Part shown: positions 1-64,000 of the stretch, one piece after another
How the letters are laid out: every line of letters starts with the position of its first letter
Numbering within the stretch: position 1 is the stretch's first letter
NCBI GenBank assembly: GCA_963815215.1
Contig: CAWFFU010000012.1
Span: forward strand, 34,177-98,176
Direction of reading: 5' to 3'
DNA from: an uncultured Trueperaceae bacterium
Lineage (GTDB): Bacteria > Deinococcota > Deinococci > Deinococcales > Trueperaceae
Length of the DNA stretch: 64,000 bases
Translations under genes and position numbers: made by a program
The notes under the pieces: generated by a model
Database searches by the model: none
What the model saw: the letters and a program-made list of their open reading frames with translations, nothing else
Told to the model about the DNA's origin: nothing

Positions 1-59
1 CCTGCGCGTCGACCCCTGTGTCCACCAGAGGCGCATGTCCCTTGCGGCGATCGCCGGCA

Positions 60-1028
60 TCAGCGGGCCGCGGCGCCTCGAGCACGCGCGGGCGACGGCA
101 ACAGCTTGTCGAGCGCGGCCTCGAGCGTGCCCCACAGGAACGTGAATCCCTGTTCGTCCAGCCGCGCCGGCACCACCCGCGCACTCTGCAGCAGGACCCC
201 GTCGGCAAGCCGGCCGAGCACGAGCCGCAGCACCCAGGCGGGCGCCGGGAACCAGAACGGACGGCGCAGGCGCCGGGCGGCCTCCCGAGCCAGGTCGCGC
301 TGGCGCACGGCTTCGGGTGCGACGGCGTTGTACACCCCCTCGCACGACGGCTGCTCGATCACGAACAGGTAGGCGCGGGCCAGGTCGTCGGCGTCGATCC
401 ACGGGAGCCACTGCGTGCCCCGGCCCAGGCGCCCGCCGAAGCCCAGCTTGATGGGCATCAGCAGGCGTTGCCAGGCGGGCGCATCCTTGGCCAGCACCAC
501 GCCGGTGCGCAGCACGCACAGCCGGACGCGCGCCGCAGCCGGCGCCGCGGCGGCCTCGCTCGCCTCCGCCACCGGAGCGAGCAAGAAGGCCTCTCCCGGC
601 CCCGCGCCTTCGTCGAGCACCTCGTCGCCGCGCTGACCGTAGTACCCCGTCACCGAAGCCTGGACCAGCACCTCGGGCGGCCGTCGGCACCGTTGGAGCG
701 CAGTGACCAGGGTCGTTGCGCTGTCGACGCGGCTGCTCAGCAGTCGGTCCCTGTGGGCCGGTCCCAGGCGCCCGTCAGCGATCGAGGAGCCCGCCAGGTT
801 CACCACGGCAGCGGCTCCCTCCAGGGTGGACGTGAGCCGCGACAGCGCCTCCTCGTCCCCGGCGCGGGCCGCGTCCGGCCTCCAGGCCACCGGTGTGGCG
901 CCGGAAGGCTCGGGGCCGGTGACCTGACGCGTCAGCACGGTGACGTCGAAGCGTTCGCGGGCCGCGGTGACCAGATGGCGGCCGACCACGCCCGAGGCTC
1001 CGGCGATGACGATGCGGGAACGGGACAT
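60..1028 (-). CDS. SDR-fold NAD(P)-binding epimerase-like protein (YfcH/TIGR01777-like with DUF1731-like C-terminus)
   Basis: 322-aa ORF. It has the Rossmann motif VIAGASGVVGRHL at the N-terminus. The C-terminal ...VVPARLDEQGFTFLWGTLEAAL is typical of this family (from memory). Confidence 0.75.
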   Translation of the reverse strand: MSRSRIVIAGASGVVGRHLVTAARERFDVTVLTRQVTGPEPSGATPVAWRPDAARAGDEEALSRLTSTLEGAAAVVNLAGSSIADGRLGPAHRDRLLSSRVDSATTLVTALQRCRRPPEVLVQASVTGYYGQRGDEVLDEGAGPGEAFLLAPVAEASEAAAAPAAARVRLCVLRTGVVLAKDAPAWQRLLMPIKLGFGGRLGRGTQWLPWIDADDLARAYLFVIEQPSCEGVYNAVAPEAVRQRDLAREAARRLRRPFWFPAPAWVLRLVLGRLADGVLLQSARVVPARLDEQGFTFLWGTLEAALDKLLPSPARARGAAAR

Positions 1029-1034
1029 GCTCCC

Positions 1035-1043
1035 ACGCTAGCA
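1035..1043 (-). promoter_or_regulatory. extended -10 (TGC-TAGCGT), leaderless-type, for the 60-1028 gene
   Basis: The minus strand reads TGCTAGCGT, then 6 nt, then ATG (1028). Confidence 0.45.
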
Positions 1044-1203
1044 GGGGGACCTCGCCCAGGACCGTACGGCAGACGCTTGTCCCCGCCTCGCGGCGTCGTA
1101 CCGGCGCGGGAGAGAGGGTCCCGGCCACGCCCGCGGGGAGATTCGCTATGCTGGCGCCCAGCAACGTCACGTTCGAGCAGCAAGCACGCCTTGGAGGTGT
1201 TGT

Positions 1204-1359
1204 GTGTCCGACGACGAGCGAACCGCTCCGGAGTCCGGGAAGACGACTGCCGATGCGGCGTACAAACCCTACGGCGCCCTCTTCGTGACGATCGTCCTGG
1301 GGGCGGTCATCGTCGGCTTCTGGGCGCTGATGTTCGTGCTGGCACGGCTCCGGGGCTGA
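1204..1359 (+). CDS. cbaD: cytochrome ba3 oxidase subunit IIa-like small membrane protein (51 aa, absent from the ORF track)
   Basis: GTG start 6 nt after GGAGG (1193-1197). Translation: MSDDERTAPESGKTTADAAYKPYGALFVTIVLGAVIVGFWALMFVLARLRG. It has a single TM helix ending in ARLRG, like Thermus IIa (...VFWLGVYAVFFARG, from memory). It ends 4 nt before cbaB. Confidence 0.6.
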   Translation: MSDDERTAPESGKTTADAAYKPYGALFVTIVLGAVIVGFWALMFVLARLRG

Positions 1360-1363
1360 GGGT

Positions 1364-2347
1364 ATGGACGAGCGCCAACACCAGGTCATCGCGCGCTGGG
1401 AGCGGCGCTGGCTCGCGGCCGGAGTGGCCATGCTGGTGGTCTTCGTGGTGCTGATCGCCTACTCCCTGATCACGCAGGGCGGGCACATCGTGCACGGCGG
1501 GGGCAAGTTCGATCCCAACACCGTGCGGAACGTTCCGCTGTTCGCCTCGCCGGGGGTGCGCGAGCTCTCCAGCGGGGCCTTCCAGGTCAGCGTCGTAGCA
1601 CGCGCGTTCGCTTTCGACCCCGCAGACATCGTGCTCCCGGTCGGGGCCAGGACGCGCTTCTACCTCACCAGCGTGGACGTGCTCCACGGCTACCTGATCC
1701 AGGGCACGGCCGTGAACATCGAGCTGATCCCCGGTCAGCTCGCCTACTTCGACTTCACCTTCGCCCACCCGGGGACCTTCCACGTGGTGTGCGACGAGTA
1801 CTGTGGCATCAACCACCAGGACATGGTGGGCACCATCACCGTGCTTCCGGTGGCGGCGTACCGTCAGCGCCGGGCGGCCGGCAACCTGCCGGGGCACGTC
1901 GTCCCCCCCGCAGCGGCCGGGAGCGCTGCCGCAGCGGCGCAGGCCGCGGCCCCCGTCGACGGTCAGCAGGTCTTCGACGCCAACTGTGCCGCCTGCCATC
2001 AGCAGGATGGCCAGGGCCACCCGGGCGCCTTCCCGCCGCTGGCAGGGCACGCGCCGAAGCTCTACCTGGCCGACCGCGGCTACCCCGTCGACGTGCTCCT
2101 GTACGGTCTACAGGGTCCGATCACGGTGGCGGGGAAGGGCTACAACAACGTCATGCCCGGCTGGTCGCAGCTCTCCGACGCGCAACTGGCCGCCGTGGCG
2201 GACTACATGATGCGCGCCTGGGGCAACGACGCCGCTCTGGGACCTGACTACCAGCCCTACACCGCCAAGGATTTCGCGGACGCGCGCGCCGCCTCCAAGA
2301 GCGCCGCGGACGTGCACGCGCTGCGCGGAGAGCTGGGGTTGCCGTGA
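1364..2347 (+). CDS. cbaB: cytochrome c oxidase subunit II (ba3/B-family type) fused to a C-terminal mono-haem cytochrome c domain
   Basis: N-terminal TM helix and the CuA site H...CDEYCGINHQDM. An Ala/Pro linker follows, then the CAACH haem-c motif with a downstream Met (NVMPGW). Confidence 0.9.
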   Translation: MDERQHQVIARWERRWLAAGVAMLVVFVVLIAYSLITQGGHIVHGGGKFDPNTVRNVPLFASPGVRELSSGAFQVSVVARAFAFDPADIVLPVGARTRFYLTSVDVLHGYLIQGTAVNIELIPGQLAYFDFTFAHPGTFHVVCDEYCGINHQDMVGTITVLPVAAYRQRRAAGNLPGHVVPPAAAGSAAAAAQAAAPVDGQQVFDANCAACHQQDGQGHPGAFPPLAGHAPKLYLADRGYPVDVLLYGLQGPITVAGKGYNNVMPGWSQLSDAQLAAVADYMMRAWGNDAALGPDYQPYTAKDFADARAASKSAADVHALRGELGLP

Positions 2348-2393
2348 GCCGCGTCCCGTACGCCACCTCACACATGTCCGAAGGGAGCCAGGC

Positions 2394-4076
2394 ATGGCGG
2401 TAGGTACGTTCTCCACCTCGACGTCCGCCGCCGCCCGCTGGCGCCCCGAGAAGCGGGTGACGGGCGCGTTCCTGATCACCGGACTGATGGCGCTCCTGGT
2501 CGGCGCGCTGCTCGGCCCCTTCCAGGCCATGAACTACGGCGACGTCAACCTCTACCGCTATCTGCCGTTCCTCAAGTCGTACTACCAGGGACTCACCCTG
2601 CACGGCGTGCTGAACGTGTTGGTGTTCACCACCTTCTTCAACTGCGGGGTGCTCGTCTACTTCCCGGCGCGCGAGCTGGACGTGCGGCCCTCGATGGCGT
2701 GGTTGTGGAGCTCGTACGTGGTGATGATGGTGGGTCTGGCGCTGGCCGGGATCGCCATCATGTCGGACAGCTCGACCGTGCTCTACACCTTCTATCCGCC
2801 GTTGCAGGGGAGCTGGGGCTTCTACACCGGCCTCGCGCTGGTGGTGGTCGGGAGCCTCATGGTGGCCTTCGAGGTGGTGCGGCTGCGGGCCCGCTGGCGC
2901 CGCGACAACCCCGGCAAGGCCACGCCGATCGTCACCTTCATGTCGGTCACGACCATGCTGATGTGGGCGCTGGCGTCGGTCGGCATCGTCCTCGAGGTCG
3001 TGGTGTACCTGATCCCCTGGTCGGCAGGGTGGATCACCGGCGTCGATCCCGAGCTCGCGCGCACGCTGTTCTGGTTCACCGGTCACCCCATCGTGTACTT
3101 CTGGCTGCTGCCGGCGTACATCTCCTGGTACGCCTTCATCCCCAAGCAGGTCGGCGGGGAGCTCGTCTCCGATACGCTGACGCGGCTGGCGTTCCTGATG
3201 TTCATGCTGTTCAGCACGCCGGTCGGGTTCCATCACCAGTTCACCGACCCCGGCATCTCGGGCGGCTGGAAGCTCGTCCAGAACATCCTGACGTTCTTCG
3301 TGGTGGTCCCCAGCCTGCTCACGGCCTTCACCGTGACGGCGTCGATGGAGATCGGCGCGCGCCGCAAGGGGGGGCGAGGGATGCTCGGCTGGATCCGCAA
3401 GCTCCCCTGGGACGACGGCGGCTTCGTGGCCCAGGTGCTGGCGATGATCTCCTTCGTCTTCGGCGGCGCCGGCGGGATCGCCCTCGCCAGCTTCAACCTC
3501 AACGTGCTGGTCCACAACACCGCCTTCATCCCCGGCCACTTCCACATCACCGTCGGCACGGCCGTCACCCTCACCTTCTTCGGCATGACGTTCTGGCTCA
3601 TCCCGCACCTCACCGGCCGCCGGCTGTTCTCGCCGCGCCTGGCGTTGTGGTCGGCCTGGACCTGGTTCGTGGGGATGATGCTGTTCGCGGTCGGCATGCA
3701 CTGGGAAGGGTTGCTCGGCGTTCCGCGGCGCGCCTGGATCTCCAACATGAGCCCGGCGCTCCAAGGCTTCTACGATGGCGCCCGCGTGCCGGAGGTGATC
3801 ACGGCCGTCAGCGGGGTGATCCTGCTGCTGGCGGTGATCTTCTACTTCACGGTGCTCTTCGGTACGCTCTTCTCCGCGAAGCGCGTCGAGGAGGACAGTA
3901 TCGCCATCCCCTTCCCGGACCGCGAGCCGGCGCACGACGACCGCATGGTGCTGGCGCTCGACCGGCTCGGCCTGTGGTTCGTGCTCGCCGTCGCGATCGT
4001 GCTGGTCGCCTACCTCCCCACGCTGATCCACATGTTCACGACGCAGCTCGGGCTGCCCGGCGTGCGTCTGTGGTGA
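2394..4076 (+). CDS. cbaA: cytochrome ba3 oxidase subunit I
   Basis: 560 aa. It is collinear with Thermus thermophilus CbaA as I recall it (GPFQAMNYG..., SYYQGLTLHGVLN, TGHPIVYFWLLPAY, HNTAFIPGHFH, C-terminal ...PGVRLW). RBS GAAGGGAG. Confidence 0.95.
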   Translation: MAVGTFSTSTSAAARWRPEKRVTGAFLITGLMALLVGALLGPFQAMNYGDVNLYRYLPFLKSYYQGLTLHGVLNVLVFTTFFNCGVLVYFPARELDVRPSMAWLWSSYVVMMVGLALAGIAIMSDSSTVLYTFYPPLQGSWGFYTGLALVVVGSLMVAFEVVRLRARWRRDNPGKATPIVTFMSVTTMLMWALASVGIVLEVVVYLIPWSAGWITGVDPELARTLFWFTGHPIVYFWLLPAYISWYAFIPKQVGGELVSDTLTRLAFLMFMLFSTPVGFHHQFTDPGISGGWKLVQNILTFFVVVPSLLTAFTVTASMEIGARRKGGRGMLGWIRKLPWDDGGFVAQVLAMISFVFGGAGGIALASFNLNVLVHNTAFIPGHFHITVGTAVTLTFFGMTFWLIPHLTGRRLFSPRLALWSAWTWFVGMMLFAVGMHWEGLLGVPRRAWISNMSPALQGFYDGARVPEVITAVSGVILLLAVIFYFTVLFGTLFSAKRVEEDSIAIPFPDREPAHDDRMVLALDRLGLWFVLAVAIVLVAYLPTLIHMFTTQLGLPGVRLW

Positions 4077-4241
4077 GGGTGCCGGCGTCCGCCTGAACTC
4101 CGACAACGTTGTCCGGCATACCGACCGGGTTCGCGCAAGGACGCGCGCCCGCTGCCAAGGCCGGGTCGGCCGCATGATGGTGGAGGTGGGACGCGCCCCG
4201 ACGCACGCGGTGCGGGACGCGGACCCCGGAGAGGGGGAGCC

Positions 4242-4997
4242 ATGGCTCTCCTGGAAGGCAAGGTTGGACTGGTCACGGGTGCGTCGTCGGGCATCGGACG
4301 CGCGGTCGCCGAGACGTACGCCCGCGAAGGTGCGATGGTGCTGGTGTCTGACGTGGACGAGCGCGGAGGCGCGGAGACGGTCGAGCGCATCCGGGCGGCG
4401 GGGGGCGACGCCTTCTTCGAGACCGGCGACGTCGCCGACCCGGAGGTGGGCGAACGCCTGGTCGCGCGGGCCGTGGAGCGCTACGGTGCGCTCCACCTGG
4501 CCTGCAACAACGCCGGCATCGGCGGAGCGCAGGCACCGACGGCGGAGTACCCGGTCGAGGACTGGCGGAGGATCCTCGAGATCAACCTCTCGGGTGCGTT
4601 CTACGGCATGCGCGCGCAGATCCCCGCGATGCTCGACGCGGGCGGCGGCGCCATCGTGAACATGGCCTCGATCCTGGGCGCGGTCGGCTTCGCGAACTCG
4701 TCGGGCTACGTCGCTGCCAAGCACGGCCTGGTGGGGTTGACCAAGACCGCCGCCATGGAGTACGCCGCGCAGGGCGTGCGGGTCAACGCGGTGGGCCCCG
4801 GTTTCATCGATACCCCGTTGCTGGATCCCCTCAAGGCGGACCCGGCCGTGGTCGACCTGCTGGTGTCGCTCCACCCGATCGGCCGTCTCGGCACGGCCCA
4901 GGAGGTGGCCGACCTCGTCGCGTTCCTGTCGAGTGACAAGGCATCGTTCATCACCGGCGCCTACATGCCGGTGGACGGCGGTTACCTCACACGCTGA
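4242..4997 (+). CDS. short-chain dehydrogenase/reductase (classical SDR)
   Basis: TGASSGIGRA cofactor motif, NNAG, and the catalytic YVAAKHG (YxxxK). Confidence 0.85.
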   Translation: MALLEGKVGLVTGASSGIGRAVAETYAREGAMVLVSDVDERGGAETVERIRAAGGDAFFETGDVADPEVGERLVARAVERYGALHLACNNAGIGGAQAPTAEYPVEDWRRILEINLSGAFYGMRAQIPAMLDAGGGAIVNMASILGAVGFANSSGYVAAKHGLVGLTKTAAMEYAAQGVRVNAVGPGFIDTPLLDPLKADPAVVDLLVSLHPIGRLGTAQEVADLVAFLSSDKASFITGAYMPVDGGYLTR

Positions 4998-5014
4998 CGG
5001 AGCTCTTCCGCCTC

Positions 5015-5046
5015 ACCAGGACAGATGGACACCAGGACAGATGGAC
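5015..5046. repeat. 16-nt tandem direct repeat x2 (accaggacagatggac)
   Basis: Two exact adjacent copies lie in the convergent intergenic gap. The hairpin CCCGGGA-N8-TCCCGGG follows at 5056-5077. Confidence 0.9.
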
Positions 5047-5102
5047 GCCGGCGGGCCCGGGATGCGATCGTCCCGGGTCCGCCGGCTCGCTATGCGGGGG
5101 TC

Positions 5103-6671
5103 TCAGCCCTCGTCGCGCAGCGTGCGGCGCAGGATCTTGCCGGTGGCGTTCATGGGCAGCTCGCTGCGGAACTCGACGAGGCGCGGGTACTTGTAGGCCG
5201 CCATCTGCTCCCTGCTCCAGGTGATGAGGACGTCGGCGTCGAGGCTCTCCCCGTCGGCGAGCACCACGAAGGCCTTGATCTCCTCGCCGTGCTCGTCGTG
5301 GGGGACGCCCACCACGGCCGCCAGTGAGACGGCGGGGTGGGTCATCAGCACCTCCTCGACCTCGCGCGGGTAGACGTTGAAGCCGCCGCGCAGGATCATG
5401 TCCTTGAGCCGGTCGACGACGCTGAAGTAGCCGTCGGCATCGACCACGCCGATGTCGCCCGAGTGGAACCAGCCGCCGCGCAGCGCCTCGGCGCTGGCGT
5501 CGGGGCGCTTGTAGTAGCCCTTCATGACGTTGTGGCCGCGGATGACGATCTCCCCGGCCTCACCGACCGGGACGTCCCGGTCGTCCTCGTCCACCACCCG
5601 CATCTCACACCCGAAGATAGGCTGGCCGATGGTGCCGGGGCGGCGCTCCCGGTCGGCGTGGTTGAAGCTCGCCACCGGGCTGGTCTCCGACAGGCCGTAG
5701 CCCTCCATGATGCCGATGCCGTAGACCTCCTCGAAGCGTCGCAGGATCTCCACGGGCAGGGCGGCGCCGCCGCTGAGCGCGAACTCCAGGTGGGCTCGGA
5801 GCTGCTCCTTGCGGGCGTCGTCGAGGGTGGCGGCGGCGTTCAGGAGCGCCCAGTACATGGTGGGGACGCCTGCGAACACGGTGATGCGGTGCGCCAGCAT
5901 GATCTCCAGCGCCCGCCCGGGGTCGAAGCGGGGGAGCATGCTGATGCTGCCGCCGCCGTAGAACATGCTGTTCATGCCGACCGTCTGGCCGAAGGAGTGG
6001 AACAGGGGCAGGGCCATGAGGAAAGCGTGCTCCTCCGGCGGAAACCTCGAGGTATGCACCAGGCCGTTGCTGTGGATGGCGTTCATGACCATGTTGAGCT
6101 GGCTCAGCTCCGCACCCTTGGGCTGGCCGGTGGTACCCGAGGTGTAGAGGATGACCGCGGTGTCCAGCGCGCCACTGGGATGGATGTCGGTGAGCGGCTC
6201 CTGGCCGACGAGGATGGCGCCCAGCGTGGTGCCACCGTCGACGGGGGAGGGCGCCTTGGGGTCCGACGTCATCACCACCAGATGCCGGCAGGCGGGGGTC
6301 TCCTCGAACGCCTGAGCCCCCTCCCGGGCCATCGGCAGCTCCGGGGTGCCCTCGAACACGAAGTACGCGGCTGCATCGCTGTCGCGCAGATGGTAGCCGA
6401 TCTCGCGCGCCTTGAGCAGCACGTTCAGCGGGACCACCACGCAGCCGGCCTTGAGGATGCCGTAGTAGACGACCGGGAAGTACGGCAGGTTGGGGCAGGA
6501 CAGCGCCACCTTCTCGCCGGGCTCGACGCCGCGCGCGCGCAGGAAGCCGGCCACCCGGTCGCTCATGGCGTCGAGGGTGCCGTAGTCGAGGGTGGTGTCG
6601 CCCATCCTCACAGCCACCCGTTCGGGGTAATGGAGGGCGTGTTCGCGGACGAAGCGGCCGAGGTTCAGCAT
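5103..6671 (-). CDS. AMP-dependent acyl-CoA synthetase (long-chain-fatty-acid--CoA ligase-like)
   Basis: Motifs YTSGTTGQPKGA, EGYGLSETS, GWFHSGD and a C-terminal ...GKILRR. Confidence 0.85.
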   Translation of the reverse strand: MLNLGRFVREHALHYPERVAVRMGDTTLDYGTLDAMSDRVAGFLRARGVEPGEKVALSCPNLPYFPVVYYGILKAGCVVVPLNVLLKAREIGYHLRDSDAAAYFVFEGTPELPMAREGAQAFEETPACRHLVVMTSDPKAPSPVDGGTTLGAILVGQEPLTDIHPSGALDTAVILYTSGTTGQPKGAELSQLNMVMNAIHSNGLVHTSRFPPEEHAFLMALPLFHSFGQTVGMNSMFYGGGSISMLPRFDPGRALEIMLAHRITVFAGVPTMYWALLNAAATLDDARKEQLRAHLEFALSGGAALPVEILRRFEEVYGIGIMEGYGLSETSPVASFNHADRERRPGTIGQPIFGCEMRVVDEDDRDVPVGEAGEIVIRGHNVMKGYYKRPDASAEALRGGWFHSGDIGVVDADGYFSVVDRLKDMILRGGFNVYPREVEEVLMTHPAVSLAAVVGVPHDEHGEEIKAFVVLADGESLDADVLITWSREQMAAYKYPRLVEFRSELPMNATGKILRRTLRDEG

Positions 6672-6799
6672 GCTCTTCCCTTCCCGAGGCCGAGTTGTGG
6701 TTGCCGTTCACGATAGCAGAAGGACCACGCCGTGCCCGGCCCGGCCTGCACAGATGACGACACGCCGCCGAGGCCGGTCCGCCCGCGCAGGGTCCGACG

Positions 6800-7435
6800 T
6801 CACCAGGTGGCGAGCAGCAGCAGCGCGGCTGCCCGCTCGAGCTTGTTCACGGGATTGGGAGTGAGCTTCACCACCCCGTCGACGGCCTCGGCGATCAACT
6901 CCAGGTCGGCGCGGGGCGTGCCCTCGCCGGCCTCGATCTCGACCTCGTCGAAGTAGGCGCTGCGCTCGGCGCCGGGCGCGCGTGCGGACACGGCGTCGAA
7001 GGCGAGCTGGGCCACCTCGTTGCCGTCGCGCAGCAGCCGGAAGAGAACGCGCGTGGTGTCGAGCTCGACGCCGGGCCGTAGGGCCGCGGGCTCGACGAGC
7101 CCTTCGAGCCGCGCCAGGATGGCGTCGGGCCAGGCGGCGTCCGGGCCGGCGCCCGTTACGGGGAGCTCCAACTCGTCGCGCTCGTGCAGCGCGGCGTCGG
7201 TCGATCCGGCCGACTTGACCCCCGCCAGGGTGGTCCCGCCCAGGCGTCGCCTGCGCAGGGCGATGCCGGCCTGGCGCAGGTGCCCGGCGGGGTCGTCGTA
7301 GTAGAGATCGTGCAGCTCCTGCACGGGCGCGGCCACGGCCTCGAAGGGGGTGGCCGCGAGCGCGGCCCGGAGCTCGCTCAACGACGGCACGTAGGCGTCC
7401 AGCACCGAGAACTTGAGCTCGCGCTCGATGGGCAT
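6800..7435 (-). CDS. CYTH-domain protein (triphosphate tunnel metalloenzyme family)
   Basis: Starts MPIERELKF (ExExK signature) and contains a later FDEVEIE acidic motif. The start is set at 7435 by the leaderless -10. The 37 upstream codons of the ORF are Arg/Gly-rich. Confidence 0.75.
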   Translation of the reverse strand: MPIERELKFSVLDAYVPSLSELRAALAATPFEAVAAPVQELHDLYYDDPAGHLRQAGIALRRRRLGGTTLAGVKSAGSTDAALHERDELELPVTGAGPDAAWPDAILARLEGLVEPAALRPGVELDTTRVLFRLLRDGNEVAQLAFDAVSARAPGAERSAYFDEVEIEAGEGTPRADLELIAEAVDGVVKLTPNPVNKLERAAALLLLATW

Positions 7436-7440
7436 GACCG

Positions 7441-7446
7441 AGTCTA
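7441..7446 (-). promoter_or_regulatory. -10 TAGACT, leaderless-type, for the CYTH gene
   Basis: The minus strand reads TAGACT, then 5 nt, then ATG (7435). Confidence 0.45.
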
Positions 7447-7580
7447 CTTCGGGCCGGGCGGCGCCGGCCGCCCGGCCACCGCGGAGGGGTGGGCCGTCGG
7501 GCGCGCGCGAACGCCGGAAACTATCGTGCCCGACGTGTTGTCGCAAGGGGCAAGCGGCCCTTCGGGAGCGTACCGACCGG

Positions 7581-7589
7581 TGGTATACT
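7581..7589 (+). promoter_or_regulatory. extended -10 TGGTATACT upstream of the EF-G2-like gene
   Basis: A near-consensus TGnTAtAcT lies about 87 nt before the ATG at 7676. Confidence 0.45.
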
Positions 7590-7675
7590 CACCGAACCTA
7601 GGCAGCCGTGCCTGGCTTCATGGACCTCGTGCCCGTGTTCACCGCGCGTACCAGCACGAAAGGAAGCCGATTCCG

Positions 7676-9724
7676 ATGCCCAACATCCGCAACGTGGCCG
7701 TCCTCTCGCACAGCGGAGCGGGGAAGACGTCGCTCGTCGAGGCGATGCTCTACCGCGCCGGTGCGATCCCCAACCTCGGCAGGGTCGAAGACGGGGGTAC
7801 GGTCTCCGACCATACTCCCGAGGAGAAGCGCCGCAAGATCTCCATCTACACCTCGATCCACCCCTACACCTGGAAGGGCGAGACCTTCAACGTCCTGGAC
7901 ACGCCGGGCTACGCCGATTTCACCGGTGAGATCCGCGGCGCCCAGTCCGCGGCCGATGCTGCGCTGGTGGTGGTGTCGGCGGTCTCGGGCGTGGCGGTCG
8001 GGACCGAGCGGGTATGGTCCTCGAGCGTGGAGCGCGAGCTCTCCAGCCTGTTCGTCATCAACAAGATGGATCGCGAGAACGCCGACTTCTTCCGTACCAT
8101 GGCCGACATCGAGGCCACCTTGCAGGGCAACATCGCGGCCATCCAGGTCCCCATCGGCCAGGCCGAGGACTTCCGAGGCATCGTCGACCTGCTCACCATG
8201 AAGGCCTACGTCTGGCCCGAGGGCGAGCCGCAGGAGGTGCCGGTCCCCGACGAGGTGGCCGGGGTGGCGATGGAGTACCGCGACCGCCTCATCGAGGCCA
8301 TCGTCGAGACCGACGACGAGCTGATGATGCAGTACCTGGAGGACGCCGACCTCGACCCGGACGCCCTCATGCGCGCCTTCGACGAGGCGGTCCGGGCCGG
8401 TGAGCTCACGCCGGTGCTCCTCACCTCGGCCACGCGCGTCATGGGGGTCAGCCTGTTGATGGACTTCATGGTGCACGGTGTGCGCCACGTGCAGGATCAT
8501 CGGCCGCTGACCGTCGAGAAGGGCGAGTCTCCGGAGCTCGGCGAGGGGCATCCGTTCGGCGCCCGCGTCTTCAAGACGGTGGTCGATCCCTACCTCGGCA
8601 AGGTCTCGCTGATGCGCGTGCTGTCCGGCACCGTCAAGTCGGGCCAGAACGTGCACGATCCGAACCGTGAGGCCGACATCCGGGTGTCGCACCTGTACGT
8701 GCCCAACGGCAAGGACCTCAGCGAGGTCAGGGAGCTCGGCGCCGGCATGATCGGTGCCATCACCAAGGTCGAAGAGGTCAAGACCGGCGACACGCTGTGC
8801 GATCCGTCCCACGTGTTCCAGCTCGCGCCGATCCGCTTCCCCTCACCCGTCATGGCGCTGGCGCTGACGCCCAAGTCGCGCGGTGACGAGGACAAGATGT
8901 CCGATGGGCTCCACAAGCTGCTCGACGCCGATCCGACCCTGCTGCTCGAGCGCAACGCCGACACCCACGAGACGGTGCTGTGGGGGATGGGCCACGTGCA
9001 TCTCGAGATCGCCGTCAACGCCCTCAAGGACCGGTTCGGGGTCGAGGTCGAGACCCGGCCCCCCTCGGTCGCCTACCGCGAGACCATCGGCGGCAGCGGC
9101 GACGCCCGCTACCGCCACAAGAAGCAGACGGGCGGCGCCGGCCAGTTCGCCGAGGTGGCGCTGCGGGTCGCCCCGCTGGCGCGAGGCGAGGGCTTCCAGT
9201 TCAACTGGAAGGTCGTCGGCGGCTCCATCCCCTCGCAGTTCCACCCGAGCTGCGAGAAGGGGGTCAAGAGTGCCCTGGAGTCCGGGGTGTTGGGCATGTT
9301 CCCGGTGCAGGACGTGATGGTCGAGGTGTACGACGGCAAGGACCACCCCGTCGACTCCAAGGACATCGCCTTCCAGATCGCGGCGGCCCAGGCCTTCAAG
9401 GAGGCCATGCACCAGGCCAAGCCCGTGCTGCTCGAGCCCGTGGCGCTGCTCAAGGTGCGGGTCCCCGACCGTTACACCGGCGACGTCATCTCCGATCTGA
9501 ACACCCGTCGCGGGCGCATCCTGGGCATGGACACCGAAGGCTCGGTGAGTGTGGTCAGCGCTCACGTGCCGATGGCCGAGATCCTGAGCTACTCGCCGGA
9601 CCTGCGCTCGATGACCGGCGGTCGGGGTGTGTTCTCCCTCAAGTTCGACCACTACGATGTGGTTCCGGCCCAGGTCGCCGAACGGGTCGTGTCCGAGCGC
9701 CAGCAGGAGAAGGCGGCCTCGTAG
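7676..9724 (+). CDS. elongation factor G paralogue (EF-G2-like translational GTPase)
   Basis: 682 aa. G motifs SHSGAGKTS, DTPGYADF and NKMDR, followed by EF-G domains II-V. The upstream 164 codons of the ORF-track entry look non-coding. Confidence 0.85.
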   Translation: MPNIRNVAVLSHSGAGKTSLVEAMLYRAGAIPNLGRVEDGGTVSDHTPEEKRRKISIYTSIHPYTWKGETFNVLDTPGYADFTGEIRGAQSAADAALVVVSAVSGVAVGTERVWSSSVERELSSLFVINKMDRENADFFRTMADIEATLQGNIAAIQVPIGQAEDFRGIVDLLTMKAYVWPEGEPQEVPVPDEVAGVAMEYRDRLIEAIVETDDELMMQYLEDADLDPDALMRAFDEAVRAGELTPVLLTSATRVMGVSLLMDFMVHGVRHVQDHRPLTVEKGESPELGEGHPFGARVFKTVVDPYLGKVSLMRVLSGTVKSGQNVHDPNREADIRVSHLYVPNGKDLSEVRELGAGMIGAITKVEEVKTGDTLCDPSHVFQLAPIRFPSPVMALALTPKSRGDEDKMSDGLHKLLDADPTLLLERNADTHETVLWGMGHVHLEIAVNALKDRFGVEVETRPPSVAYRETIGGSGDARYRHKKQTGGAGQFAEVALRVAPLARGEGFQFNWKVVGGSIPSQFHPSCEKGVKSALESGVLGMFPVQDVMVEVYDGKDHPVDSKDIAFQIAAAQAFKEAMHQAKPVLLEPVALLKVRVPDRYTGDVISDLNTRRGRILGMDTEGSVSVVSAHVPMAEILSYSPDLRSMTGGRGVFSLKFDHYDVVPAQVAERVVSERQQEKAAS

Positions 9725-9751
9725 CGGGGCGGCCGTGGCTCGCCGCGGGGA

Positions 9752-9777
9752 CGCCGGGGTCCGTGTCGGCCCCGGCG
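9752..9777. terminator. GC-rich hairpin between convergent genes (possible bidirectional terminator, no U-tract)
   Basis: CGCCGGGGTC...GGCCCCGGCG forms a stem of about 10 bp (including one G-U) between the EF-G2 stop and the ccdA stop. Confidence 0.35.
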
Positions 9778-9787
9778 GATGCCGGCT

Positions 9788-10546
9788 CTAGCGCCTCTGG
9801 GGCGTGAGGAGCGGAGCCAGGTTCATGCCGCTGAGGTAGGCCAGGAACGACGGCAGGATGGGCAGCACGCAAGGGGAGAGGAACGACAGGGCGCCGGCCC
9901 CGAAGGCCAGCGCCAGGGTGGGTGCGGCCATGGTGCCGAACAGCGCGCTCTCGGCGCTGCCCAGGTTGGCCAGGTAGGGGGACAGGGCGTTGAGCGCTCC
10001 GGTCAGCAGCAGCACGCCCACGGCGATGAGCAGCACCGCCCCGACCTTCTCGAGCATGCCCGAGTAGCGCCGCAGTGCCCGTGTCGCCGGCAGGAGCTGG
10101 GACAGCGCCAGGAACGGCAGCGAGAAGCCCAGCGAGTAGGCGAACAGCAGGAGCCCGCCCTGGGCCCCGCCGCCGCTGGTGGCCGCGATGCCCAGGATGC
10201 CGGCCAGGATCGGCCCGATGCAGGGCGTCCAGCCCGCGGCGAAGGCGACCCCCACGACCGCCGAGCCCAGGTAACCGCTGGGCTTGCGCATGAGGTGGAC
10301 GCGCAGCTCCTGCTTGAACACGGGCAGCGGCAGCACGTCGAGCATGATGACGCCCATCACCACCAACAGCGCCCCGGCGACGACGCGCAGGACGCCGCCG
10401 TAGGCGAACAGCAGGTGGCTGAGCAGGCCGGCACTGAAGCCCAGCGCCACGAACACGGCCGACAGGCCGGCGACGAAGGACAGGGTGTGCAGCGCCAGGT
10501 GCAGCCGGAGTGGGAGCGCGGCTTCGGCGCTCGCGTCCGCCCTCAC
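9788..10546 (-). CDS. ccdA: cytochrome c biogenesis thiol-disulfide transporter CcdA (DsbD transmembrane family)
   Basis: Polytopic membrane protein with both conserved Cys motifs (FLSPCVLP and GWTPCIGP). The GTG start overlaps a repeat unit. Confidence 0.85.
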   Translation of the reverse strand: MRADASAEAALPLRLHLALHTLSFVAGLSAVFVALGFSAGLLSHLLFAYGGVLRVVAGALLVVMGVIMLDVLPLPVFKQELRVHLMRKPSGYLGSAVVGVAFAAGWTPCIGPILAGILGIAATSGGGAQGGLLLFAYSLGFSLPFLALSQLLPATRALRRYSGMLEKVGAVLLIAVGVLLLTGALNALSPYLANLGSAESALFGTMAAPTLALAFGAGALSFLSPCVLPILPSFLAYLSGMNLAPLLTPQRR

Positions 10547-10598
10547 GATGGTGCCTTCACGATGGTGCCTTCATAGCGGCGCCTTCATAGCGCGGTGA
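10543..10598. repeat. 14-nt tandem repeat x4 spanning the hemC-like stop and the ccdA start
   Basis: Units are tcacgatggtgcct x2 (identical), tcatagcggcgcct and tcatagcgcggtga. Each carries TGA on the minus strand, and the three reading frames are all hit. Confidence 0.85.
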
Positions 10599-11478
10599 GC
10601 TGACTGCGAACGTCCTGCGCGAGCTCCCGGCCCAGCTCGTCGGCTTCCTTGGCCTCGCCGCTGACGCTCGCCTGCAGCGTCGTCTCGCCCCGCAGCACGG
10701 TGCCGAGGAGGGTGAGCTCGCCATCGTCGGTGACGTTGGCCAGCGCGCCGACCACGCACTCCCGGCAGATGTCGTCGCTGTCGGCCGGGCCCTGCCTCAG
10801 GGCGCTGGCGAAGCTGCGCTCGGCACGGACCCGGTCGAAGCTCGGGCGGTGCTGCAGCGAATAGGCCACTTCGAAGGCGAGGTCGTCGTCGGCGCGCACC
10901 AGCAGGCCGAGAGCGCCCTGGCCCGGTGTGGGCGCGAAGGTCTCGGGGTCGAGCACGGTATCGAGCCGGTTGCGGTGGTCCAGGGCGATGAGTGTGGCGG
11001 CCGGGATCAGCAGCCCATCGAGCTCGCCGGACGTGAGCAGCTTCAGGGTCGCCTCCAACGTGCCGGAGACCTCGACCGCCTCGACCGCCAGGTGCTGGCC
11101 CGCCAGGTAGGCGGCGTCACGCGGTGTCAACACCCCGATGCGGGCGCCCTCCGGCAGCTCGGTGAGCGCGCGCGACCCCTTGGTCACCAACGCGGTGCGC
11201 GGGTCCAGGCGCCGGGACACCGCCGCCAGCGTGACCTCCTCGGGGAGCGTCAACGGCAGCGTCTCGAGCTGGGCCACCGCCACCCCGATGTCGCCCTTCA
11301 GCAATGCCTGCAACAGCGGATCGTCCCCGCCACTCGCCTTCGACTCGACGTCCTTGATGGTGCGGAGGGCGAAGTTCACGTCCGGCCACTCGTCCGTCAG
11401 CTGCTCGAGCACATCCCGAGCCTGGCGCAGCGCGAGTGCGCCGTCGCGGTTGCCCAGCACGATTCTTGCCATGGCCAT
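10585..11478 (-). CDS. hydroxymethylbilane synthase (HemC)-like protein, divergent and possibly non-catalytic
   Basis: It has the overall PBGD layout (LALRQA..., PGQGALG). Several residues I recall as essential in E. coli HemC appear substituted. An alternative start at 11472 fits the leaderless -10. Confidence 0.6.
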   Translation of the reverse strand: MAMARIVLGNRDGALALRQARDVLEQLTDEWPDVNFALRTIKDVESKASGGDDPLLQALLKGDIGVAVAQLETLPLTLPEEVTLAAVSRRLDPRTALVTKGSRALTELPEGARIGVLTPRDAAYLAGQHLAVEAVEVSGTLEATLKLLTSGELDGLLIPAATLIALDHRNRLDTVLDPETFAPTPGQGALGLLVRADDDLAFEVAYSLQHRPSFDRVRAERSFASALRQGPADSDDICRECVVGALANVTDDGELTLLGTVLRGETTLQASVSGEAKEADELGRELAQDVRSQLTAL

Positions 11479-11487
11479 GTTGTATCA
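11479..11487 (-). promoter_or_regulatory. extended -10 TGATACAAC, leaderless-type, for the hemC-like gene
   Basis: The minus strand reads TGATACAAC, then 6 nt, then the second ATG (11472). Confidence 0.4.
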
Positions 11488-11562
11488 CACTCTGCGGCCC
11501 CGGCGGATGCGAGAAAACCTCTGTGGAAGGGCATCGGTGGCGCGCCTCAGGACGCTCCCGGA

Positions 11563-12738
11563 TCAGGCGATCGCCAGCGCCTGTTCCTTGAGCTCGTCCA
11601 CCCGATCGGTGCGCTCCCAGGGGAAGCCGTTGCGGCCGAAGTGGCCGTAAGCGCTGGTGGCGGTGTAGATGGGGCGGCGCAGGTCGAGCTGGGCGATGAT
11701 CGAGGCCGGGCGGGCGTCGAACACGCGACCGATGAGGTCTCCGAGGCGGTCGTCGCCCAGCTCGGAGGTGCCGAAGGTGTCGACGTACATGCCCACCGGG
11801 TGGGCAACGCCGATGGCGTAGGCGAGCTGCACCTGGCAGCGTTCGGCCAGACCCGCCGCGACCACGTTCTTGGCGATGTAGCGGGCGTAGTAGCTGGCCG
11901 AGCGGTCGACCTTGGTGGGGTCCTTGCCGCTGAAAGCGCCGCCGCCGTGCGGCACCGCGCCTCCGTAGGTGTCGACGATGATCTTGCGGCCCGTGAGGCC
12001 GGCGTCGGCCTGGGGACCGCCGCGCACGAAGCGGCCGGTGGGATTGACGAGGTAGCGGGTCCGCTCGTCGAGCAGGCCGTCGGGGATCACGGGGCGCACC
12101 ACGTGCTCCTTGACCTCCTCGCGCAGGCGCTCGAGCGTCACGTCGGGATCGTGCTGCGCCGAAACGACCACGGTCCGCACGTGCGTCGCCCGGTCTCCCT
12201 CGTAGCCGAGCGTGACCTGCGCCTTGCCGTCGGGGCGCAGGTAGGGCAGAGTGCCGTCCTTGCGGACCGTGGCCATGCGCTGCGTCAGGGCATGCGCGAG
12301 CATGATCGGCAACGGCATCAGCTCGGGTGTCTCGTGGGTGGCGTAGCCGAACATCAGCCCCTGGTCGCCGGCTCCGACGAGGTCGAAGTCGTCGCCGCTG
12401 TCGGCTTCCTGGGCGCGATCGACGCCCAGCGCGATGTCGGGTGACTGCTCGTTGACCGCGATCAACACCGCGCTGTGATCGGCGTCGATGCCGTAGGACG
12501 CGTCGGTGTAGCCGACCTCGCGCACCGCCTTGCGAACGATCGCCTGGAAGTCGACGTAGCCGTGGCAGGTGATCTCGCCTGCGATGAGGGCCAGGCCGGT
12601 GGTGAGGATCGTCTCGGCAGCCACCCGCGCATATGGGTCCTCGGCCAGGATGGCATCCAGGACGCTGTCACTGATGCGGTCCGCGAGCTTGTCGGGATGT
12701 CCCTCGTTCACCGATTCGGCGGAGATGAGTCTGCGCAC
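11563..12738 (-). CDS. metK: S-adenosylmethionine synthetase
   Basis: ...[20 protein letters not shown]..., [12 protein letters not shown] and [19 protein letters not shown] start at 12738, preceded by GGAGGA. Confidence 0.95.
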
Positions 12739-12924
12739 GCCTGTGTCCTCCAGGGGGAGCCGTGGTAACCGGGCGCGCCCGCTACGGAACGCGCGCCGTT
12801 CGATTCGCCATGCTAGCAGGGCGCGGGCCGGCGCAGCGTGCCGCACGATGGCGTTCCGAGGCGGCGCCTTCGCCGACGCGGGGCGGGCGCCCGGGACGGA
12901 CGTTGCCGCCGCGCGGGACGTGGC

Positions 12925-12930
12925 TATACT
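12925..12930 (+). promoter_or_regulatory. -10 TATACT, leaderless-type, for the GNAT gene
   Basis: TATACT, then 5 nt, then ATG (12936). Confidence 0.5.
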
Positions 12931-12935
12931 CGGGC

Positions 12936-13460
12936 ATGCGGGACACCCACGTGGGGCACGCCATCCGCCGCGCGAACACGGGCGACGCTCACGAGGTCGT
13001 TCGGCTGATGCGCACCATCTACCTCGAGGGCCGCTACTTCGTCGGCGACGGTCCGCCCCAGCCGGAGTCGCTTGCGCGTCGCATCGTCGGGGACGACCCC
13101 GTCCATGCGCTGTACCTGGTGGCGGAGGTCCGGCGCGATTCCGAGCCCGAGCTGGGCGGCTGGCTCGAGCTCCACCGCATGCAGCCGCGTCGGCTGCAGC
13201 ACGTTGCCGTCCTCACGGTGGCGGTGGCGCCCGAGTGGCGCCACCACGGTCTGGGCCGCGGGCTGTTGCGGCGCTGCTACGACTGGGCGCGCGACGTCGG
13301 CGTCGGCAAGGTGAGCCTCAACGTGCGCGCCGGTAATACCGCGGCGATCGCGCTGTACCTCTCCGAGGGGTTCGTCGAAGAGGGGCGCGAGCGCGCTCAG
13401 GTACGCACCGACGAAGGGGAGTTCGAGGACAACGTGATCATGGGGCGCTGGGTCGTGTGA
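12936..13460 (+). CDS. GNAT-family N-acetyltransferase
   Basis: 174 aa. Acetyl-CoA motif A: [17 protein letters not shown]. The ORF-track N-terminal 58 codons were removed. Confidence 0.75.
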
Positions 13461-13526
13461 GACCCGGCCGTGCGTGGCGGGCCGGACCGGGACCGTGGCG
13501 CGGCTGCGCGCCGCGCGGCCCTCGCC

Positions 13527-13532
13527 TAGACT
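13527..13532 (+). promoter_or_regulatory. -10 TAGACT, leaderless-type, for the NYN gene
   Basis: TAGACT, then 6 nt, then ATG (13539). Confidence 0.5.
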
Positions 13533-13538
13533 GGCGTC

Positions 13539-14093
13539 ATGGCTGACCCGATTCCCGCCGCCGCGGCGCGGCCCGGCGTGACGGCCCCCGCCGCACGCGT
13601 CGCCCTGTTCGTCGACACCCAGAATCTCTACTACGCCGCCCGCGACGGCTACGACGCGAGCGTCGACTATCAGCGCCTGCTCGATCTGGCGCTGCGCGGC
13701 CGCGAGCTCGCATCCGCCACCGCCTACGTGGTGGAGCGCGAAGGGGACAGCACGGCCTTCGGCTTCGTCACCAAGCTCTCCGCCCTGGGGTTCCGTGTGC
13801 GGCGCCGCAGCGTGCGGGTGCACCGCACCGACGAGGGCGGCGGCACCGTCATGGAGGGCGACTGGGACATGGGCATCGCCGCCGACATGGTGCGGTCGCT
13901 GCCCTACGTCGAGGTGCTGGTGCTGGGCTCCGGCGACGGCGACTTCGTGCCCATGCTGGAACTCGCCCAACAGCGCGGCGCCCGGGTGGAGGTGCTCGCC
14001 TTCCGTGAGGCCGCCGCTCAGACCCTCATCGATCTCGCCGACCGCTTCACCCACCTTCCGGACGAGCCCGGCGTCTTCGTACGCAGGTCCTGA
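13539..14093 (+). CDS. NYN-domain (LabA/DUF88-like) protein
   Basis: VALFVDTQNLYY... and ...VLVLGSGDGDFVPMLELAQQRGARVEVL match the NYN/LabA pattern (from memory). Confidence 0.7.
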   Translation: MADPIPAAAARPGVTAPAARVALFVDTQNLYYAARDGYDASVDYQRLLDLALRGRELASATAYVVEREGDSTAFGFVTKLSALGFRVRRRSVRVHRTDEGGGTVMEGDWDMGIAADMVRSLPYVEVLVLGSGDGDFVPMLELAQQRGARVEVLAFREAAAQTLIDLADRFTHLPDEPGVFVRRS

Positions 14094-14100
14094 GGCGCGC

Positions 14101-15459
14101 CTAGGTTCGGGTCTCGAACAGGTCGGCGCCCGCTCCCCCGCCTCCAGCGATCGCGTCCGCGCAGGCGCTCGGCCGCACCGGCCAGGCCCGGGCGGTAGCC
14201 TCCCCCGTGGTGCGCCAGGTCCCCTCCGCTAGCCAGTCGCCGTCGACGAGCTCCAGATAGTCGTAGGTTGCGGTGACCACGTCCAGCCAGGCGCGGTAGA
14301 CGGCGTTCTCACGTGCCAGCAGGGCGCGGCACGCGCTCGGCGAGGCACCGGTGGCGCCGGCGTCCCGCCAGGCGCCGAGCTCGGCGTCGAGCAGCGCGGC
14401 GGCGTCGTCGACGGCCGTGCGCGCTCGCCCGACGTCGTCCGGGTAGCCCGCGTCCAGCGCGTCGAGCGCGGCGCCCGCCCGCCGCACGCCTTCGTCTGCG
14501 GCCGCCTGGACGTCCTCGGTGCTGCCGTCCAGGCGCAGGCGGGCGCTCAGCGCCACGCTCCACTGGTCGTCCTCCTGTGCGCCGAGCTGGCCGTCGAGGT
14601 CGGCGGCGGGGCGGCCTCGGTCGAGCGACAGCGAAGCGCTCACCTGGTAGTCGTAGCTGCTCGACTCGTAGGTGGCCACCAGCGTGACGTCCCGCACCAC
14701 GTCGAAGGGGACGCTGTCGCGCCGCACGATGGCCCGCTGCAGCTCGAGCTGCAAGCGCTCGCGTTGGGGCGCCCGGGTGCCGGGTCCCGGGAGGGCGAAG
14801 CGCAGGGGCACGAAGCGGGCGGCCCCCTGGAAACCGAGGCGTGCCGCCTGCGCCTGAAGCGCCTCCAGCGCGTGGCGGCGCGCCTCCACCAGCACCTGGG
14901 CACGGCGCAGCGCGGGGCTCGGCGTCGGTGACGCGGCGCTGCGCCGCGTCCGGGCCAGGTCCAGCTCCGCCCGGTGGAGGGCCACCTCGGCCGCGAGCAC
15001 CTTGCCGTGGAGCCGCAGTGTCGCCAGCACGTCGTTGCGGCGGTCGTGTCGCAACCGTTCCCGGGCCCGGAGCAGACCGGCGCGATCGGCCAGGATCGCC
15101 GCGGGGTCGTGGCGCCAGGCCAGGTCCAGCTCGACGTCGGCGGTGGCCCCGATCGCCGCCGGGTCCTCGACGTCGGCTCCATAGCTCAGGACCGGCCGAG
15201 CCGTGAGCGTGACGTCGGTGCCGGCGCGGCTCGCTCCCAGCGCACGCTCGGCGGCGTCGACCGCGGCCGCCTGCCGCACGGTGCGTTCCCCGTCGGGCGT
15301 GGCCACTAGCGCGTCGGCGGGCGCGAAGGCCAGTGCGGCCGGCGCCCACAGGAAGACGGCCAGAGCCGCAACGGCGCCCTTGCCGGCGGTACCCCTGCCA
15401 GCGGGAACCCTGCCAGCGGGAACCCTGCCGGCAGGAACCCTGCGCGCGGCGCCGCGCAT
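14101..15459 (-). CDS. secreted Ala/Arg/Leu-rich coiled-coil protein, possibly a TolC/OEP-like outer-membrane factor
   Basis: Signal peptide ...AVAALAVFLWAPAALAFA preceded by an (RVPAG)n n-region. Its length and helical, repeat-like composition fit OEP proteins, but there is no diagnostic motif. The start (15459, 15507 or 15594) is uncertain. Confidence 0.4.
   Translation of the reverse strand: MRGAARRVPAGRVPAGRVPAGRGTAGKGAVAALAVFLWAPAALAFAPADALVATPDGERTVRQAAAVDAAERALGASRAGTDVTLTARPVLSYGADVEDPAAIGATADVELDLAWRHDPAAILADRAGLLRARERLRHDRRNDVLATLRLHGKVLAAEVALHRAELDLARTRRSAASPTPSPALRRAQVLVEARRHALEALQAQAARLGFQGAARFVPLRFALPGPGTRAPQRERLQLELQRAIVRRDSVPFDVVRDVTLVATYESSSYDYQVSASLSLDRGRPAADLDGQLGAQEDDQWSVALSARLRLDGSTEDVQAAADEGVRRAGAALDALDAGYPDDVGRARTAVDDAAALLDAELGAWRDAGATGASPSACRALLARENAVYRAWLDVVTATYDYLELVDGDWLAEGTWRTTGEATARAWPVRPSACADAIAGGGGAGADLFETRT
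15387..15446. repeat. 15-nt tandem repeat x4 inside the 5' end of the TolC-like ORF
   Basis: Units are cggtacccctgccag, cgggaaccctgccag, cgggaaccctgccgg and caggaaccctgcgcg. They encode RVPAGRVPAGRVPAG. Confidence 0.85.
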
Positions 15460-15628
15460 CGCGGCGGACGGTCGTCGCGCACGGCCACAGGCGCGGCGCC
15501 GAGGCATGGCGCAACGGACGAGTTCCCCCATCTCCATCCCCCCTTTTCGGACTTGCGAGCTGGTCGCAGTGTAGCAGAGGGTGGGAGCGGCCACGCACCG
15601 GCTCTCGCCGGCCCCAGACGGGCCCGAT

Positions 15629-15680
15629 CGGTGGTCTCAGCCGGTGGTCTCAGCCGGTGGTCTCAGCCGGTGGTCTCAGT
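15629..15680. repeat. 13-nt tandem repeat x4 (cggtggtctcagc) at and just downstream of the gatB stop
   Basis: Three exact copies plus a fourth with one mismatch. The fourth copy contains the gatB stop codon (15676-15678). Confidence 0.9.
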
Positions 15681-17118
15681 CGGCGGCCGGTAGCCCCAGC
15701 CGCTCGCGCAGCAGCCGGCGGACAGCGTCGGGCCGGGCCGCGCCGCGGCTCTCCTTCATCACCCGCCCCAGCAGCGCATTGATCGCCTTGGGGTGCTCGC
15801 GTGCGCTGGCGACCACCTCCGGATGGGCGTCCATGACGCGCTCCACCAGCTCGGCCAGGGCCCGCTCGTCGGTGATCTGCGTCAGGCCCCGGCGCGCGAC
15901 CACGGTATCGGGGTCCTCGCCGTCGAGCACGTCGGGGAGGATCTCCTTGGCGATCTTGCCGGAGATGGCGCCCTCGTCGATCCGGCCCACCATCGCTGCC
16001 AACGCGTCGGGGCGGAGCGCCACCTCTGAGAGCGTTCGCCCGCGCTCGTTCAGCAGCCCCGCCACGTCGCCGATGAGCCAGTTGGCGATACGTTGGCACG
16101 CCCCCTGCGTGGTCCCCCGGTAGGCGCCGGTCGCGGCGTCGAAGAAGGCGGCGGTGGCCACGTCGAAGGCGATGAGCTCGGCGTCCTCGGCGCGCAGGCC
16201 GAGCGCGAGGTAGCGTTCGCGCTTGGCCTGCGGCAGCTCCGGCATGGCCGCCCGGATGGCGTCGAGCCAGGCCTCCTCGAGAACCAGGGGAGGCAGGTCG
16301 GGCTCGGGCATGTAGCGGTAGTCGGCCGAGGCTTCCTTGCTCCTCAGCAGGTACGTCTTCTGGCCGCCCTCGTTCCAGCCGCGTGTCTCCTGGGTCACGG
16401 CGCGCCCCTCCTCGAGCAGCCGCGCCTGGCGCCGGATCTCGAACTCCAGCGCGGAGGCCACGCTCTTGAAGGAGTTGAGGTTCTTGACCTCGACCTTGGT
16501 CCCCAGGCTGCCGTCGGGCGCACGCAGCGACACGTTGACGTCGGCGCGCATCTTGCCCTGCTCCGGGCTGGCGTCGGAGACGCCGAGCGCGCGGGCCACG
16601 GCCTGCACGTGGGTCAGGAAGGCGCGGGCTTCCTCGGGCGTGCGCAGGTCGGGCTCGGTCACCATCTCGATCAGCGGAGCCCCGGCCCGGTTGAGGTCGA
16701 CCAGGCTGTATTCGGCGTAGGCGGGATGGACCAGGCGCCCGGCGTCCTCCTCGACGTGGCAACGGGTGATGCCGATGCGTCGGCCGCCCTCCAACTCCAC
16801 CCAGCCGTGCTCGCCGACGGGCCGGTCGAACTGGCTGATCTGGTAGTTCTTGGGGGCGTCCGGGTAGAAGTAGTGCTTGCGATGGAACTGCGTGATCTCG
16901 GGGATCTGGCAGTTCAGCGCCAGGCTGAAGCGTACCGCCTTCTCGATGGCCGTCTCGTTGGTGACCGGGAGACTGCCGGGCAGGCCCAGGCACACCGGGC
17001 AGGTGTTGACGTTGGGCTCCAGCCCGAAGCTCTCGGCCGAGCAGCCGCAGAACATCTTGCTCCTCGTGCGGAGGGCGAGGTGGATCTCCAGGCCGATGAC
17101 GGGCACGGGCGCGGGCAC
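15676..17118 (-). CDS. gatB: Asp-tRNA(Asn)/Glu-tRNA(Gln) amidotransferase subunit B
   Basis: VIGLEIHLAL...KMFCGC, CPVCLGLPGSLP and a C-terminal YqeY/GatB domain. GTG start. Confidence 0.95.
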   Translation of the reverse strand: MPAPVPVIGLEIHLALRTRSKMFCGCSAESFGLEPNVNTCPVCLGLPGSLPVTNETAIEKAVRFSLALNCQIPEITQFHRKHYFYPDAPKNYQISQFDRPVGEHGWVELEGGRRIGITRCHVEEDAGRLVHPAYAEYSLVDLNRAGAPLIEMVTEPDLRTPEEARAFLTHVQAVARALGVSDASPEQGKMRADVNVSLRAPDGSLGTKVEVKNLNSFKSVASALEFEIRRQARLLEEGRAVTQETRGWNEGGQKTYLLRSKEASADYRYMPEPDLPPLVLEEAWLDAIRAAMPELPQAKRERYLALGLRAEDAELIAFDVATAAFFDAATGAYRGTTQGACQRIANWLIGDVAGLLNERGRTLSEVALRPDALAAMVGRIDEGAISGKIAKEILPDVLDGEDPDTVVARRGLTQITDERALAELVERVMDAHPEVVASAREHPKAINALLGRVMKESRGAARPDAVRRLLRERLGLPAAD

Positions 17119-17178
17119 GGGCGCAGTCTACCAGGGCCGGCGGGGGCGCCTGAGAATCGAACGCGCCGTGCCCTGCGG

Positions 17179-17184
17179 TACAAT
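17179..17184 (+). promoter_or_regulatory. -10 TACAAT, leaderless-type, for the bifunctional nuclease gene
   Basis: TACAAT, then 5 nt, then ATG (17190). Confidence 0.5.
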
Positions 17185-17189
17185 GGCGC

Positions 17190-17621
17190 ATGATCGAGGT
17201 CGAGCTCGAGGACATCGCGGTGTCGGGCGACGAGAACCAGTTCCTCGTACTGCTCCGCCGCAAGGACGGCCACGACCTCCTCCCTATCCAGATCGACGCC
17301 ATGCAGGCCATCTCCATCGCCAGCGGCCGCGGCAGTGAGCGCTTCGAGCGGCCGCTCACCCACGACCTGATGGTCTCGGTGTTGGAGATGCTGGGGGCCA
17401 CGGTCACCCGGGTGGAGATCACGGATCTGGTCGAGGGGACGTACTACGCCATGCTGATCCTGGAACGCTCGGGCGTGCGTTTCGAAGTGGACGCCCGGCC
17501 CAGCGACGCGCTGGCGCTGTCCGTCCGGGTGAAGGCCCCCGTCTTCATCGCCGAGCACGTGCTCGATCAGGGCGCGTTGCAGGACGATGACTACGACGGC
17601 AACGGCGGCGCCGAGGCGTAG
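17190..17621 (+). CDS. bifunctional nuclease family protein (DUF151/BFN)
   Basis: 143 aa. ...LLPIQIDAMQAISIA...RPLTHDLM...ARPSDALALSVR... matches the DUF151 pattern (from memory). Confidence 0.75.
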   Translation: MIEVELEDIAVSGDENQFLVLLRRKDGHDLLPIQIDAMQAISIASGRGSERFERPLTHDLMVSVLEMLGATVTRVEITDLVEGTYYAMLILERSGVRFEVDARPSDALALSVRVKAPVFIAEHVLDQGALQDDDYDGNGGAEA

Positions 17622-17697
17622 GCCCCACCGTCGCCGCGATCGAACGGCCAACGCCGAAGGGGTCGAGGTGGATCGCCGTTCCCGGCGTCAGCGTGGC

Positions 17698-18885
17698 TCA
17701 GGCCTCGGGCAGCGTCGCGAGCGCCGCCCGCAACGCGTCGTCGACCGCCTCCACGCGGGGGCCGGCGCCCTGCACGCGCTCCGGGCGTCCGCCCCCGCGC
17801 CCGCCGAGCTCGGCCAGGGCGGCCTGGAGCGCCGGACGTAGGTCCAGCTCCACGCCGGGTCCTCGGACGAACGCCAGGCGCGCGCGCTCGCCGGCACGGG
17901 AGGCCAGCAGCGCGACGATGTCCTCGCGCTGGGCCAGCGCGTCGAGCGCGGGCTCGAGCAGCGCATCCTCGACCTCGGCGCGCACCACCCGGATCCCGCC
18001 ACGGCGCTCGGCTCGCTCGACCAGGCGCGCGGCCAGGTCGTCGGCGCGCGCCTCGCGCGTCGACGCCAGCTCCGCGCGGGCCTCGGCGAGCTCCTGCCGG
18101 AGCCGCGCGATGCGCGTCGGCAACTCGTCGACCGGGGTGCTGAAGCGCTGCACCAGATCGCTCGCCAGCGCGTGCTTGACGCCGGAGTCCTCGAACGCTT
18201 CCCAGCCTGCCCGGAAGGTGACGCGGCGCAGGCCGCCGCGCACGCGCTCGGAGCCCAGCAGCTTGATGGGCAGGGCCTCGGCGGTGGTGGCCAGGTGGGT
18301 TCCGCCGCAGGCGGCGATCTCCACGTCGCCCATGGCGACGAGCCGGATGCGGCCGTGCACCTTGGGAGGGCGCCGCAGCGGGTAGTCGGCGAGCTCATCC
18401 TCGTCGACCTCGAAGCTCACGATCGGCTGGTTGGCGTAGCCGAAGGTGTTGGCGAGCCCCTCGGCGCTCAACAGGTCGTCGTCGGCGGGGTCGCCGGCCA
18501 GGTCGAGGGTGCACTCCGGCCCTCGCAGGCTCACGCTGCGCGTCTCGAAGGCGCGTGAGACCCGCACGAAGGCCTGGGACAGCAGGTGCTGCGCGCTGTG
18601 GCGCTGCATGTGGCGGTAGCGGCGCTCCCAGTCGAGGACGCCCTCGACCTCCTCACCGGGTCGCGGCGCGGGGCCTTCGAGCCGGTGCCAGACTTCGTGG
18701 CCCCGCTTCGTCACGTCGACGACGGGCACGCCGCCGAGCCGGCCGGTGTCGTGGGGCTGGCCGCCGGAGGTGGGGTAGAAGGCGCTCGTCTCGAGCGTGA
18801 CCCAGGCGCCGGCGCCCACGTCCTCCACCTCGCGCACGCGGCTGCGGAAGCGGCGCAGGTAGCTGTCGCGTTGCTCGAGGCGCAT
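17698..18885 (-). CDS. alaX: alanyl-tRNA editing protein (AlaX-L type)
   Basis: Zinc and editing motifs HMQRHSAQHLL and IAACGGTH, plus a C-terminal DHHA1-like region. The start is set at MRLEQRDSYL by the leaderless -10. Confidence 0.8.
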   Translation of the reverse strand: MRLEQRDSYLRRFRSRVREVEDVGAGAWVTLETSAFYPTSGGQPHDTGRLGGVPVVDVTKRGHEVWHRLEGPAPRPGEEVEGVLDWERRYRHMQRHSAQHLLSQAFVRVSRAFETRSVSLRGPECTLDLAGDPADDDLLSAEGLANTFGYANQPIVSFEVDEDELADYPLRRPPKVHGRIRLVAMGDVEIAACGGTHLATTAEALPIKLLGSERVRGGLRRVTFRAGWEAFEDSGVKHALASDLVQRFSTPVDELPTRIARLRQELAEARAELASTREARADDLAARLVERAERRGGIRVVRAEVEDALLEPALDALAQREDIVALLASRAGERARLAFVRGPGVELDLRPALQAALAELGGRGGGRPERVQGAGPRVEAVDDALRAALATLPEA

Positions 18886-18891
18886 TCGAGA

Positions 18892-18897
18892 AGTGTA
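18892..18897 (-). promoter_or_regulatory. -10 TACACT, leaderless-type, for alaX
   Basis: The minus strand reads TACACT, then 6 nt, then ATG (18885). Confidence 0.45.
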
Positions 18898-19095
18898 GCT
18901 CGAGCCCCGGCGGCAGCTCTCGCCCGAACCGTCGGTTGCGATACGGTCACGCATCCGAGCCCGCTCCTAGGATTGCCGCAGGCGGCGTGGCCGCGGCCCG
19001 TGTCGGGACACGGCCACGCTCCGGAAGGAAGAGGCCATGGGTCGGTCGTCCGAACCGAAGGTCGCGGCGGCGCGGGAGCCCGCCTCCGCTGCGGC

Positions 19096-19101
19096 TACAA
19101 T
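19096..19101 (+). promoter_or_regulatory. -10 TACAAT upstream of folE
   Basis: Consensus-like hexamer about 100 nt before the GGAGG/GTG start at 19202. Confidence 0.35.
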
Positions 19102-19201
19102 GGAAGCTGCGCTCCAACCTGCGGCGCCCGAGCGGGCCGCCATCGAGCGGGCCGCTGCCGGGCCGGACGAACGCCAGCCGGTCGCAGCCACGGAGGTCAA
19201 C

Positions 19202-19807
19202 GTGCGGAGCTCCTCCCACCTCATCGATCCCGCCGAGCCCGAGTTCGACGAGGTCGGCGAGACCCAGCTCGACCACCTCGTCGCCGAGTTGCTCACCTCG
19301 CTCGGGGAGGACGTCACCCGTGAGGGGATGCTCCGCACCCCGCAGCGCGTCGAGCGCTCGCTGCGCTTCCTGATGAGCGGTTACGAGGCGTCGGTGGATC
19401 GGGTCATCAACGACGCGCTGTTCCGCGCCGAGGCCTCCGACATGGTGGTGGTGAAGGACATCGAGTTCTACTCGTTGTGCGAGCACCACATGCTGCCGTT
19501 CTTCGGCAAGGCGCACATCGCCTACATCCCAGCCAAGAGCATCCTGGGCCTGAGCAAGTTCGCTCGCGTGGTCGACGTCTTCGCGCGGCGCATGCAGGTG
19601 CAGGAGCGCATGACCTCGCAGATCGCCGACGCCCTGGTGGAGGTGCTCGAGCCCGAGGGCCTGGCGGTGGTCACCGAGGCCAGCCACCTGTGCATGATGA
19701 TGCGCGGGGTCGAGAAGCAGGGTTCCACTACCCGCATCGCCAGCATGCGCGGCGTGTTCAAGACCGACGCGCGCACCCGCCAGGAGTTCCTCGACGCCAT
19801 CGGCTGA
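19202..19807 (+). CDS. folE: GTP cyclohydrolase I
   Basis: ...GMLRTPQRV..., [22 protein letters not shown] and HLCMMMRGV. The preferred start is GTG at 19202, 5 nt after GGAGG, giving 201 aa. In-frame ATGs at 19037 and 19100 would add an Ala/Pro-rich extension. Confidence 0.85.
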
Positions 19808-19822
19808 GGCCCGGGTCGCGCC

Positions 19823-20593
19823 TCAGAGCACGTGGCTCTCGAGCCAGCTGGCGACGCCGCCCTCTTCGGGAGAGCCGATGTGCTCCGCCGCGGCGGCCAC
19901 CAGGTCGGGATGGGCGTCGCCCACCGCCACGCCATGGCCCGCCCAGGTGACCATGGTGAAGTCGTTCATGCCGTCGCCGAAGGCGACCACGTCGCTCCGC
20001 TCGACGCCCGCGCGCTCGGCGATGAGGGCGAGCGCCGAGCCCTTGTCCGCGTGGGCGGGGAGGACCTCGAGGAAGCCGTCGCCCCACAGGTAGCGCAACA
20101 TGTCCGGGTGGCGCGTCGCCACCTCGCGATCGACCTCGCCGCTGCGTTCCTTCGAGTAGAACACCAGCTTGTCGGCGTTGAGCTCCATGCCGGTCCGGAA
20201 GCGGTCGACGCGGCGACTGCGGGTGTGGGCCCAGCCCCAGCGGTCGTCGTCGGGGTCCCGCACCCAGAGCACGTCGTCGACGATGCAGCTGAACTCGACC
20301 ATGTCGTCGGTGAGATAGCCGCCGAGCAGACCGTCGACGTGTTCGCTCGCGATGCGGCGCCGCCGCAACTCACGGCCGCCTTCGCCCATCACGTGGCCGC
20401 CGTGGTTGACGCTGAAGGGGCCGGTGATGCCCAGCTGATCGAGGTAGGGCTTGGCGGCGGCGAGGGGACGGCCGGTCAGCACCGTTACCAGGTGGCCGCG
20501 CTCGCGACTGCCGCGCACCGCCCGTTCGATCGTATCGGGCAGGATGAAGTCGTCGGTGACGAGGGTCTTGTCGAGGTCGAAGGCGAGCAGCAC
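19823..20593 (-). CDS. HAD-superfamily Cof-type phosphatase
   Basis: N-terminal LLAFDLDKTL (DxD motif) and C-terminal VVAFGDGMNDFTM. GTG start. Confidence 0.8.
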   Translation of the reverse strand: MLLAFDLDKTLVTDDFILPDTIERAVRGSRERGHLVTVLTGRPLAAAKPYLDQLGITGPFSVNHGGHVMGEGGRELRRRRIASEHVDGLLGGYLTDDMVEFSCIVDDVLWVRDPDDDRWGWAHTRSRRVDRFRTGMELNADKLVFYSKERSGEVDREVATRHPDMLRYLWGDGFLEVLPAHADKGSALALIAERAGVERSDVVAFGDGMNDFTMVTWAGHGVAVGDAHPDLVAAAAEHIGSPEEGGVASWLESHVL

Positions 20594-20636
20594 GATGTGA
20601 GCTTACCTCACCATCCGGCGGGCCCGCGTCGCCGGC

Positions 20637-21896
20637 TCAAGGTGCCTGTGGCGCCTGCCAGGGCGAGGCGTCCAACAGGAAACTCTGCAGCTCGCCGTTG
20701 TCCTCTCCGGCGTAGAGCGCGAGCTTCGCGCCGCGCCAGCGCGCCGCCAGGTTGCTGCTGAGCGGAGCGTCGAGCTTCAGCATCGCGACGGCCGTGCACC
20801 CGGCATCGTCGCACGCCACCAGACGCACGTTCCGCAGGTCGAGTGTGGGCAGGGCGAGCACGTCGACCTTGGCGCCGGCGGGCGGGGGGAGGAGCAGCGC
20901 CAGGTCCAGGTTGCGTGAGCCGATCTGGTGGTTGGTCACGTCGAGCGCGAAGCGCGACGTCTGCAAGTGCGCGCCCGCCTTCCGGAGGCGCTCCAGCGGT
21001 CCGCCGAGGTGGGGCGTCCGAACGGCGTAGGCGTGGTCGCCCGTGGCGGCGAAGAGGTTCAGCCAGCGTTCGCCCGCACCGATCGGCGGGGCGCTCGCCA
21101 CCGGAACCAGCGCGTCCCCCCGCAGGGCGATCGCCTCCACCCCCGCACCCTCATCGGGCGTCGAGCGCGTGATCAACATGCCGTATGCGCCCGCGGCCGC
21201 GAACGGTTGGACGCGGCGCTGCTCGATGACGGCGGGAGCCGCCACCGTCAACGTCGCGATGGGGGAGAGGTCGTCCCGGCGCAACAACGTCACCGCGGCC
21301 GCCTCGATCTCGTCGCCGAGCACGCCGTGGCGATAGCGCTGGGTAGGGTGCGAGAGCACGGCCACACCGTCTCCCAGCGGGATCGGATCGCCATCGGGGA
21401 GGGCATCCAGCGTGTGGCTGGCGATCGTCTTCAGGTCGGGGGAGAGCAACAGCACGGAGCGCGCGTCGGAGCTGAGCGCCACCACGCGGCCGCCGGGCAG
21501 GCAGGCCGGACGGCTGTGGGGGCTGACGGCGGGCCCCACCTCTGGCGGCGCCGCACCGAAGGCGCGCAGCCGGCCGTCGCCGTCGACGCCCAGGATCCGC
21601 CCGCCACACCACAGCAGGCTGTCGCCGCGCCCCGAACGGCCGACCACCGTGACGGCGCCGTCCGCGGCGTACCGCCGGACCTCGCCGTCTCCCTGCAAGG
21701 TGGCCGCGCCCTGCGCCGTCGGGGTCACCCAGAGAACGGCCGCGGCGTGGGCGCGCGGGCCGAACACGGCACCGAGCGCGCCGACGAGGAGCAGCGCGCT
21801 CATCAACACGCCCGCGGCTCGACCCGTTCGCGCGCGCCGGCGAGGGGACGCGTCGAGGTCGCCCGGAAGCGTCGGCGGAAGTCGTGTCGTGCGCAT
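20637..21896 (-). CDS. hypothetical secreted or membrane-anchored protein
   Basis: 419 aa counted from MRTTRL. N-terminal hydrophobic anchor VLMSALLLVGALGAVF. The body is beta-rich and Gly/Asp-rich with no motif I recognise. Start supported by the leaderless -10. Confidence 0.5.
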   Translation of the reverse strand: MRTTRLPPTLPGDLDASPRRRARTGRAAGVLMSALLLVGALGAVFGPRAHAAAVLWVTPTAQGAATLQGDGEVRRYAADGAVTVVGRSGRGDSLLWCGGRILGVDGDGRLRAFGAAPPEVGPAVSPHSRPACLPGGRVVALSSDARSVLLLSPDLKTIASHTLDALPDGDPIPLGDGVAVLSHPTQRYRHGVLGDEIEAAAVTLLRRDDLSPIATLTVAAPAVIEQRRVQPFAAAGAYGMLITRSTPDEGAGVEAIALRGDALVPVASAPPIGAGERWLNLFAATGDHAYAVRTPHLGGPLERLRKAGAHLQTSRFALDVTNHQIGSRNLDLALLLPPPAGAKVDVLALPTLDLRNVRLVACDDAGCTAVAMLKLDAPLSSNLAARWRGAKLALYAGEDNGELQSFLLDASPWQAPQAP

Positions 21897-21903
21897 CCTC
21901 TCG

Positions 21904-21912
21904 ACGGTAGCA
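21904..21912 (-). promoter_or_regulatory. extended -10 TGC-TACCGT, leaderless-type, for the 20637-21896 gene
   Basis: The minus strand reads TGCTACCGT, then 7 nt, then ATG (21896). Confidence 0.4.
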
Positions 21913-22024
21913 GGCGGCCGTGGCGGCGACCGCCTCGCGGCGAACCCGAGCGGGGCTGCTGGGGCGGTGCGGGATTCCAGTGTCGGGAACGGGAGGAATC
22001 GCGGGTGGGGTCGGCTGCGAGCGG

Positions 22025-22033
22025 TGATACAAT
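22025..22033 (+). promoter_or_regulatory. extended -10 TGATACAAT for sdhCDAB
   Basis: TGnTACAAT lies about 48 nt before the sdhC ATG. RBS GGGAGG at 22068-22073. Confidence 0.5.
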
Positions 22034-22080
22034 CCCGTGGACATGGTTGTGAGCGTCCGCTCGGCCCCGGGAGGTTATTC

Positions 22081-22443
22081 ATGTATCGAGGAAGAGAGGG
22101 TCAGTGGGCCTTCGTGCTCCACCGGATCACCGGTGTAGCCCTGGCGCTGTACCTGCTTCTGCACGTCTTCGATGTCGGCTTGGTGATGTACGGTCCCAAG
22201 GGTCCGTTCAACGTGTTCCTGGCGTTCTATCACCAGTGGCCGTTCCGCATCGGCCTGATCCTGGTGATGGCGGCGGTGGTGTACCACGGCCTCAACGGGC
22301 TGCGCATCATCCTCATCGACTTCACCTCGTGGGGCATCCGCTATCAGCGCAGCCTGTGGTACGGGGTGCTGACCTTGACGACGGTGATCGGAATCCCCAT
22401 CCTGATCAAGGTCGTGCCGGAGATCCTGGCAGGGAAAGCCTGA
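22081..22443 (+). CDS. sdhC: succinate dehydrogenase cytochrome b subunit
   Basis: 120 aa with 3 TM helices (HRITGVALALYLLLH...). First gene of the sdh cluster. Confidence 0.8.
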   Translation: MYRGREGQWAFVLHRITGVALALYLLLHVFDVGLVMYGPKGPFNVFLAFYHQWPFRIGLILVMAAVVYHGLNGLRIILIDFTSWGIRYQRSLWYGVLTLTTVIGIPILIKVVPEILAGKA

Positions 22444-22871
22444 TGGCGGCCCGGCCCAAGACCCTCCAGCAAGCGCGCGCCACGTACAACACCAACCGTG
22501 AGCTGGCGTGGTGGGTGTTCATGCGGATCAGCGGGTTCCTGTTGATCTTCCTGGTGTTCGCGCACCTGTTCTTCAACAACATCCAGATCAACGTCGCGAC
22601 CGTCGATTACGCCTACGTGGCACAACGGCTGTCCAAGGCATGGGTGAAGGTCTACGAGTCCTTCCTGCTGGGGCTCGCCATGTTGCACGGCACCAACGGC
22701 TTGCGCTACAGCATCGAGGACTACTTCAAGCGTCCATCCACCCGGTTCTGGCTCAAGGCCGTGGTGTTCACCGTGGCGGGCGCGCTGTTCGTGATCGGCG
22801 TGATGGCGCTGTGGGCCTTCAGCTACCAGCAGATGGGCGACGCCATCAGCGCTGCGGGTCACGGCGGCTAG
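22443..22871 (+). CDS. sdhD: succinate dehydrogenase hydrophobic membrane anchor subunit
   Basis: 142 aa with 3 TM helices. Its ATG overlaps the sdhC TGA by 1 nt. Confidence 0.75.
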
Positions 22872-22888
22872 GAGGGCTGCACAACGGC

Positions 22889-24628
22889 ATGAAACGAGCT
22901 CATAGGTACGACGTGATCGTCGTGGGCGCCGGCGGAGCCGGGCTCATGGCGGCGCGCTACGCCGCCCAGAACCCCAACGTCTCCGTGGCGGTCATCTCCA
23001 AGCTGTATCCGACGCGGTCCCACACCGGAGCGGCGCAGGGCGGCGTGGGCGCCGCGCTGGGCAACATCAGCGACGACAGCCCCGAGTGGCACGCCTACGA
23101 CACGGTCAAGGGCGGGGATTACCTCACCGACCAGGACGTGGCAACGACCTTCGCCGAGGAAGTCATCGAGTCCGTCTACGAGATGGAGCACATGGGGCTG
23201 CCGTTCAGCCGCACGCCCGAGGGCAAGATCGCCCAGCGCAAGTTCGGCGGGCACACCCGGGAGCACGGTAAGTCGGCGGTCGAGCGCGCCTGCTACGCCG
23301 CCGACCGTACCGGCCACATGATCCTGCAGACGCTCTACCAGCAGTCGATCAAGGACAACGTCACCTTCTTCAACGAGTTCCACGTGCTGGACGTCCTGCT
23401 GGAGGACGGCGAGGCGCGCGGGGTGGTGGCCTACGAGCTGGCGACCGGCGAGTTGCACACCTTCCATGCGAAGTCCACGGTGATCGCCACGGGCGGCTTC
23501 GGGCGCATGTTCCAGGTGACCTCCAACGCCCATGCCCTCACCGGCGACCTGACCAGCATCGTCTACCGCCGCGGCATCCCCATCGAGGACCCCGAGTTCT
23601 TCCAGTTCCACCCCACCGGCCTGTACCGCATCGGCGTGCTCCTCACCGAGGGCGCGCGCGGCGAGGGCGGGATCCTGCGCAACAGTGAAGGCGAGCGCTT
23701 CATGGAGCGCTACGCCCCCACCATCAAGGACCTGGCGCCGCGCGACATGGTGAGCCGCGCGATGTACCTGGAGGTACGCGAGGGTCGTGGCATGGGTCCC
23801 GACAAGGACCACCTCGTGCTCGACCTGACGCACATCGACGCGCACATCATCGAGGAGCGGCTCCCCGACATCACGGAGTTCGCGCGCATCTACCTGGGCG
23901 TCGATCCCATCAAGGAGCCGGTGCCGGTCAACCCCACGGCGCACTACGCCATGGGCGGCATCCCCACGACCATCGACACCAACGTGATCATCGACGGCGC
24001 CAACACCATCGTGCCCGGCCTCTACGCTGCCGGCGAGGTGGCCTGTGCCAGCCTGCACGGCGCCAATCGCCTGGGCACCAACTCGCTGGGCGACCTGCTG
24101 GTGTTCGGCCGGCGGGCGGGCATCAACGCCGCGGCGTACGCGGCCTCCAACGGCTTCTCGGACCTCCCCAAGGATCCCGAGGAGCGTGCGCGGGCGCAGC
24201 TCGATACGGCGCGCGCCGGGTCCGGCAAGGAGAAGGCCGGCCTGCTGCGCAAGGAGTTGCAACGCAGCATGATGGAACAGGCATCGGTGTTCCGCACCGC
24301 CGAGTCGCTGCAGGCGCAGGTCGACAAGGTCGCGGAGCTCAAGCAGCGCTACCGTGAGGTCGGCGTCGAGGATACCGGCAAGCAGTTCAACACCGAGCTG
24401 ATGGAGGTGCTGGAGCTCGGCTTCCTGCTCGACAACGCCGAACAGCTCACCAACGCGGCCCTGAACCGCACCGAGTCGCGCGGCGCCCACTCGCGTGAGG
24501 ACTTCAAGGAGCGCGACGACGAGAACTGGCTCAAGCACACGCTGGTCTACAAGGACGGCGACGGCGTGCGCATCGACTACAAGCCCGTGACGCTCGGCAT
24601 CTACGAGCCGAAGCCCAGGGTGTACTAG
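22889..24628 (+). CDS. sdhA: succinate dehydrogenase flavoprotein subunit
   Basis: [15 protein letters not shown] motif, [10 protein letters not shown] (FAD-linked His) and HPTG...GEGG. The start is set at MKRAHRYDV. Confidence 0.95.
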
Positions 24629-24639
24629 GGGGCGCATGC

Positions 24640-25338
24640 ATGGACGTCACGTTCCGAATCAAACGCTTCGATCCCGAGAAGGACACCCGTCCCCACTGGC
24701 AGGAGTTCAAGATCCAGGCGGGGCCCATGGACCGCGTGCTCGACGTGCTCAACGAGCTCAAGTGGGGCCAGGACGGCAGCATCAGCTACCGCCGCAGCTG
24801 TGCGCACGGCATCTGCGGCTCCGACGCCATGGTGATCAACGGCGTGAACCGGCTGGCCTGCAAGGTGCTGGTGAAGGATCTCGGCGCCGAGATCGTGGTC
24901 GAGCCGCTGCGCGGCCTGCCCGTGCTCAAGGACCTGATCGTCGACATGGAGCCCTTCTTCGATGCCTACAAGGCGGTGCTCCCCTACTTCATCAACGACG
25001 ATCCCGCCCCCGTCGCCGAGCGCTACCAGAGCGTGGAGGACCGCGAGCGCTTCGACGCCACCACCAAGTGCATCCTATGCGCGGCCTGCACCACGAGCTG
25101 CCCGGTGTTCTGGACCAACGGGCGCTACCTGGGGCCGGCGGCCATCGTCAACGCCCACCGCTTCATCTTCGACTCGCGCGACCAGGGCGCCGAACAGCGG
25201 CTGCAGACGCTCAATCAGGCGAACGGCCTGTGGCGCTGCCGGACCGCCTACAACTGCACCGAGGCGTGTCCGCGCGGGATCCCGATCACGCAGGCCATCG
25301 AAGAGGTCAAGCGCGAGGTGTTGTGGCGGCGCAACTGA
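24640..25338 (+). CDS. sdhB: succinate dehydrogenase iron-sulfur subunit
   Basis: Three Cys clusters: CAHGICGSDA, CILCAACTTSCP and CRTAYNCTEACP. Confidence 0.95.
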   Translation: MDVTFRIKRFDPEKDTRPHWQEFKIQAGPMDRVLDVLNELKWGQDGSISYRRSCAHGICGSDAMVINGVNRLACKVLVKDLGAEIVVEPLRGLPVLKDLIVDMEPFFDAYKAVLPYFINDDPAPVAERYQSVEDRERFDATTKCILCAACTTSCPVFWTNGRYLGPAAIVNAHRFIFDSRDQGAEQRLQTLNQANGLWRCRTAYNCTEACPRGIPITQAIEEVKREVLWRRN

Positions 25339-25430
25339 CGCCGCGCCGCGCCACCGACCACGCGGCCTGAGGGCCTGTCGGTAGGTCGATCGCGTAACGC
25401 CGTCGGCCGGCGGCACGGGAGGCTTGGTTC

Positions 25431-26354
25431 ATGAGCCTGGTGCTCGTCATCCTCGGCGTCGTGCTCCTCTACTCCGGGGGCGAGGTCCTGGTGCGCTCCG
25501 CCAGCGCCTTGGCGTCGCGGCTGGGCGTGCGGCCCATGGTCATCGGGCTGACGGTGGTGGCGTTCGGGACCAGCGCTCCGGAGCTGGCGGCCAGCCTGAC
25601 CGCGGCCCTCTCGGGCACGCCGGAGATCGCGATCGGCAACGTGGTGGGCTCGAACATCGCCAACGTGGGGTTGATCCTCGGCCTCACGGCGATGGTGTAC
25701 CCGCTGGTGACCGGCAGCCGTTTCGTGCGGCGCGAGGTGCCGCTGATGTTGCTGATCACCGCGCTGCTGGTGCCGGTGCTGTGGGATGGGGCCGTGCTGC
25801 GCTGGGAGGGCGGGATCCTGCTGGCGCTCCTGGCGGGTTTCCTGTGGGTCATCACGCGGACGGGCTCGACCGTGCTGGAGGAGAGCCGGGATGTCCCTGC
25901 CCGGAGCATGCCGGCGTGGCTGGGGTTGCTCGGCACGGCGGCCGGCATCGCGCTGCTGACGTTCGGTGCCCGCGCCCTGGTGGGCGGGGCCGTGCAGATC
26001 GCCACCAGCTTCGGCATCTCGCAGCGCGTGATCGGCCTCACCCTGGTGGCGGTGGGCACCAGCCTTCCCGAGCTCGCCAGCAGCATGGTGGCGGCCATGC
26101 GCCGCGAGACGGACATCATCCTCGGCAATATCGTGGGCTCCAACGTGTTCAACCTGCTGGCCGTGCTCGGCACCACCGCGCTGGTGCAGCCGATCCGCTT
26201 CGACGGCGCCGGCGCCACCGTCGACATCGCGGTGATGGCGCTGTTCAGCGTGGCGTTGCTGCCGCTCATGTGGCGCGGTGAACGGCTGGGGCGTACGGCC
26301 GGGTTCCTCCTGCTGGTCGGCTACGCGGTGTACATCTTCACGTTGGTGGCGTGA
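25431..26354 (+). CDS. CaCA-family Na+/Ca2+ antiporter (YrbG-like)
   Basis: Two alpha-repeat motifs: GTSAPELAAS...GNVVGSNIAN and GTSLPELASS...GNIVGSNVFN. Confidence 0.85.
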   Translation: MSLVLVILGVVLLYSGGEVLVRSASALASRLGVRPMVIGLTVVAFGTSAPELAASLTAALSGTPEIAIGNVVGSNIANVGLILGLTAMVYPLVTGSRFVRREVPLMLLITALLVPVLWDGAVLRWEGGILLALLAGFLWVITRTGSTVLEESRDVPARSMPAWLGLLGTAAGIALLTFGARALVGGAVQIATSFGISQRVIGLTLVAVGTSLPELASSMVAAMRRETDIILGNIVGSNVFNLLAVLGTTALVQPIRFDGAGATVDIAVMALFSVALLPLMWRGERLGRTAGFLLLVGYAVYIFTLVA

Positions 26355-26387
26355 GCGCGACGGGCCCGTACGCTTCCGGCGCGCGCG

Positions 26388-27089
26388 TCATGTCGGGGCG
26401 TCGCTCCGCAGGAAGCGCTCGAAGTACGCCAGCGTCCGCCGCCAGGCGTCCTCCGAGGCGGCGGGGTCGTAGCTGCGCGGGTTGCTGTCGTTGAAGAACG
26501 AGTGGCGGGCGCCGGGGTAGATCTCGATGTCGTGGTCGATGCCGGCGTCGTCCAGCGCCCGGTCGAGGCGCCGGCCCATGGGGGCCGTGAAATCGCTACC
26601 GGGGTAGGAGCCCACCACCGGACAGAGGCGCTCGACGGCTGTGAAGGGCCGCGGGTTCTGGGCGTAGAACGGCGCGATGGCCTTCAGACGGTCGTCACCG
26701 GCTGCCCAGGCGATGGCGAACGACCCGCCCATGCAGAAGCCGACCGCGCCGAGGCTCCCGGCCGCGACCTCGGGCCGAGCCGCGAGCCAGTCGAGCGTGC
26801 GTCGCAGGTCGCGGATGCCCTGGTGTTCCAGGGAGTTCAGCAACAGACCGCTCATGAAGCGCGCCATGCACAACGCGCGGTTGCGGCCGGCGAACAGGTC
26901 CACGGCCAGCGCCGCGTAGCCTTCGGCCGCGAAGCGGTCGGCCACCTCGCGGATGGAGTCGTTCAGGCCGAAGATCTCGTGGACGACCACCAGGGCCGGG
27001 TGGGGCCCGTCGCCCGCGGGCAGGGCCAGATGACCCGTCAGCGTCGTACCTTCGCCGGGCAGCGTGACGTCGATGGCGCGAGTCTGCAT
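26388..27089 (-). CDS. dienelactone hydrolase family protein
   Basis: 233 aa counted from MQTRAIDV. ...PALVVVHEIFGLND..., the nucleophile motif GFCMGG, and a C-terminal ...YPGARHSF. Confidence 0.8.
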   Translation of the reverse strand: MQTRAIDVTLPGEGTTLTGHLALPAGDGPHPALVVVHEIFGLNDSIREVADRFAAEGYAALAVDLFAGRNRALCMARFMSGLLLNSLEHQGIRDLRRTLDWLAARPEVAAGSLGAVGFCMGGSFAIAWAAGDDRLKAIAPFYAQNPRPFTAVERLCPVVGSYPGSDFTAPMGRRLDRALDDAGIDHDIEIYPGARHSFFNDSNPRSYDPAASEDAWRRTLAYFERFLRSDAPT

Positions 27090-27097
27090 ACCGATCC

Positions 27098-27475
27098 CTA
27101 GCCGACCTCGGCGATCGCCTCGATCTCGATGCCCACGTCCTTGGGGAGTCTCGCTACCTGCACGGCGCTGCGCGCCGGCGGCTCGGCCGAGAAGTAGCTG
27201 CCGTACACCTCGTTGACGGCCGCGAAGTCGTTCATGTCGGCCAGGAAGCAGGTGCACTTGACGGCGCGCTCGAGGCTCGAGCCGCCGGCCTCCAGCACCG
27301 CTCTGAGGTTCTCCATCACCTGGCGCGTCTGCGTGCGGATGTCACCCTCGACCAGCGTGCCGTCGGGCGTGAGCGGGATCTGGCCGGCGGTGAACAGCAG
27401 CCCGCCGACACGAACGGCCTGCGAGTAGGGGCCCACGGCGGCCGGAGCGGTGTCTGTCTTCACGACGGTTCTCAT
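27098..27475 (-). CDS. ridA: RidA/YjgF-family reactive intermediate deaminase
   Basis: 125 aa. APAAVGPYSQAV..., ...ARSAVQVARLPKDVGIEIEAIA. Confidence 0.9.
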   Translation of the reverse strand: MRTVVKTDTAPAAVGPYSQAVRVGGLLFTAGQIPLTPDGTLVEGDIRTQTRQVMENLRAVLEAGGSSLERAVKCTCFLADMNDFAAVNEVYGSYFSAEPPARSAVQVARLPKDVGIEIEAIAEVG

Positions 27476-27482
27476 GGGTCTT

Positions 27483-27491
27483 AGCCTAGCA
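27483..27491 (-). promoter_or_regulatory. extended -10 TGC-TAGGCT, leaderless-type, for ridA
   Basis: The minus strand reads TGCTAGGCT, then 7 nt, then ATG (27475). Confidence 0.45.
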
Positions 27492-27526
27492 GGGGCACGG
27501 GCGCCGGCCGTTGCCGCCCATGACCG

Positions 27527-28510
27527 TCAGCCCCGCCACAGGCTGAACAGAAGGAACAGCAGCAGCAGGTAGAGCGACCCAAGGATCCAGATGCGGTAGG
27601 GGTACCAGGGGTGCCTGCGAATCCTGCCGAGCGGGCCGGTGGCCGGGTACTCGTCCTCGATGCGGCGGATGCCGCTCATGGTGTCGCTGATGTCGACCGA
27701 CTCGGAGCCGGCGGCCACTTCGGGGAGGGAGTAGCGTTTGGGCCGCGGCTCCACCGCCCGGACCTCCACCACCACCGCGGTGACGTTGTCCGGTGCGCCG
27801 CGGTCGTTGGCTTCGGCGATGAGCTGGCGCGCCGCCTGTTCCGGTTCGGCCTCGGTGACGATCTGTTGCAGCATCGTTTCGGACAACAGCATGCTCACGC
27901 CGTCGCTCAGCAACAGGATGCGGTCGCCGGGCCGGACCTCGAAGTGGAGCACGTCGAGCCGGAACGTGGCGGTGGCGCCCAGAGCGTTGGTGATGACGTT
28001 GCGCCAGCGGTGCCGGCGCGCCTCGTCGGCGGTGAGCAACCCCTGCCGCACGCGGTCGGCGACCCAGCTGTGGTCGGCGGTGAGCTGGAGGATCTCGCCG
28101 GCGCGGACCAGGTAGGCGCGCGAATCGCCCACGTGGCCGATGAGGCCGACCTGATCGTCGAGGTAGACGGCGGTGAGGGTGGTGCCCATGCCGCGCACCT
28201 CGGGGTGCTCGGCGGCGTAGTCGTAGACCTCGAAGTTCGCCGTCTGGGCGGCCTTGGCCAGTGCAACCGGAGGGAGCAGGCGGCTGCGCTCGAGCTCGCG
28301 GCGCAGAACCTCGACCGCCTTGCGGCTGGCGATCTCGCCCGCCCGGTGGCCGCCCATGCCGTCGGCGACCACCGCGAGGTAGCCCATGCCCGGCACGCGC
28401 CCGACGTAGAAGCTGTCCTGGTTGACCTGCCTGACGCGCCCTTCCTCTGAGCGCCCAGCCCCCACGATCTGCGTGTCGGAAGGCGAGGGGGTGGGCTTCG
28501 GCGGTGACAT
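27527..28510 (-). CDS. PP2C-family Ser/Thr protein phosphatase with a C-terminal membrane anchor
   Basis: RVRQVNQDSF, VADGMGGHRAGEIAS, LLLSDGV and NDRGAPDNVTAVVV. C-terminal TM helix WILGSLYLLLLFLLF. Confidence 0.85.
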   Translation of the reverse strand: MSPPKPTPSPSDTQIVGAGRSEEGRVRQVNQDSFYVGRVPGMGYLAVVADGMGGHRAGEIASRKAVEVLRRELERSRLLPPVALAKAAQTANFEVYDYAAEHPEVRGMGTTLTAVYLDDQVGLIGHVGDSRAYLVRAGEILQLTADHSWVADRVRQGLLTADEARRHRWRNVITNALGATATFRLDVLHFEVRPGDRILLLSDGVSMLLSETMLQQIVTEAEPEQAARQLIAEANDRGAPDNVTAVVVEVRAVEPRPKRYSLPEVAAGSESVDISDTMSGIRRIEDEYPATGPLGRIRRHPWYPYRIWILGSLYLLLLFLLFSLWRG

Positions 28511-28518
28511 GCCCGTCC

Positions 28519-28524
28519 ATTCTA
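28519..28524 (-). promoter_or_regulatory. -10 TAGAAT, near-leaderless, for the PP2C gene
   Basis: The minus strand reads TAGAAT, then 8 nt, then ATG (28510). Confidence 0.4.
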
Positions 28525-28602
28525 GCCACCCGTGGCGCCGGCGTCACGATGAAACAGCGCACTCGAAGCCCGTGCGGGACGTACCTCCTGCTGAGTGCCT
28601 CT

Positions 28603-28610
28603 GGTATGCT
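28603..28610 (+). promoter_or_regulatory. extended -10 TGGTATGCT, leaderless-type, for gatA
   Basis: TGGTATGCT, then 7 nt, then ATG (28618). Confidence 0.5.
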
Positions 28611-28617
28611 CGGCGGC

Positions 28618-30132
28618 ATGACGAGCGCCTGGGAGTTGGCCCGCGAGGTGCGCGCAGGCAGGCGAAGCGCGGCAGGCGTGGTCGAGAACGCTCTGAGACG
28701 TGCCGAGGCGGCGGCGCCTCTGAACGCGCTGCTGACCGTCGCCGCCGACCGCGCCCGCGAGCGTGCGCGGTCGGTCGACGCCACGGTGGCGGCGGGCGAC
28801 GATCCGGGGCCGCTGGCGGGCGTCCCGCTGGTGGTGAAGGACAACCTGTGCCTGGAAGGGGTGCGCACCACTGCGGGCTCGCGGAGCCTGGAGGGGTTCG
28901 TACCGCCATACAGCGCGACCGCGGTGGAGCGGCTCGAGCGGGCCGGTGCGATCGTCATCGCCAAGGCCAACCTGGACGAGTTCGGGATGGGCTCGAGCAA
29001 CGAGAACTCGGCCTTCGGCCCGGTGCGCAACCCGTGGGATCCGGAGCGCGTACCCGGCGGCTCATCGGGCGGCTCGGCGGCCGCCGTCGCTGCAGGGGTC
29101 GTACCGCTGGCGCTCGGCACCGACACCGGCGGCTCGGTGCGTCTTCCCGCCGCATTCTGCGGTGTGCTGGGCGTCAAGCCCACCTACGGCCGGGTCTCCC
29201 GTTACGGGCTCATCGCCTACGCCAGCTCGCTCGATCACATCGGCGTGTTGAGCCGCAGCAGCCGCGACGCGGCGTTGGCGCTGGCGGTCATGGCGGGCGT
29301 CGATGCCCGCGACGGTACCAGTCTGGAGGCCGACACGGACGCGTTGCGTGCCGTGGCGGGCCTGGCCGCGGATGGGCAGTCCTCCGCCGCGCCGGTGGCG
29401 GCCGACGGCGGAGGCGCCGGCGACCTGCGGGGCGTGCGGGTGGCGGTGGTGCGGGAGCTGTCCGGCGCGGGCAACGCTTCCGGTGTCCTGCAGGGCCTGG
29501 AGCGTACGGTCGCGGCGTTACGCGCGCTCGGCGCCGAGGTGGTCGAGGCGAGTGTGCCGAGCGTCGAACACGCCGTGGCCGCGTACTACCTGGTGGCCAC
29601 GGCCGAGGCGAGCAGCAACCTCGCCCGCTACGACGGCATGATCTATAGCACGCGCGAGGGCGAGGATTTCGAGGGCCAGGAGGCCGTCATGCGGCGCTCG
29701 CGCGGCCTCACCCTCGGCCGCGAGGTGCGCCGGCGCGTGCTGATGGGCAGCTTCGCGCTGTCGGCCGGCTACTACGATGCCTACTACGGTAAGGCCCTCA
29801 AGGTGCGCCGCGTCATCGCCGACGACCTGGCGCGCGCCTTCGAGGGCGCCGATCTGCTGCTCACGCCGACCGCGCCGAGCGCCGCCTACCGGTTGGGCGA
29901 GAAGGTCGACGATCCGCTGGCGATGTACCTGGGCGACGTCTGCACCTGCCTGGCGAACCTCTCCGGCCTGCCGGCCGTCAGCGTACCTGCCGGACGCACC
30001 GAGGAGGGCTTGCCGACCGGCGTGCAGCTGATGGCTCCCGCGCTGCAGGAGGCGCTCCTGCTGCGTGTGAGCGCCGCGCTCGAGGCGCGCGCGGGCGACG
30101 CCTTCGCGCCGCTGGCGCCGCGCGCCGCCTGA
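28618..30132 (+). CDS. gatA: Asp-tRNA(Asn)/Glu-tRNA(Gln) amidotransferase subunit A
   Basis: Amidase signature ...GGSSGGSAAAVAAG...ALGTDTGGSVRLPAAFCG. The start is set at MTSAWELA. Confidence 0.95.
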   Translation: MTSAWELAREVRAGRRSAAGVVENALRRAEAAAPLNALLTVAADRARERARSVDATVAAGDDPGPLAGVPLVVKDNLCLEGVRTTAGSRSLEGFVPPYSATAVERLERAGAIVIAKANLDEFGMGSSNENSAFGPVRNPWDPERVPGGSSGGSAAAVAAGVVPLALGTDTGGSVRLPAAFCGVLGVKPTYGRVSRYGLIAYASSLDHIGVLSRSSRDAALALAVMAGVDARDGTSLEADTDALRAVAGLAADGQSSAAPVAADGGGAGDLRGVRVAVVRELSGAGNASGVLQGLERTVAALRALGAEVVEASVPSVEHAVAAYYLVATAEASSNLARYDGMIYSTREGEDFEGQEAVMRRSRGLTLGREVRRRVLMGSFALSAGYYDAYYGKALKVRRVIADDLARAFEGADLLLTPTAPSAAYRLGEKVDDPLAMYLGDVCTCLANLSGLPAVSVPAGRTEEGLPTGVQLMAPALQEALLLRVSAALEARAGDAFAPLAPRAA

Positions 30133-30152
30133 GGTCGCCGCGCGCGGCGACC

Positions 30153-31310
30153 TCAGGCCTCGAACAGCTCCCTCGGGAAGTCGGTCAGCACCTCGCAGCC
30201 GTCCTCGGTCACGCGGACGGTCTCGCTGCACCCCACGCCGCCCTTGCCCGGGATCTGGACCCACGGCAGCAGGTGGAAGGTCATGTTGTGTTGCAGCGGT
30301 CGCCCCTCGCCGGGCTTCATGCTGAGGATCTGCCCCTCGCCCCAGTCGGGGGGCACCGCGATGCCGATGGAGTAGGCGGTGCGGGACGCCTGGTTGTCGC
30401 CGAAGCCGGCGTCGGCGATGAGGGTGCGGCACACGCGGTCGACCTCGCCGGCCGGCACGCCCGGACGGATGGCGTGCGTAGCGGCCTCGACGGCTTGCAC
30501 CACCACCTCGAAGGCGCGCTTCAGCTCCGGGTCGGCGTGCCCCACCACCACGGTCCGCATCATCGCGGCGTGGTAGCGATTGCGGCAGCCGCCGACCTCC
30601 AGGAATACGCTGTCGTGATCCTGGATGGTGCGCCCCTTCCAGGTGGCGTGGCCGATGGCGCCGCGCTCGCCGGAGGCGATGAAGGGCACGATCGACGGCC
30701 AGTGGCTGCCTCCGCGGATGAGCGCGGCCATCAGCTCGGCCGCGACCTCGTCCTCGGTGCGGCCGCTCGCCACGGCGTTCACGCCCGCCCGCATGGCGAC
30801 GGCGGCGGCGGCCGCGGCGTGCCGGATCTGCTCGACCTCCACGTCGGACTTGACCAGTCGCAGCCGCTCGACGAGCCCCGAGACGTCCACGAAGGTGGCG
30901 GCGGGAAGCGCGCCGAGCAAGCGCCGCTGCTGCGAGGCCGTGAAGAACCAGCAGTCCTGTTCGTAGCCCACTCGCGCGTTCGCCAGACCGCTCTCGATCA
31001 GGCGTGCGGCCAGCGTGGCCATGTTGTCGTCGCTGTCGAAGTAGCTGTAGTTGAGTTCGAGCCAGGTTCCGTCCTCGATCCCGCTCGTCTCCAACAGGCG
31101 CGAGAAGGTGAAGGGCTCGCCCCGGAGCGGCACCACCAGCGCTTGGAACCAGTAGTGGCCGGGCGAGTCGAAGCCGGTGAGGTAGGTGATGTTCTCCGGC
31201 GTGGTGGTCAATACGGCGTCGAGCTCCTGCACCGCCATCACGCCGCGCAGGGCGGCCAGCCGTCGCCGGTACTCCTGCATGGGAAAGACGAGGTCGTCGC
31301 GCTGACGCAT
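30153..31310 (-). CDS. M24-family (creatinase/prolidase fold) hydrolase, candidate ectoine hydrolase DoeA/EutD-like
   Basis: 385 aa with a creatinase-like N-domain plus pita-bread domain. The canonical M24 Asp-Asp metal ligands appear replaced (VFLEVGG...RYHAAMMRT). It is divergent from the GntR/Ehu/Eut-like operon. Confidence 0.7.
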   Translation of the reverse strand: MRQRDDLVFPMQEYRRRLAALRGVMAVQELDAVLTTTPENITYLTGFDSPGHYWFQALVVPLRGEPFTFSRLLETSGIEDGTWLELNYSYFDSDDNMATLAARLIESGLANARVGYEQDCWFFTASQQRRLLGALPAATFVDVSGLVERLRLVKSDVEVEQIRHAAAAAAVAMRAGVNAVASGRTEDEVAAELMAALIRGGSHWPSIVPFIASGERGAIGHATWKGRTIQDHDSVFLEVGGCRNRYHAAMMRTVVVGHADPELKRAFEVVVQAVEAATHAIRPGVPAGEVDRVCRTLIADAGFGDNQASRTAYSIGIAVPPDWGEGQILSMKPGEGRPLQHNMTFHLLPWVQIPGKGGVGCSETVRVTEDGCEVLTDFPRELFEA

Positions 31311-31340
31311 CCATCGGTCCCTTCCGCCCGCGGCCCGAGG

Positions 31341-31370
31341 TTGACAACCTCTCGGCGGGGCGCGTACACT
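31341..31370 (+). promoter_or_regulatory. sigma-70-type promoter (TTGACA, 18 nt, TACACT) for the GntR-led operon
   Basis: Exact -35 TTGACA at 31341-31346 and -10 TACACT at 31365-31370. Confidence 0.6.
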
Positions 31371-31383
31371 CTCGATGTCTACA

Positions 31384-31397
31384 ACTTGTATACAAGT
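31384..31397. promoter_or_regulatory. perfect 14-bp palindrome ACTTGTATACAAGT, candidate GntR-family operator
   Basis: It lies 14 nt downstream of the -10 and fits the GntR/FadR-type operator pattern (GT-Nx-AC core). A second half-site-like GTCTAC sits at 31377-31382. Confidence 0.55.
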
Positions 31398-31503
31398 GCT
31401 CTGTCACCCGCATTCTAGGTCTCTTGTTCCCTGCGGGTCAACCATCATCGGGGCAAGCGGCCACCCGCCCCGGTCCTCGCTGAGGGAAGGCATTCGCAAG
31501 ACT

Positions 31504-32190
31504 ATGCATCCACGCGAAACCGTCGAGCGCCCTCGCGGCGTCGTCATCATCTACCGCGAGCTGCGCGACCGGATCTGCCTGCTGCATTACCCACCGGGAG
31601 CGATGCTGAGCGAGAACGCGCTGGCGGAGGAGTTCGGCGTGAGCCGCACGCCCATCCGGCAGGCGCTGCAACGCCTGGAGTTCGAGGGTCTGGTGGTGAG
31701 TCGGCACGGGGTGGGCACCATGGTCACCACCGTCGACCTGCGGTACCTGCGGGAGGTCTACGCCCTGCGCCTGAAGCTGATCGACCTGATCGGTGAGATC
31801 CCTCCGGCACGCATCACCCACGGCGACCTCGACATCCTGGCGGAGCTGGCGGCCGAGGCGCGCGAGCTGCGGGGGAAGCGCGGGCCGCAGGCTCTGGCGC
31901 GCGTCTACTACCGCTTCAACGAGGAGCTCTCACGCGCCACCGGCAACCAGCCGCTGCGGGAGATCGCCGACCGGCTGTTCTGGCAGACGGCGCGGGTGTG
32001 GCTCCAACTGCTGCCGGAGATGACCTGGGAGAACGAGGTGGACATCATCGTGGACGAGATCGAGAGCGTGCTTCAGGCGCTCAGGCGCGAGGACATGCAG
32101 GGTGTGGCGGCGGTCCGCCGCAAGCACATGGTGCTCTGTCTGGGTCGCGTCAACAGCTATCTGGAAGGTCCTATCTTGGCCCTGCCGTGA
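31504..32190 (+). CDS. GntR-family transcriptional regulator (FadR/FCD-type C-terminal domain)
   Basis: wHTH ...LSENALAEEFGVSRTPIRQALQRLEFEGLV... and a helical C-domain. The start is set at MHPRETVE. Confidence 0.85.
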   Translation: MHPRETVERPRGVVIIYRELRDRICLLHYPPGAMLSENALAEEFGVSRTPIRQALQRLEFEGLVVSRHGVGTMVTTVDLRYLREVYALRLKLIDLIGEIPPARITHGDLDILAELAAEARELRGKRGPQALARVYYRFNEELSRATGNQPLREIADRLFWQTARVWLQLLPEMTWENEVDIIVDEIESVLQALRREDMQGVAAVRRKHMVLCLGRVNSYLEGPILALP

Positions 32191-32235
32191 GGCGGGCCGA
32201 ACCGACGGCAACAGAGTTCGACTGGGAGGTCAAGG

Positions 32236-33450
32236 ATGACGAAGCGGCGTGAACCGGCGCTGGAAACGCTCGCCGTGTGGGCGGGCGAGGATCGACCCAC
32301 CATGCAGAGGGCGACGCAGGTGCCCGTGGTGCACAGCGTGTCCTTCGGCTACGACGATCTGGACGAATGGCGCGACGTCGCGCTCGGCAGGCGCGAGGGC
32401 CACATCTACGGCCGCAACACCAACCCCACGGTGCAGGCGTTCGAGGAGAAGGTGCGCCAACTCGAGGGAGGCGAAGCGGCGACGAGCTTCGCCACCGGCA
32501 TGGCGGCGATCAGCAACACCCTGTTCACGCTGCTGGCTCCCGGCCGGCGGGTGGTGTCGGTGAAGGACACCTACGGCGGCACCAACAAGATCTTCACCGA
32601 GTTCCTGCCGCGCTTCGGCGTCGAGGTGCAGCTCTGCGACACCGCCGACGTCGACGCCATCGAGGCCGAGGTGGCGAGGGGCTGCGACGTGCTCTACCTG
32701 GAGACCCCGACCAACCCCACCTGCAAGATCATGGACATCCGGCGGCTCGCCGACGCCGCCCGGCGCGTGGGCGCCACGGTGGTGGTCGACAACACCTTCG
32801 CCACCCCCATCAACCAGAACCCGCTCGCGCTCGGCGCGGACCTGGTCATTCACAGCGCGACCAAGTACCTGGGAGGTCATGCCGACGCGCTCGGCGGCGC
32901 CCTGGTGGGGTCGAAGGAGCTGGTGCACGACGTGTACCACTACCGCGAGATCAACGGCGCCACGCTCCACCCGGAGGCCGCCTACCTGCTTTTGCGCGGC
33001 ATGAAGACGCTCGGCCTGCGCATCGCTCGCCAGAACGCCAGCGCCCTGGCCGTCGCACGGCACCTCTCCGACCATCCCGCCGTCACGGCGGTGTTCTATC
33101 CGGGCCTGGAGAGCCACCCCAACCACGACGTGGCCGAGCGCCAGATGCGGGGCTACGGCGGCATGCTGTCGTTCCAGCTCGAGGGCGGCTTCGAGGCCGT
33201 CAAGATCTTCCTGCCGCGCCTGCGTTTCGCGCATCGGGCGGCCAACCTGGGGACCGTGGAGACCGTGGTGGCGCCTCCGGCGACCGGCAGCCACGTCGAG
33301 TTGACGGCCGAGGAGCGTGCCGCCATGGGTATCCCCGAGAGCCTGGTGCGCTACTCGGTGGGCATCGAGGACGTCCACGATCTCATCGACGACCTGGATC
33401 AGGCGCTGGCCCATACCGTCGAGCGGATCGGTGCAGGGGCGGCCGGATGA
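32236..33450 (+). CDS. Cys/Met-metabolism PLP-dependent enzyme (cystathionine gamma-synthase/lyase, O-acylhomoserine sulfhydrylase family)
   Basis: 404 aa. ...IYGRNTNPT..., VVVDNTFATP, HSATKYLGGH (PLP lysine) and a C-terminal ...VRYSVGIED. Confidence 0.85.
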   Translation: MTKRREPALETLAVWAGEDRPTMQRATQVPVVHSVSFGYDDLDEWRDVALGRREGHIYGRNTNPTVQAFEEKVRQLEGGEAATSFATGMAAISNTLFTLLAPGRRVVSVKDTYGGTNKIFTEFLPRFGVEVQLCDTADVDAIEAEVARGCDVLYLETPTNPTCKIMDIRRLADAARRVGATVVVDNTFATPINQNPLALGADLVIHSATKYLGGHADALGGALVGSKELVHDVYHYREINGATLHPEAAYLLLRGMKTLGLRIARQNASALAVARHLSDHPAVTAVFYPGLESHPNHDVAERQMRGYGGMLSFQLEGGFEAVKIFLPRLRFAHRAANLGTVETVVAPPATGSHVELTAEERAAMGIPESLVRYSVGIEDVHDLIDDLDQALAHTVERIGAGAAG

Positions 33451-34478
33451 CCGTCACCCGTCTGGCCCTCATCGGTTTCGGTACCGTCGGGCAGGGGTTC
33501 GCGCAGATCCTGGCCGAGCGCGGTGAGGCGCTGGCCGAGCGCCACGGGCTCGAGTTGAGCATCACCGCGGTCAGCGACTTCAAGCGCGGCAGCGTCTACC
33601 GGGCGAAGGGCTTCGACCCCCGAGAGCTGCTGGACGCCGCCGACGCGCTCGAGGCGCTCGACGCCGACGCCAAGGGCTGGGACGCCATGACCACCATCCG
33701 GGAGTCGGGTGCCGACGTCGTCGCCGAGCTCAGCTTCACCGACCTGAAGACCGGCGAGCCGGCTCTGACCCATGTGCGCGAGGCGCTGACGCGCGGCATG
33801 GACGTGGTGACCACCAACAAGGGGCCCATCGCCCTGCGCTTCGCCGAGCTGCGCCGCCTCGCGGCCGAGCACGGCGCCGGCATCGGCGTGGAGGGCACGG
33901 TGATGAGCGGGACGCCCACGCTGGCGCTGGGCGCGGGCCTGCTGGCGGGCGCCGGCGTCAGCCGCATCCAGGGCATCCTGAACGGGACCACCAACTTCAT
34001 CCTCACGCGCATGGAGGCCGGACTCGACTTCGCCGCCGCGCTGGCCGAGGCGCAACGGCTGGGCTACGCCGAGGCCGATCCCAGCGGCGATGTCGATGGT
34101 GTCGACGCCGCCGGGAAGGTGGTGATCCTGGCCAACCTGGTCATGGACGCGCCCCTGGCGATGGACGACGTCACGCGCCAGGGGATCGGCGACATCACGC
34201 CGGCCGACATCGCCGCCGCCGCCGCTGCGGGTGAGCGCTGGAAGCTGCTCGGCAGCGTGGAGCGCGCGCCCGACGGTAGCGTGCGTGCCAGCGTGGGACC
34301 GCAGCGCGTGCCGCTGTCGCACCCGCTGGCGGGCATCGGGGGACCGACCAACGCCTGCACCTTCACCACCGACCTGCTGGACGACGTCACCATCGTCGGT
34401 CCCGGAGCGGGCCGCCTCGCCACGGGCTACGCGCTCGTCGAGGACCTGATCGCGCTGCGGAGCGGCGGGAGGCGCTGA
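33447..34478 (+). CDS. homoserine dehydrogenase-like oxidoreductase (no ACT domain)
   Basis: LIGFGTVGQG, VVTTNKGP, ILNGTTNFILTRM and GYAEADPSGDVDGVDAAGKVVILA. ATGA overlap with the upstream gene. Confidence 0.8.
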   Translation: MTVTRLALIGFGTVGQGFAQILAERGEALAERHGLELSITAVSDFKRGSVYRAKGFDPRELLDAADALEALDADAKGWDAMTTIRESGADVVAELSFTDLKTGEPALTHVREALTRGMDVVTTNKGPIALRFAELRRLAAEHGAGIGVEGTVMSGTPTLALGAGLLAGAGVSRIQGILNGTTNFILTRMEAGLDFAAALAEAQRLGYAEADPSGDVDGVDAAGKVVILANLVMDAPLAMDDVTRQGIGDITPADIAAAAAAGERWKLLGSVERAPDGSVRASVGPQRVPLSHPLAGIGGPTNACTFTTDLLDDVTIVGPGAGRLATGYALVEDLIALRSGGRR

Positions 34479-34481
34479 GCC

Positions 34482-35897
34482 ATGGAGATGTTGCTGGCAG
34501 GGGAATGGGTCACGCGCGACGCCGTGATCGAGGTGACGGATCCCGACGACGGTAGGGTCATCGACACCGTCCCCCAGGGCACCACCGATGACATGGAGCG
34601 AGCCCTGGACGCCGCCGAACGCGGCGCTGCGCTCGCCCGGGCGCTGCCGACGCACCGGCGCATGGCGGTGCTCGCGGAGGCGGCGCAGCGTCTCGAGCGC
34701 GACCAGGAGTCGTTCGCGCGACAGATCGCACAAGAGGGCGTCAAGACCATCCGGGAGGCGCGCAAGGAGGCGAGCCGGGCGGCGGACACGTTGCGCCTCA
34801 GCGCCGAGGAGGCCCGGCGCGTGCACGGCGAGACGCTGGCCTTCGATCAGCGCCCCGGCAGCGAGGGGCGCTTCGGCTACTACGTTCGCGAGCCGGTGGG
34901 CATCGTCGCGGCCATCACCCCCTTCAACGACCCGCTCAATCTGGTCGCCCACAAGGTGGGGCCCGCCATCGCCGCCGGCAATGCCGTCGTGCTCAAACCC
35001 GACTCCAAGACACCGTTGAGCGCCCTGAAGCTCGGCGCGCTGCTGCTCGACAGCGGCCTGCCGCCCGACCTGCTGCAGATCATCACGGGCCGCGGCAGCG
35101 TCATCGGGGATGTGCTGGTGCGTGACCCGAGGGTACGGGTGGTGTCGTTCACGGGGGGCCGCGACGCCGGCGAGGCGATCGTTCGCGCGGGCGGCCTCAA
35201 GCGCTACAGCATGGAGCTCGGTAGCAACGCGCCCACCATCGTCATGGACGATGCCGATCTCGACGCTGCTGTGCCGGCCATCGTGTCCGGCGCCTTCTGG
35301 GCCGCCGGGCAGAACTGCCTGCACGTGCAGCGCCTGCTGGTGCAACAGGGCGTGTACGACGAGGTCCGCGACCGCATGGTGGCGGGCGCGGAGGCGGTCC
35401 GTAGCGGCCCGAAGCTCGACGAGACCACCGACATGGGGCCCATCATCGACGCGGCCAACGTCGTGCGAATCGCCGCCATGGTACAAGAGGTCCGGACCGC
35501 TGGAGCCCGCCTCCTCACGGGAGGTGGCCATGAAGGCACGCACTTCGAGCCAACGCTGCTCGAGGGTGTCCCGACCGATAGCCGGCTCGCCCGCGACGAG
35601 GTGTACGGCCCGGTCACGATCCTCCAACGCGTCCACGACCTGAACGAGGCTGTCGCCGTCGCGAACGATGTCGACTACGGCCTTCAGGCGGCCGTCTTCA
35701 CCCGTGACCTCGACACCGCGCATCGCGCGGTCTCCGCCCTCCACTACGGAGGCGTGATGGTCAACGACAGCACCGATTACCGCATCGACGCCATGCCATT
35801 CGGCGGCGTCAAGGGTTCGGGGCTCGGACGTGAAGGCGTCGAGTTCGCGATCCACGAGATGACCGAGCTCAAGCTCGCGAGCTTCGTCCTGCATTGA
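34482..35897 (+). CDS. NAD(P)-dependent aldehyde dehydrogenase (DoeC/Ssd-like candidate)
   Basis: 471 aa. ITPFNDPLN, catalytic ELGSNAP and GQNCLHVQR, and [14 protein letters not shown]. It starts 3 nt after the previous stop. Confidence 0.9.
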
Positions 35898-35928
35898 CGG
35901 AGCCGGCGGAACCCATGAGGAGGGACCT

Positions 35929-36768
35929 GTGGCCGCGACCACCGAACGCGAGGCAACCCAACACGACGAGGTCGCCCGGGCCGAGGCCCTGGAGCGTGCG
36001 GAGCCGATGGTGCGCTTCGAGAAGGTGCGCAAGTCCTTCGGCTCGCTCACGGTCCTGCGCGATCTCGACTTCACGGTGCGGGCGGGGGAGAAGGTCGCGA
36101 TCATCGGTCCGAGCGGCTCAGGCAAGACCACCATCCTGCGCGTGTTGATGACGCTGGTGAAGCCCAACAGCGGCAAGGTCTTCGTCGGCGGCGATCCGTT
36201 GTGGCACCGCGAGGTGGACGGCAAGGTCCTCCCCGCGCCCCAGAGCCAGCTCAGGAAGGTGCGCAATCGCATCGGGATGGTGTTCCAGCACTTCAACCTG
36301 TTCCCCAACATGAGCGTGCTGCGCAACGTCACCGAGGCGCCCATCCACGTCAAGGGGGTGGCGCGTGCCGAGGCGGAGGCGCGCGCCCGGGAGCTGCTCG
36401 ATATGGTGGGTCTGGGCGACAAGTTCAAGGCCTTCCCCTCGCAGCTCTCCGGCGGGCAGAAGCAGCGCGTCGCCATCGCGCGCGCACTGGCGATGGACCC
36501 CGACCTGATGCTGTTCGACGAGGTCACCTCCGCCCTCGACCCCGAGCTCGTCGGCGAGGTACTGGGCATCCTGCGGCAGCTCGCGCACGAGACCAACATG
36601 ACCATGCTGATCGTGACCCACGAGATGGGCTTCGCCCGCGACGTCTCCGACCGCGTTGTGTTCTTCGATGCCGGTCAGGTGGCCGAGGAGGGCCCGCCCT
36701 CCAAGATCTTCAGCGAGCCCGAGAATCCCAGGACGCAGAGCTTCCTCAAAGCAGTCCTGGAGCACTGA
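35929..36768 (+). CDS. polar amino-acid-type ABC transporter ATP-binding protein (EhuA-like)
   Basis: Walker [10 protein letters not shown], signature LSGGQKQR and Walker B MLFDE. The insertion ...[33 protein letters not shown] resembles EhuA (from memory). GTG start after GAGGAGGGA. Confidence 0.85.
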
Positions 36769-37023
36769 GCAGCAGGACCGGCGGCTGCGAGGGCGCGGCC
36801 GCGACGCACACGGGCCGGCACCGTCCCGGCCGCGGAAGGATGTGAACCTATGTCCGAAGGGCCGCCGTCATGGGCCGAGGCCCCGCGCCGGAGCGCGGGG
36901 CGCGGCCGACCGACCGGCACCGGTCTGGCGCCTCCCTGGCGCCGACCGGTTACGCCACCAGGGCGCGCGCATGTGGCCACGTGCCCGCCCGAAGACTCGA
37001 TGTTCGAAACACAAGGAGGAACC

Positions 37024-37887
37024 ATGGCCAACCGTACGCTCAAGACCCTCACGCTGACTCTATTCGCCGTTGTGGTCGGTGCTCTGGCCTTCGCCCAGGG
37101 CGACCTCTTGCAGCAGGTCCAACAGCGGGGCTACATCCGCGTCGCGACCGCCAACGAGATCCCCTACGGCTACATCGACCAGAACGGTGACGCCAAGGGC
37201 ATCGCCCCCGACGTCGCCACCGCCGTCCTGAAGAGGATGGGGATCACCGACGTCCAGTGGATCGTCACCGAGTTCGGCTCGCTGATCCCCGGGCTCAAGG
37301 CCAACCGCTTCGACATGGCGGCCGCCAGCCAGGCCATCCTGCCGGCCCGGTGCCAGCAGGTGATCTACTCCAAGCCGAACTCCAGTTACGGTGAAGGGCT
37401 CATGGTCCCCGCGGGCAACCCGAAGAGCATCCACGGGTACGACGCCTTCGTGAACGACTCCAGCCTCAAGCTCGGCATCGTGTCGGGTGCCGACGAGCTC
37501 GATTTCGCCCACGCCATGGGGATCTCGGACAGCCAGATCGTGATGATCCCGGCCAACACGGACGCCCTGTCGGCAGTCACGACCGGTCGCATCGACGCCT
37601 ACGCCGGTACCGGCCTGACGGTCGATCGCCTGGCGAAGAAGTCTGACAAGGTCGAGCCGGTGGACCCGTTCAACGACCCCGTCGTCAACGGCAAGCCGGT
37701 CCGGAGCTGGGGCGGTTTCACCTTCAACAGCAACAACACCGCCTTCCGCGACGCCTACAACAAGGAGCTCGCGGCCTTCCAGCAGACCCCCGAGTACGCC
37801 AAGATCCTGACGAGCTACGGTCTGTCCAACACCGACGTTCAGCAGGCCCTGGCGAAGACCACCCAGGAGCTGTGCAGCGGACAGTAG
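37024..37887 (+). CDS. periplasmic substrate-binding protein (EhuB-like, family-3 SBP)
   Basis: Signal peptide MANRTLKTLTLTLFAVVVGALAFA. ...TEFGSLIPGLKANRFDM... and ...NDPVVNGKPVRSWGGFTF... resemble ectoine-binding EhuB (from memory). RBS AAGGAGGA. Confidence 0.8.
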   Translation: MANRTLKTLTLTLFAVVVGALAFAQGDLLQQVQQRGYIRVATANEIPYGYIDQNGDAKGIAPDVATAVLKRMGITDVQWIVTEFGSLIPGLKANRFDMAAASQAILPARCQQVIYSKPNSSYGEGLMVPAGNPKSIHGYDAFVNDSSLKLGIVSGADELDFAHAMGISDSQIVMIPANTDALSAVTTGRIDAYAGTGLTVDRLAKKSDKVEPVDPFNDPVVNGKPVRSWGGFTFNSNNTAFRDAYNKELAAFQQTPEYAKILTSYGLSNTDVQQALAKTTQELCSGQ

Positions 37888-38008
37888 CTTCTGAACGGGC
37901 GGGCGGGTGCCTCGAGGCACCCGCCCGCCTCCTTATCTTCTTTCGGGCCGCGGCGCGGGAGCGAGGCTCCTGGCGCACGCACCACCTCTGGAAGGGGGGA
38001 GGACGGGC

Positions 38009-38677
38009 ATGGACCTGAGCACCCTGCTTCCGCCGTTGCTCAAAGGCGCGCGGCTCACGGCCGAGCTGGCCCTGATGTCGACGGTTCTCGGAGGCGTGAT
38101 GGCCTTCGTGGCCGGCATCGGGAAGCTCTCGCGCTTCTGGCCGGCGCGCATCCTATCGATCGTGTACGTGGAGGTCTTCCGCGGCACCAGTCTTCTGGTG
38201 CAGATGTTCTGGCTCTATTACGCGTTACCGCTGCTGGGCGTCAGCCTCAGCGCGACCCTGGCGGGCGTCCTGGCGCTCGGCCTCAACATCGGCGCCTACG
38301 GTGCCGAGGTCGTACGCGGCGCCATCCTATCGGTGCCCACGGGCCAGTACGAGGCGTCGCTGGCCCTCAACTTCACGCGCCGCCACACGCTCTGGAACGT
38401 GGTGCTGCCGCAGGCGGTGGTCGAGATGATGCCCCCGTTCGGCAACCTGGTCGTGCAGAACCTCAAGGACACCGCGTTGGTCTCGTTGATCACCCTCAGT
38501 GACCTGACCTTCCGCGCCCAGAGCCTGCGCAACCTGACGCTGGAGACGGTGCCGATCTACAGCGCCACGCTGGTGCTCTACTTCGCCATGGCGCTGGTGT
38601 TGATGGTCGGCATGCGCTGGATCGAGCGCGCCGTCGCGCATCGCGTCGGCGTGACCGCGGCGAGGTCACGCTCATGA
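38009..38677 (+). CDS. ABC transporter permease (EhuC-like)
   Basis: 222 aa. HisM/GlnP-type permease with an EAA-like loop (...YEASLALNFTRRHTLWNVVLPQA...). Confidence 0.8.
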   Translation: MDLSTLLPPLLKGARLTAELALMSTVLGGVMAFVAGIGKLSRFWPARILSIVYVEVFRGTSLLVQMFWLYYALPLLGVSLSATLAGVLALGLNIGAYGAEVVRGAILSVPTGQYEASLALNFTRRHTLWNVVLPQAVVEMMPPFGNLVVQNLKDTALVSLITLSDLTFRAQSLRNLTLETVPIYSATLVLYFAMALVLMVGMRWIERAVAHRVGVTAARSRS

Positions 38678-39366
38678 TGTTCGGCATCCACTGGGACCTC
38701 AGCTCCAACGGAGCGTTCGCAGTGTCCATCCTCCCCATCCTGCTGCGCGGCATGATCATCACCATCGAGGCCACCGCGCTCGGCTTCCTGGTGGCGCTGG
38801 TCCTCGGGCTGGTCTTCGCGCTGTTGCGCGCCGTTCCCATGAAGTTGGTGGCCTGGCCGACGGCCTTCGTCATCGAGTTCGTGCGCGACACGCCGCTGCT
38901 GGTGCAGCTCTACTTCCTGTACTTCGTGCTGCCGAACTTCGGCATCGTACTGCCGGCCTTCCTCACGGGCGCCCTCGCGCTCGGCGTGCAGTACAGCGCC
39001 TACACCTCGGAGGTGTATCGCGCCGGTCTCGAGGCGGTGCCCCGCGGCCAGTGGGAGGCGTCGTTGGCGCTCAACATGCCCACCTGGCTGGTGTACCGCG
39101 ACGTGGTCGTGCCCCAGGCCGTACCGAGGGTGATCCCCGCGCTCGGCAACTATCTCGTGTCGATGCTCAAGGACACCCCGATCCTTTCGGCGGTGACGGT
39201 GCTGGAGATGCTGAACCTGGCCACCATCATCGGCGACCGCACCTTCCGCTACCTGGTTCCGCTGTCGATGGTGGGTGGGCTGTTCCTGGTGTTGACGCTG
39301 TTCAGCTCCTGGCTGGTGCGGGTGCTGGAGCGTCGCATGCCCAACGACGGCATCCCGCTCCGGTAG
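38674..39366 (+). CDS. ABC transporter permease (EhuD-like)
   Basis: 230 aa with EAA-like loop ...WEASLALNMPTWLVYRDVVVPQA.... ATGA overlap with the previous permease gene. Confidence 0.8.
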   Translation: MMFGIHWDLSSNGAFAVSILPILLRGMIITIEATALGFLVALVLGLVFALLRAVPMKLVAWPTAFVIEFVRDTPLLVQLYFLYFVLPNFGIVLPAFLTGALALGVQYSAYTSEVYRAGLEAVPRGQWEASLALNMPTWLVYRDVVVPQAVPRVIPALGNYLVSMLKDTPILSAVTVLEMLNLATIIGDRTFRYLVPLSMVGGLFLVLTLFSSWLVRVLERRMPNDGIPLR

Positions 39367-39375
39367 GCTGATCGG

Positions 39376-40395
39376 GTGGACAGGCCCACGTTACGGGACG
39401 TCTACGCTGCCGCGCAGGCCTTGCGAGGCGTCGCGCGGCGCACGCCGCTGGTCGAGAGCACGGCGTTGACGGCCGTCTCCGGCGGCCCCGCGCACCTGAA
39501 GCTGGAGAATCTGCAGGCCACCGGCGCGTTCAAGATGCGCGGGGCGACCAACGCCCTGGCGGCGCTCGACGATCGCGCACGGGCGCGCGGCGTCGTGGCG
39601 GTCTCCACCGGCAACCACGGGCGCGCGGTGGCCACAGCGGCGCGCCGGCTCGGGGTGAACGCCACCGTGTGCGTGTCCGACCGCGTGCCTGCGGGGAAGA
39701 TCGCCGCGCTTCGGGCCACCGGCTGCGAGCTCGTGATCGCCGGCGCCAGTCAGGACGACGCCGAGGTCCAGGCCCGGAAGCTCGTCGAAGAGCGCGGGCT
39801 CACCCTGATCCATCCTTTCGACGATCCGACGGTGATCGCCGGCCAGGGCACGATCGGGCTGGAGATCCTCGAGGAGCTCGCGGGCGTTCGGCGGGTGGTC
39901 GTTCCGCTGTCAGGTGGTGGGCTGATCGCCGGGGTGGCGCTGGCCGTCAAGTCGGCCGATCCCGCGATACGCGTTGTCGGGGTCTCGATGGAGCGGGGGG
40001 CCGCCATGGCGCGCAGCCTACGCGCCGGGCGGCCGGTTCCCACGCCCGAGGAGCCGACGCTGGCCGACAGCTTGCAGGGCGGCATCGGCGATGCCAACCG
40101 TTACACGCTGGAGATGGTCGCCGAGTTCGTCGACGACGTGGTGCTGGTGGGCGAGGAGGCGATCGCCCGCGCCATGCGTTTCGCGTTCGTGCAGGAGCGG
40201 CAGGTGCTGGAGGGGGGCGGGGCAGTGGGCATCGCGGCGCTCCTCGAGGGGGCGCTGCCCAGGATGGCGGGGCCGACGGCGGTGGTGTGCTCGGGTGGCA
40301 ACATCGATCCGGAGCGATTCCTCGACGTCATCGGGAGCGTCGGGTCCGCGGACGATGAGGACCCGATGGCATTGCACGGAGAGGAGCCCTCATGA
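39376..40395 (+). CDS. fold-type II PLP enzyme, threonine/serine dehydratase-like (EutB-like candidate)
   Basis: PLP-lysine motif ATGAFKMRGA, STGNHGRA and a glycine-rich loop PLSGGGLIAG. GTG start. Confidence 0.8.
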   Translation: MDRPTLRDVYAAAQALRGVARRTPLVESTALTAVSGGPAHLKLENLQATGAFKMRGATNALAALDDRARARGVVAVSTGNHGRAVATAARRLGVNATVCVSDRVPAGKIAALRATGCELVIAGASQDDAEVQARKLVEERGLTLIHPFDDPTVIAGQGTIGLEILEELAGVRRVVVPLSGGGLIAGVALAVKSADPAIRVVGVSMERGAAMARSLRAGRPVPTPEEPTLADSLQGGIGDANRYTLEMVAEFVDDVVLVGEEAIARAMRFAFVQERQVLEGGGAVGIAALLEGALPRMAGPTAVVCSGGNIDPERFLDVIGSVGSADDEDPMALHGEEPS

Positions 40396-41372
40396 GCCAG
40401 CCCACCGATCCCCAGATCCTCTACGAGCACGAGCTCCGCGCCCTGGTCGACCTCGATGGCGAAGGTCTCGATGCCGTGCGCGAGGCGTTCCGTCGGCTCT
40501 CGGGCGGCGACGCGGTGCAGCCTCCGGTGATGCGCATCGACGTGCCGGAACACCACGGCGAGGTCGACGTCAAAGGTGCCTACATCCGTGGGCTCGACAG
40601 CTTCGCTGTGAAGATGTCCTCGGGCTTCTTCGACAACCCCCGGCGCGGCCTGCCGACGGCCAGCGGCCTGATGGTGCTGATCGACGCCGAGACCGGCGTG
40701 CCGCGGGCCGTGCTGCTCGATAACGGCTACCTCACCGACGTGCGCACGGCGCTGGCGGGCGCCGCCGCTGCCGACGCGCTCGCCCGGGCGGCGGTCGACA
40801 CCGTGGCGGTGCTTGGGGCCGGCGCGCAGGCGCGTTGGCAGCTCCGCGCGCTCATGCTGGTCCGCTGGCCGCGCCGCGCGCTGGTGTGGGCGCGACGGCG
40901 GGCCGAGGCCGACCGGCTGGCTACGGAGATGACCGAGCAGCTCGGCATACCGGTGGCGGCGGTCGCCGAGGCCGAACGGGCAGTGCGCGAGAGCGACCTC
41001 GTCGTGACCACCACGCCGGCCACGCAGCCCATCGTGCAGGCGGGGTGGCTGCACCCCGGGTTGCACGTCACCGCGATGGGGTCGGACGCCGAGCACAAGC
41101 AGGAGCTCGAGCCTGCCGTACTCCGCCGGGCCGACGTCCTGGTGAGCGACCGCCGCAGCCAGGGCCTGACCATCGGCGAATTGCGCTCGGCCCACGAAGC
41201 GGGCGTCGACGTGAGCGAGGAGCGCGTCGCCGAGCTCGGCGAGGTGCTCGCCGGCGCGCGGCCGGGGCGGACCGCAGAGGACCAGATCACCGTCTGCGAC
41301 CTGACCGGAACCGGTGTGCAGGACACCGCCATCGCGCGGCTGGCGGCGGCGCGGGCGGCGACCTCGGGCTGA
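40392..41372 (+). CDS. ornithine cyclodeaminase / mu-crystallin family protein (EutC-like candidate)
   Basis: 326 aa. ...VKGAYIRGLDSFAVKM..., Rossmann motif VAVLGAGAQARWQ and ...VTAMGSDAEHKQEL.... ATGA overlap with the upstream gene. Confidence 0.8.
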   Translation: MSQPTDPQILYEHELRALVDLDGEGLDAVREAFRRLSGGDAVQPPVMRIDVPEHHGEVDVKGAYIRGLDSFAVKMSSGFFDNPRRGLPTASGLMVLIDAETGVPRAVLLDNGYLTDVRTALAGAAAADALARAAVDTVAVLGAGAQARWQLRALMLVRWPRRALVWARRRAEADRLATEMTEQLGIPVAAVAEAERAVRESDLVVTTTPATQPIVQAGWLHPGLHVTAMGSDAEHKQELEPAVLRRADVLVSDRRSQGLTIGELRSAHEAGVDVSEERVAELGEVLAGARPGRTAEDQITVCDLTGTGVQDTAIARLAAARAATSG

Positions 41373-41389
41373 GGCCGCTCGGCCGGAGC

Positions 41390-44300
41390 TCACGGCCCCG
41401 AGGCGCGCACGGCCAGGTGGCCCTGTGCGAGCTGTTTCCCGTCGGCCAACAGCGTCGCGGTGAAGGTTCCGGCCTTCGCCGGCGCCAGCATCGTACCCGT
41501 GAACGCGCCCGGGCCCGTCCGCGTGAGGGCCGTGGAGGTGCCCTGGAGCCTGACGTCGACATGCGCTGCCTTCACCAGCACGTGGGCTTCCACGCTGACG
41601 CGCTCGCCCGGGGTGGCGAAGCCGGGCGTGAGGGTGAGGGTGGCCAAGGGTCCCGAAGTGACGATCACCGTCTCGTCCTGCGTGACGCTGTGCTTGGCGC
41701 TGCGTGCCGTGATCTGGAGCGTCTCGGCGCCGTCCGAGGCGTGACGGCCGTGGCGATGAGGCAGGGGCGGCAGCGTGACCGTGCCCTGGAAGCGTCCACC
41801 ACCGAGCGGGCTCAGGGCGACGCTCGGACCGTTCGCCCAGCGGGCGTTGACGCCGGACGCGCCGGGTGCCGTCGCCGTGATCGTGAGCTGCGCGCCAGAG
41901 GGCGCCGTGGAGGGTGACACCCGGGCGTGCAATGCGAGCGACCCGGCGGTGAGCGTGGTCGTCACGACGGTCTGGGGCGGGGTGACGCCGAGCTCGACCG
42001 ACGGTGCGCTGTTGGCAGGGCCGAGGTCGACGCTCACGGAGCGCAGGTTCGGGTGGTAGCCCGCGGGGAGGCTGCGCTGCACCAGCGCGAGCAGGTAGTG
42101 GCCGGGGGCGAGCCCGTTGAAGACGAAGTCTCCGCTGGCATCGGTATCGGTGGAGCGCTGCTCGCCGTTGGGCCCGGAGAGCTGTACCGTCACGAAGGTG
42201 AGGCCCCTGGACTGTGCAGTCGGGTGCCGGCTGCCCGGCGCGGCGCTGTACACCTGACCGGACACGCTGAAGCTGCGCTTCACGACGATCGTGGTGGTGG
42301 TCGTGCGGTGAAGCCGCACGGTGACGCGGGGCGAGCCGACGACGGTGAGATCGAGTGGCAGGTTCGCGAGCTGTAGTGCAGTGGTGCCCAGTGGCAGCCG
42401 GAGCGTGAAGTCACCATGCTGATCGGTGCGCGCCTGGCGGTTGGCCGCGGCCGCCACGACCAGCACCCCCGGCAGGCCCTGAGCGCCGGAGGCGGTGTGC
42501 AGGACGACGCGGCCGTGCACGGTGCCGAGGCGGAGGCCGCCGAAGGCCGCCACCACCGACGGCGGGACCTGGAGCCCCGACAGCACGTCCGCGCTGAGCC
42601 CCACGCGGTACGTGACGGCATGGTTGGGGTCGACGCCTACCGTTCCCTGCAGGGCGATCGCGTGCGTGAGCTGGTAGCTGAGCTGGGCGTTGCCGAACAG
42701 GCGTCCGGTTGCCGTCTGGTAGTCCAGCGTCACTCCGGTGGCGACGGGACCGAGGTGAAGGCCGCCGTGTGCGTCCACCACAGGCTCCACGGGTGTGGAG
42801 ATCGGCGCCGAGGTGCCGGCGCCGATGCTGAAGCCGTTCCCGACATAGGTCTCGTCGAGCGACGCGTTCCACCCCCCCGCTTCGGTGACTCCTACCCGGG
42901 TCACCCAGGGGAGCGGGGCGACCACGGTGAACAGGCTTCCCGAGAGTTGGACGTGTCCCTGTTCGAGCTGGCCCCGGATCGAGGTCCGGACGCTGCCCAG
43001 GTGCCCGGGTATCAGGTATACGACCGAGAAGTGGCCGGAGCCGGCGCGCAGGTCGCCGGTCGCGGTGTAGCGAGCATGCTGGCTCGTGACGACGGCGGGG
43101 CCGAGCGTCTCGTACACCGACAGGGTGCCGTTCGACCCCTTCGGAGTCACGGTGGCGCTCGCGCCGAAGCCGATGGGACGGATCGCCTGGCTGTAGAGAT
43201 CGAGCGTCGCTTGCCACGGTTCCGACCCGCGGGGCGTGTAGACGCCGCCCACATCGCCCAGCAGCCCGATCCCCGACCCCTGCAGGGTGGCACCCACCAG
43301 GGGTCCGACAAGGTAGCCGCTGGGCGAGTTCTGGCCCGTGACGCCCACGTGTCCGGTGACCTGGAGCCAGGGGGTCAAGGGAGCGACGTACGAGACGGAG
43401 AGCGCGTCGGTCGACGGGTTCGTCCACGCGTGGTCGTAGGCGACGTTGAAGGCTCCGACGGTGTAGCCGACGCCGGTCCTGAGCGCCCCGGAGGCCGAGG
43501 TCGCCAAGGTCCCCGAAACGCCGCGATACCTGCCCGTCAGGTCCTGGCCTCCGAGGGGCTGATAACGGTACGAGACGCTCCAATCGTTGCCCAGCAGGCC
43601 GACGTGGCCTCCGACGCCGCCGCTGTAGGAGACCCCGCTGTCCGTGCGGACGAAGTCGGACAGACTGCCGCGGATGCCGGCGCTCGCCCGGGCCTCGAGG
43701 CCGGTGGTGCCGTAGGACACGGAGAAGGGAAGGTTCAGGTCGAGGAGCGGAGCCGAGGGGTCCGCGCCGGGGAAGGGCAGGACGTCGTAGTCGTAGACGA
43801 GTCGCTGGTCGTAGGAACTTCCTATCGCGGCGGCGGTCACGATGGCGACGCGATGCCCGAAGGCGCGTGGGGTCACCTGGAGGCGCGCCGTCCCTGAGGT
43901 TCCGGGAGCCAGGTGAAGGTGCCCCGGTGCGACACTCGCCGAGTCCTCGCCGCTGACCGACAGCGCGAAGGTCTCAGGCGCATTGCCCTGGTTGACCAGG
44001 GTCAGGGTCGTTTCGAACGACGTGCCGGCCACCGCGGCCACCGGCGGTGGAGAGCCGTGCAGCGTGGCCTGCAGGACCGTAAGCACGACGATCGTGACGG
44101 TGGTGCTGGCCGTCACGGTGCCCGCATGGTTCAGGGTCACCTGGACGCGATGCGGGCCCGCCCGCGCGGAGGGGTCGACCAGGACCGTTGCCAGCAGCTG
44201 TCCGCGCTCTTGCGCGCTCGTCCCCAGCGCGGTCAGGCCGGTGGCCGGGTGGAGTTCGACCGTCCCCGGACCGTGCGTGCGAAGGGGGATCGCGACCACG

Positions 44301-44431
44301 TCCCCCGGCATCGCCGGCGCGAGGCGGCCCGCGCCGATGGACGCCGCCTTCGCCGGCGGCCCCAGGAGGCTGCCAAGGACGGCGATGACGGCGACCGCCA
44401 GCGTGCGCCATCCGTTGCGGCCCGGGATCAT
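41390..44431 (-). CDS. large secreted multidomain beta-rich protein 'D' (1013 aa), possibly an usher/porin-like or surface-layer component
   Basis: The true start is MIPGRNGWRTLAVAVIAVLGSLLGPPAKAAS (signal peptide), with ATGA overlap onto gene C. N-terminal Ig/CARDB-like domains (TLTLVNQGNAPETFALSV) are followed by about 400 aa of Gly/Ser/Thr/Tyr-rich alternating beta-strand sequence. Two CarboxypepD_reg/Cna-B-like units follow (...TDQHGDFTLRLPLG..., ...TDASGDFVFNGLAPGHYLLAL), then C-terminal Ig-like domains. Confidence 0.6.
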   Translation of the reverse strand: MIPGRNGWRTLAVAVIAVLGSLLGPPAKAASIGAGRLAPAMPGDVVAIPLRTHGPGTVELHPATGLTALGTSAQERGQLLATVLVDPSARAGPHRVQVTLNHAGTVTASTTVTIVVLTVLQATLHGSPPPVAAVAGTSFETTLTLVNQGNAPETFALSVSGEDSASVAPGHLHLAPGTSGTARLQVTPRAFGHRVAIVTAAAIGSSYDQRLVYDYDVLPFPGADPSAPLLDLNLPFSVSYGTTGLEARASAGIRGSLSDFVRTDSGVSYSGGVGGHVGLLGNDWSVSYRYQPLGGQDLTGRYRGVSGTLATSASGALRTGVGYTVGAFNVAYDHAWTNPSTDALSVSYVAPLTPWLQVTGHVGVTGQNSPSGYLVGPLVGATLQGSGIGLLGDVGGVYTPRGSEPWQATLDLYSQAIRPIGFGASATVTPKGSNGTLSVYETLGPAVVTSQHARYTATGDLRAGSGHFSVVYLIPGHLGSVRTSIRGQLEQGHVQLSGSLFTVVAPLPWVTRVGVTEAGGWNASLDETYVGNGFSIGAGTSAPISTPVEPVVDAHGGLHLGPVATGVTLDYQTATGRLFGNAQLSYQLTHAIALQGTVGVDPNHAVTYRVGLSADVLSGLQVPPSVVAAFGGLRLGTVHGRVVLHTASGAQGLPGVLVVAAAANRQARTDQHGDFTLRLPLGTTALQLANLPLDLTVVGSPRVTVRLHRTTTTTIVVKRSFSVSGQVYSAAPGSRHPTAQSRGLTFVTVQLSGPNGEQRSTDTDASGDFVFNGLAPGHYLLALVQRSLPAGYHPNLRSVSVDLGPANSAPSVELGVTPPQTVVTTTLTAGSLALHARVSPSTAPSGAQLTITATAPGASGVNARWANGPSVALSPLGGGRFQGTVTLPPLPHRHGRHASDGAETLQITARSAKHSVTQDETVIVTSGPLATLTLTPGFATPGERVSVEAHVLVKAAHVDVRLQGTSTALTRTGPGAFTGTMLAPAKAGTFTATLLADGKQLAQGHLAVRASGP

Positions 44432-45012
44432 GGCGCAGCGCTCGAGAGGATCCAGCGTAGCGCCCCGCGGTAGTGGCCGGGTGCCGCCCCCGCTCCCCAC
44501 GACCACCGCAGGCGTACGCGCAGCCGGCACACACCGGGGCCGTGGAGCACGGCCACGCGCGAGCCTTCCCCGACCGATCGCCATCCCGAGCCCTGACATC
44601 CCGGGGGACCGGGGGACCCGATGGTCTGGGTGGCGTAGCGGACGTCCGTGGCCGGGATGGACGCACCCGTCACCGCATCGATGATGTCGGCCACCATCCG
44701 CACGCTCAGGACGTAGGGTCCGGATGCCGGTAGGTCCGCGACCAGCGTGAACCGGCCGCCTTGCGGCGGTAGCCGTGCCGGTCCCTGCGGGGTCGGGGTC
44801 GACCCGGGCGTGGGCACGAAGTCGACCGTGCCCGAGGCCGGCGCGCCGAGGGAGAGCGAGGCGGGTGCCGGCGTAGGCACGGCAGCCGAGCCGCCAGGGG
44901 TCGGTGCCGTGGGCCCGCCGGTGGCTCCCACCCACGAGGTGAGCGCGGCCATGACGAGGACCAGCGCGGCTGTCCTGGCGTGCCCGTTGCCGGTGGCGGC
45001 GTCCTCCCTCAT
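44428..45012 (-). CDS. secreted small subunit-like protein 'C' (194 aa)
   Basis: Signal peptide (ARTAALVLVMAALTSWVGA), a Pro/Thr-rich linker and a beta domain of about 110 aa ending APGHYRGALRWILSSAAP. High GC3 in this frame. The overlapping long frame is Arg/Gly/Pro junk. Confidence 0.55.
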   Translation of the reverse strand: MREDAATGNGHARTAALVLVMAALTSWVGATGGPTAPTPGGSAAVPTPAPASLSLGAPASGTVDFVPTPGSTPTPQGPARLPPQGGRFTLVADLPASGPYVLSVRMVADIIDAVTGASIPATDVRYATQTIGSPGPPGCQGSGWRSVGEGSRVAVLHGPGVCRLRVRLRWSWGAGAAPGHYRGALRWILSSAAP

Positions 45013-45028
45013 GGGTCCGCGCCCCCCA

Positions 45029-45922
45029 TCAATGCACCGTCAACTGCGCCTGACCAGCGATCTCGCTGGAGCTCCCGTCCTTGAGGAGCGATGTCGCGAG
45101 GTAGGTCCCCGGCTCGAGCGGTGGCGTGACGGGCACCGCCAGATCGCGGGCTGAGCCGGGGAGCGAGGCGACGGTCTGCACCTTGTAGGTATGAACGAGC
45201 TTGCCGTCGAGGGACCTGACCTCGATCCGGCCGTGCACGACCAGAAGCTCGTTACCGGTGTTCTGGAGGGCGATGTCGAAGTTCGGCGGGGCCTGGCTCC
45301 TGGCGCCCTTGAGCGTGAGGCTCTGGATCGATGCGGAGGGCGACGGCGTGCCTACGTTCAGGTACAAGATGTAGGCGTCTTGCGCGACGAGCGACAGGCC
45401 GATCCCGTTCTTCGAGAGGGCTTTGGGCTTCGACCCGGCAGAGCGGAACACGATGGCCGACCAGTGGGTTCCTGACTTGGCCTGTTTGGGCACGCTGGCC
45501 CGGTAACGGACGCTGGCCGAGGCGCCGCCGGCAAGCGTCAGGCTGTGCTCGCTCAGGCTCAGCCACGGTGCCGCCGAGGTCGGGAGGCTCCCGCTCGGGA
45601 GGATCAGTAGCCGACCGGAGGCCTTGATGGTGAAGTCGGCCGGGAAGATGCTGATGGTGAGCTTCGACTGGGTCGGATTCGTGATCGTGATCTTGCCGAT
45701 GACGTGCGATCCCGGCTGCACGCTGCGCTCGAGGTTGACCGGGCTGATCTGCACGGCGGACTGGGCGGACGCGGCCGTGATGAGCACCAGCGACAGCACG
45801 ACGAGCACGGCCGCCTCGAGGCGTGCTCGTGGACGTCTCGTCCGAGGGGGAATCGCGCCCGTGCGGGCTGCCCGTTGGAACGGGCAGCCCGCGGCGCGAG
45901 GGAGGTCGCGCACTCTCTCCAC
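45029..45922 (-). CDS. secreted two-domain beta-sandwich protein 'B' (chaperone-like; PapD-like or DUF916/DUF3324-like)
   Basis: Signal peptide ...AAVLVVLSLVLITAASAQS. The N-terminal strand pattern VQISPVNLERSVQPGSHVIGKITITNPTQSKLTISI is followed by a second Ig-like half (...NFDIALQNTGNELLVVHGRIEV...). GTG start. Confidence 0.55.
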   Translation of the reverse strand: MERVRDLPRAAGCPFQRAARTGAIPPRTRRPRARLEAAVLVVLSLVLITAASAQSAVQISPVNLERSVQPGSHVIGKITITNPTQSKLTISIFPADFTIKASGRLLILPSGSLPTSAAPWLSLSEHSLTLAGGASASVRYRASVPKQAKSGTHWSAIVFRSAGSKPKALSKNGIGLSLVAQDAYILYLNVGTPSPSASIQSLTLKGARSQAPPNFDIALQNTGNELLVVHGRIEVRSLDGKLVHTYKVQTVASLPGSARDLAVPVTPPLEPGTYLATSLLKDGSSSEIAGQAQLTVH

Positions 45923-45930
45923 CTTTCAGC

Positions 45931-46761
45931 TCACGACCCTGAGGGCGTCGGGACCGAGTCGGCGAGCGTATAGGTGGCCTGCAAGGCGTAGGAGCCCGGC
46001 TGGGCGCTCTGCAGCCACAGCCACTGGCTGACGTTGTCGTCGTAGAAGTTGCCGGGCTGGATGCTCGCCAACGGGTACGAGTTACTCGCGTCGGCCGTGG
46101 TGATCCAGCCCGTGCTCTGCGTTCCGCCCATGGGGGTGCCGTTGAGGCTCGTCGCGTCCGTGGCTTCGAAGGCGCCGTAGCCCGTGGGTGCGCTCATGGT
46201 GGAGTCGCCCGGCAGGTCCATGGGCTGGAGCGTCATGGTGAAGCTCGCACCGCTCGGGCAGTTGGTGTACTTCTCGACGAGGAAGGGGTTGTTGCACACC
46301 ACGTTGCCCTTGGCCGGCGATCCGGAGATGTCGGTGCCGCCGAAGCTCAGGTAGGGGCTCCCCGACGCTCCGCCCGCGTACGCGTTCACGACTTGCTGCC
46401 AGGTCTCGACCTTACCGCTGTTGCTGAAGACCGCCGGGTACCCGGGGGCGGCGATGAGGCCGCCGCCGCCCGATTTCTCGGCGGCCGCGATGAAGGTGTT
46501 CAGCTGGCTCTGGCTCACCTGGTTGGGGATGGCGTAGCAGTTGCTGCTACTGCCGAGGGCGTTGTTCAGGTTGAGCGACCAGGTGCTCACGCCACCCAGA
46601 CTGTTGTCGAGTACCAGCTTGAGCACGGGCGGGACGGTGAGGTTGATGTTCTGGGTGACCGACGTCGAGCCGCTCGAGCAGGTCGGCGAGGCGCAGGCGA
46701 AAGCGGCGCCGGCAGCGGTGAAGCCAACGGCGAGGAGGCCGAGGGTCAGGAGTCGTTTCAT
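45931..46761 (-). CDS. secreted Asn/Ser/Thr/Gly-rich subunit-like protein 'A' (276 aa)
   Basis: Signal peptide MKRLLTLGLLAVGFTAAGAAFA, five Cys, and a C-terminus QPGSYALQATYTLADSVPTPSGS. The ATG at 46761 has the RBS AGGAAGAAGG. An alternative ATG lies at 46779. Confidence 0.6.
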   Translation of the reverse strand: MKRLLTLGLLAVGFTAAGAAFACASPTCSSGSTSVTQNINLTVPPVLKLVLDNSLGGVSTWSLNLNNALGSSSNCYAIPNQVSQSQLNTFIAAAEKSGGGGLIAAPGYPAVFSNSGKVETWQQVVNAYAGGASGSPYLSFGGTDISGSPAKGNVVCNNPFLVEKYTNCPSGASFTMTLQPMDLPGDSTMSAPTGYGAFEATDATSLNGTPMGGTQSTGWITTADASNSYPLASIQPGNFYDDNVSQWLWLQSAQPGSYALQATYTLADSVPTPSGS

Positions 46762-46879
46762 GGAAGCCTTCTTCCTCATGGACTAGCGCACGTGGGTGGA
46801 TCTGCCGTTCGGTGGGAGTCGCGATGGACGATCGGGCAGGTGCTCACCTCCTCTCCGACGCGAACCGCGAACCATGCAG

Positions 46880-46885
46880 ATGCTA
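46880..46885 (-). promoter_or_regulatory. candidate -10 (TAGCAT) for the A-B-C-D operon
   Basis: The minus strand reads TAGCAT about 120 nt upstream of the gene A start. An ACGAG repeat occupies the -35 slot. Confidence 0.35.
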
Positions 46886-46904
46886 GGTGGCGGCACGTTG
46901 CCGC

Positions 46905-46929
46905 CTCGTTCCACTCGTCTCACGCTCGT
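46905..46929 (-). promoter_or_regulatory. three direct repeats of ACGAG (minus strand; CTCGT on plus), candidate SARP-like activator sites
   Basis: CTCGT occurs at 46905-46909, 46914-46918 and 46925-46929, so the spacings are 9 and 11 nt. The repeats read gACGAGc, gACGAGt and aACGAGg. The proximal copy overlaps the -35 position of the TAGCAT promoter. Confidence 0.4.
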
Positions 46930-46992
46930 CTGCGGCGGGTCTCATGGCGTCGACCTACGATGCTGGGCGTTACGGGTACCCGGGGGTAACGC

Positions 46993-48813
46993 ATGAGCAA
47001 CGTCTCGCACAACGCCTCAGCAAGGCTCGTGCTAACTGGAGAAGCTGCACTCGAGGTCGGAGGTCGACGCGTTCACGTGCGTCGGAAAGGGCTCGCGCTG
47101 TTGGCCTACCTGGCGCTCGATGGGCCGGCGCGGCGCGAAGCGCTGGCCGATCTCCTGTGGGGGACCGAGCACGGACGCGGCAATCTTCGGGTCGAGCTCC
47201 GGCGTCTCAACGTGGCGTTCGGCCGCGACCTCCAGGGGCGTGGCGCCGACCCGCTCGACCTACCGGGCTGGCTCGAGGTACGCATCGGGGGGTCCCCGCA
47301 CGACTTCCTGCGCAGCATGGAAGACCTCACGCCCCGCTTCGACGAGTGGCTGGTCATCCAGCGCGAGCGGATGGCTGCCGAGGCGGGACCGTTCGACGGG
47401 ACCCACGCCTGGGTGGACAAGCTCGCCGCGCTGATCCCGGCCGCGGCCGTCGTCTTGCTGCGAGTCACGCCCGCCACGGATGGGCGTGCCGAGGCGCAGG
47501 TGCTGGCGACGGCCTTGAGGCGGCAACTCCTCGAAGGCGCCGAGGAGGGCGGGCGGCCCTCGGTCCGGCTGTTGCCGCCGCCGTTCGACGACGGCCAGGC
47601 GCGCGCCGTGGCGCGCGACGCCGAGAACACCTGGGTGGTGCCCCTGCCGGCGTACGGCGAGGAGCCGCTGTGTGTGCTCGAGATGCGTTCGATGCTGCGC
47701 CCGGAGAGGCTCTTCGAGGTGGAGGTGCCGCCGCTTGGCTGGGCGGAAGCCCGCAAGGGCGTGCTGAGCGGACTTCCCTTCGAGCGGGCGGCGCCCATCT
47801 ACCTGCAGAGCGGCGGCAACGCCGGGTTCCTTGCCGAGCTCATGGAGTCGGGCCCGGACGTCCTGCCCCCGCGCATCCATGCCGCCTACATGTGGGAGGC
47901 TCGCCACGCCTCCCTGGAGGCGAGGCTCGCGCTCGAGCGCCTCTCGGTCCATCCCGGCCCGCTGCCCTGGTCGCTCATCGAGGTCTTCGAGGCGCAGGCG
48001 AGCCTGGACGAGCTCGAGAGGCGAGGCTGGCTGGCTTTCGACGCGGGCTGGAGGTTCGCCGATCCCGTAGCCCGCCGCGTGGTCGACCTCGGACTCCAAC
48101 CCGGCCGCAGGCAGCACTCCCACCTCCTCGCCGGGGAGGCCCTGGAGCGCGAGGGGCTCGCCCTCGCGGCCCTCTACCACCGGCGCGAGGCGGGCGGTTC
48201 GGTCGACTGGGAGGGCGTGGAGGCCCGCCTCACCCCGTGGGCGCGCCAGGCGCTTCGCGTGTACAGGCACGGCGCGGCCGCCCCGATGCCGGAGGTCGGT
48301 TCGGTCGGGTGGGATCCTCCCGGGCCGCCGCTCGTCACCGGAGCGGAGATGGCGTTGCTGGAAGAGCTCCGGTACGGAGGTGCGATCTACGGCGACGGGG
48401 CGAGCTGGTCGATCGTTCGCACCGGTGGCGAGGCGTCGGCAACCGGCGCGGTGTTCGAGACGCCGCGCGAACCTCTCGTGCTCCACGTCCGGGGCCGGGG
48501 CTTCGTCGACAGCCCGCTGAACGTGGGGCTCGACGGCGAGTCCGCGGCGCTGTCGCTACGTCACGACGGCGTCCTACGCGCCGTGTTCGTCGCTGGCCTG
48601 CGCGCGCCCGCGGTCATCGATGGCGTGTCGGTCGTACCTCTGGGAACACCGTTCGAGACATGGCTACGGCTCGAACCGGGCAGCCGGCTGCGCGTGGAGA
48701 GCAGCGCGCTGATGGCGATCATCGAGATGGAGATGGCGATCTACCGGCATGGGGCCGGGGAACGCGAGCGCACCGGCCGCCAGGACCGGGCGTGGGGCGC
48801 TACCGGTGTGTGA
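46993..48813 (+). CDS. SARP/BTAD-like transcriptional regulator with a large uncharacterised C-terminal region
   Basis: 606 aa. The N-terminus ...VHVRRKGLALLAYLALDGPARREALADLLWGTEHGRGNLRVELRRLN... followed by ...RFDEWLVIQRERM... matches the OmpR-type wHTH plus BTAD start of the AfsR/DnrI/RedD family (from memory). I saw no Walker motif. Confidence 0.6.
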   Translation: MSNVSHNASARLVLTGEAALEVGGRRVHVRRKGLALLAYLALDGPARREALADLLWGTEHGRGNLRVELRRLNVAFGRDLQGRGADPLDLPGWLEVRIGGSPHDFLRSMEDLTPRFDEWLVIQRERMAAEAGPFDGTHAWVDKLAALIPAAAVVLLRVTPATDGRAEAQVLATALRRQLLEGAEEGGRPSVRLLPPPFDDGQARAVARDAENTWVVPLPAYGEEPLCVLEMRSMLRPERLFEVEVPPLGWAEARKGVLSGLPFERAAPIYLQSGGNAGFLAELMESGPDVLPPRIHAAYMWEARHASLEARLALERLSVHPGPLPWSLIEVFEAQASLDELERRGWLAFDAGWRFADPVARRVVDLGLQPGRRQHSHLLAGEALEREGLALAALYHRREAGGSVDWEGVEARLTPWARQALRVYRHGAAAPMPEVGSVGWDPPGPPLVTGAEMALLEELRYGGAIYGDGASWSIVRTGGEASATGAVFETPREPLVLHVRGRGFVDSPLNVGLDGESAALSLRHDGVLRAVFVAGLRAPAVIDGVSVVPLGTPFETWLRLEPGSRLRVESSALMAIIEMEMAIYRHGAGERERTGRQDRAWGATGV

Positions 48814-48910
48814 GGCGCGCCGCGGTCGCGTGCGGCGCCCGCTTCATGTGCTCCCTCGGGCGCGGGCAGCTGCCCGCGTCACCCCTCCCGCGGAGCAGAG
48901 CGCGTATCGT

Positions 48911-48940
48911 GTTGGCGACGGTGGGAACGCTGTGCTATGC
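48911..48940 (+). promoter_or_regulatory. promoter for rpmH/rnpA (TTGGCG, 18 nt, TGC-TATGCT)
   Basis: -35-like TTGGCG at 48911-48916 and extended -10 TGCTATGCT at 48932-48940. The leader is about 125 nt. Confidence 0.45.
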
Positions 48941-49069
48941 TCTTACGGCTTGACTGCCTTGGCCCCCGCCGGCGGCCCAACGAGGTTTGACGCCGAACGA
49001 GGCCCGCCCCGTCGGCTGAACGTCGTGTCGATCCTTTCGTTCGGGGCGGCGGGTCCTTCGAAGGAGAAC

Positions 49070-49579
49070 GTGAATGAAGCGCACATATCAGCCGAACAAG
49101 CGCAAGCGCGCCAAGACGCACGGCTTCCGCGTCCGCATGGCGACCCCCGGGGGCCGCAACGTCCTCAAGCGCCGCCGTGCCAAGGGACGCAAACGCCTGT
49201 CGGTATCCGATCGCTGACGCCGGTTCCGGTCCTTCGCTCGCTGAAGGGGGACCGGGCCTTCCAGCGACTACGCAAGGGGCGTTCCAGTGGCGCGAAGCAT
49301 CTCAGTCTGCGCTGGCGCCCCGCCCAGCATGGTGAAGTGCGGGTGGGCATCGTGGTGAGCGGCAAGGTCGGCAAGGCGGTGGTGCGCAACCGTGTCCGGC
49401 GGCGCCTGCGCGACGCCCTGGGCATCCTGCTGGCCGACGGGGTTCGCGCCGAGGCGTGTCACGCCGGCGCGCCGTCGTTCGACCTGGTGGTCATCGCCAG
49501 GCCGTCGGCGGCCGAGGTCGGCTACTGGGAGCTCAAGGCCTCGCTGGCTCGGGCGCTGGAGAGGGTGCGACTCACGTGA
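49070..49579 (+). CDS. rnpA: ribonuclease P protein component with an N-terminal extension overlapping rpmH
   Basis: The core is ...FQRLRKG...[22 protein letters not shown] (RNR motif). The frame stays open back through rpmH. The in-frame GTG at 49070 lies 4 nt upstream of the rpmH ATG behind the same AAGGAG. No ATG or GTG occurs between 49073 and the conserved core, only CTG at 49214 and 49241. Confidence 0.65.
49074..49217 (+). CDS. rpmH: 50S ribosomal protein L34
   Basis: [47 protein letters not shown] (47 aa, below the ORF-track cutoff). RBS AAGGAG. Confidence 0.95.
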
Positions 49580-49935
49580 GCCGCCTCGCCCGGCGGCTGC
49601 TGACGGCGCCGATCCGCTTCTATCGGCACTTCCTCTCGCCTCTCAAGGGCGCGCCGAGCTGCCGTTTCCACCCCACCTGCAGTGCCTACGCCATCGAGGC
49701 GATCGAAGTGCACGGCGTCTTCAAGGGCAGTTACCTCGCCGTGCGCCGCGTGTTGAAGTGCCACCCCCTGCACCCCGGCGGATTCGACCCGGTCCCGCCG
49801 CGCCCGCCGGCGCGTAGCGACCGACGCCGGCGAGAGTCCGCGAGCTTCGCCCCGCGGCTGCTGTCCGACCCATGGGCCGACGGGCTCGAGCGACCGGCAC
49901 GGCCGCGCACGGAGACTCCCACGGAGGCATCTTGA
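49576..49935 (+). CDS. yidD: membrane protein insertion efficiency factor YidD (with a Pro/Arg-rich C-terminal tail)
   Basis: ...[28 protein letters not shown].... GTGA overlap with the rnpA stop. Confidence 0.85.
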
Positions 49936-51599
49936 AGACCGCTCGCTCTTTGACCCTGGCGCTGCTCCTGTTCGCGGCGCTCGTTTCCGGCGTGGCGCAA
50001 GCGCGCATCGTCTTCGGCGCCAGCGACTTCAACGTCTCGGACTTCAAGAACCTCGATAAGGTCACCGCGACCTGCAAGACGGCCGATCCGTCGTTCCTGT
50101 GCCGATTGCAGGACGCCACCCTCACGCGCATCCCCACCAAGGGGGTCGATCTGTTCTTCGACGGCGCCGGCGAGTTGGTGGCGGCCTACGCCAAGCCCCA
50201 GAAGGGGCAGACGTACAACGACTACCCCATCGACCGCCGGCAGAACCTGATCCCCTTCGGGTCCGGCGTGCCGGGCGGCGCGGTCTTCATCGACGGGGCC
50301 TACGACGTGCCGCAGGACCCCAGCGGGAGCTGGCAGCGCACCAGCAAGACCGAGTTGGTGGGGACCTTCCACTTCCGTGCGGGCGCCTACCAGGTCGAGC
50401 GGGTGGTGACGGTGAGCGCCGTCCGCGAGCACATCAACGTCCAGGTGAGCGTGCAGCCGGCGCAGGGGGCCGGTGCGGCCGCCGGCACCGCCACGTCTGG
50501 CACTGCCACGTCCGGCACTGCCACGTCCGGCGCCGCCACGTCCGGCGCCGCCACCTCCGGCACTGCCACCTCCGGCGCCGCGACGACGGCTCCGAGCGGC
50601 GGCGCGCAGCCGACCGTCGCGATCGTCACCCCCGGGATCGCCGGCACCGCCAGTCCGGTGGCGAAGATCGGTCACGGCTCGGACTTCACGCTCGCCCCGC
50701 CGGCGGGCAAGAGCTACCCGGACCCCACCTACGCGTCGTTGCAGAACAACAACAACAACAACGGCGACGCCATCGTGCTGCGCCCGGTGCAGGGCGCGCA
50801 GAACGTCCAGGCCGAGTACCTGCAGCCCGATCGGGTGGCGCTGGTGAAGCCGATCGGGGCAGACGGGCACGCCTCGTTCCAGGTCCAGTACTACACCGGC
50901 AAGAACGAGCTGGTGCGGTACTACCAGGAGGGCTACCTGGGTCTTCCCGGCCTGTTCCGGCCCAACATCCTGGGTCGGCTGTCGCTGTACATCGTCCAGC
51001 TCCTGGTCTTCATCCACAAGTATGTGGGCAGCTGGGGTCTCGCGATCATCGTGCTGACGCTGATCTTCCGCGCGCTGATCTGGCCTCTCATCGCCACCCA
51101 GACCAAGTCGATGTTCGGCATGCAGAAGCTGCAGCCCAGGATCAAGGAGCTGCAGGGCAAGTACAAGGACGATCGCGAGAAGCTGACGCAGGAGACCATG
51201 AAGCTGTACCAGGAAGCGGGCGTGAATCCCGCCGGCGGCTGCCTGCCGATCCTGTTGCAGATGCCGCTGTTCATCATCCTGTGGCGCGTGTTCGTCAACT
51301 TCGAGTTCAATCAGGGATTCCTGTGGCTGCCGGACCTGGGGCAGTCCGACCCCTTCTATATCCTGCCCGTGCTGTACGTGCTCGTGATGCTGGCCACGTC
51401 CTACTTCTCGGCCCGCGGGAACCCCCAGACGTTGCGGCAGTCGATGTTCATCAACTTGATCTTCGTCTTCGTCATCATCAACTTCCCTGCCGGGGTGCTG
51501 CTGTACTATGTGGTATCCATGCTGGTGCAGGTGTTCCAATACTGGCTGTTGAGCCGCAACCAACCCGTGGTGGCGGTGCCCGCCAAGCGGGTGAAGTGA
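49932..51599 (+). CDS. yidC: membrane protein insertase YidC
   Basis: The TTG start overlaps the yidD TGA and gives the signal/anchor [24 protein letters not shown]. The C-terminal 60-kDa-IMP core is [19 protein letters not shown]...[14 protein letters not shown]...[14 protein letters not shown]. Confidence 0.9.
50484..50588 (+). repeat. 15-nt in-frame tandem repeat x7 inside yidC (encodes [10 protein letters not shown] pentapeptides)
   Basis: Seven units from ggcaccgccacgtct through ggcgccgcgacgacg. The peptide is [35 protein letters not shown]. Confidence 0.9.
50745..50762 (+). repeat. (AAC)6 microsatellite inside yidC (encodes NNNNNN)
   Basis: aacaacaacaacaacaac, an AT-rich trinucleotide run that is unusual in this GC-rich sequence. 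Confidence 0.95.
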
Positions 51600-51606
51600 G
51601 GGTTCG

Positions 51607-52206
51607 ATGGACGACCGTGATCTCGACAGGTATCTAGAGGACCTCGGCATCAATATGGATGAGGAGGACGAGCAAGAGGCGCTCCTCCCAGAGGCCGAGG
51701 CGGAGGAAGAGGGGTACGAGACCCCGCTCGTGGTGCCCGCCGCTCCCCTCGAGGGAAGCCCGCGGGAACGCTGCGAGGCCTTCCTGGTCGATCTGTTGCT
51801 CAACTTCGATCCGACCTACGCGGTCGAGGTGGAGGAGGCGGACGACGAGGAGTTGCGCGTCGAGGTCTATGGCGGCGACCCCGGGAAGGTGATCGGCCGC
51901 GCGGGTCGCACGCTGGCGGCGCTCGAGTACATCACCAACGCGGTCATCAATCGTGACGAGGGTTCGCGTGTGCGCGTCTCCATCGACGTCGGCGGCTACA
52001 AGCGGCGCCGCGACGAGCGTCTGCGGGGTGAGGCCCGTAAGGCTGCCGCGCGCGTTCGCAAGACCGGACGCCCGGTGGAGCTCGACGCCATGAGCGCGGC
52101 CGAGCGGCGCGTCGTCCACATGGCGCTCGCCGACGATCCCGACGTCATGAGCGAGTCCTTCGGTGAGGGCAAGGATCGCCACGTGGTGGTGAAGCCGGCG
52201 TCCTAG
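51607..52206 (+). CDS. jag: Jag/SpoIIIJ-associated RNA-binding protein (KH + R3H domains)
   Basis: KH-like ...GKVIGRAGRTLAALEYI... and R3H ...MSAAERRVVHMALADDPDV.... It follows yidC, as is typical. Confidence 0.85.
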   Translation: MDDRDLDRYLEDLGINMDEEDEQEALLPEAEAEEEGYETPLVVPAAPLEGSPRERCEAFLVDLLLNFDPTYAVEVEEADDEELRVEVYGGDPGKVIGRAGRTLAALEYITNAVINRDEGSRVRVSIDVGGYKRRRDERLRGEARKAAARVRKTGRPVELDAMSAAERRVVHMALADDPDVMSESFGEGKDRHVVVKPAS

Positions 52207-52223
52207 GCGGCGTAGGATGAGCC

Positions 52224-53174
52224 ATGCTTGATCGCATCCGCGACGCCTGCGCGCGGGTGGCGGAGCGTGCACGCTTCGTAAGGGTGGCGAGCGACGTCGA
52301 GGACTACCTGGCGACGTTGGATCGGTCGACGCTGAGCCGGCCCCGGTACGACACCGACTACCACTTCCGAGGGGATCGCGAAGCCACCGTCGCCTACGTG
52401 CTGGTGCTCGACGCCATCAACTTCGGCTCGGGCTATTTCCCGAGCCTGCGGCTTCCGCCGGGGGGTACGGGCTACGCTGCCGTGGCGGGCGCGCTGACAC
52501 GGTGGTTCGAAGCGGTGGGACCGCCGTCGCCGGAAGGGCTGGCGCGGATCGACGCAGTGGTCGTGGCCGAGCTGCTCGAGCAGGACCTCGCGGATCCCCT
52601 TCGCGCCGAGCTCATGCATCTGTACGCCGGCGCCCTCGCCGAGCTCGGCGCTCACGTCGCCGCCCGCTTCGGCGGGCGCTTCGAGGCCCTGGTGGCGGCG
52701 GCCTCCCACAGCGCCGAGCGGCTGGCGGCCCTGCTCACGGAGATGCCGTACTTCCGCGACGTGTGGCGCTACGACGGTCTGGAAGTCCCGCTGTACAAGC
52801 GTGCGCAGATCACGGCGTCCGACCTGGCGTTGGCGCTAGAGGGTGAGGGCTACGGCGCGTTCAACGACCTCGACCGGCTCACCATCTTCGCCGACAACGT
52901 GGTCCCGCACGTCCTGCGCGCGGACGGGGTACTCGAGTACGCCCCCGTCCTGGCCCACCGCATCGACGCCGTAGAACGTCTCGAGGCCGGCTCCCCCGAG
53001 GAGATCGAGATCCGGGCGGTGGCGCTCCACGCCGTCGAGCGCCTGGTGACCGCCGCCCGCCGGCGTGGCTGGACGGTATGCGCACGCGAGTTCGACGTTG
53101 CGTTGTGGGAGCGCGGGCAGGAGCCGGCCTACCGCGACCGGCCGGCGCACCTCACGCTCAGCACCGCCTACTGA
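52224..53174 (+). CDS. queuosine salvage family protein (DUF2419 / QNG1-like)
   Basis: ...YVLVLDAINFGSGYF..., ...YKRAQITASDL..., ...LTIFADNVVPHVLRADGVLEY... and ...EEIEIRA... match the DUF2419 pattern (from memory). Confidence 0.75.
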   Translation: MLDRIRDACARVAERARFVRVASDVEDYLATLDRSTLSRPRYDTDYHFRGDREATVAYVLVLDAINFGSGYFPSLRLPPGGTGYAAVAGALTRWFEAVGPPSPEGLARIDAVVVAELLEQDLADPLRAELMHLYAGALAELGAHVAARFGGRFEALVAAASHSAERLAALLTEMPYFRDVWRYDGLEVPLYKRAQITASDLALALEGEGYGAFNDLDRLTIFADNVVPHVLRADGVLEYAPVLAHRIDAVERLEAGSPEEIEIRAVALHAVERLVTAARRRGWTVCAREFDVALWERGQEPAYRDRPAHLTLSTAY

Positions 53175-55171
53175 GCGCCGGCGGTGAGCACCAGGTAGCG
53201 CCAACTGACGGCCGGCAGGCTCACCCGTCCCCGGAAGCTGCGGCCGCTGACGGCGTCCGTCCACATGCCTGCCGGGAGCTCCAGGGGCAACGCCGCGGTG
53301 CCGCTGTTGAACGCGGCCAGCAGCTGGCCCGGGTGAGGTGCGCCGCGCAGGAAGGCCAGGACCGGTCCCTGGCCGCGGTAGGCGAGCCACAGTGGGTCGG
53401 AGAGGGCCGGAAGGTCCGCCTTCAAGCGGGCGAGGAGCGCGTAGTGCGCCTGCATGCCGGCGTCGCAGGCGTTCCACTGCACCGGGTAGCGCTCCAGGTC
53501 GCCGGCCTTCTGCCCCAACTGAGCGCACTCGTCGCCCTGGAAGGTGACCGGCAGGCCCGGCATGGCGTACAGCAGCGCCGAAGCCAGGCGCTCACGCCTC
53601 AGCGCCGACAGCGACGGGGTATCGCCCCAATCGCCGCCGCCCAGGTCGGTGAGCAGCCGCGAGGTGTCGTGGGAGTCGATGACGTTGAAACCCATGGCGG
53701 CGACCGCCGTGGGCTGGCCCATCATCCAGCGAGCGAGCTGGGTCTGCGCCCAGCGCCCGCCGAACAGCGGGGACGCCCCCTTGGCGTATTTCAGGAGCAC
53801 GTCCCGCCCGAGCGCGTAGTTCATGAGGCTGTCGAACTGGTCGCCCTGGAGCCAGCTCGGGTCGGCCGACCAGATCTCCCCGACCAGGTAGGCGTCCGGG
53901 CCCACGCTCTTGACGACGCTGCGCAGCGCACGGACGAAGGTGTGGCCGTCGACGAGCGCGTTGGGGGCGTCGACGCGGAGGCCGTCGAAGCCTACTGTGA
54001 GCCAGTAACGGGCTACTTCGAGCAGGTAGCGCTCGACGCCGGGGTCGCTGGTGTTGAGCTGCGGCAGGCTGGCCACACCCGACCACCCGGCGTACGCCGT
54101 CGGGTCGCCGGGCTCGAACGGCCAGCGGCGAACGACGTACCAGTTCCAGTACGGAGAGTTGGGACCGTAGCGCACCACGTTCCGGAACGCCCAGAACCCC
54201 AGGCCGGTGTGGTCCGGTACGAAGTCGAACAGAACGCGCATACCCAGGGCGTGGGCGCGGGCCAGCAGACGCCGCACGGTGGCGAGGTCGCCGAGGTGGG
54301 GAGCGACGTCGAGGAAGCTGCTGGCGTCGTAGCCGTGGGCCGACCCGGCGTCCACGATGGGGTTGAGGTAGAGCACGTCGACGCCCTCGGCGGCAAGGTA
54401 GGGGAGCTTGTCCAGGATGCCCTGCAGGTCCCCGCCGTAGTAGGCGTGGCAGCACAGGCTCTCGGGCGGAGGTGATGCCCACGAGGGCAGGACGACGGGT
54501 GGCGGGCCGCTCCAGCGCGGGTCGACGTTGAACGCGTCGCTGGCCAGTGCCAGTGCGTCGTTGGTGGGGTCTCCGTTGAAGAAGCGGTCGGGGAAGATCT
54601 GGTAGCCGACCCCGTGCGCTACCCACGGCAGGGCCGTGGCCACGCCGGAGGGGACCACGAATGGTCCGACGACGACGGGGTCGCCGGACACGGGCGCGAG
54701 CTCGATCCGGTAGCGACGCACGCCGACCGGGAGCGCGGCGATCCAGTCCGCGTGACCGTCCGCCTGCGCCTGCCGCACCATCGCGACGGCCGCGCCCGGC
54801 CCGGTCCGCGCCGGCCCGGTCCCGCCGGCGACGATCTGCACCGAGGCCGCGGCCAGCGCTCCGTCGTCGACGCGGATGCGCAGGTAGAGGCGGCCTTCGG
54901 CGATCGAGAGGTCGGTGGGGTCCGTCGGGACGTGCTGGAACCCCAGCGCGGCTACTGCAGGGGGCGTTGCAGGGCGGGTCGTCGCGGGCGGCGCCGCAGT
55001 CCCCTCGGCCCGGGCGACGGCGCTCGGCGCGCATGGGAGTGCGGCCGGCAGCAGCGCGGCCAGCAGGAATGCGCTCGTGAGACGCGTCCGAAGCGTGCGC
55101 GTGCGTAACGGGCGCGGCCGTTGCGCGCCCGACCCCGACGGGACCGGCGGGGGTGCGTCGCGACGCGTCAC
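53168..55171 (-). CDS. secreted GH13 alpha-amylase-family glycoside hydrolase
   Basis: Signal-like N-terminus. GH13 regions: YQIFPDRFFNGD, VLFDFVPDHTG, GFDGLRVDAPN, YLVGEIW and VIDSHDTSR. GTG start with GTGA overlap. Confidence 0.85.
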   Translation of the reverse strand: MTRRDAPPPVPSGSGAQRPRPLRTRTLRTRLTSAFLLAALLPAALPCAPSAVARAEGTAAPPATTRPATPPAVAALGFQHVPTDPTDLSIAEGRLYLRIRVDDGALAAASVQIVAGGTGPARTGPGAAVAMVRQAQADGHADWIAALPVGVRRYRIELAPVSGDPVVVGPFVVPSGVATALPWVAHGVGYQIFPDRFFNGDPTNDALALASDAFNVDPRWSGPPPVVLPSWASPPPESLCCHAYYGGDLQGILDKLPYLAAEGVDVLYLNPIVDAGSAHGYDASSFLDVAPHLGDLATVRRLLARAHALGMRVLFDFVPDHTGLGFWAFRNVVRYGPNSPYWNWYVVRRWPFEPGDPTAYAGWSGVASLPQLNTSDPGVERYLLEVARYWLTVGFDGLRVDAPNALVDGHTFVRALRSVVKSVGPDAYLVGEIWSADPSWLQGDQFDSLMNYALGRDVLLKYAKGASPLFGGRWAQTQLARWMMGQPTAVAAMGFNVIDSHDTSRLLTDLGGGDWGDTPSLSALRRERLASALLYAMPGLPVTFQGDECAQLGQKAGDLERYPVQWNACDAGMQAHYALLARLKADLPALSDPLWLAYRGQGPVLAFLRGAPHPGQLLAAFNSGTAALPLELPAGMWTDAVSGRSFRGRVSLPAVSWRYLVLTAGAQ

Positions 55172-57012
55172 CGTGCCTCCCCTGGCACGTCGGGCCGGAC
55201 GAGGGCGAGGCCGTGCACCCTGCGCTCCCCGGCCACGGCCGCGCCGGCGTCGAGGAGGTCGTGGCCGGGCGGCAGCAAGATGGTGGCCGGCTCAGGGGCC
55301 GCGAACACCCACACTTCGTCCTCCTGGTAACGACGGCGGTAGGCGAGCACCTGCGGCGGGTAGGCCGGGCCGCCCGTGGCGGGGTCGGCGCTGGGCAGAG
55401 GCGCCAGCCCGCCACGGCGCAGAGCCGCCGTCGAGTGGCGAAGGCCTATGAGCAGGCGCAGGTGGTCGCGTAGCTCGAAGTCCCACGAGGACCGGTCCCA
55501 GGGGAAGGTGGCGCGGCACAAGGGGTCGCCGCGGAAGTCGTCGTAGCTGTTGGCCTGGTCGAGGCCGATCTCGTCGCCGTAATACACGCTGGGGCTGCCG
55601 GGGAAGGTCAGTAGCACGCCGTACGCCAGCTTGAGGCGTTCGCGGTCGCCGCGCAGGCGCCACAGCGCGCGCGGGACGTCATGCGAGGAGAGGAGCGTGA
55701 GCATGGTCTGGCGCACGCCCAGTGGCAGGGCGGCGTAGTGATCCCACAGAGCGTGCCAGGCGTCGGTCGCCGTGACCTCGACGGGAGCGCCGTACACGTC
55801 GTTGCCGCACAGCCACTCCATGACCGGGTGGGTGAAGCCGGCGTAGTGCATGGACCCGTCCAGGGTGTGGCTACGCAGGGTCGGGACGGTGTCGAACGAC
55901 AGCTCGCCGAAGACCCAGGCCTCGTCGTTCTCCTCGCGGGCCACGCGGTGGATGGTACGCAGCAGCGCGGCGTTGGCGCGCGCCGTGCCCCCCTCACCGA
56001 TCTGGTGCGCGACGTCCAGGCGCCAGCCGTCGATGCCGCGGCGGAGCCAGTGCCGGACCGGGGCGTGGGCGCCCTCCAGGAAGCGTTCCCGCGCCAGCGG
56101 CGAGGCGTAGTCGATCTTGGGCAGGGTGTGTACGTCGTAGAACGCGGCGTAGTCGCCGCCGGGGCGGAACGTGAACATCTCCCGTTGCGGTGCCGCCGGG
56201 TCGGCGAGCGCGGCGCGGAAGTCGGCGTGCCGGTGGCCCGTGTGGTTGAACACGCCGTCGAGCACCAGCCGCATCCCGCGTCCGTGGAGCCCCCGTACCA
56301 GCGCGTCCAGGGCGGCGTCGCCGCCCAGGTGCGGGTCGACGCGGAGGTAGTCGACGGTGTCGTAACGGTGGCTGGAATCCGCCTGGAAGATGGGCGTCAG
56401 GTAGAGGACCTCGATGCCGAGGTGCTGCAGGTCGTCGAGGGCGTCGACGATGCCCCACAGGTCGCCACCGTAGATCTCGAGCTGACCCTGGCGCGGATCG
56501 GGCGGCTCGCCCCACGTCCTGGCGACGATCGGACGGCCGTCGAAGGTCCAGGTGCCGCTCGCCGGCGCGGGCTCGGAGCTGCCCCTGCGGAACCGGTCGG
56601 GGAAGATCTGGTAGACGGTCGCGCCGACCGCCCACTCCGGCACGGTGGGCTGCGCAGGGAGGTGGAAGAAGCGGTCGTAGCGGGGGAGCACGGGCTCGAG
56701 CCCGTGGCTGCCTAGGTAGCCGTGCGGAAGACGGAAGACGTAGCGCAGCGGGGACGCATGCAGCCCCACGCTCGCCTCGAGGCCGCCATCGACCCCGCGC
56801 AAGGGCAGCCGCACCAGCTCGCCGTGGCGCTCGAGCACGAGCCATCCGCTGGACTCGCGCGTTCGCACTCGCAGCTGGACCGCGCCCCCCAGCTCGGGCC
56901 GCAACGGCTCGACGCAGAAGGGCTCCCAGTCGTGGTACGCGCCGGCGTCGTGCGCTTCGGGAGCGACGGTCGCGTGCCGGTCCGTGCGCGCGCGCGCCCG
57001 AGAACCGCTCAC
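55168..57012 (-). CDS. cytoplasmic GH13 enzyme (neopullulanase/cyclomaltodextrinase-like)
   Basis: 614 aa counted from the GTG at 57012, which has a GTGA overlap with malG. YQIFPDRFRRG, LVLDGVFNHTG, GIDGWRLDVAHQI, WVFGELS and LLSSHDVPR. Confidence 0.85.
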   Translation of the reverse strand: MSGSRARARTDRHATVAPEAHDAGAYHDWEPFCVEPLRPELGGAVQLRVRTRESSGWLVLERHGELVRLPLRGVDGGLEASVGLHASPLRYVFRLPHGYLGSHGLEPVLPRYDRFFHLPAQPTVPEWAVGATVYQIFPDRFRRGSSEPAPASGTWTFDGRPIVARTWGEPPDPRQGQLEIYGGDLWGIVDALDDLQHLGIEVLYLTPIFQADSSHRYDTVDYLRVDPHLGGDAALDALVRGLHGRGMRLVLDGVFNHTGHRHADFRAALADPAAPQREMFTFRPGGDYAAFYDVHTLPKIDYASPLARERFLEGAHAPVRHWLRRGIDGWRLDVAHQIGEGGTARANAALLRTIHRVAREENDEAWVFGELSFDTVPTLRSHTLDGSMHYAGFTHPVMEWLCGNDVYGAPVEVTATDAWHALWDHYAALPLGVRQTMLTLLSSHDVPRALWRLRGDRERLKLAYGVLLTFPGSPSVYYGDEIGLDQANSYDDFRGDPLCRATFPWDRSSWDFELRDHLRLLIGLRHSTAALRRGGLAPLPSADPATGGPAYPPQVLAYRRRYQEDEVWVFAAPEPATILLPPGHDLLDAGAAVAGERRVHGLALVRPDVPGEAR

Positions 57013-58325
57013 TCCTTGACCGCCCCCGCCGTGTAGCCCGACACGAAGTAGCGTTGGAAGCCGTAGAAGACCGCCAGGATGGGGAGCGACCCGAGCACGC
57101 TGGCCGCCGCGAACACCCCCCAACGGGTGCTGAAGCTGCCGGTGGTGAAGTTGTACAGCCCGATGCCGACCGTCCACGACTTGACGCCGGTCAGCACCAG
57201 GCTGGCCAGCACGAACTCGGAGTAGGTGCCTACGAACTGCAACAGGAAGATGAAGACGAACATCGGCGCGGACAGGGGCAGCAGCACGCGCAGGAAGGCC
57301 TGCAAGCGGGAAGCACCGTCGATCATGGCCGCCTCCTCCAGGCTCGGGCTCAGCGATTCGACGTACCCCTTGAACACCCAGGTGCCGAAGCTGATCACGC
57401 CCCCGGAGTAGGCCAGCAGCAGCCCGGTGAAGGTGTTGATCAGGTCGAGGGTGCTGAGCAGGTAGTAGATGGCGATGAGGGCGAGGAAGCCGGGAAACAT
57501 CTGGATGAACACGAACACCATCAACATGCCGTAGCGGCCCGGGAAGCGGAAGCGCGCGAAGGCGTAGCCGGCCGAGGCGGTCAGCACCACCGCCAGCATG
57601 CCGGTGGCCCCCGACAGCAGCAGCGTGTTCCTGGCCCACAGCACGAAGTGCGACTCGGTGCTCATGCCCGTGAACTGCGATGGCGACAACGCCATCAACC
57701 CTCCGAAGAGCAGCACGGCGAAGGTGAGCAGGGTACGGTTCTGCCAGCGCTCGAGGCGGTGCGCGCCGGGGGTCCAACGCCGGCCCACGCCGAGGGCCAG
57801 CGCGCCGATCAGCAGCGCCGCCAGCACCGCGATCAGGACCCACTGCCAGGCGGGCACGACCACGCCCTCGACCAGCTTGGCGTAGTTCTCCAGGCTGGCC
57901 TGCGACAGGTCGGGCAGGACCTTGGCCCGGACGAGCAGGTTGCTGCTCTTGATCTGGCGGAAGCTGAACAGGTTGTTGCGGGGGTCGAAGGAAGCGCCGA
58001 CGACCTGCAGCACCGGGTAGTACACGACCGCGATGAGGATCCACAACCCAAGGTGCGTCACGCTCTGGCGGAACAGCGGCCACGCGGTGCGGGTCCGTCC
58101 GCGCGCGCGGTTGGCGAGGGCGGTGTAGATCAGGCTGTAGGCCAGCAACGCCACCACTGCGCCGGCCAGCGACAGCGTGACGGTGAGCCAGCCGTTGGCG
58201 ATGAAGACGCTTCCGAACGCCTTGCTGTGCGGCACGCTCGCCACCATCGAGCGGAACAGGAGCGTCCCGTAGACGAGCACGGCGAGGCCGATCAGCCAGC
58301 CGACGGCGCTGCGCGCGACCCTCAT
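57009..58325 (-). CDS. malG: maltodextrin-type ABC transporter permease (MalG-like, extended N-terminus)
   Basis: 438 aa with extra N-terminal TM helices. EAA loop ...LEEAAMIDGASRLQAFLRVLLP.... Confidence 0.8.
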   Translation of the reverse strand: MRVARSAVGWLIGLAVLVYGTLLFRSMVASVPHSKAFGSVFIANGWLTVTLSLAGAVVALLAYSLIYTALANRARGRTRTAWPLFRQSVTHLGLWILIAVVYYPVLQVVGASFDPRNNLFSFRQIKSSNLLVRAKVLPDLSQASLENYAKLVEGVVVPAWQWVLIAVLAALLIGALALGVGRRWTPGAHRLERWQNRTLLTFAVLLFGGLMALSPSQFTGMSTESHFVLWARNTLLLSGATGMLAVVLTASAGYAFARFRFPGRYGMLMVFVFIQMFPGFLALIAIYYLLSTLDLINTFTGLLLAYSGGVISFGTWVFKGYVESLSPSLEEAAMIDGASRLQAFLRVLLPLSAPMFVFIFLLQFVGTYSEFVLASLVLTGVKSWTVGIGLYNFTTGSFSTRWGVFAAASVLGSLPILAVFYGFQRYFVSGYTAGAVKE

Positions 58326-59683
58326 CGCGCCTCCTCCTTGAACGCGCCGGTGAGGTTGAAGTTGATGAGGCTGATGCCCACGGTCACCACGAAGATGATC
58401 AAGGCGATCGCCGACCCGAGCCCGTAGGCCGAGCCGCCCTCAGCGCGGAAGGCGGTCTTGTAGGCCCAGGAGATCAGGATGTCGGTGGAGTTGGCGGTCG
58501 CCATCCCGCCGGGGATCGCCGGGCCCCCCTGCGGGAGCAGCAGGTAGATCAGGTTGAAGTTGTTGAAGTTGAAAGCGAACGACGTCAGCAACACCGGAGT
58601 GAAGGCGGTCCTCACCAGCGGCAGGGTGATGCCGCGGAACGCCTGCCAGGGGCTGGCGCCGTCGATCTGCGCCGACTCGTAGAGCTCGTTGGGGATGGTC
58701 GACAGCGCTCCCAGGGTGGCGGTCATCATGAAGGGGAAGCCCAGCCACAGGTTCACCAGGATGATGCCGAGCTTGGCCCAGCCGGTCTGCGTGAGCCAGG
58801 GGATGGAGTAGATTCCCAGCAATCCCAGCAACCGGTTGACGGCGCCGAACTGCTGGTTGAGTAGCGCGTTCCACATCTGGATGGTGATGATGTTCGGCAG
58901 CGCCCAGCTGATGATCAGGGCGGTCCGGTAGAAGTTGCGGAAGCGCAACTTGGCGTCGTTGAGCACCACGCCCAGGACCAGCCCCATCAGGGCCGTGAGG
59001 AGCACGCTGGCGGCGGCGAACACCACGTTCCAGCGGAACACCGGCCACAGCGAGGTGGCGGCGTTCGACAGGATGTACGTGAAGTTCTTGAAGCCGATGA
59101 AGCGGTAGTTGCTGATCCTCGCGACGTAGAGCTGACCAGGCTGGGTCGAGGGAGCGAACGCCGGGACGCGGTTCAAGGTGAGCGTCGTCGGCCCTTCGCC
59201 CGTCACCGTCTGCCGCGCCCGGTCGTTGCCCCGGTACACCTCGAGCTGGGCCCCCACGCAGCTGTCACCGCACTGCAACGCCTGGTTCGGATCGGAGGGG
59301 AAGACCAGGGTGTCGGGCGCGACGAACGTCACCGCGGTCTCGGTGGCGCGATCGGGGCGCCCGTAGTTCTTGCCGGAGAAGTTCGTGAATGCCAGCGCCA
59401 TCGTCAGCACGATGGGGTAGACGGTGAAGGCGAGCAGGAAGAGGGTGGCCGGCAGCAGATAATACCAGTCGGAAAGGAACGGGAAACGTCGCCGGAACAG
59501 CGCCAGCATGGGCAGCAGCGCCAGCCCGGTGGTGAGTAGCAGAAGATAGTTCGGCAGGTCGTGAGCCCACACGCGGACGAGCCAGAACAGCAGCACGCCC
59601 ACCACCACCGCCAGGCCTACTGCGGCGGTGAGGGCGGCCAGCGCGAGCAGCAGACCGCGGAATCCCGGGGGATGTCGGTGCAT
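58322..59683 (-). CDS. malF: maltodextrin-type ABC transporter permease (MalF-like)
   Basis: 453 aa with a large periplasmic loop after TM3. EAA loop ...LYESAQIDGASPWQAFRGITLP.... ATGA overlap with malG. Confidence 0.8.
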   Translation of the reverse strand: MHRHPPGFRGLLLALAALTAAVGLAVVVGVLLFWLVRVWAHDLPNYLLLLTTGLALLPMLALFRRRFPFLSDWYYLLPATLFLLAFTVYPIVLTMALAFTNFSGKNYGRPDRATETAVTFVAPDTLVFPSDPNQALQCGDSCVGAQLEVYRGNDRARQTVTGEGPTTLTLNRVPAFAPSTQPGQLYVARISNYRFIGFKNFTYILSNAATSLWPVFRWNVVFAAASVLLTALMGLVLGVVLNDAKLRFRNFYRTALIISWALPNIITIQMWNALLNQQFGAVNRLLGLLGIYSIPWLTQTGWAKLGIILVNLWLGFPFMMTATLGALSTIPNELYESAQIDGASPWQAFRGITLPLVRTAFTPVLLTSFAFNFNNFNLIYLLLPQGGPAIPGGMATANSTDILISWAYKTAFRAEGGSAYGLGSAIALIIFVVTVGISLINFNLTGAFKEEAR

Positions 59684-59779
59684 CGGGGTCCTCCAGAGGG
59701 GCGGGCGGCGTACGGGAAGCGCCCCCGACCGGCGATCGGCCGGGCCGGGGGCGCTCGGAGTCCGTGCGGGGCCGGCGCG

Positions 59780-60982
59780 CTACTGCGAGCCGGCGATGCC
59801 CTTCTGGATCTGCGTGACGAAGTCGCTGGCGATCTGGGTGGTGTCCGAGTCCTGCTTGGCCTCGGCGAGCTTCAGGGCGTCGGCCATCGGGCCCCAGACC
59901 TTACCCATCGCCGGCACGTTGGGCATCGGGGTGCCCAGCGCGATGGCCTCCGAGAAGCCCTTGACCACCGGATCGGACGAGAGCTGCGCGAGGGCGGTGG
60001 TGGAGACCGGGATGCGGCCGCCGGCCTGGTTGAACGACACCTGCGACTCCGGCGTCACCAGGAACTTCGCGAAGTTGACCGCCGCTACCTTGTCCTTCGA
60101 GTAGGCGTTGACGACGACACCCTGGACGCCCACGAACGGACCCCACGGCTGCTTGGCGCCCGGAGGCGTCGGGAACGGCATGACGCCGAAGTCGAGGTTC
60201 GCCTTCTTGTAGTCGCCCAGCGCCCACGGGCCGTTGAGGATCATGGCGAGCGCGCCGTCCTTGAAGGCCCCGTCGGCCACGCCGTAGTCGACGCCGTCGG
60301 GCACCAGCCCGTAGGTGTAGCGCAGCGCCTTGATGAAGTCGAGCGCCTTGGCGCCCGCCGCGCCGCCCATCCCGATGTCGGAGGTGTTGGCGCTGCCGTC
60401 GGCGTTCTTGCCGAAGACGTAGGCCCCCTCCATGCGGAAGAACCCGTAGTTGAAGTAGGCGTCGGTCTCGTTGTAGAGGAAGCCGAAGGTGTCGCCGGTG
60501 GTGAACTTCTTGGCGATCGCCAGGAACTCGTCCCAGTTCTTGGGCGGTTGCGGCACCAGCTTCTTGTTGTAGATCAGCGCGACCGATTCGGCGCTCATGG
60601 GCATGCCGAAGAGCTTGCCCCCGTAGGTGAAGGCGTCCACCGACACCGGCTCGAGCCCGGAGATGTAGTTCTCGGTGACGTACTTGTCCAGCGGTTCGAG
60701 AACGCCGGCCACCGCCATCTCGCCCATCTGGTCCTGGGGCAGGGTGACGACCAGATCGGGTCCCTTGCCTTGCGGCGCGCCCAGGATGAACTTCTGCTTG
60801 ATGTCCGCGAACGGCACCGTAACGATGTTGACGGTGGTACCGGTCGCCTTCTGGAAGCTCTGGGCCGCACTCTGCAGCCACTGCTGCTCCGGGCCGCCGA
60901 AATGGGTCCAGACGGTGATGGTGCCTTGCGCGAAGACGAACCCGAACAAGGCGAAGAAGAGCGTGAACAGCACCTTCCTCAT
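59780..60982 (-). CDS. malE: maltose/maltodextrin-binding periplasmic protein
   Basis: Signal peptide MRKVLFTLFFALFGFVFA. ...ITVWTHFGGPEQ...GKGPDLVV... resembles MalE. RBS GGGGAGG. Confidence 0.8.
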   Translation of the reverse strand: MRKVLFTLFFALFGFVFAQGTITVWTHFGGPEQQWLQSAAQSFQKATGTTVNIVTVPFADIKQKFILGAPQGKGPDLVVTLPQDQMGEMAVAGVLEPLDKYVTENYISGLEPVSVDAFTYGGKLFGMPMSAESVALIYNKKLVPQPPKNWDEFLAIAKKFTTGDTFGFLYNETDAYFNYGFFRMEGAYVFGKNADGSANTSDIGMGGAAGAKALDFIKALRYTYGLVPDGVDYGVADGAFKDGALAMILNGPWALGDYKKANLDFGVMPFPTPPGAKQPWGPFVGVQGVVVNAYSKDKVAAVNFAKFLVTPESQVSFNQAGGRIPVSTTALAQLSSDPVVKGFSEAIALGTPMPNVPAMGKVWGPMADALKLAEAKQDSDTTQIASDFVTQIQKGIAGSQ

Positions 60983-60999
60983 GCGGATACCTCCCCTAA

Positions 61000-61020
61000 G
61001 GGATCTCCTGACGAGATCCT
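61000..61020. promoter_or_regulatory. inverted repeat AGGATCTC-N5-GAGATCCT in the malE leader (operator or 5'-UTR hairpin)
   Basis: Perfect 8-bp arms lie between the malE RBS and the -10. A tandem GATAAC GATAAC (minus strand, 61021-61032) sits at the predicted transcription start. Confidence 0.4.
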
Positions 61021-61038
61021 GTTATCGTTATCGCTTCA

Positions 61039-61047
61039 AGCATACCA
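61039..61047 (-). promoter_or_regulatory. extended -10 TGGTATGCT for the malEFG-amylase operon
   Basis: The minus strand reads TGGTATGCT about 57 nt upstream of the malE ATG. Confidence 0.45.
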
Positions 61048-61152
61048 AGCCGCTCGTGGCGCGCCGTGAGCGGATTCGCAGCGCTCCCTGGCGCCGCGGC
61101 GCCGGCCTCCGATGGCCGGGCCGGGGCATCGCGCGACGGGTCGGACGCGGCG

Positions 61153-61158
61153 TACACT
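61153..61158 (+). promoter_or_regulatory. -10 TACACT upstream of prmC
   Basis: TACACT, then 10 nt, then ATG (61169). Confidence 0.35.
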
Positions 61159-61168
61159 ACCGATCGCG

Positions 61169-62056
61169 ATGGACGGTCCGAACGATGTGCGCGGCGTGAT
61201 CTCGGCGGTGGGCAGCCTGACTCTGGGCGAAGCGCGGGGGATCGTGATCCGCCGCCTGCAGGCGGCCGGGATCGATAGCGCGGCGCCGGAAGCGCTGGCG
61301 CTGCTGGAGGCCGCGACCGGGCTGGAGCGTTCGGTCCTGATGCTCCGCCCCGAGCGCGAACTGCACGGCGACGAGCGGCGGCGCCTGCGCGACAGCCTGC
61401 GCCGCCGCGTGGCGCGCGAGCCGCTCCAGCACATCCTGGGCACCGCCCCCTTCTACGGGCTCGAGCTCGCCGTGGACACGACGGTGCTGGTACCGCGGCC
61501 CGAGACCGAACGTCTGGTGGAGCTGGTGCTGGAAGGGCTGCAGGGCGTGGAGCGTCCGCGCGTGCTCGATGTCGGCACGGGCAGCGGCGCCATCGCGCTG
61601 GCGCTGCGCGCCGAGCGTCCCGACGCCGAGGTCATGGCAACCGACGTGGTCCCCGAGGCGGTGGCCCTGGCGCGCCGCAACACCGAGCGGTTGCGCCTCG
61701 ACGTCAGGGTCCTTCGCTCCGACCTGCTGGCCGAGGCCGACGTCGCCGCCTTCGCGGCCGGGTGCCATGCACTGGTCGCGAACCTCCCCTACCTTCCCGA
61801 GGCGGATGCCGGCACGCTACAGCCCGAGGCCGAGCGCGATCCGGCTCTAGCCCTGTACGCCGGCCCGGACGGTCTGCGGCTGGCGCGGCGACTGCTGAGG
61901 CAGGCCTCGAGATTGCTGTCCGGCGGTGCGTTGCTGGCGCTGGAACTCGACCCGCGCAACGTGCGCGCGGCCTTTCGCGAGGCCGGCGCCTGGCGCGATG
62001 CCCGCATCGAGCGGGATCTGACGGGTCGCGAGCGGTTCCTGCTGGCGCGTCGCTGA
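61169..62056 (+). CDS. prmC: release-factor glutamine N5-methyltransferase (PrmC/HemK)
   Basis: ...LQHILGTAPFYGLEL..., SAM motif VLDVGTGSGAIAL, and a catalytic motif reading NLPY rather than NPPY. The start is set at MDGPNDV. Confidence 0.8.
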   Translation: MDGPNDVRGVISAVGSLTLGEARGIVIRRLQAAGIDSAAPEALALLEAATGLERSVLMLRPERELHGDERRRLRDSLRRRVAREPLQHILGTAPFYGLELAVDTTVLVPRPETERLVELVLEGLQGVERPRVLDVGTGSGAIALALRAERPDAEVMATDVVPEAVALARRNTERLRLDVRVLRSDLLAEADVAAFAAGCHALVANLPYLPEADAGTLQPEAERDPALALYAGPDGLRLARRLLRQASRLLSGGALLALELDPRNVRAAFREAGAWRDARIERDLTGRERFLLARR

Positions 62057-62150
62057 CTTCGTTGATGCTGTGGGGTCGATCAGTCGATGGCCCGGGGCGT
62101 GCGGCCTCGCCGCTACGGGCCGTCGCGCCAAGGGCCGGCGCTCCAAAGGC

Positions 62151-62789
62151 CTAGTCGCTGCGCGCCGACTCGCCGCGAGTGCCGCCGCCCGCCTCCTCGC
62201 GCCGGTCCGGACGAAGCGGGGGCAGGTCCGGGAAGTCCGTGACGGCGACGACTGAACGATCGGTGTGGGGATGGCTCGGCGCACGGCGTCGTGACGCCGT
62301 CGCCTCCCCCACGCCAGACGACAGCACGCTCGCGAGCAGCAGCAGCCCGGCCCCGATGACGATGCTGGCGTCGGCAACGTTGAAGACCGCGAAATCGAAG
62401 CCCCGTACGTGGAAGTGGATGAAATCCACCACGTAGTGCAGGCGGAAGCGGTCGATCATGTTGCCCGTCGCGCCCGCCAGCACCAACGCCAGCGCCACGC
62501 GCGTTACGGTCGACAGACGGCGCCCACTGCGCAGCAGGTAGACCGCGATCACCAGCGCCACCACCGCCGACAGGATGCCGAGCAGGAAGGTACCGTCGAT
62601 GGTGAGCGGTCCGAGTTGCAGGTGGAGGTTGCGCAACATACCGAACGCGGCGCCGTTGTTGCGGATGTGCACGATATGGAAGCCGAGGCCGATGGACACC
62701 TCGCGGCTGCCCTCCGGCAGCGCCGCGACCACCCACGCCTTGCTGATCTGGTCCGCGGCGACGAGCAGGGCCGCCAGGAGCAATGCCAT
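62151..62789 (-). CDS. lspA: lipoprotein signal peptidase II (with a charged C-terminal tail of about 50 aa)
   Basis: ...DQISKAWV..., ...NNGAAFGML..., ...GNMIDR... and ...FAVFNVADASI.... Confidence 0.85.
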   Translation of the reverse strand: MALLLAALLVAADQISKAWVVAALPEGSREVSIGLGFHIVHIRNNGAAFGMLRNLHLQLGPLTIDGTFLLGILSAVVALVIAVYLLRSGRRLSTVTRVALALVLAGATGNMIDRFRLHYVVDFIHFHVRGFDFAVFNVADASIVIGAGLLLLASVLSSGVGEATASRRRAPSHPHTDRSVVAVTDFPDLPPLRPDRREEAGGGTRGESARSD

Positions 62790-62796
62790 CTCGCAC

Positions 62797-62802
62797 AGTA
62801 TA
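62797..62802 (-). promoter_or_regulatory. -10 TATACT, leaderless-type, for lspA
   Basis: The minus strand reads TATACT, then 7 nt, then ATG (62789). Confidence 0.45.
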
Positions 62803-62988
62803 GGCGGGTCGCGGCGGCCGGGAGGTTCGCCGTGGCACGCCCACCGCTGAGGGGGCGGGCGGTGTCCCGGTCCCGTCGTGGCGCCAGGGACCCGCTTCTG
62901 GAGCCTTGGTTATAGTGGGGCGCATACGTGCAAGCGTCTGCCGGCCTGGGGTGCGGTATGCCCACGGGCCGTTGAGAGGCGGCAGAAC

Positions 62989-64000
62989 ATGCCAGCAACC
63001 CTGGAACAGGTACGCAATCGGATCCGGCGCTCCGGCAGCCAGGAAGGCCCTCTCCTGACCCGGTTCGCCGAGATCCTCTTCGGCAAGGCTGACGACGCGT
63101 TCCTGGACGAGTTCGATTCCGACAGCCTGTTCGCCATGGCGGTCGACGGCCTCCATTTCCTGGAGGGCGGTCTGCGGGACGGTCCGCGCGTGCAGGTCTT
63201 CAACCCGCGGTTCGACACCGACGGTTGGGACGCCCCCTACACCGTGATCCGTTTGCTGCTCTACGATCGACCGTTCATCGTCGATTCGGTCCGGGCCGAG
63301 CTCGGCCGGCATGGCGTGGAGCTGTTCCACTTGCTCCACCCGATGGTCACTCCGGAGCGCGACCCTTCGGGGGCGGTCGTCGGCGTCGGCGTCAAGGGGG
63401 AGCGGGAACGGCGCGAAGCGGTCGAGATGTACTTCGTGGAGCGTCTGGAGAGTGAAGAGAAGCGGGCCGATCTGGCAGCCGCCATCCGGCGCGTGCTGCA
63501 AGACGTGCTCCTGGCCACCGGCGACTACGCGGCGATGCGCGAGCGGGCGCTGGCGATGCGCGCCTACGTAGCCGGACTGCGCCAGAAGAGCGCGCAGGGC
63601 TACCATCGTGATCGCGGCGAGGAGCTCGAGGAGTACGGCGCCTTCATGGAGTGGCTCGACGACGACAACTTCGTGTTCCTGGGCTATCGCGAGTACGACA
63701 TCACCACGGTGGACGGGGTGCGCTCGCTGCAGGTCACGCCCGACAGCGGCCTGGGCATCCTACGCAAGACCGAGACCAGCGCCTACGAACAGGCGGTAGC
63801 CATCGCGGACCTCCCCGAGGGTCTGCGGGAGCGCGTCACCGGCGGCCGCGTGTTCGTGGTGACCAAGACCAACGCCGAGTCGACCGTGCACCGTCCGGCG
63901 CGCATGGACTACATCGGCATCAAGAAGCTCTCGGACAGCTGGCAGGTGCTGGGCGAGCACCGCTTCCTGGGCTTGTTCACGTCCAAGGCGCACTCCACCC
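62989..64000 (+). CDS. NAD-specific glutamate dehydrogenase, large (about 180-kDa class) form; 5' part, runs off the window
   Basis: The open frame from ATG 62989 has no stop, so it is absent from the ORF track. ...YTVIRLLLYDRPFIVDSVRAELGRHGVELFHLLHPMV..., ...FMEWLDDDNFVFLGYREYD... and ...TNAESTVHRPARMDYIGIK... match the N-terminal region of large GDHs (from memory). Confidence 0.8.
   Translation, partial: MPATLEQVRNRIRRSGSQEGPLLTRFAEILFGKADDAFLDEFDSDSLFAMAVDGLHFLEGGLRDGPRVQVFNPRFDTDGWDAPYTVIRLLLYDRPFIVDSVRAELGRHGVELFHLLHPMVTPERDPSGAVVGVGVKGERERREAVEMYFVERLESEEKRADLAAAIRRVLQDVLLATGDYAAMRERALAMRAYVAGLRQKSAQGYHRDRGEELEEYGAFMEWLDDDNFVFLGYREYDITTVDGVRSLQVTPDSGLGILRKTETSAYEQAVAIADLPEGLRERVTGGRVFVVTKTNAESTVHRPARMDYIGIKKLSDSWQVLGEHRFLGLFTSKAHST

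What the first reader, a model, noticed from the sequence alone, without database searches (positions are those of the whole stretch)
30153..41372. Ectoine/hydroxyectoine-like uptake and catabolism operon with a non-canonical enzyme set
Seen in sequence: ten co-directional genes (31504-41372) have 3-45-nt gaps or ATGA overlaps, plus one 255-nt gap. They encode a GntR regulator, a Cys/Met-family PLP enzyme, an ACT-less homoserine dehydrogenase, an aldehyde dehydrogenase, an ABC ATPase, a binding protein, two permeases, a threonine-dehydratase-like PLP enzyme and an ornithine-cyclodeaminase-like protein. An M24 creatinase-fold hydrolase lacking the usual Asp-Asp metal ligands is transcribed divergently. 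Established knowledge: characterised ectoine consumers (Sinorhizobium ehuABCD-eutABCDE, Halomonas doeABCD, Ruegeria) combine several parts. These are an EhuABCD-type transporter in the same A-B-C-D order, EutB (dehydratase-like), EutC (OCD-like), EutD/DoeA (M24 ectoine hydrolase) and DoeC (aldehyde dehydrogenase), often with a GntR-type regulator. All of these have look-alikes here. Not found in the window are the DoeB/EutE deacetylase, the DoeD/Atf diaminobutyrate (DABA) transaminase and EutA. In their place sit the translationally coupled PLP enzyme and homoserine dehydrogenase, immediately before the ALDH. Inference (speculative): N-gamma-acetyl-2,4-diaminobutyrate is isosteric with O-acetylhomoserine. 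A gamma-replacement or gamma-elimination enzyme could therefore yield homoserine (or 2-oxobutyrate), which would then be oxidised to aspartate semialdehyde and aspartate. That route would bypass both the deacetylase and the transaminase.
Basis: partly seen in the sequence, partly recalled or inferred. Interest (0 to 1): 0.65.

Follow-up and report, generated by a model that had tools for sequence, protein, structure and literature searches.

The report
Ectoine breakdown operon routed through homoserine
A salt-marsh and soil bacterium of the Trueperaceae family carries a real ectoine/hydroxyectoine uptake-and-breakdown gene cluster in which the usual deacetylase and transaminase are missing and a methionine-lyase-like PLP enzyme plus a homoserine dehydrogenase sit in their place, pointing to an untested route from ectoine to aspartate via homoserine that recurs in several bacterial phyla.

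Summary
In detail: all eleven genes, their spacing and their families are as described. The four transporter proteins pass NCBI's EhuA-D equivalog cut-offs. EutB and the EutC-like cyclodeaminase each pass one curated model. The M24 protein is closest to solved ectoine hydrolase DoeA and shares its non-canonical "metal" site.

No DoeB, M20 deacetylase, class-III transaminase or EutA is present in the 64 kb.

The PLP enzyme (PRK08249 clade of the Cys/Met gamma-family) is 62-77% identical across phyla. In 32 of 52 well-flanked loci it lies beside DoeA-like M24 genes, including PGAP-named doeA-doeB on Klebsiella plasmids.

The HSDH-ALDH pair is 47-50% identical, in the same order, to pairs in rhizobial homoserine and canavanine catabolic loci.

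A related cluster (L092) with the same regulator, operator, M24 and ALDH carries DoeB plus a class-III transaminase instead of PLP plus HSDH.

Best reading: the PLP enzyme converts ring-opened ectoine (most likely 2,4-diaminobutyrate (DABA), possibly N-gamma-acetyl-DABA) to homoserine, which is then oxidised to aspartate.

Replacement of the transaminase is well supported. Bypass of the deacetylase is unresolved.

A 2026 paper lists similar Gram-positive clusters, untested, and labels the gene at this position "atf". Verdict: a new variant of a known kind.

The parts
30153..31310 (-). M24 (Creatinase_N + Peptidase_M24) hydrolase, DoeA/EutD-like; predicted ectoine/hydroxyectoine ring-opening hydrolase
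   Evidence: Pfam hits. NCBIfam NF038259 ectoine_DoeA_2 scores 409 bits (cut-off 575) and TIGR02993 scores 216 (cut-off 613). Best PDB match is DoeA 6twk at E 3e-56, against prolidase 8e-33 and creatinase 1e-16. It shares the DoeA-type non-canonical metal-site columns. An orthologue at 60% identity lies beside a DoeB-type deacetylase in L092.
31341..31441 (.). Regulatory region: face-to-face sigma-70-like promoters (+ TTGACA 31341 / 18 nt / TACACT 31370; - TTGACC 31441 / 18 nt / TAGAAT 31412) flanking a perfect 14-bp palindrome ACTTGTATACAAGT (31384-31397), the candidate GntR operator
   Evidence: Promoter scan found 2 sites against 0.0 expected. The palindrome is unique in the window. Its core TTGTATACAA lies in the same intergenic region of all related loci, including L020, L091, L092 and L093. 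The two promoters and the palindrome are the conserved islands of alignment A2.
31504..32190 (+). GntR-family regulator with FCD domain (FadR subfamily); predicted repressor of both transcription units (alternative start 31375)
   Evidence: Pfam GntR and FCD. No NCBIfam equivalog is met. Homologues at 42-57% identity lie next to the PLP gene in L046, L064/65, L020 and L035, and at 52-54% identity in L091-L093.
32236..33450 (+). Cys/Met-metabolism-family PLP enzyme, PRK08249 clade; predicted gamma-lyase forming L-homoserine from DABA (or N-gamma-acetyl-DABA)
   Evidence: Pfam PF01053 at 436 bits. NF006097 scores 687, above its cut-off of 600. Catalytic Tyr58, Arg60, Tyr113, Asp185, Lys210 and Arg372 are invariant in 84 family members. 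Gly stands at the MGL Cys115 position and Asn337 where MGL, CGL and CanGL have Ser. Genomic association with DoeA-like M24 genes.
33447..34478 (+). ACT-less homoserine dehydrogenase, translationally coupled to the PLP gene; predicted oxidative (homoserine -> aspartate semialdehyde)
   Evidence: NF004912 scores 401, above its cut-off of 373. ATGA overlap with the PLP gene. It is 47% identical to the pRL8 HSDH and 49% to the HSDH of the rhizobial canavanine locus.
34482..35897 (+). Aldehyde dehydrogenase; predicted aspartate-semialdehyde -> aspartate (functional DoeC/Ssd analogue)
   Evidence: Pfam Aldedh at 504 bits. No NCBIfam equivalog is met (best: lactaldehyde DH 481, cut-off 650). It is 50% identical to the ALDHs that follow the HSDH in pRL8 and in the canavanine locus. 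It is 61% identical to the ALDH next to the class-III aminotransferase in L092.
36007..36768 (+). EhuA, ABC ATPase (alternative GTG start 35929)
   Evidence: TIGR03005 scores 395, above its cut-off of 345.
36919..36950 (+). Conserved GC-rich hairpin (13 bp, one bulge) in the 255-nt ehuA-ehuB spacer; role unknown (RNA processing or stability element, or internal regulation of ehuB)
   Evidence: Inverted repeat. Conserved block in alignment A1. Folding of a 66-nt segment gives dG -38.6 kcal/mol, z = -3.0. No Rfam family matches.
37024..37887 (+). EhuB, periplasmic ectoine/hydroxyectoine-binding protein
   Evidence: TIGR02995 scores 303, above its cut-off of 191. Best PDB match is S. meliloti EhuB 2Q88 at E 2e-41; the next hit is 3e-16.
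38009..38677 (+). EhuC permease (alternative GTG start 37907)
   Evidence: TIGR03004 scores 286, above its cut-off of 197.
38674..39366 (+). EhuD permease
   Evidence: TIGR03003 scores 318, above its cut-off of 205.
39376..40395 (+). EutB, threonine-dehydratase-like PLP enzyme (hydroxyectoine branch)
   Evidence: NF005680 scores 427, above its cut-off of 413. TIGR02991 scores 391.5, below its cut-off of 413.35.
40392..41372 (+). EutC-like ornithine-cyclodeaminase/mu-crystallin family protein (hydroxyectoine branch, probable imine reductase)
   Evidence: NF006141 scores 459, above its cut-off of 408. TIGR02992 scores 420, below its cut-off of 472. Pfam OCD_Mu_crystall.

Best explanation
This is a repressor-controlled ectoine/5-hydroxyectoine scavenging regulon of a Trueperaceae (Deinococcota) bacterium.

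Proposed pathway:
1. EhuABCD imports ectoines.
2. The divergently transcribed DoeA-like M24 hydrolase opens the ring to acetyl-2,4-diaminobutyrate.
3. EutB (dehydratase) and the EutC-like reductase remove the hydroxyl of the hydroxyectoine-derived intermediate.
4. The lower pathway is non-canonical. In place of a class-III DABA transaminase, a gamma-family PLP enzyme (PRK08249 clade) performs a gamma-elimination followed by water addition on the 4-nitrogen substituent and releases L-homoserine. This is the chemistry shown for canavanine gamma-lyase. The most likely substrate is free L-2,4-diaminobutyrate with loss of NH3.
5. The translationally coupled ACT-less HSDH oxidises homoserine to aspartate semialdehyde.
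6. The ALDH oxidises that to aspartate.

Under this reading the acetyl group is removed by a deacetylase encoded outside the cluster. This step is inferred and is the weakest link.

One GntR/FCD dimer bound to the palindrome between two face-to-face promoters would repress both the M24 gene and the ten-gene operon until a pathway intermediate accumulates.

Shown here: gene families, synteny, co-occurrence statistics, orthology of the HSDH-ALDH pair, and conservation of promoter and operator. Inferred: every catalytic step, the inducer, and the identity of the PLP substrate.
For: Transporter and upper pathway:
- EhuA-D exceed their equivalog cut-offs. EutB and the cyclodeaminase model pass.
- The best solved relative of the SBP is EhuB.
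- The best solved relative of the M24 protein is DoeA, and the two share the same atypical site.

The PLP enzyme belongs to ectoine catabolism:
- Among 52 PLP-anchored loci with at least 6 kb on both sides, 32 carry a DoeA-like M24 gene. Of these 52, 24 carry HSDH+ALDH, and 23 of those also have M24.
- The M24-linked PLP genes are scattered across the family tree.
- The family lies next to M24 genes that pass the EutD equivalog (L046 726 bits, L065 630 bits).
- On Klebsiella plasmids the order is enuR-like, doeA, doeB, PLP, opposite ehuABCD.
- On Priestia megaterium pBMV_1 the order is pucR, eutB, pdxS, M24, cyclodeaminase, PLP, M20, HSDH, ALDH.

The PLP enzyme replaces the transaminase:
- Only 1 of about 89 PLP-anchored loci holds a class-III aminotransferase.
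- L092 has the same regulator (54% identity), operator, M24 (60%), ALDH (61%), Ehu, EutB and EutC, but carries DoeB plus Aminotran_3 instead of PLP plus HSDH.

Homoserine as intermediate:
- The window HSDH and ALDH are 47-50% identical over their full length, in the same order, to the overlapping pairs in pRL8 and in the rhizobial canavanine locus.
- PMC9533460 reconstituted canavanine -> homoserine -> ASA -> Asp -> fumarate with the Pseudomonas enzymes.
- PMC10228743 describes an Rlv UPM791 HSD (RLV_0467; its strain-3841 orthologue is pRL80071 on pRL8) as an oxidation-biased class. That the L089 gene is pRL80071 was not checked here.

DABA rather than an acetylated form:
- A deacetylase gene lies directly next to the PLP gene in about 25 Bacilli (M20) and on Klebsiella plasmids (DoeB), and within the same cluster in Acidimicrobiia (ArgE-like M20) and in L053 (M20).
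- M24 active-site motifs are the same in DoeB-linked and PLP-linked orthologues.
- Characterised DoeA/EutD enzymes give N-alpha-acetyl-DABA, whose alpha-nitrogen is blocked (PMC7192451, PMC8739950).

Regulation.
Against: - No deacetylase of any known type lies in the 64-kb window or within +/-10 kb in more than 20 loci of this cluster type. Several minimal M24+PLP modules in other phyla (L004, L006, L046, L067, L093) also lack one.
- Within this M24 clade, PLP and DoeB are perfectly anticorrelated. That pattern fits replacement of both steps better than replacement of the transaminase alone.
- The M24 protein does not reach either NCBIfam ectoine-hydrolase cut-off.
- No member of the PRK08249 clade has been characterised in the literature I could search.
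- About 40% of well-flanked family members have no ectoine genes nearby. The family may therefore have a more general activity.
- A DABA gamma-ammonia-lyase activity has no precedent that I could find.
Confidence: 0.55

Rival explanations
1. In this lineage the M24 hydrolase yields N-gamma-acetyl-DABA, which has a free alpha-amine and is isosteric with O-acetylhomoserine. The PLP enzyme eliminates acetamide and adds water to give homoserine. PLP plus HSDH would then replace both the deacetylase and the transaminase.
For: - DoeB, M20 and ArgE-type genes are absent from the window and from more than 20 same-type loci.
- On the same chassis, DoeB plus Aminotran_3 and PLP plus HSDH swap as units.
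- PLP and DoeB are anticorrelated, with at least 2 switches on the M24 tree.
- Minimal M24+PLP(+Ehu) modules exist without any deacetylase.
- O-acyl-homoserines are the archetypal substrates of this enzyme family (established knowledge).
- H. elongata DoeA gave both acetyl isomers, and gamma-ADABA was detected in R. pomeroyi grown on ectoine (PMC7192451, PMC8739950).
- PLP position 46 is R/K/H in all deacetylase-less clusters and hydrophobic in all deacetylase-containing ones.
Against: - PLP proteins 62-73% identical to the window's lie in clusters with deacetylase genes in four other lineages.
- M24 orthologues linked to DoeB and to PLP have indistinguishable active-site motifs.
- An amide nitrogen is a very poor leaving group, and I know of no PLP gamma-elimination that uses one (chemistry, from knowledge).
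- No acetamidase is in the cluster. The adjacent amidase is genuine GatA.
- The position-46 signal largely follows the two main PLP clades, so it amounts to about two independent observations.
Confidence: 0.25
2. The PLP enzyme is a plain gamma-eliminating lyase that converts DABA (or homoserine) to 2-oxobutyrate and ammonia. HSDH and ALDH then serve a side branch or balance the aspartate semialdehyde and homoserine pools, and are not on the main line.
For: - Several clusters with M24 and PLP lack HSDH and ALDH (Klebsiella, L046, L064/65, L075, L093).
- Canavanine gamma-lyase itself gives under 5% 2-oxobutanoate (PMC9533460).
- The closest solved relatives of the PLP enzyme are methionine gamma-lyases.
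Against: - The PLP and HSDH genes overlap (ATGA), and the ALDH gene follows after 3 nt.
- HSDH+ALDH accompany the PLP gene in 24 of 52 loci, and 23 of those also have M24.
- The pair is orthologous to homoserine-consuming modules.
- Clusters without the pair can use housekeeping homoserine metabolism.
Confidence: 0.08
3. The cluster handles a different imported compound (another cyclic amidine or DABA-derived solute, an opine or a basic amino acid), and the Ehu/Eut/Doe resemblance reflects family membership only.
For: - The M24 protein is below both ectoine-hydrolase cut-offs.
- TIGR02991 (EutB) and TIGR02992 (EutC) are narrowly missed.
- Two EhuB residues that I recall as ligand contacts (Phe80, Thr133 in S. 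meliloti) are Ala and Asp in the alignment. The residue list is from memory and unverified.
Against: - All four Ehu equivalogs are exceeded by wide margins.
- EhuB is the best PDB hit by 25 orders of magnitude.
- The same PLP family sits with PGAP-named doeA, doeB and ehuABCD and with an M24 gene that passes the EutD equivalog.
- The organism occurs in salt-marsh, sediment and soil metagenomes, where ectoines are expected.
Confidence: 0.07
4. The PLP enzyme and HSDH are ordinary methionine/threonine biosynthesis genes that lie inside the cluster by chance.
For: NCBIfam names them only 'cystathionine gamma-synthase family protein' and 'homoserine dehydrogenase'.
Against: - Association with DoeA-like M24, Ehu and Eut genes is conserved in Deinococcota, Bacillota, Actinomycetota and Pseudomonadota plasmids, and in loci labelled Chloroflexota and Candidatus Obscuribacterales.
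- No homoserine O-acyltransferase is in the cluster.
- The HSDH is of the ACT-less type found in rhizobial homoserine and canavanine catabolic loci.
- L091 carries a separate housekeeping Cys/Met-family gene.
Confidence: 0.02

Closest known systems
[quoted passage not shown]
   Same: An EhuABCD importer in A-B-C-D order, a DoeA/EutD-type M24 hydrolase, EutB, EutC, and a terminal aldehyde dehydrogenase step to aspartate. Expression is presumably substrate-inducible.
   Different: There is no EutE/DoeB deacetylase, no Atf/DoeD class-III transaminase, no EutA, no AsnC/DoeX and no MocR-type EnuR. Present instead are a gamma-family PLP enzyme, an ACT-less HSDH and a FadR-type GntR/FCD regulator. 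The M24 protein is only about 30% identical to Klebsiella DoeA and is below the equivalog cut-offs. The 363 eutD/eutE genomes of the curated set were all Proteobacteria (PMC8739950); this cluster is from Deinococcota.
Canavanine gamma-lyase pathway of Pseudomonas canavaninivorans and Rhizobiales (Hauth et al. 2022, PMC9533460)
   Same: The module logic is the same: an ABC importer; a Cys/Met-family PLP gamma-lyase that removes a gamma-heteroatom substituent and adds water to give homoserine; an ACT-less HSDH; an ALDH; aspartate. The window HSDH and ALDH are 49% and 50% identical to those of the rhizobial locus L090, in the same order (in L090 the two genes overlap by 4 nt; in the window they are 3 nt apart).
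   Different: The PLP enzyme is only 37% identical to the syntenic rhizobial CanGL orthologue and has Asn where CanGL, MGL and CGL have Ser. There is no Gdx exporter, B3/4 editing protein, dapA or aspartase. The leaving group would be nitrogen-linked (NH3 or acetamide), not oxygen-linked hydroxyguanidine.
Putative Gram-positive ectoine catabolic clusters 'pucR-eutBCD-atf + abgB-thrA-adh' (AEM 2026, PMC13188858)
   Same: The same gene families recur: DoeA-like M24, EutC, a PLP gene, HSDH (thrA), ALDH (adh), often EhuABCD, with eutE absent. By position, their 'atf' corresponds to the PRK08249 gamma-family gene (68-73% identical to the window's).
   Different: Those clusters have an M20 amidohydrolase (abgB) between the PLP and HSDH genes, a PucR regulator and a TIGR02993-like M24. 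The window has no M20, a GntR/FCD regulator and a DoeA_2-like M24. That paper gives no mechanism, treats the clusters as provisional and does not cover Deinococcota.
Rhizobial plasmid homoserine catabolism region (pRL8 of R. johnstonii 3841) and the oxidative homoserine dehydrogenase class first described in Arthrobacter nicotinovorans
   Same: An ACT-less HSDH is immediately followed by an ALDH. Identities to the window proteins are 47% and 50% over the full length. The class is described as biased towards homoserine oxidation (PMC10228743, citing Liang 2022).
   Different: In rhizobia homoserine is imported directly. Here it would be generated inside the cell from ectoine. Cofactor preference of the window enzyme was not examined.
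Methylotuvimicrobium alcaliphilum doeBDAC (PMC7192451) and the NCBIfam DoeA_2 / DoeB_2 models
   Same: The window M24 scores best against the DoeA_2 model (409 bits). It is a divergent ectoine-hydrolase lineage found outside the classic Eut clusters.
   Different: The score is below the cut-off of 575. The methylotroph cluster keeps a deacetylase, a transaminase and DoeC. Whether the DoeA_2 model was seeded on that organism is my assumption.

Membership tests
EhuABCD ectoine/hydroxyectoine ABC importer | Each subunit reaches the curated equivalog score (TIGR03005, TIGR02995, TIGR03004, TIGR03003) | tested here: met
   Scores against cut-offs: 395/345, 303/191, 286/197, 318/205.
EhuABCD ectoine/hydroxyectoine ABC importer | Gene order ATPase, SBP, permease, permease; SBP closest to structurally solved EhuB | tested here: met
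   Gene order. EhuB 2Q88 matches at E 2e-41 against 3e-16 for the next chain.
EhuABCD ectoine/hydroxyectoine ABC importer | Micromolar binding of ectoine and 5-hydroxyectoine by the SBP | not testable with these tools
   Needs purified protein. The ligand-contact residues could not be verified from a held paper.
DoeA/EutD ectoine hydrolase (EC 3.5.4.44) | Reaches the NCBIfam equivalog or exception score (TIGR02993 at 613 or NF038259 at 575) | tested here: not met
   Scores are 216 and 409 bits.
DoeA/EutD ectoine hydrolase (EC 3.5.4.44) | Closer to solved DoeA than to prolidases or creatinase, and shares DoeA's replacement of the five M24 metal ligands | tested here: met
   E 3e-56 against 8e-33 and 1e-16. 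Columns are E/A/Y/L/S(E) in the window and E/P/Y/M/T(E) in DoeA.
DoeA/EutD ectoine hydrolase (EC 3.5.4.44) | Juxtaposition with a eutE/doeB deacetylase gene (the criterion of the curated 363-genome set) | tested here: not met
   No such gene is in the window. Orthologues at 59-65% identity in L092 and L103-L106 do sit next to DoeB-type genes.
DoeA/EutD ectoine hydrolase (EC 3.5.4.44) | Hydrolysis of ectoine to N-alpha-acetyl-DABA | not testable with these tools
   Needs an enzyme assay and determination of product regiochemistry.
EutB hydroxyectoine utilisation dehydratase | Curated equivalog score | tested here: met
   NF005680 scores 427, above 413. The older TIGR02991 scores 391.5, below 413.35.
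EutC ectoine utilisation protein | Curated equivalog score | tested here: inconclusive
   TIGR02992 scores 420, below 472. The overlapping model NF006141 'cyclodeaminase' scores 459, above 408.
Canonical lower Doe/Eut pathway (DoeB/EutE + DoeD/Atf + DoeC/Ssd) | Presence of an AstE_AspA-type deacetylase and a class-III DABA transaminase | tested here: not met
   No Pfam AstE_AspA, M20 or Aminotran_3 domain in any ORF. tblastn with these queries is negative.
Canonical lower Doe/Eut pathway (DoeB/EutE + DoeD/Atf + DoeC/Ssd) | ALDH of the Ssd/SSADH type | tested here: not met
   TIGR01780 scores 352, below 646. The ALDH is nevertheless 61% identical to the ALDH beside the transaminase in L092.
Cys/Met-metabolism PLP (gamma) family, PRK08249 clade | Pfam PF01053 and NF006097 scores; conserved Schiff-base Lys, Asp(N1), stacking Tyr, carboxylate Arg, and Tyr/Arg of the neighbouring subunit | tested here: met
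   436 bits and 687, above 600. All six residues are invariant in 84 sequences.
Methionine gamma-lyase | Active-site Cys (C. freundii Cys115) and the equivalog score | tested here: not met
   Gly stands at that column in 84 of 84 sequences. TIGR01328 scores 390, below 550.
Canavanine gamma-lyase pathway | PLP enzyme orthologous to CanGL | tested here: not met
   37% identity to the syntenic rhizobial CanGL orthologue, no closer than to the methionine gamma-lyase hits on plasmids (about 44%).
Canavanine gamma-lyase pathway | HD and ALDH orthologues adjacent, in the same order | tested here: met
   49% and 50% identity; the pair overlaps by 4 nt in L090.
Canavanine gamma-lyase pathway | Gdx guanidinium exporter, B3/4 editing protein and aspartate ammonia-lyase in the locus | tested here: not met
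   None of these is found in the window.
EnuR (MocR/GabR-type) regulation | GntR-type HTH fused to an aminotransferase-like PLP domain | tested here: not met
   The regulator is 228 aa with GntR and FCD domains only.
Putative Gram-positive ectoine cluster type (PMC13188858) | eutD-eutC-'atf' followed by abgB(M20)-thrA-adh, with a PucR regulator | tested here: inconclusive
   M24, EutC, PLP, HSDH and ALDH are present. M20 and PucR are absent.

The most novel reading that the evidence does not exclude
The R/K46 branch of the PRK08249 enzymes, to which the window protein belongs, is an N-gamma-acetyl-2,4-diaminobutyrate gamma-lyase. It would release acetamide and form homoserine. The DoeA-like hydrolase plus this one PLP enzyme would then make a self-sufficient two-step route from ectoine to a proteinogenic-pathway intermediate, with no deacetylase and no transaminase. 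That would be a new enzyme activity with an amide-nitrogen leaving group. It would also be a second, evolutionarily interchangeable solution to ectoine catabolism, as shown by the module swap with L092-type clusters.
Probability: 0.25. Interest if true: 0.75.

Novelty: new variant of a known kind. Interest (0 to 1): 0.6.

Why it matters
Ectoines are among the most abundant microbial osmolytes and a real carbon and nitrogen currency in saline soils, marshes and the sea.

Their catabolism has been worked out only in Proteobacteria, and genome surveys identify consumers by the eutD-eutE pair. If the homoserine route is real, those surveys miss consumers in several groups. These include Deinococcota, halophilic Bacilli, Acidimicrobiia, Klebsiella plasmids in clinical isolates, and MAGs labelled Chloroflexota and Candidatus Obscuribacterales.

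The route would add a new reaction to the gamma-family of PLP enzymes: DABA or N-gamma-acetyl-DABA to homoserine. It would also give a transaminase-independent, NAD(P)H-yielding path from DABA to aspartate.

It would assign a function to a highly conserved protein family (62-77% identity across phyla) that is currently annotated only as 'cystathionine gamma-synthase family protein'.

The L092-type and window-type clusters offer a natural module swap on one regulatory chassis, which makes the hypothesis directly testable.

Tried and rejected
1. The AS-family amidase at 28504-30132, convergent with the M24 gene, looked like a candidate deacetylase or acetamidase. Rejected. It passes the GatA equivalog (533 bits, cut-off 481). 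All its strong PDB hits are GatA (E 1e-117 to 1e-129). Its adjacency is lost in L091 and L093. The 'amidase' hit in L058 is also gatA next to gatB.

2. I looked for M24 active-site differences between DoeB-linked and PLP-linked orthologues. The YHA(P/A)M difference and the others do not track cluster type.

3. I looked for PLP residues that discriminate clusters with and without a deacetylase. One column (position 46) does so perfectly, but it mostly follows the two main clades of the family. I keep it as a lead only.

4. An exact-sequence contig look-up for the window PLP protein found nothing on record.

5. Rfam at gathering thresholds and tRNA scans over the whole window gave no hits. No known riboswitch explains the 255-nt gap.

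6. No intrinsic-terminator-like site was found after the EutC-like gene or in the leader region.

7. Literature searches found no characterised member of the PLP clade. I searched for 'DoeA2/DoeB2', for a DABA gamma-lyase and for Klebsiella plasmid ectoine use.

8. The JBC 2020 EutD/EutE structure paper is not held. DoeA catalytic residues therefore could not be checked beyond the metal-site columns.

9. EhuB ligand residues could not be verified from a held paper.

10. A search for RNA-seq runs found only one run of unknown type. I did not attempt an expression analysis.

11. Structure prediction was not run. The active site of this family is built from two subunits, so a monomer model would not resolve substrate specificity.

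Full report
**Observation.** The window has about 70% G+C, so I took genes from ORFs with high third-position G+C. The eleven genes of the finding are all present at the stated coordinates.
- M24 hydrolase: 30153-31310 (-).
- On the + strand: GntR 31504-32190; PLP enzyme 32236-33450; HSDH 33447-34478 (ATGA overlap); ALDH 34482-35897; ATPase to 36768; SBP 37024-37887 after a 255-nt gap; two permeases to 39366; dehydratase 39376-40395; OCD-like protein 40392-41372.
- The HSDH has no ACT domain.

Close relatives of the PLP protein are labelled Trueperaceae or Deinococcales. The sequence recurs in soil, sediment, wetland and salt-marsh metagenomes.

**Is it an ectoine cluster?** Yes, as far as sequence can show.
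- The four transporter proteins exceed NCBI's curated equivalog scores for EhuA, EhuB, EhuC and EhuD by wide margins.
- The best solved relative of the SBP is S. meliloti EhuB, E 2e-41 against 3e-16 for the next chain.
- The dehydratase passes the EutB model NF005680. The OCD-like protein passes the 'cyclodeaminase' model NF006141 and narrowly misses TIGR02992.
- The M24 protein misses both ectoine-hydrolase cut-offs: DoeA_2 409 of 575 bits, TIGR02993 216 of 613.
- Its best solved relatives are nevertheless the DoeA structures: E 3e-56, against 8e-33 for prolidases and 1e-16 for creatinase.

**What is missing.** Pfam scans of all supported ORFs in the 64 kb found no AstE_AspA (DoeB/EutE), no M20, no class-III aminotransferase and no Asp/Glu racemase-like EutA. 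tblastn with DoeB, three M20 deacylases and a class-III aminotransferase taken from related loci was also negative.

An amidase-signature gene convergent with the M24 gene looked at first like a replacement deacetylase. It is the housekeeping GatA, and its adjacency is lost in more distant relatives.

**The PLP enzyme belongs to ectoine catabolism.** It is a member of the PRK08249 clade of the Cys/Met gamma-family (NF006097, 687 bits, cut-off 600). The clade is 62-77% identical across phyla.

I fetched 80 species-level loci around homologues and mapped the window proteins onto them. Among 52 loci with at least 6 kb on each side:
- 32 carry a DoeA-like M24 gene;
- 24 carry the HSDH-ALDH pair, and 23 of those also have M24;
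- 17-20 carry Ehu, EutB or EutC.

The M24-linked members are scattered over the family tree. Informative cases are:
- Halophilic Bacilli and Priestia megaterium plasmid pBMV_1: pucR, eutB, (pdxS), M24, cyclodeaminase, PLP, M20, HSDH, ALDH.
- Acidimicrobiia and an unclassified MAG (L046), whose M24 genes pass the EutD equivalog.
- Klebsiella IncF-type plasmids: enuR-like, doeA, doeB, PLP, opposite ehuABCD, with the names as given by PGAP.

[quoted passage not shown] It calls the clusters provisional. By position, its 'atf' is this gamma-family gene.

**It replaces the transaminase.** Only one of about 89 PLP-anchored loci holds a class-III aminotransferase. Locus L092 is the most telling comparison.
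- It has an M24 60% identical to the window's, the same GntR/FCD regulator (54%), the same operator core, the same ALDH (61%), and Ehu, EutB and EutC.
- It carries a DoeB-type deacetylase next to M24 and a class-III aminotransferase next to the ALDH.
- It has no PLP enzyme and no HSDH.

A metagenome scan with the M24 protein found four more loci with M24 followed by DoeB. Every PLP-type locus with sequence downstream of M24 lacks DoeB. On an M24 tree the two types interleave, which implies at least two switches.

**Homoserine as the intermediate.** The window HSDH and ALDH are 47% and 50% identical over their full length, in the same order, to two overlapping rhizobial pairs:
- the pair on pRL8 of R. 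johnstonii 3841;
- the pair in a R. leguminosarum locus whose content matches the published canavanine cluster: B3/4, ABC, PLP 'aminotransferase', SMR/Gdx, HD, ALDH, dapA, aspartase.

Hauth et al. showed that canavanine gamma-lyase, an MGL-like PLP enzyme, eliminates hydroxyguanidine and adds water to give homoserine. They reconstituted homoserine -> ASA -> aspartate -> fumarate with the Pseudomonas HD, ALDHs and aspartase (PMC9533460). An Rlv UPM791 HSD whose strain-3841 orthologue is pRL80071 (on pRL8) is described as belonging to an oxidation-biased class (PMC10228743). I did not check that the L089 gene is pRL80071.

The window PLP enzyme is only 37% identical to the rhizobial CanGL orthologue. 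It keeps all catalytic residues of the family. It lacks the MGL cysteine and has an invariant Asn where MGL, CGL and CanGL have Ser. It is thus a distinct clade sitting upstream of a known homoserine-to-aspartate module.

**Which substrate?** This is the open point.

For free DABA:
- The PLP gene lies directly beside a deacetylase gene in Bacilli (M20, DoeB2-like) and on Klebsiella plasmids (DoeB). It lies in the same cluster as one in Acidimicrobiia (ArgE-like) and in an Anaerolineae locus.
- Characterised hydrolases give N-alpha-acetyl-DABA, which cannot form an alpha-aldimine (PMC7192451, PMC8739950).
- M24 orthologues of DoeB-type and PLP-type clusters have the same active-site motifs.
- Ammonia is a far better leaving group than acetamide.

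- No deacetylase occurs in more than 20 loci of this type, nor in minimal M24+PLP modules of other phyla.
- PLP and DoeB are perfectly anticorrelated within this M24 clade.
- The compound is isosteric with O-acetylhomoserine.
- Gamma-ADABA has been reported in ectoine-grown cells (PMC8739950).

One PLP column (position 46) is basic in all deacetylase-less clusters and hydrophobic in all others, but it largely follows phylogeny. I put the odds at roughly 60:40 for DABA, with the deacetylase encoded elsewhere. From memory, Deinococcus-Thermus bacteria have ArgE/LysK-type deacylases; I did not test this here.

**Regulation.** The 193-nt region between the M24 gene and gntR holds two sigma-70-like promoters that face each other:
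- + strand: TTGACA, 18 nt, TACACT, at 31341-31370;
- - strand: TTGACC, 18 nt, TAGAAT, at 31441-31412.

The scan found two sites against 0.0 expected. Between their -10 boxes lies a perfect palindrome, ACTTGTATACAAGT (31384-31397), unique in the window. These five elements are the conserved islands of an otherwise variable spacer. The palindrome core recurs at the same place in every related locus, including L092. A TnGT-N-ACnA-type palindrome fits FadR-subfamily GntR operators (from knowledge). One bound dimer would block both transcripts.

**Comparison and novelty.** The import and upper-pathway genes are homologues of the Ehu/Eut/Doe system. The lower pathway works like the canavanine and homoserine catabolic module, but its PLP enzyme is not a CanGL orthologue. 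The overall cluster type has been noticed, unvalidated and without a mechanism, in Gram-positives (2026).

New here:
- the Deinococcota variant without any deacetylase and with a GntR/FCD regulator;
- the recognition that the gene at the 'atf' position is a gamma-family lyase-type enzyme;
- the module swap with canonical DoeB plus transaminase on the same chassis;
- the spread of the family to Klebsiella plasmids and several further phyla.

I rate it a new variant of a known kind, of moderate-to-good interest, with clear experiments available.

Noticed in passing
window 28504-30132 (+): gatA (Glu/Asp-tRNA amidotransferase subunit A) lies convergent with the M24 gene, 20 nt away. It is syntenic in all close relatives, along with PP2C (27527-28510) and RidA (27098-27475). 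gatB is 11 kb away at 15676-17118. It is easily mistaken for a pathway amidase.
   Followed up: yes
window 36769-37023, hairpin 36919-36950: The 255-nt ehuA-ehuB spacer is conserved in length among relatives. It contains a conserved GC-rich 13-bp hairpin (z = -3.0) and an upstream conserved SD-like GGAAGGA...ATG block that is in frame with ehuB. There is no Rfam match. The function is unknown: possibly RNA processing or stability, or differential expression of the binding protein.
   Followed up: partly
window 41390-48813: Relative to L001 and L002, where eutC is followed within about 1.5 kb by rpmH, rnpA, yidD and yidC, the window has about 7.4 kb inserted. The insert holds a 1181-aa protein with CarboxypepD_reg-like domains (-), two ORFs without Pfam hits (-) and a 606-aa ORF without Pfam hits (+). 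rpmH is at 49074-49217.
   Followed up: no
L088 (Klebsiella pneumoniae plasmid NZ_CP013713.1) and about 28 further Klebsiella/Pluralibacter plasmid records: IncFIB/IncHI1B-type plasmids, many from clinical isolates, carry an ectoine island: ehuABCD, an enuR-like gene, doeA, doeB and the PRK08249 PLP gene. The island is flanked by IS elements and toxin-antitoxin genes. I found no paper describing it.
   Followed up: partly
L087 (Priestia megaterium ATCC 14581 plasmid pBMV_1): The Bacillus-type cluster includes a pdxS (PLP synthase) gene between eutB and the M24 gene. This fits a high PLP demand from two PLP enzymes. The strain is a culturable test organism.
   Followed up: no
L092 (ENA ERZ1029217 NODE_10, GC 43%): A low-GC organism has the same regulator, operator, M24 (60% identity), ALDH (61%), Ehu, EutB and EutC, but with DoeB plus a class-III aminotransferase instead of PLP plus HSDH. 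It is a natural module swap.
   Followed up: yes
PLP protein residue 46 (window 32371-32373) and residue 337: Position 46 is R/K/H in every deacetylase-less cluster and Y/F/L/M/I in every deacetylase-containing one. Asn337 is invariant in the family (83 of 84 sequences), where C. freundii MGL and the rhizobial CanGL orthologue have Ser. Both are candidate specificity determinants. The position-46 signal is confounded by phylogeny.
   Followed up: partly
PMC13188858 (AEM 2026), Fig. 7 description: The gene labelled 'atf' in the Gram-positive clusters corresponds by position to a Cys/Met gamma-family enzyme, not a class-III DABA transaminase. This is judged from the text and from my loci; the figure itself was not seen.
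   Followed up: partly
L065 (Acidimicrobiia MAG) 186-5853: This cluster has two different M24 genes, one weakly DoeA_2-like and one passing the EutD equivalog. It also has an ArgE-type M20 (NF005710 437 bits, cut-off 412) between them, next to Ehu, GntR, PLP and EutC.
   Followed up: no
window 14101-15594 (-), 20637-22082 (-), 45029-46779 (-), 46993-48813 (+): Several long ORFs with high third-position G+C have no Pfam family at E <= 1e-5.
   Followed up: no
whole window: The 64 kb contain no tRNA gene and no Rfam match at gathering thresholds.
   Followed up: yes

Follow-up and report, generated by a model that had tools for sequence, protein, structure and literature searches.

A conserved module of four secreted proteins, including a WxLIP homologue, and a divergent regulator in an uncultured Trueperaceae bacterium

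Organization of the gene cluster

The analysed window is a stretch of 64,000 nt of contig CAWFFU010000012.1 from an uncultured Trueperaceae bacterium. It contains four minus-strand genes, designated A, B, C, and D, and a divergent gene, R, and the ORF coordinates agreed with the placing of all five in the first-pass annotation. The features are as follows:

46993..48813, plus strand: R, divergent regulator, 606 aa (ORF)
46762..46992, no strand: R/A intergenic region, presumed promoter/operator, 231 bp
45931..46761, minus strand: A, secreted Asn/Ser/Thr-rich 276-aa protein, putative client or subunit (in ORF 45931-46779)
45029..45922, minus strand: B, secreted two-Ig-domain WxLIP (DUF916+DUF3324) homologue (GTG start; profile and AF2 model)
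45383..45439, minus strand: long F1-G1 loop of B, putative counterpart of the WxLIP hairpin inserting into WxL (residues 127-145 of the 262-aa model)
44428..45012, minus strand: C, 194-aa secreted small beta protein, putative second client or adaptor (ORF)
ATG at 44431 in ORF 41390-44935, minus strand: D, whole protein, 1013 aa, equal to database protein P0001
43784..44344, minus strand: D residues 30-216, two Ig-like (CARDB/NEW3-like) domains (AF2 pLDDT about 75-85)
42524..43783, minus strand: D residues 217-636, Gly/aromatic-rich all-beta core, 420 aa (composition)
41930..42523, minus strand: D residues 637-834, two CarboxypepD_reg/transthyretin-like (SdrD-B-like) domains (Pfam, PDB)
41390..41929, minus strand: D residues 835-1013 and stop codon, two C-terminal Ig-like domains (AF2 pLDDT about 70-85)

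The tight packing described earlier was reproduced from the coordinates: A and B are separated by 8 nt (45923-45930), B and C by 16 nt (45013-45028), and C and D share an ATGA overlap at 44428-44431. Signal peptides, called by eye, were likewise recognized in all four products as a hydrophobic N-terminal segment followed by small residues (A, ..LLAVGFTAAGAAFA; B, ..VLVVLSLVLITAASAQ; C, ..ALVLVMAALTSWVGA; D, ..LAVAVIAVLGSLLGPPAKA). Pfam and NCBIfam searches with A-D returned no enzyme family, in line with the initial statement that no enzyme motif was recognizable. The R/A intergenic region showed 87% identity with the close relative L002, and no sigma-70-like promoter was found in it by a consensus scan.

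The B protein is related to WxLIP

With the GTG start, B is 297 aa long at most; its true start is uncertain, and outside close relatives the 35 aa preceding the hydrophobic core are not conserved. The family profile matched the Enterococcus faecium protein EfmWxLIP1 (9i25_C) over the full length and both domains (E=8.3e-10), and at the sequence level B is clearly a full-length WxLIP homologue. The Pfam family WxLIP_PGBD gave E=0.14 for the B protein of the window and matched 21 of 60 B family members (best 3.9e-8). The family is large, with 12,823 cluster representatives at E<=1e-3 in an exhaustive HMMER search.

The AF2 model of B (262 aa, pLDDT 94.5) was compared with known structures using Foldseek. 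The top three matches were WxLIP structures (E 5e-12 to 2.5e-11, TM 0.51-0.56), followed by CfaA, CsuC, FimC, Caf1M, and PapD (E 1e-10 to 1e-7, TM 0.45-0.58). The predicted structure of B has the same two-Ig-domain fold as PapD-like pilus chaperones; the original description of two beta-sandwiches resembling both DUF916 proteins and such chaperones was therefore upheld by profile and model. The sole long stretch without secondary structure in the model is the 19-residue F1-G1 loop (pLDDT 77-91), which aligns with EfmWxLIP1 residues ~124-150 and may act like the WxLIP hairpin. That hairpin inserts into WxL (PMC10599100), and the title of PDB entry 9i25, “WxLIP bound to long WxL,” provides a precedent for strand insertion.

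The fold of B also brings in an alternative, namely a fibre-forming pathway of the chaperone-usher kind, in which A would be the major subunit, C would be a minor subunit or the tip, and B would serve transiently as their chaperone in the periplasm. Subunits would be joined by donor-strand exchange via the N-terminal strand of A and would pass through the D barrel, acting as a novel usher. In addition to the structural matches listed above, the B family profile gave a weak sequence signal to EcpB (E 0.04), PapD_N matched 1 of 60 family members, and B is soluble and has no C-terminal membrane anchor, as is the case for chaperone-usher chaperones. However, by sequence WxLIP (8e-10) is a much closer match to B than is any chaperone-usher chaperone (0.04 or worse), and the WxLIP complex, to judge from the title of 9i25, is stable and not transient.

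The small secreted proteins A and C

The start of A was placed at the second ATG (46761), which has a AGGAAGAAGG ribosome-binding site upstream and gives a product of 276 aa. The Asn/Ser/Thr richness of this protein, remarked on at the first pass, was evident in the counts: the three residues make up 29% of A, compared with 17-21% of B-D, 8% of R, and 8-16% of five neighbouring proteins. A carries conserved cysteines, a conserved N-terminal strand (sVTQxINLxVP), and the C-terminal motif TYTLxxxxP. The strand is the most conserved part of the protein, and its alternating pattern of residues (V-T-Q-x-I-N-L-x-V-P) favours the fibre-forming alternative.

The C protein ends with PGxYxxxLxWxLxxxxP-COOH. 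As proposed, A and C share a C-terminal motif, the exact common ending being Y-x3-hydrophobic-x-[W/Y]-x-L-x3-4-P-COOH, which we take to be close to the published distal WxL motif. No match was found for A in Pfam, NCBIfam, or PDB or for C in Pfam or PDB, including Pfam WxL and the WxL chains in PDB. In hhalign comparisons with signal peptides removed, C gave a probability of 22% against Firmicute WxL (E 1e-3) and 58% against domain 1 of B (E 1e-4). The alignment of C to the WxL domain was collinear, with E~5e-4 to 1e-3 and a low hhalign probability (<=22%), and A matched WxL weakly (E 0.017-0.05), with a probability below 3%. Thus, the resemblance of the A/C motif to WxL, raised at the first pass, does not amount to demonstrable WxL membership at the level of sequence. 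The PGxY hairpin may be a generic Ig-sandwich feature, because C scored higher against B domain 1.

Domain architecture of the D protein

The product of D is identical in length and sequence to P0001. Its N-terminal Ig pair had weak Pfam matches to Cep192_D3 and FixG_C and aligned in hhalign with B domain 1 (93% probability) and with the C-terminal Ig pair of D itself (92%). Residues 637-834 matched Pfam CarboxypepD_reg (E=3e-8) as well as CarbopepD_reg_2 and SdrD_B; all three families were matched by 8/8 D family members, and the comparison of D with SdrD in PDB gave 1.7e-13. These results agree with the earlier picture of a beta-rich multidomain protein. Inspection of the C-terminal sequence revealed neither LPXTG nor PEP-CTERM nor a transmembrane segment as a sorting signal.

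The core contains 16% Gly and 8.1% aromatic residues, compared with 3.3% aromatic residues in the flanks, and has no hydrophobic helix. In distant homologues, it carries beta-signal-like end strands followed by an invariant PxxVVxxFGG linker. Its AF2 pLDDT was ~22, and it had no match to Pfam Usher or other outer-membrane-protein families. We infer from the composition that the core may form an outer-membrane beta-barrel. The layout of D, with N-terminal beta domains, a central beta core, and C-terminal beta-sandwiches, parallels the architecture of ushers, which again is consistent with fibre formation; the core, however, falls short of the combined length of barrel and plug in an usher.

The divergent regulator

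R had no Pfam match. Its description as SARP-like proved right for the N-terminal part (about residues 1-130), which carries a winged helix of the OmpR/SARP type, although the profile match to the DNA-binding domain of PmrA, in register, was marginal (E=0.04); it did not extend to a BTAD domain, which was not detected. As in SARP/OmpR-family activators of the AfsR/DnrI type, R has an N-terminal winged helix with the signature K-x-LALLAYL...LLW...NLRVEL-x-RL and is divergent from its presumed target operon. Unlike these activators, it combines the winged helix with a large conserved C-terminal part (~470 aa) that is an orphan, and the linked regulator on the plasmids of cultured Deinococcus shares only the N-terminal ~130 aa with R. 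The winged helix would mediate activation of the A-B-C-D operon, and the possession of its own activator suggests that the module is expressed conditionally.

Conservation and mobility of the module

The order of the five-gene set was kept in Deinococcales and Thermaceae MAGs. Four cultured Deinococcus strains have the same A-B-C-D order on megaplasmids, and it also occurs in other metagenomic lineages (L018, L020, and L036). The set recurred down to about 20-28% identity, usually accompanied by R, which adjoins the operon in L002, L006, L017, L018, L015, and L036. Since the gene order was found again in at least six divergent lineages and at least three genomic contexts, the arrangement is not due to chance. 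The gene order in the cultured Deinococcus plasmids and L036 was confirmed by non-circular HMM tests; for the plasmids, A homologues in cultured Deinococcus were detected (E=1e-17 to 4e-47) by family HMMs whose construction excluded the plasmid sequences. Thus, the five genes have stayed linked between deeply diverged lineages, and the survey of relatives bore out the co-occurrence of the four genes with the regulator. The module is conserved and unstudied in Deinococcus-type bacteria.

The “accessory island” look attributed to the cluster was weak locally, the flanking genes of the window being common to four relatives. However, the module does move on a longer timescale: other loci and plasmids also carry it, and one MAG has two copies.

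Comparison with known systems and proposed function

The cluster was said to fit neither the Csu nor the Firmicute Csc template cleanly, and we agree. The WxL/WxLIP (Csc) clusters are exemplified by locus A of E. faecium (SwpA-DufA/WxLIP1-LwpA; PDB 9i25 and 9i1y) and cscA-D of Lactobacillus plantarum. In Firmicutes, the order is small WxL, WxLIP, and large protein, with an HTH regulator nearby; the module follows a similar plan, in which a WxLIP-like protein comes after a small secreted one and before a large, multidomain beta protein, again with an HTH regulator close by. In both cases all products are secreted, B is homologous to WxLIP over DUF916 and DUF3324, and the C-terminal motif of A and C resembles the distal WxL motif. 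A transmembrane helix is a defining trait of Firmicute WxLIP, and B lacks it. In further contrast to the Firmicute clusters, the host is a diderm, an LPXTG protein is absent, A and C fall below every WxL family threshold, and R is a different, unclassified type of regulator. D has no counterpart in WxL clusters: in place of a C-terminal WxL domain, it has the 420-aa putative barrel core.

B is a WxLIP relative with a pilus-chaperone fold; therefore, the module probably builds a cell-envelope complex, and we give an even chance to its being an envelope-assembly module that represents a diderm (Deinococcota-type) variant of WxL/WxLIP (Csc) clusters and operates by strand complementation. Chaperone-usher chaperones are known to complement pilins by strand insertion. 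In the proposed mechanism, Sec-exported B would bind the small secreted A and/or C in the periplasm, and its long F1-G1 hairpin would enter the A/C sandwich as an extra beta-strand. D would serve as an envelope platform, its core embedded in the outer membrane and the Ig-like and transthyretin-like domains extending from both sides to take up or present the complex of B with A/C. Rather than forming an enzyme pathway, the products would assemble in fixed stoichiometry into a surface or envelope complex that serves adhesion, captures substrates, or attaches to the wall, and that might take the form of a surface appendage.

Among chaperone-usher systems, the closest comparators are the archaic Csu and alternate CFA/I classes (CsuC and CfaA chaperones; CsuD usher). 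B resembles these chaperones in its two-Ig-domain fold with a long F1-G1 loop and its soluble, periplasmic-type character. The gene set likewise combines small subunits, a chaperone-like protein, and a beta protein of ~1000 aa that has beta-sandwich domains at its ends, and the order of subunit, chaperone, subunit, and large protein is like that of Csu-type operons. Membership of the archaic chaperone-usher family nevertheless fails by sequence: SCPU, Usher, and PapD matches were not found for A-D of the window, and Pfam PapD_N/C, Usher, SCPU, and Fimbrial had no match in the window proteins or in 8 D and 8 A homologues. We consider the fibre-forming pathway unlikely.

A tether or scaffold that is not displayed, in which A, B, and C would bind periplasmic peptidoglycan and couple it to the outer-membrane protein D, stabilising the thick Deinococcus-type envelope, appears distinctly improbable. 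In diderms, Sec-exported soluble proteins reside by default in the periplasm, the site of peptidoglycan; A-C have no visible sorting signal for surface export in their sequences, and the homology of the D N-terminal Ig pair to B domain 1 would also suit a tether. The WxL domain and the WxLIP N-terminal domain have been described as peptidoglycan-binding, although largely from prediction and docking (PMC9772566, PMC10599100). The unproven homology of A and C to WxL weighs against a tether, as do the conditional expression suggested by the activator and the accessory nature of the module (plasmid-borne, duplicated, and patchy), which would not be expected of a core tether.

B-like DUF916 proteins (tblastn E 1e-6 to 4e-4) are also encoded in Actinobacterial clusters of Streptomyces, Arthrobacter, Clavibacter, and Cellulosimicrobium plasmids, where GH43 and LamG proteins adjoin them. 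This neighbourhood bears on a further alternative, a nutrient-capture or uptake complex, in which D would form a channel in the outer membrane and bind carbohydrates or other ligands through its beta-sandwich domains, with A and C as its substrate-binding partners, by analogy with SusCD-like pairs or with the Csc clusters for which a role in plant-polysaccharide use has been proposed. The L. plantarum Csc clusters were proposed for carbohydrate utilisation, according to the title of PMC1534035, and the CarboxypepD_reg domains of D recall the N-terminal part of SusC-type receptors (weak 9hfj match). However, glycoside hydrolases, transporters, and sugar regulators were absent beside the Deinococcota modules in all contexts seen, and D yielded no TonB-dependent-receptor family match and contains neither a TonB box nor a plug domain. 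We consider nutrient capture very improbable.

With respect to the preferred relationship to WxL/WxLIP systems, the Actinobacterial clusters resemble the module in that a small secreted protein immediately precedes, and a large secreted one follows, the DUF916 protein. They differ in the longer DUF916 protein (320-351 aa) and in the large partner, which is of the LamG/GH43 type or WD40-like. Their small partner, unlike A and C, can be shown to be homologous to WxL (hhalign 90%, Pfam WxL E=0.008), so that at the sequence level a bridge exists between B-like proteins and WxL partners.

Gene Organization of the Module

The module consists of four packed genes, A to D, and a divergent regulator gene, R:

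45931-46779, minus strand: ORF of gene A, in which a second ATG at 46761 gives a product of 276 aa
45029-45922, minus strand: gene B, product of 297 aa at most
44428-45012, minus strand: gene C, product of 194 aa
ATG at 44431, minus strand: gene D, product of 1013 aa
46993-48813, plus strand: gene R, divergent from A, product of 606 aa

The ORF coordinates agreed with the layout described in the first-pass annotation, namely four co-directional minus-strand genes with gaps of 8 nt and 16 nt, an overlap of C and D in a shared ATGA, and the divergent R. The second ATG of A is preceded by a ribosome-binding site, AGGAAGAAGG, and the product of D is identical to database protein P0001. Protein B carries an extension of 35 residues before its hydrophobic core (window 45818-45922; ..R.xGCPFRRAAR..), which is retained in the protein sequences of close relatives and missing from distant ones; either the real start codon lies further downstream, or the extension is an unusual, clade-specific long n-region. 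Judged by eye, A to D each open with a hydrophobic segment, after which come small residues, in line with the signal peptides proposed for all four products, and the expected lack of enzymes was reflected in zero enzyme families for A to D in Pfam and NCBIfam. The proposed richness of A in Asn, Ser, and Thr was also evident (29%, versus 17–21% in B to D and 8–16% in five neighbouring proteins).

A simple scan found no promoter- or terminator-like sites, and the 231-bp R/A intergenic region was 87% identical to that of a close relative, which is uninformative at such a distance. No RNA family was detected by an Rfam scan of the whole window (1-64000) at gathering thresholds.

Protein B Is Related to the WxL-Interacting Proteins

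When a profile of nine B sequences was searched exhaustively with HMMER, the family proved to hold 12,823 cluster representatives up to an E value of 1e-3; 4,593 of them remained at a cutoff of 1e-10 and 91 at 1e-30. These are mostly secreted, unnamed proteins of ~260–300 aa; a few carry the source labels "DUF916 domain-containing protein" or "P pilus assembly chaperone PapD." The Pfam family WxLIP_PGBD (DUF916) was touched by 21 of the 60 family members scanned (best E 3.9e-8), and PapD_N by one of the 60 (E 0.009). Taken alone, B of the window reached WxLIP_PGBD at E = 0.14, under the Pfam threshold, and had no match to Pfam PapD.

B had earlier been said to resemble both DUF916-type and PapD-like proteins, and both likenesses hold. 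A 60-sequence profile of the family matched both domains of the solved Enterococcus faecium WxL-interacting protein (WxLIP) EfmWxLIP1 (9i25_C, 9i1y) at E = 8.3e-10, with profile positions 36–266 aligned to chain positions 23–261 of 9i25_C; the next relevant PDB match was the chaperone EcpB (E 0.04). AF2, run with the 60-sequence alignment, gave a confident model of two sandwiches (pLDDT 94.5, pTM 0.86). The best three Foldseek matches of this model in the PDB were WxLIP structures (E 5e-12 to 2.5e-11, TM 0.51–0.56), followed by CfaA, CsuC, YadV, FimC, DraB, Caf1M, and PapD (E 1e-10 to 1e-6, TM 0.4–0.6). The profile match to EfmWxLIP1 and the Foldseek ranking thus indicate that both resemblances are real and that the one to WxLIP amounts to homology.

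By profile and Foldseek, B has the tandem DUF916 (PGBD) and DUF3324 (HBD) Ig-like domains expected of a WxLIP. The expected C-terminal transmembrane helix is missing from B, which stops after domain 2 (..AGQAQLTVH), as do nearly all of 16 aligned relatives. After trimming of signal peptides, hhalign related domain 1 to domain 2 at 56% (E 1.1e-4). Strands F1 and G1 are joined by the sole long coil of the model (residues 127–145; window 45383-45439, minus strand), which is of lower pLDDT and occupies the position of the WxLIP hairpin; that hairpin becomes the strand that completes the WxL sandwich (PMC10599100). The title of PDB entry 9i25 reads "WxLIP ... bound to long WxL."

Proteins A and C

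Searched singly or as families, A and C had no match in Pfam, NCBIfam, or the PDB; in particular, neither they nor eight A homologues matched Pfam WxL (PF13731) or the SCPU/Fimbrial families, and no WxL structure was matched in the PDB. The A-family alignment shows conservation of an N-terminal strand (s-V-T-Q-x-I/V-N-L-x-V/L-P) and of cysteines, has F-x-V-E/Q-K-Y/F-T/S-N...[F/W/Y]-x-[L/V] as a central segment, and closes with (L/A)-T-Y-T-L-x4-P. Protein C ends in PG-x-Y-x3-L-x-W-x-L-x3-4-P-COOH and carries a G-x-W-x-L-x-V segment ~87 residues before this terminal motif. The distal WxL motif was reportedly described by Brinster and colleagues in 2007 as YxxxLTWxLxxxP. The motifs of A and C resemble WxL motifs at both motif positions, and the two WxL motifs are spaced roughly 68–106 residues apart (PMC9772566).

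The families were compared by hhalign with a WxL reference set drawn from annotated Firmicute plasmid clusters and the Actinobacterial neighbours of DUF916 genes. Signal peptides inflated the scores (B versus C up to 88%); therefore, the comparisons were repeated after trimming. The positive control, Actinobacterial small proteins against Firmicute WxL, gave 90% (E 1.5e-6). Trimmed C matched WxL at 22% (E 1e-3; 22–32% and E 5e-4 to 1e-3 over runs), below its match to B domain 1 (58%, E 1e-4). For A, the score against WxL was <3% over runs (E 0.017–0.05), and trimmed comparisons with WxL, C, or the Actinobacterial small proteins gave <6%, confined to the C-terminal hairpin (E 0.007–0.034). When six-frame ORFs (1,451 in all) were ranked with a WxL HMM, members of the C and A families came first; this is weak evidence, because every E value was above 0.2 and most of the competing ORFs were out of frame. 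Thus, both A and C are small beta proteins that are secreted, bear WxL-like terminal motifs, and are coupled genetically to a homologue of WxLIP; these comparisons do not establish their membership of WxL, and the PGxY hairpin could be a general feature of Ig-like sandwiches.

As a reading of the module, an S-layer protein was also considered and rejected, the sole match being PACE-CTERM at 9.5 bits.

Protein D

The large protein D was divided into four parts:

43784-44344, minus strand: residues 30–216, two Ig-like domains (AF2 pLDDT ~75–85)
residues 217–636: core without family assignment
residues 637–834: two CarboxypepD_reg/SdrD-B-like transthyretin-type domains
41393-41929, minus strand: residues 835–1013, two more Ig-like domains

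The N-terminal Ig pair scored 93% in hhalign against B domain 1 and 92% against the C-terminal pair. The terminal pairs are homologous to each other and to B domain 1, so that B-like modules flank the core on both sides.

The core is conserved throughout the family (HMM E = 1e-69 in the contig L036) and contains 16% Gly and 8.1% aromatic residues, compared with 3.3% aromatic residues in the flanks; no hydrophobic helix was found in it. In distant homologues, the core ends in strands similar to the beta-signals of outer-membrane proteins (..VGYELAVGF, ..GYGLRIPF, ..LSIEGGF), and the next element is an invariant P-x2-V-V/I-x2-F-G-G linker. These features are consistent with an outer-membrane barrel. 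No match to Pfam Usher (PF00577) was obtained for D or 7 homologues at E ≤ 1, none of 8 homologues matched Usher or another outer-membrane family, and the core profile retrieved no usher and no meaningful match from the PDB. AF2, run with six close sequences only, modelled residues 217–636 at pLDDT ~22, and the Foldseek matches of this poor model were generic multi-Ig proteins (TM ~0.1), meaningless for the core. Because AF2 failed on the core and neither an outer-membrane family nor a PDB entry was matched, we infer the barrel rather than assign it, and regard it as about an even prospect.

Conservation and Genomic Settings

The conservation of the R|A-B-C-D gene set goes beyond chance. Close homologues of D (60–89% identity) occur in Deinococcales MAGs, where the module has the flanks seen in the window: on one side a catabolic/ABC operon of amino-acid type, regulated by GntR and with PALP and OCD genes at its end, and on the other rpmH-rnpA-yidD-yidC-jag. 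Since these flanks are common to four relatives, a recent local island was rejected as a reading. The gene order is also kept around more distant B homologues (36–40%) in several other settings. In Thermaceae MAGs, the module occupies another locus, flanked by the genes for UDG and GTP cyclohydrolase I, and the MAG binchicken_co129_876 (loci L014 and L015) has two paralogous modules, with B 82% identical to that of the window in one and 39% in the other. Two further contigs (L018 and L020) show the arrangement at ~28% B identity, and on a Limnochordales-like contig B adjoins a D-like protein. The contig L036 (GCA_003564455.1, 456-13731) carries two adjoining modules. Among their genes are a further A paralogue of 235 aa, four paralogues resembling C (one of them, of 316 aa, is a tandem C-C protein), and, at the edge of the contig, a second gene like D. 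This expansion of the small-subunit families fits a role of A and C as variable clients.

Four cultured strains, Deinococcus psychrotolerans and Deinococcus sp. NW-56, sp. AB2017081, and sp. D7000, carry the module on megaplasmids, which makes experiments feasible. Its genes are annotated there as "hypothetical protein," with the sole exception of D in sp. AB2017081 (carboxypeptidase-like regulatory domain-containing protein). HMMs built without plasmid sequences recovered the plasmid A proteins (E 1e-17 to 4e-47), the C proteins of three of the four plasmids (E 7e-6 to 8e-9), and the D proteins with matches spanning the core (E 1e-61 to 1e-99). The plasmid regulators were matched by the R HMM over the N-terminal ~130 aa only. 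A tblastn search of the plasmids with A and the D core gave no match, and a fused A+C+D profile run against a set of 5.8 billion proteins returned the query's own D alone.

The Linked Regulator

R had been called SARP-like. Its family is well conserved, at 36–42% identity across clades, and had no Pfam match, R included. The first ~130 residues carry the signature K-G-LALLAYL...R..LA.LLW...NLRVEL.RL; a 9-sequence profile of the N-termini had one PDB match, the winged-helix DNA-binding domain of PmrA/BasR (E = 0.04), in register and covering the recognition helix. A PDB search with an R profile gave no meaningful match. One plasmid regulator homologue reached Trans_reg_C at E 0.17. In SARPs, a BTAD domain follows the winged helix, whereas none was detected at E ≤ 10 in R and five homologues, or in three Deinococcus plasmid regulators. 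With regard to the type of domain and to position, the earlier description can thus stand, but membership of the SARPs was not accepted because of the missing BTAD domain.

On three Deinococcus plasmids, a longer protein of 735–748 aa, distinct from R, serves as the linked regulator; it has a weak AAA_16 match, and the N-terminal winged helix is all that it has in common with R. In strain NW-56, a BTAD-annotated fragment close to the module adjoins IS elements. The longer regulators and the BTAD-annotated fragment lie at 14496-14975, 13072-15318, and 13078-15321 of the plasmid loci L029, L034, and L035, respectively.

Comparison With Known Systems and Possible Mechanism

Deinococcales and Thermaceae, the hosts of the module, are diderms, whereas WxL/Csc clusters belong to monoderm hosts with exposed peptidoglycan. 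Further differences concern the components: the WxLIP of those clusters has a C-terminal transmembrane anchor that B lacks, and their small LPXTG-anchored partner has no counterpart in the module at any locus. At least two proteins of those clusters end in a WxL domain with dual W-x-L motifs; A and C show a likeness at both motif positions, together with weak hhalign matches to WxL. We propose, with about equal confidence for and against, that R|A-B-C-D is a diderm variant of the WxL/WxLIP clusters. The homology and fold of B, the secreted, non-enzymatic nature of A to D, and the conserved linkage are the solid parts of this proposal; the rest draws on analogy with the families involved. B would bind A and/or C via the inserted F1-G1 hairpin, D would serve as an envelope platform, probably in the outer membrane, and R would activate the operon.

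With respect to chaperone-usher systems, B matches the fold of PapD-like chaperones (TM 0.45–0.58, E 1e-10 to 1e-7), but the Pfam PapD signal is limited to the single family member of the 60. Pilins of these systems combine an incomplete Ig fold with an N-terminal donor strand; in A, just a conserved N-terminal strand was seen. D lacks a match to the Usher family, in contrast to the outer-membrane usher with its plug and N- and C-terminal domains. Membership of the archaic Csu/SCPU chaperone-usher family was rejected, as no family matches were obtained. A genuine fibre-forming, chaperone-usher-like pathway appears rather unlikely. It is improbable that the module forms a tether between peptidoglycan and the outer membrane, and slightly less probable still that it is a nutrient-capture complex. 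The module might also represent a hitherto unrecognised third branch of strand-complementation surface assembly, in which the WxLIP-type chaperone B hands the WxL-like A and C to a new outer-membrane barrel platform, D; we hold this possibility to be speculative. If true, it would link the monoderm WxL clusters evolutionarily with diderm chaperone-usher pili, and thousands of unannotated metagenomic B-family proteins would represent it.

The WxL system has been described as mainly Firmicute, with >91% of WxL sequences in Firmicutes (PMC9772566, for both; PMC10599100, for the former), and WxL/WxLIP clusters have so far been seen as a peptidoglycan-surface trait. Nothing in the literature searched ties DUF916/WxLIP to Deinococcota. 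The new element is an anchor-less, full-length WxLIP homologue in a conserved operon of diderm Deinococcota, and the module joins this one solid homologue of a component already described to three orphan partners, including the ~1000-aa and possibly membrane-embedded D, in a different envelope context. Almost all 12,823 representatives of the B family lack a name; if B works by strand insertion like its relatives, the module would offer a testable entry to surface-complex assembly in Deinococcus/Thermus-type envelopes. The module also bears on the question of whether WxLIP and pilus chaperones have a common origin.

Actinobacterial plasmids of Streptomyces, Arthrobacter, Cellulosimicrobium, and Clavibacter (loci L030-L033) encode a small hypothetical protein just upstream of a B-like/DUF916 protein. 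None of the small proteins is annotated as WxL, yet the family that they form is homologous to WxL (hhalign 90%); the Streptomyces member also matched Pfam WxL (E 0.008). Giant LamG or GH43 proteins accompany the Cellulosimicrobium and Clavibacter clusters.

A separate observation concerns yidC (49872-51599, plus strand), which contains a 15-nt tandem repeat of 6.9 copies at 50482-50585. The repeat encodes (T/A)ATSG pentapeptide repeats in the YidC periplasmic domain, an unusual low-complexity insert within a core gene.
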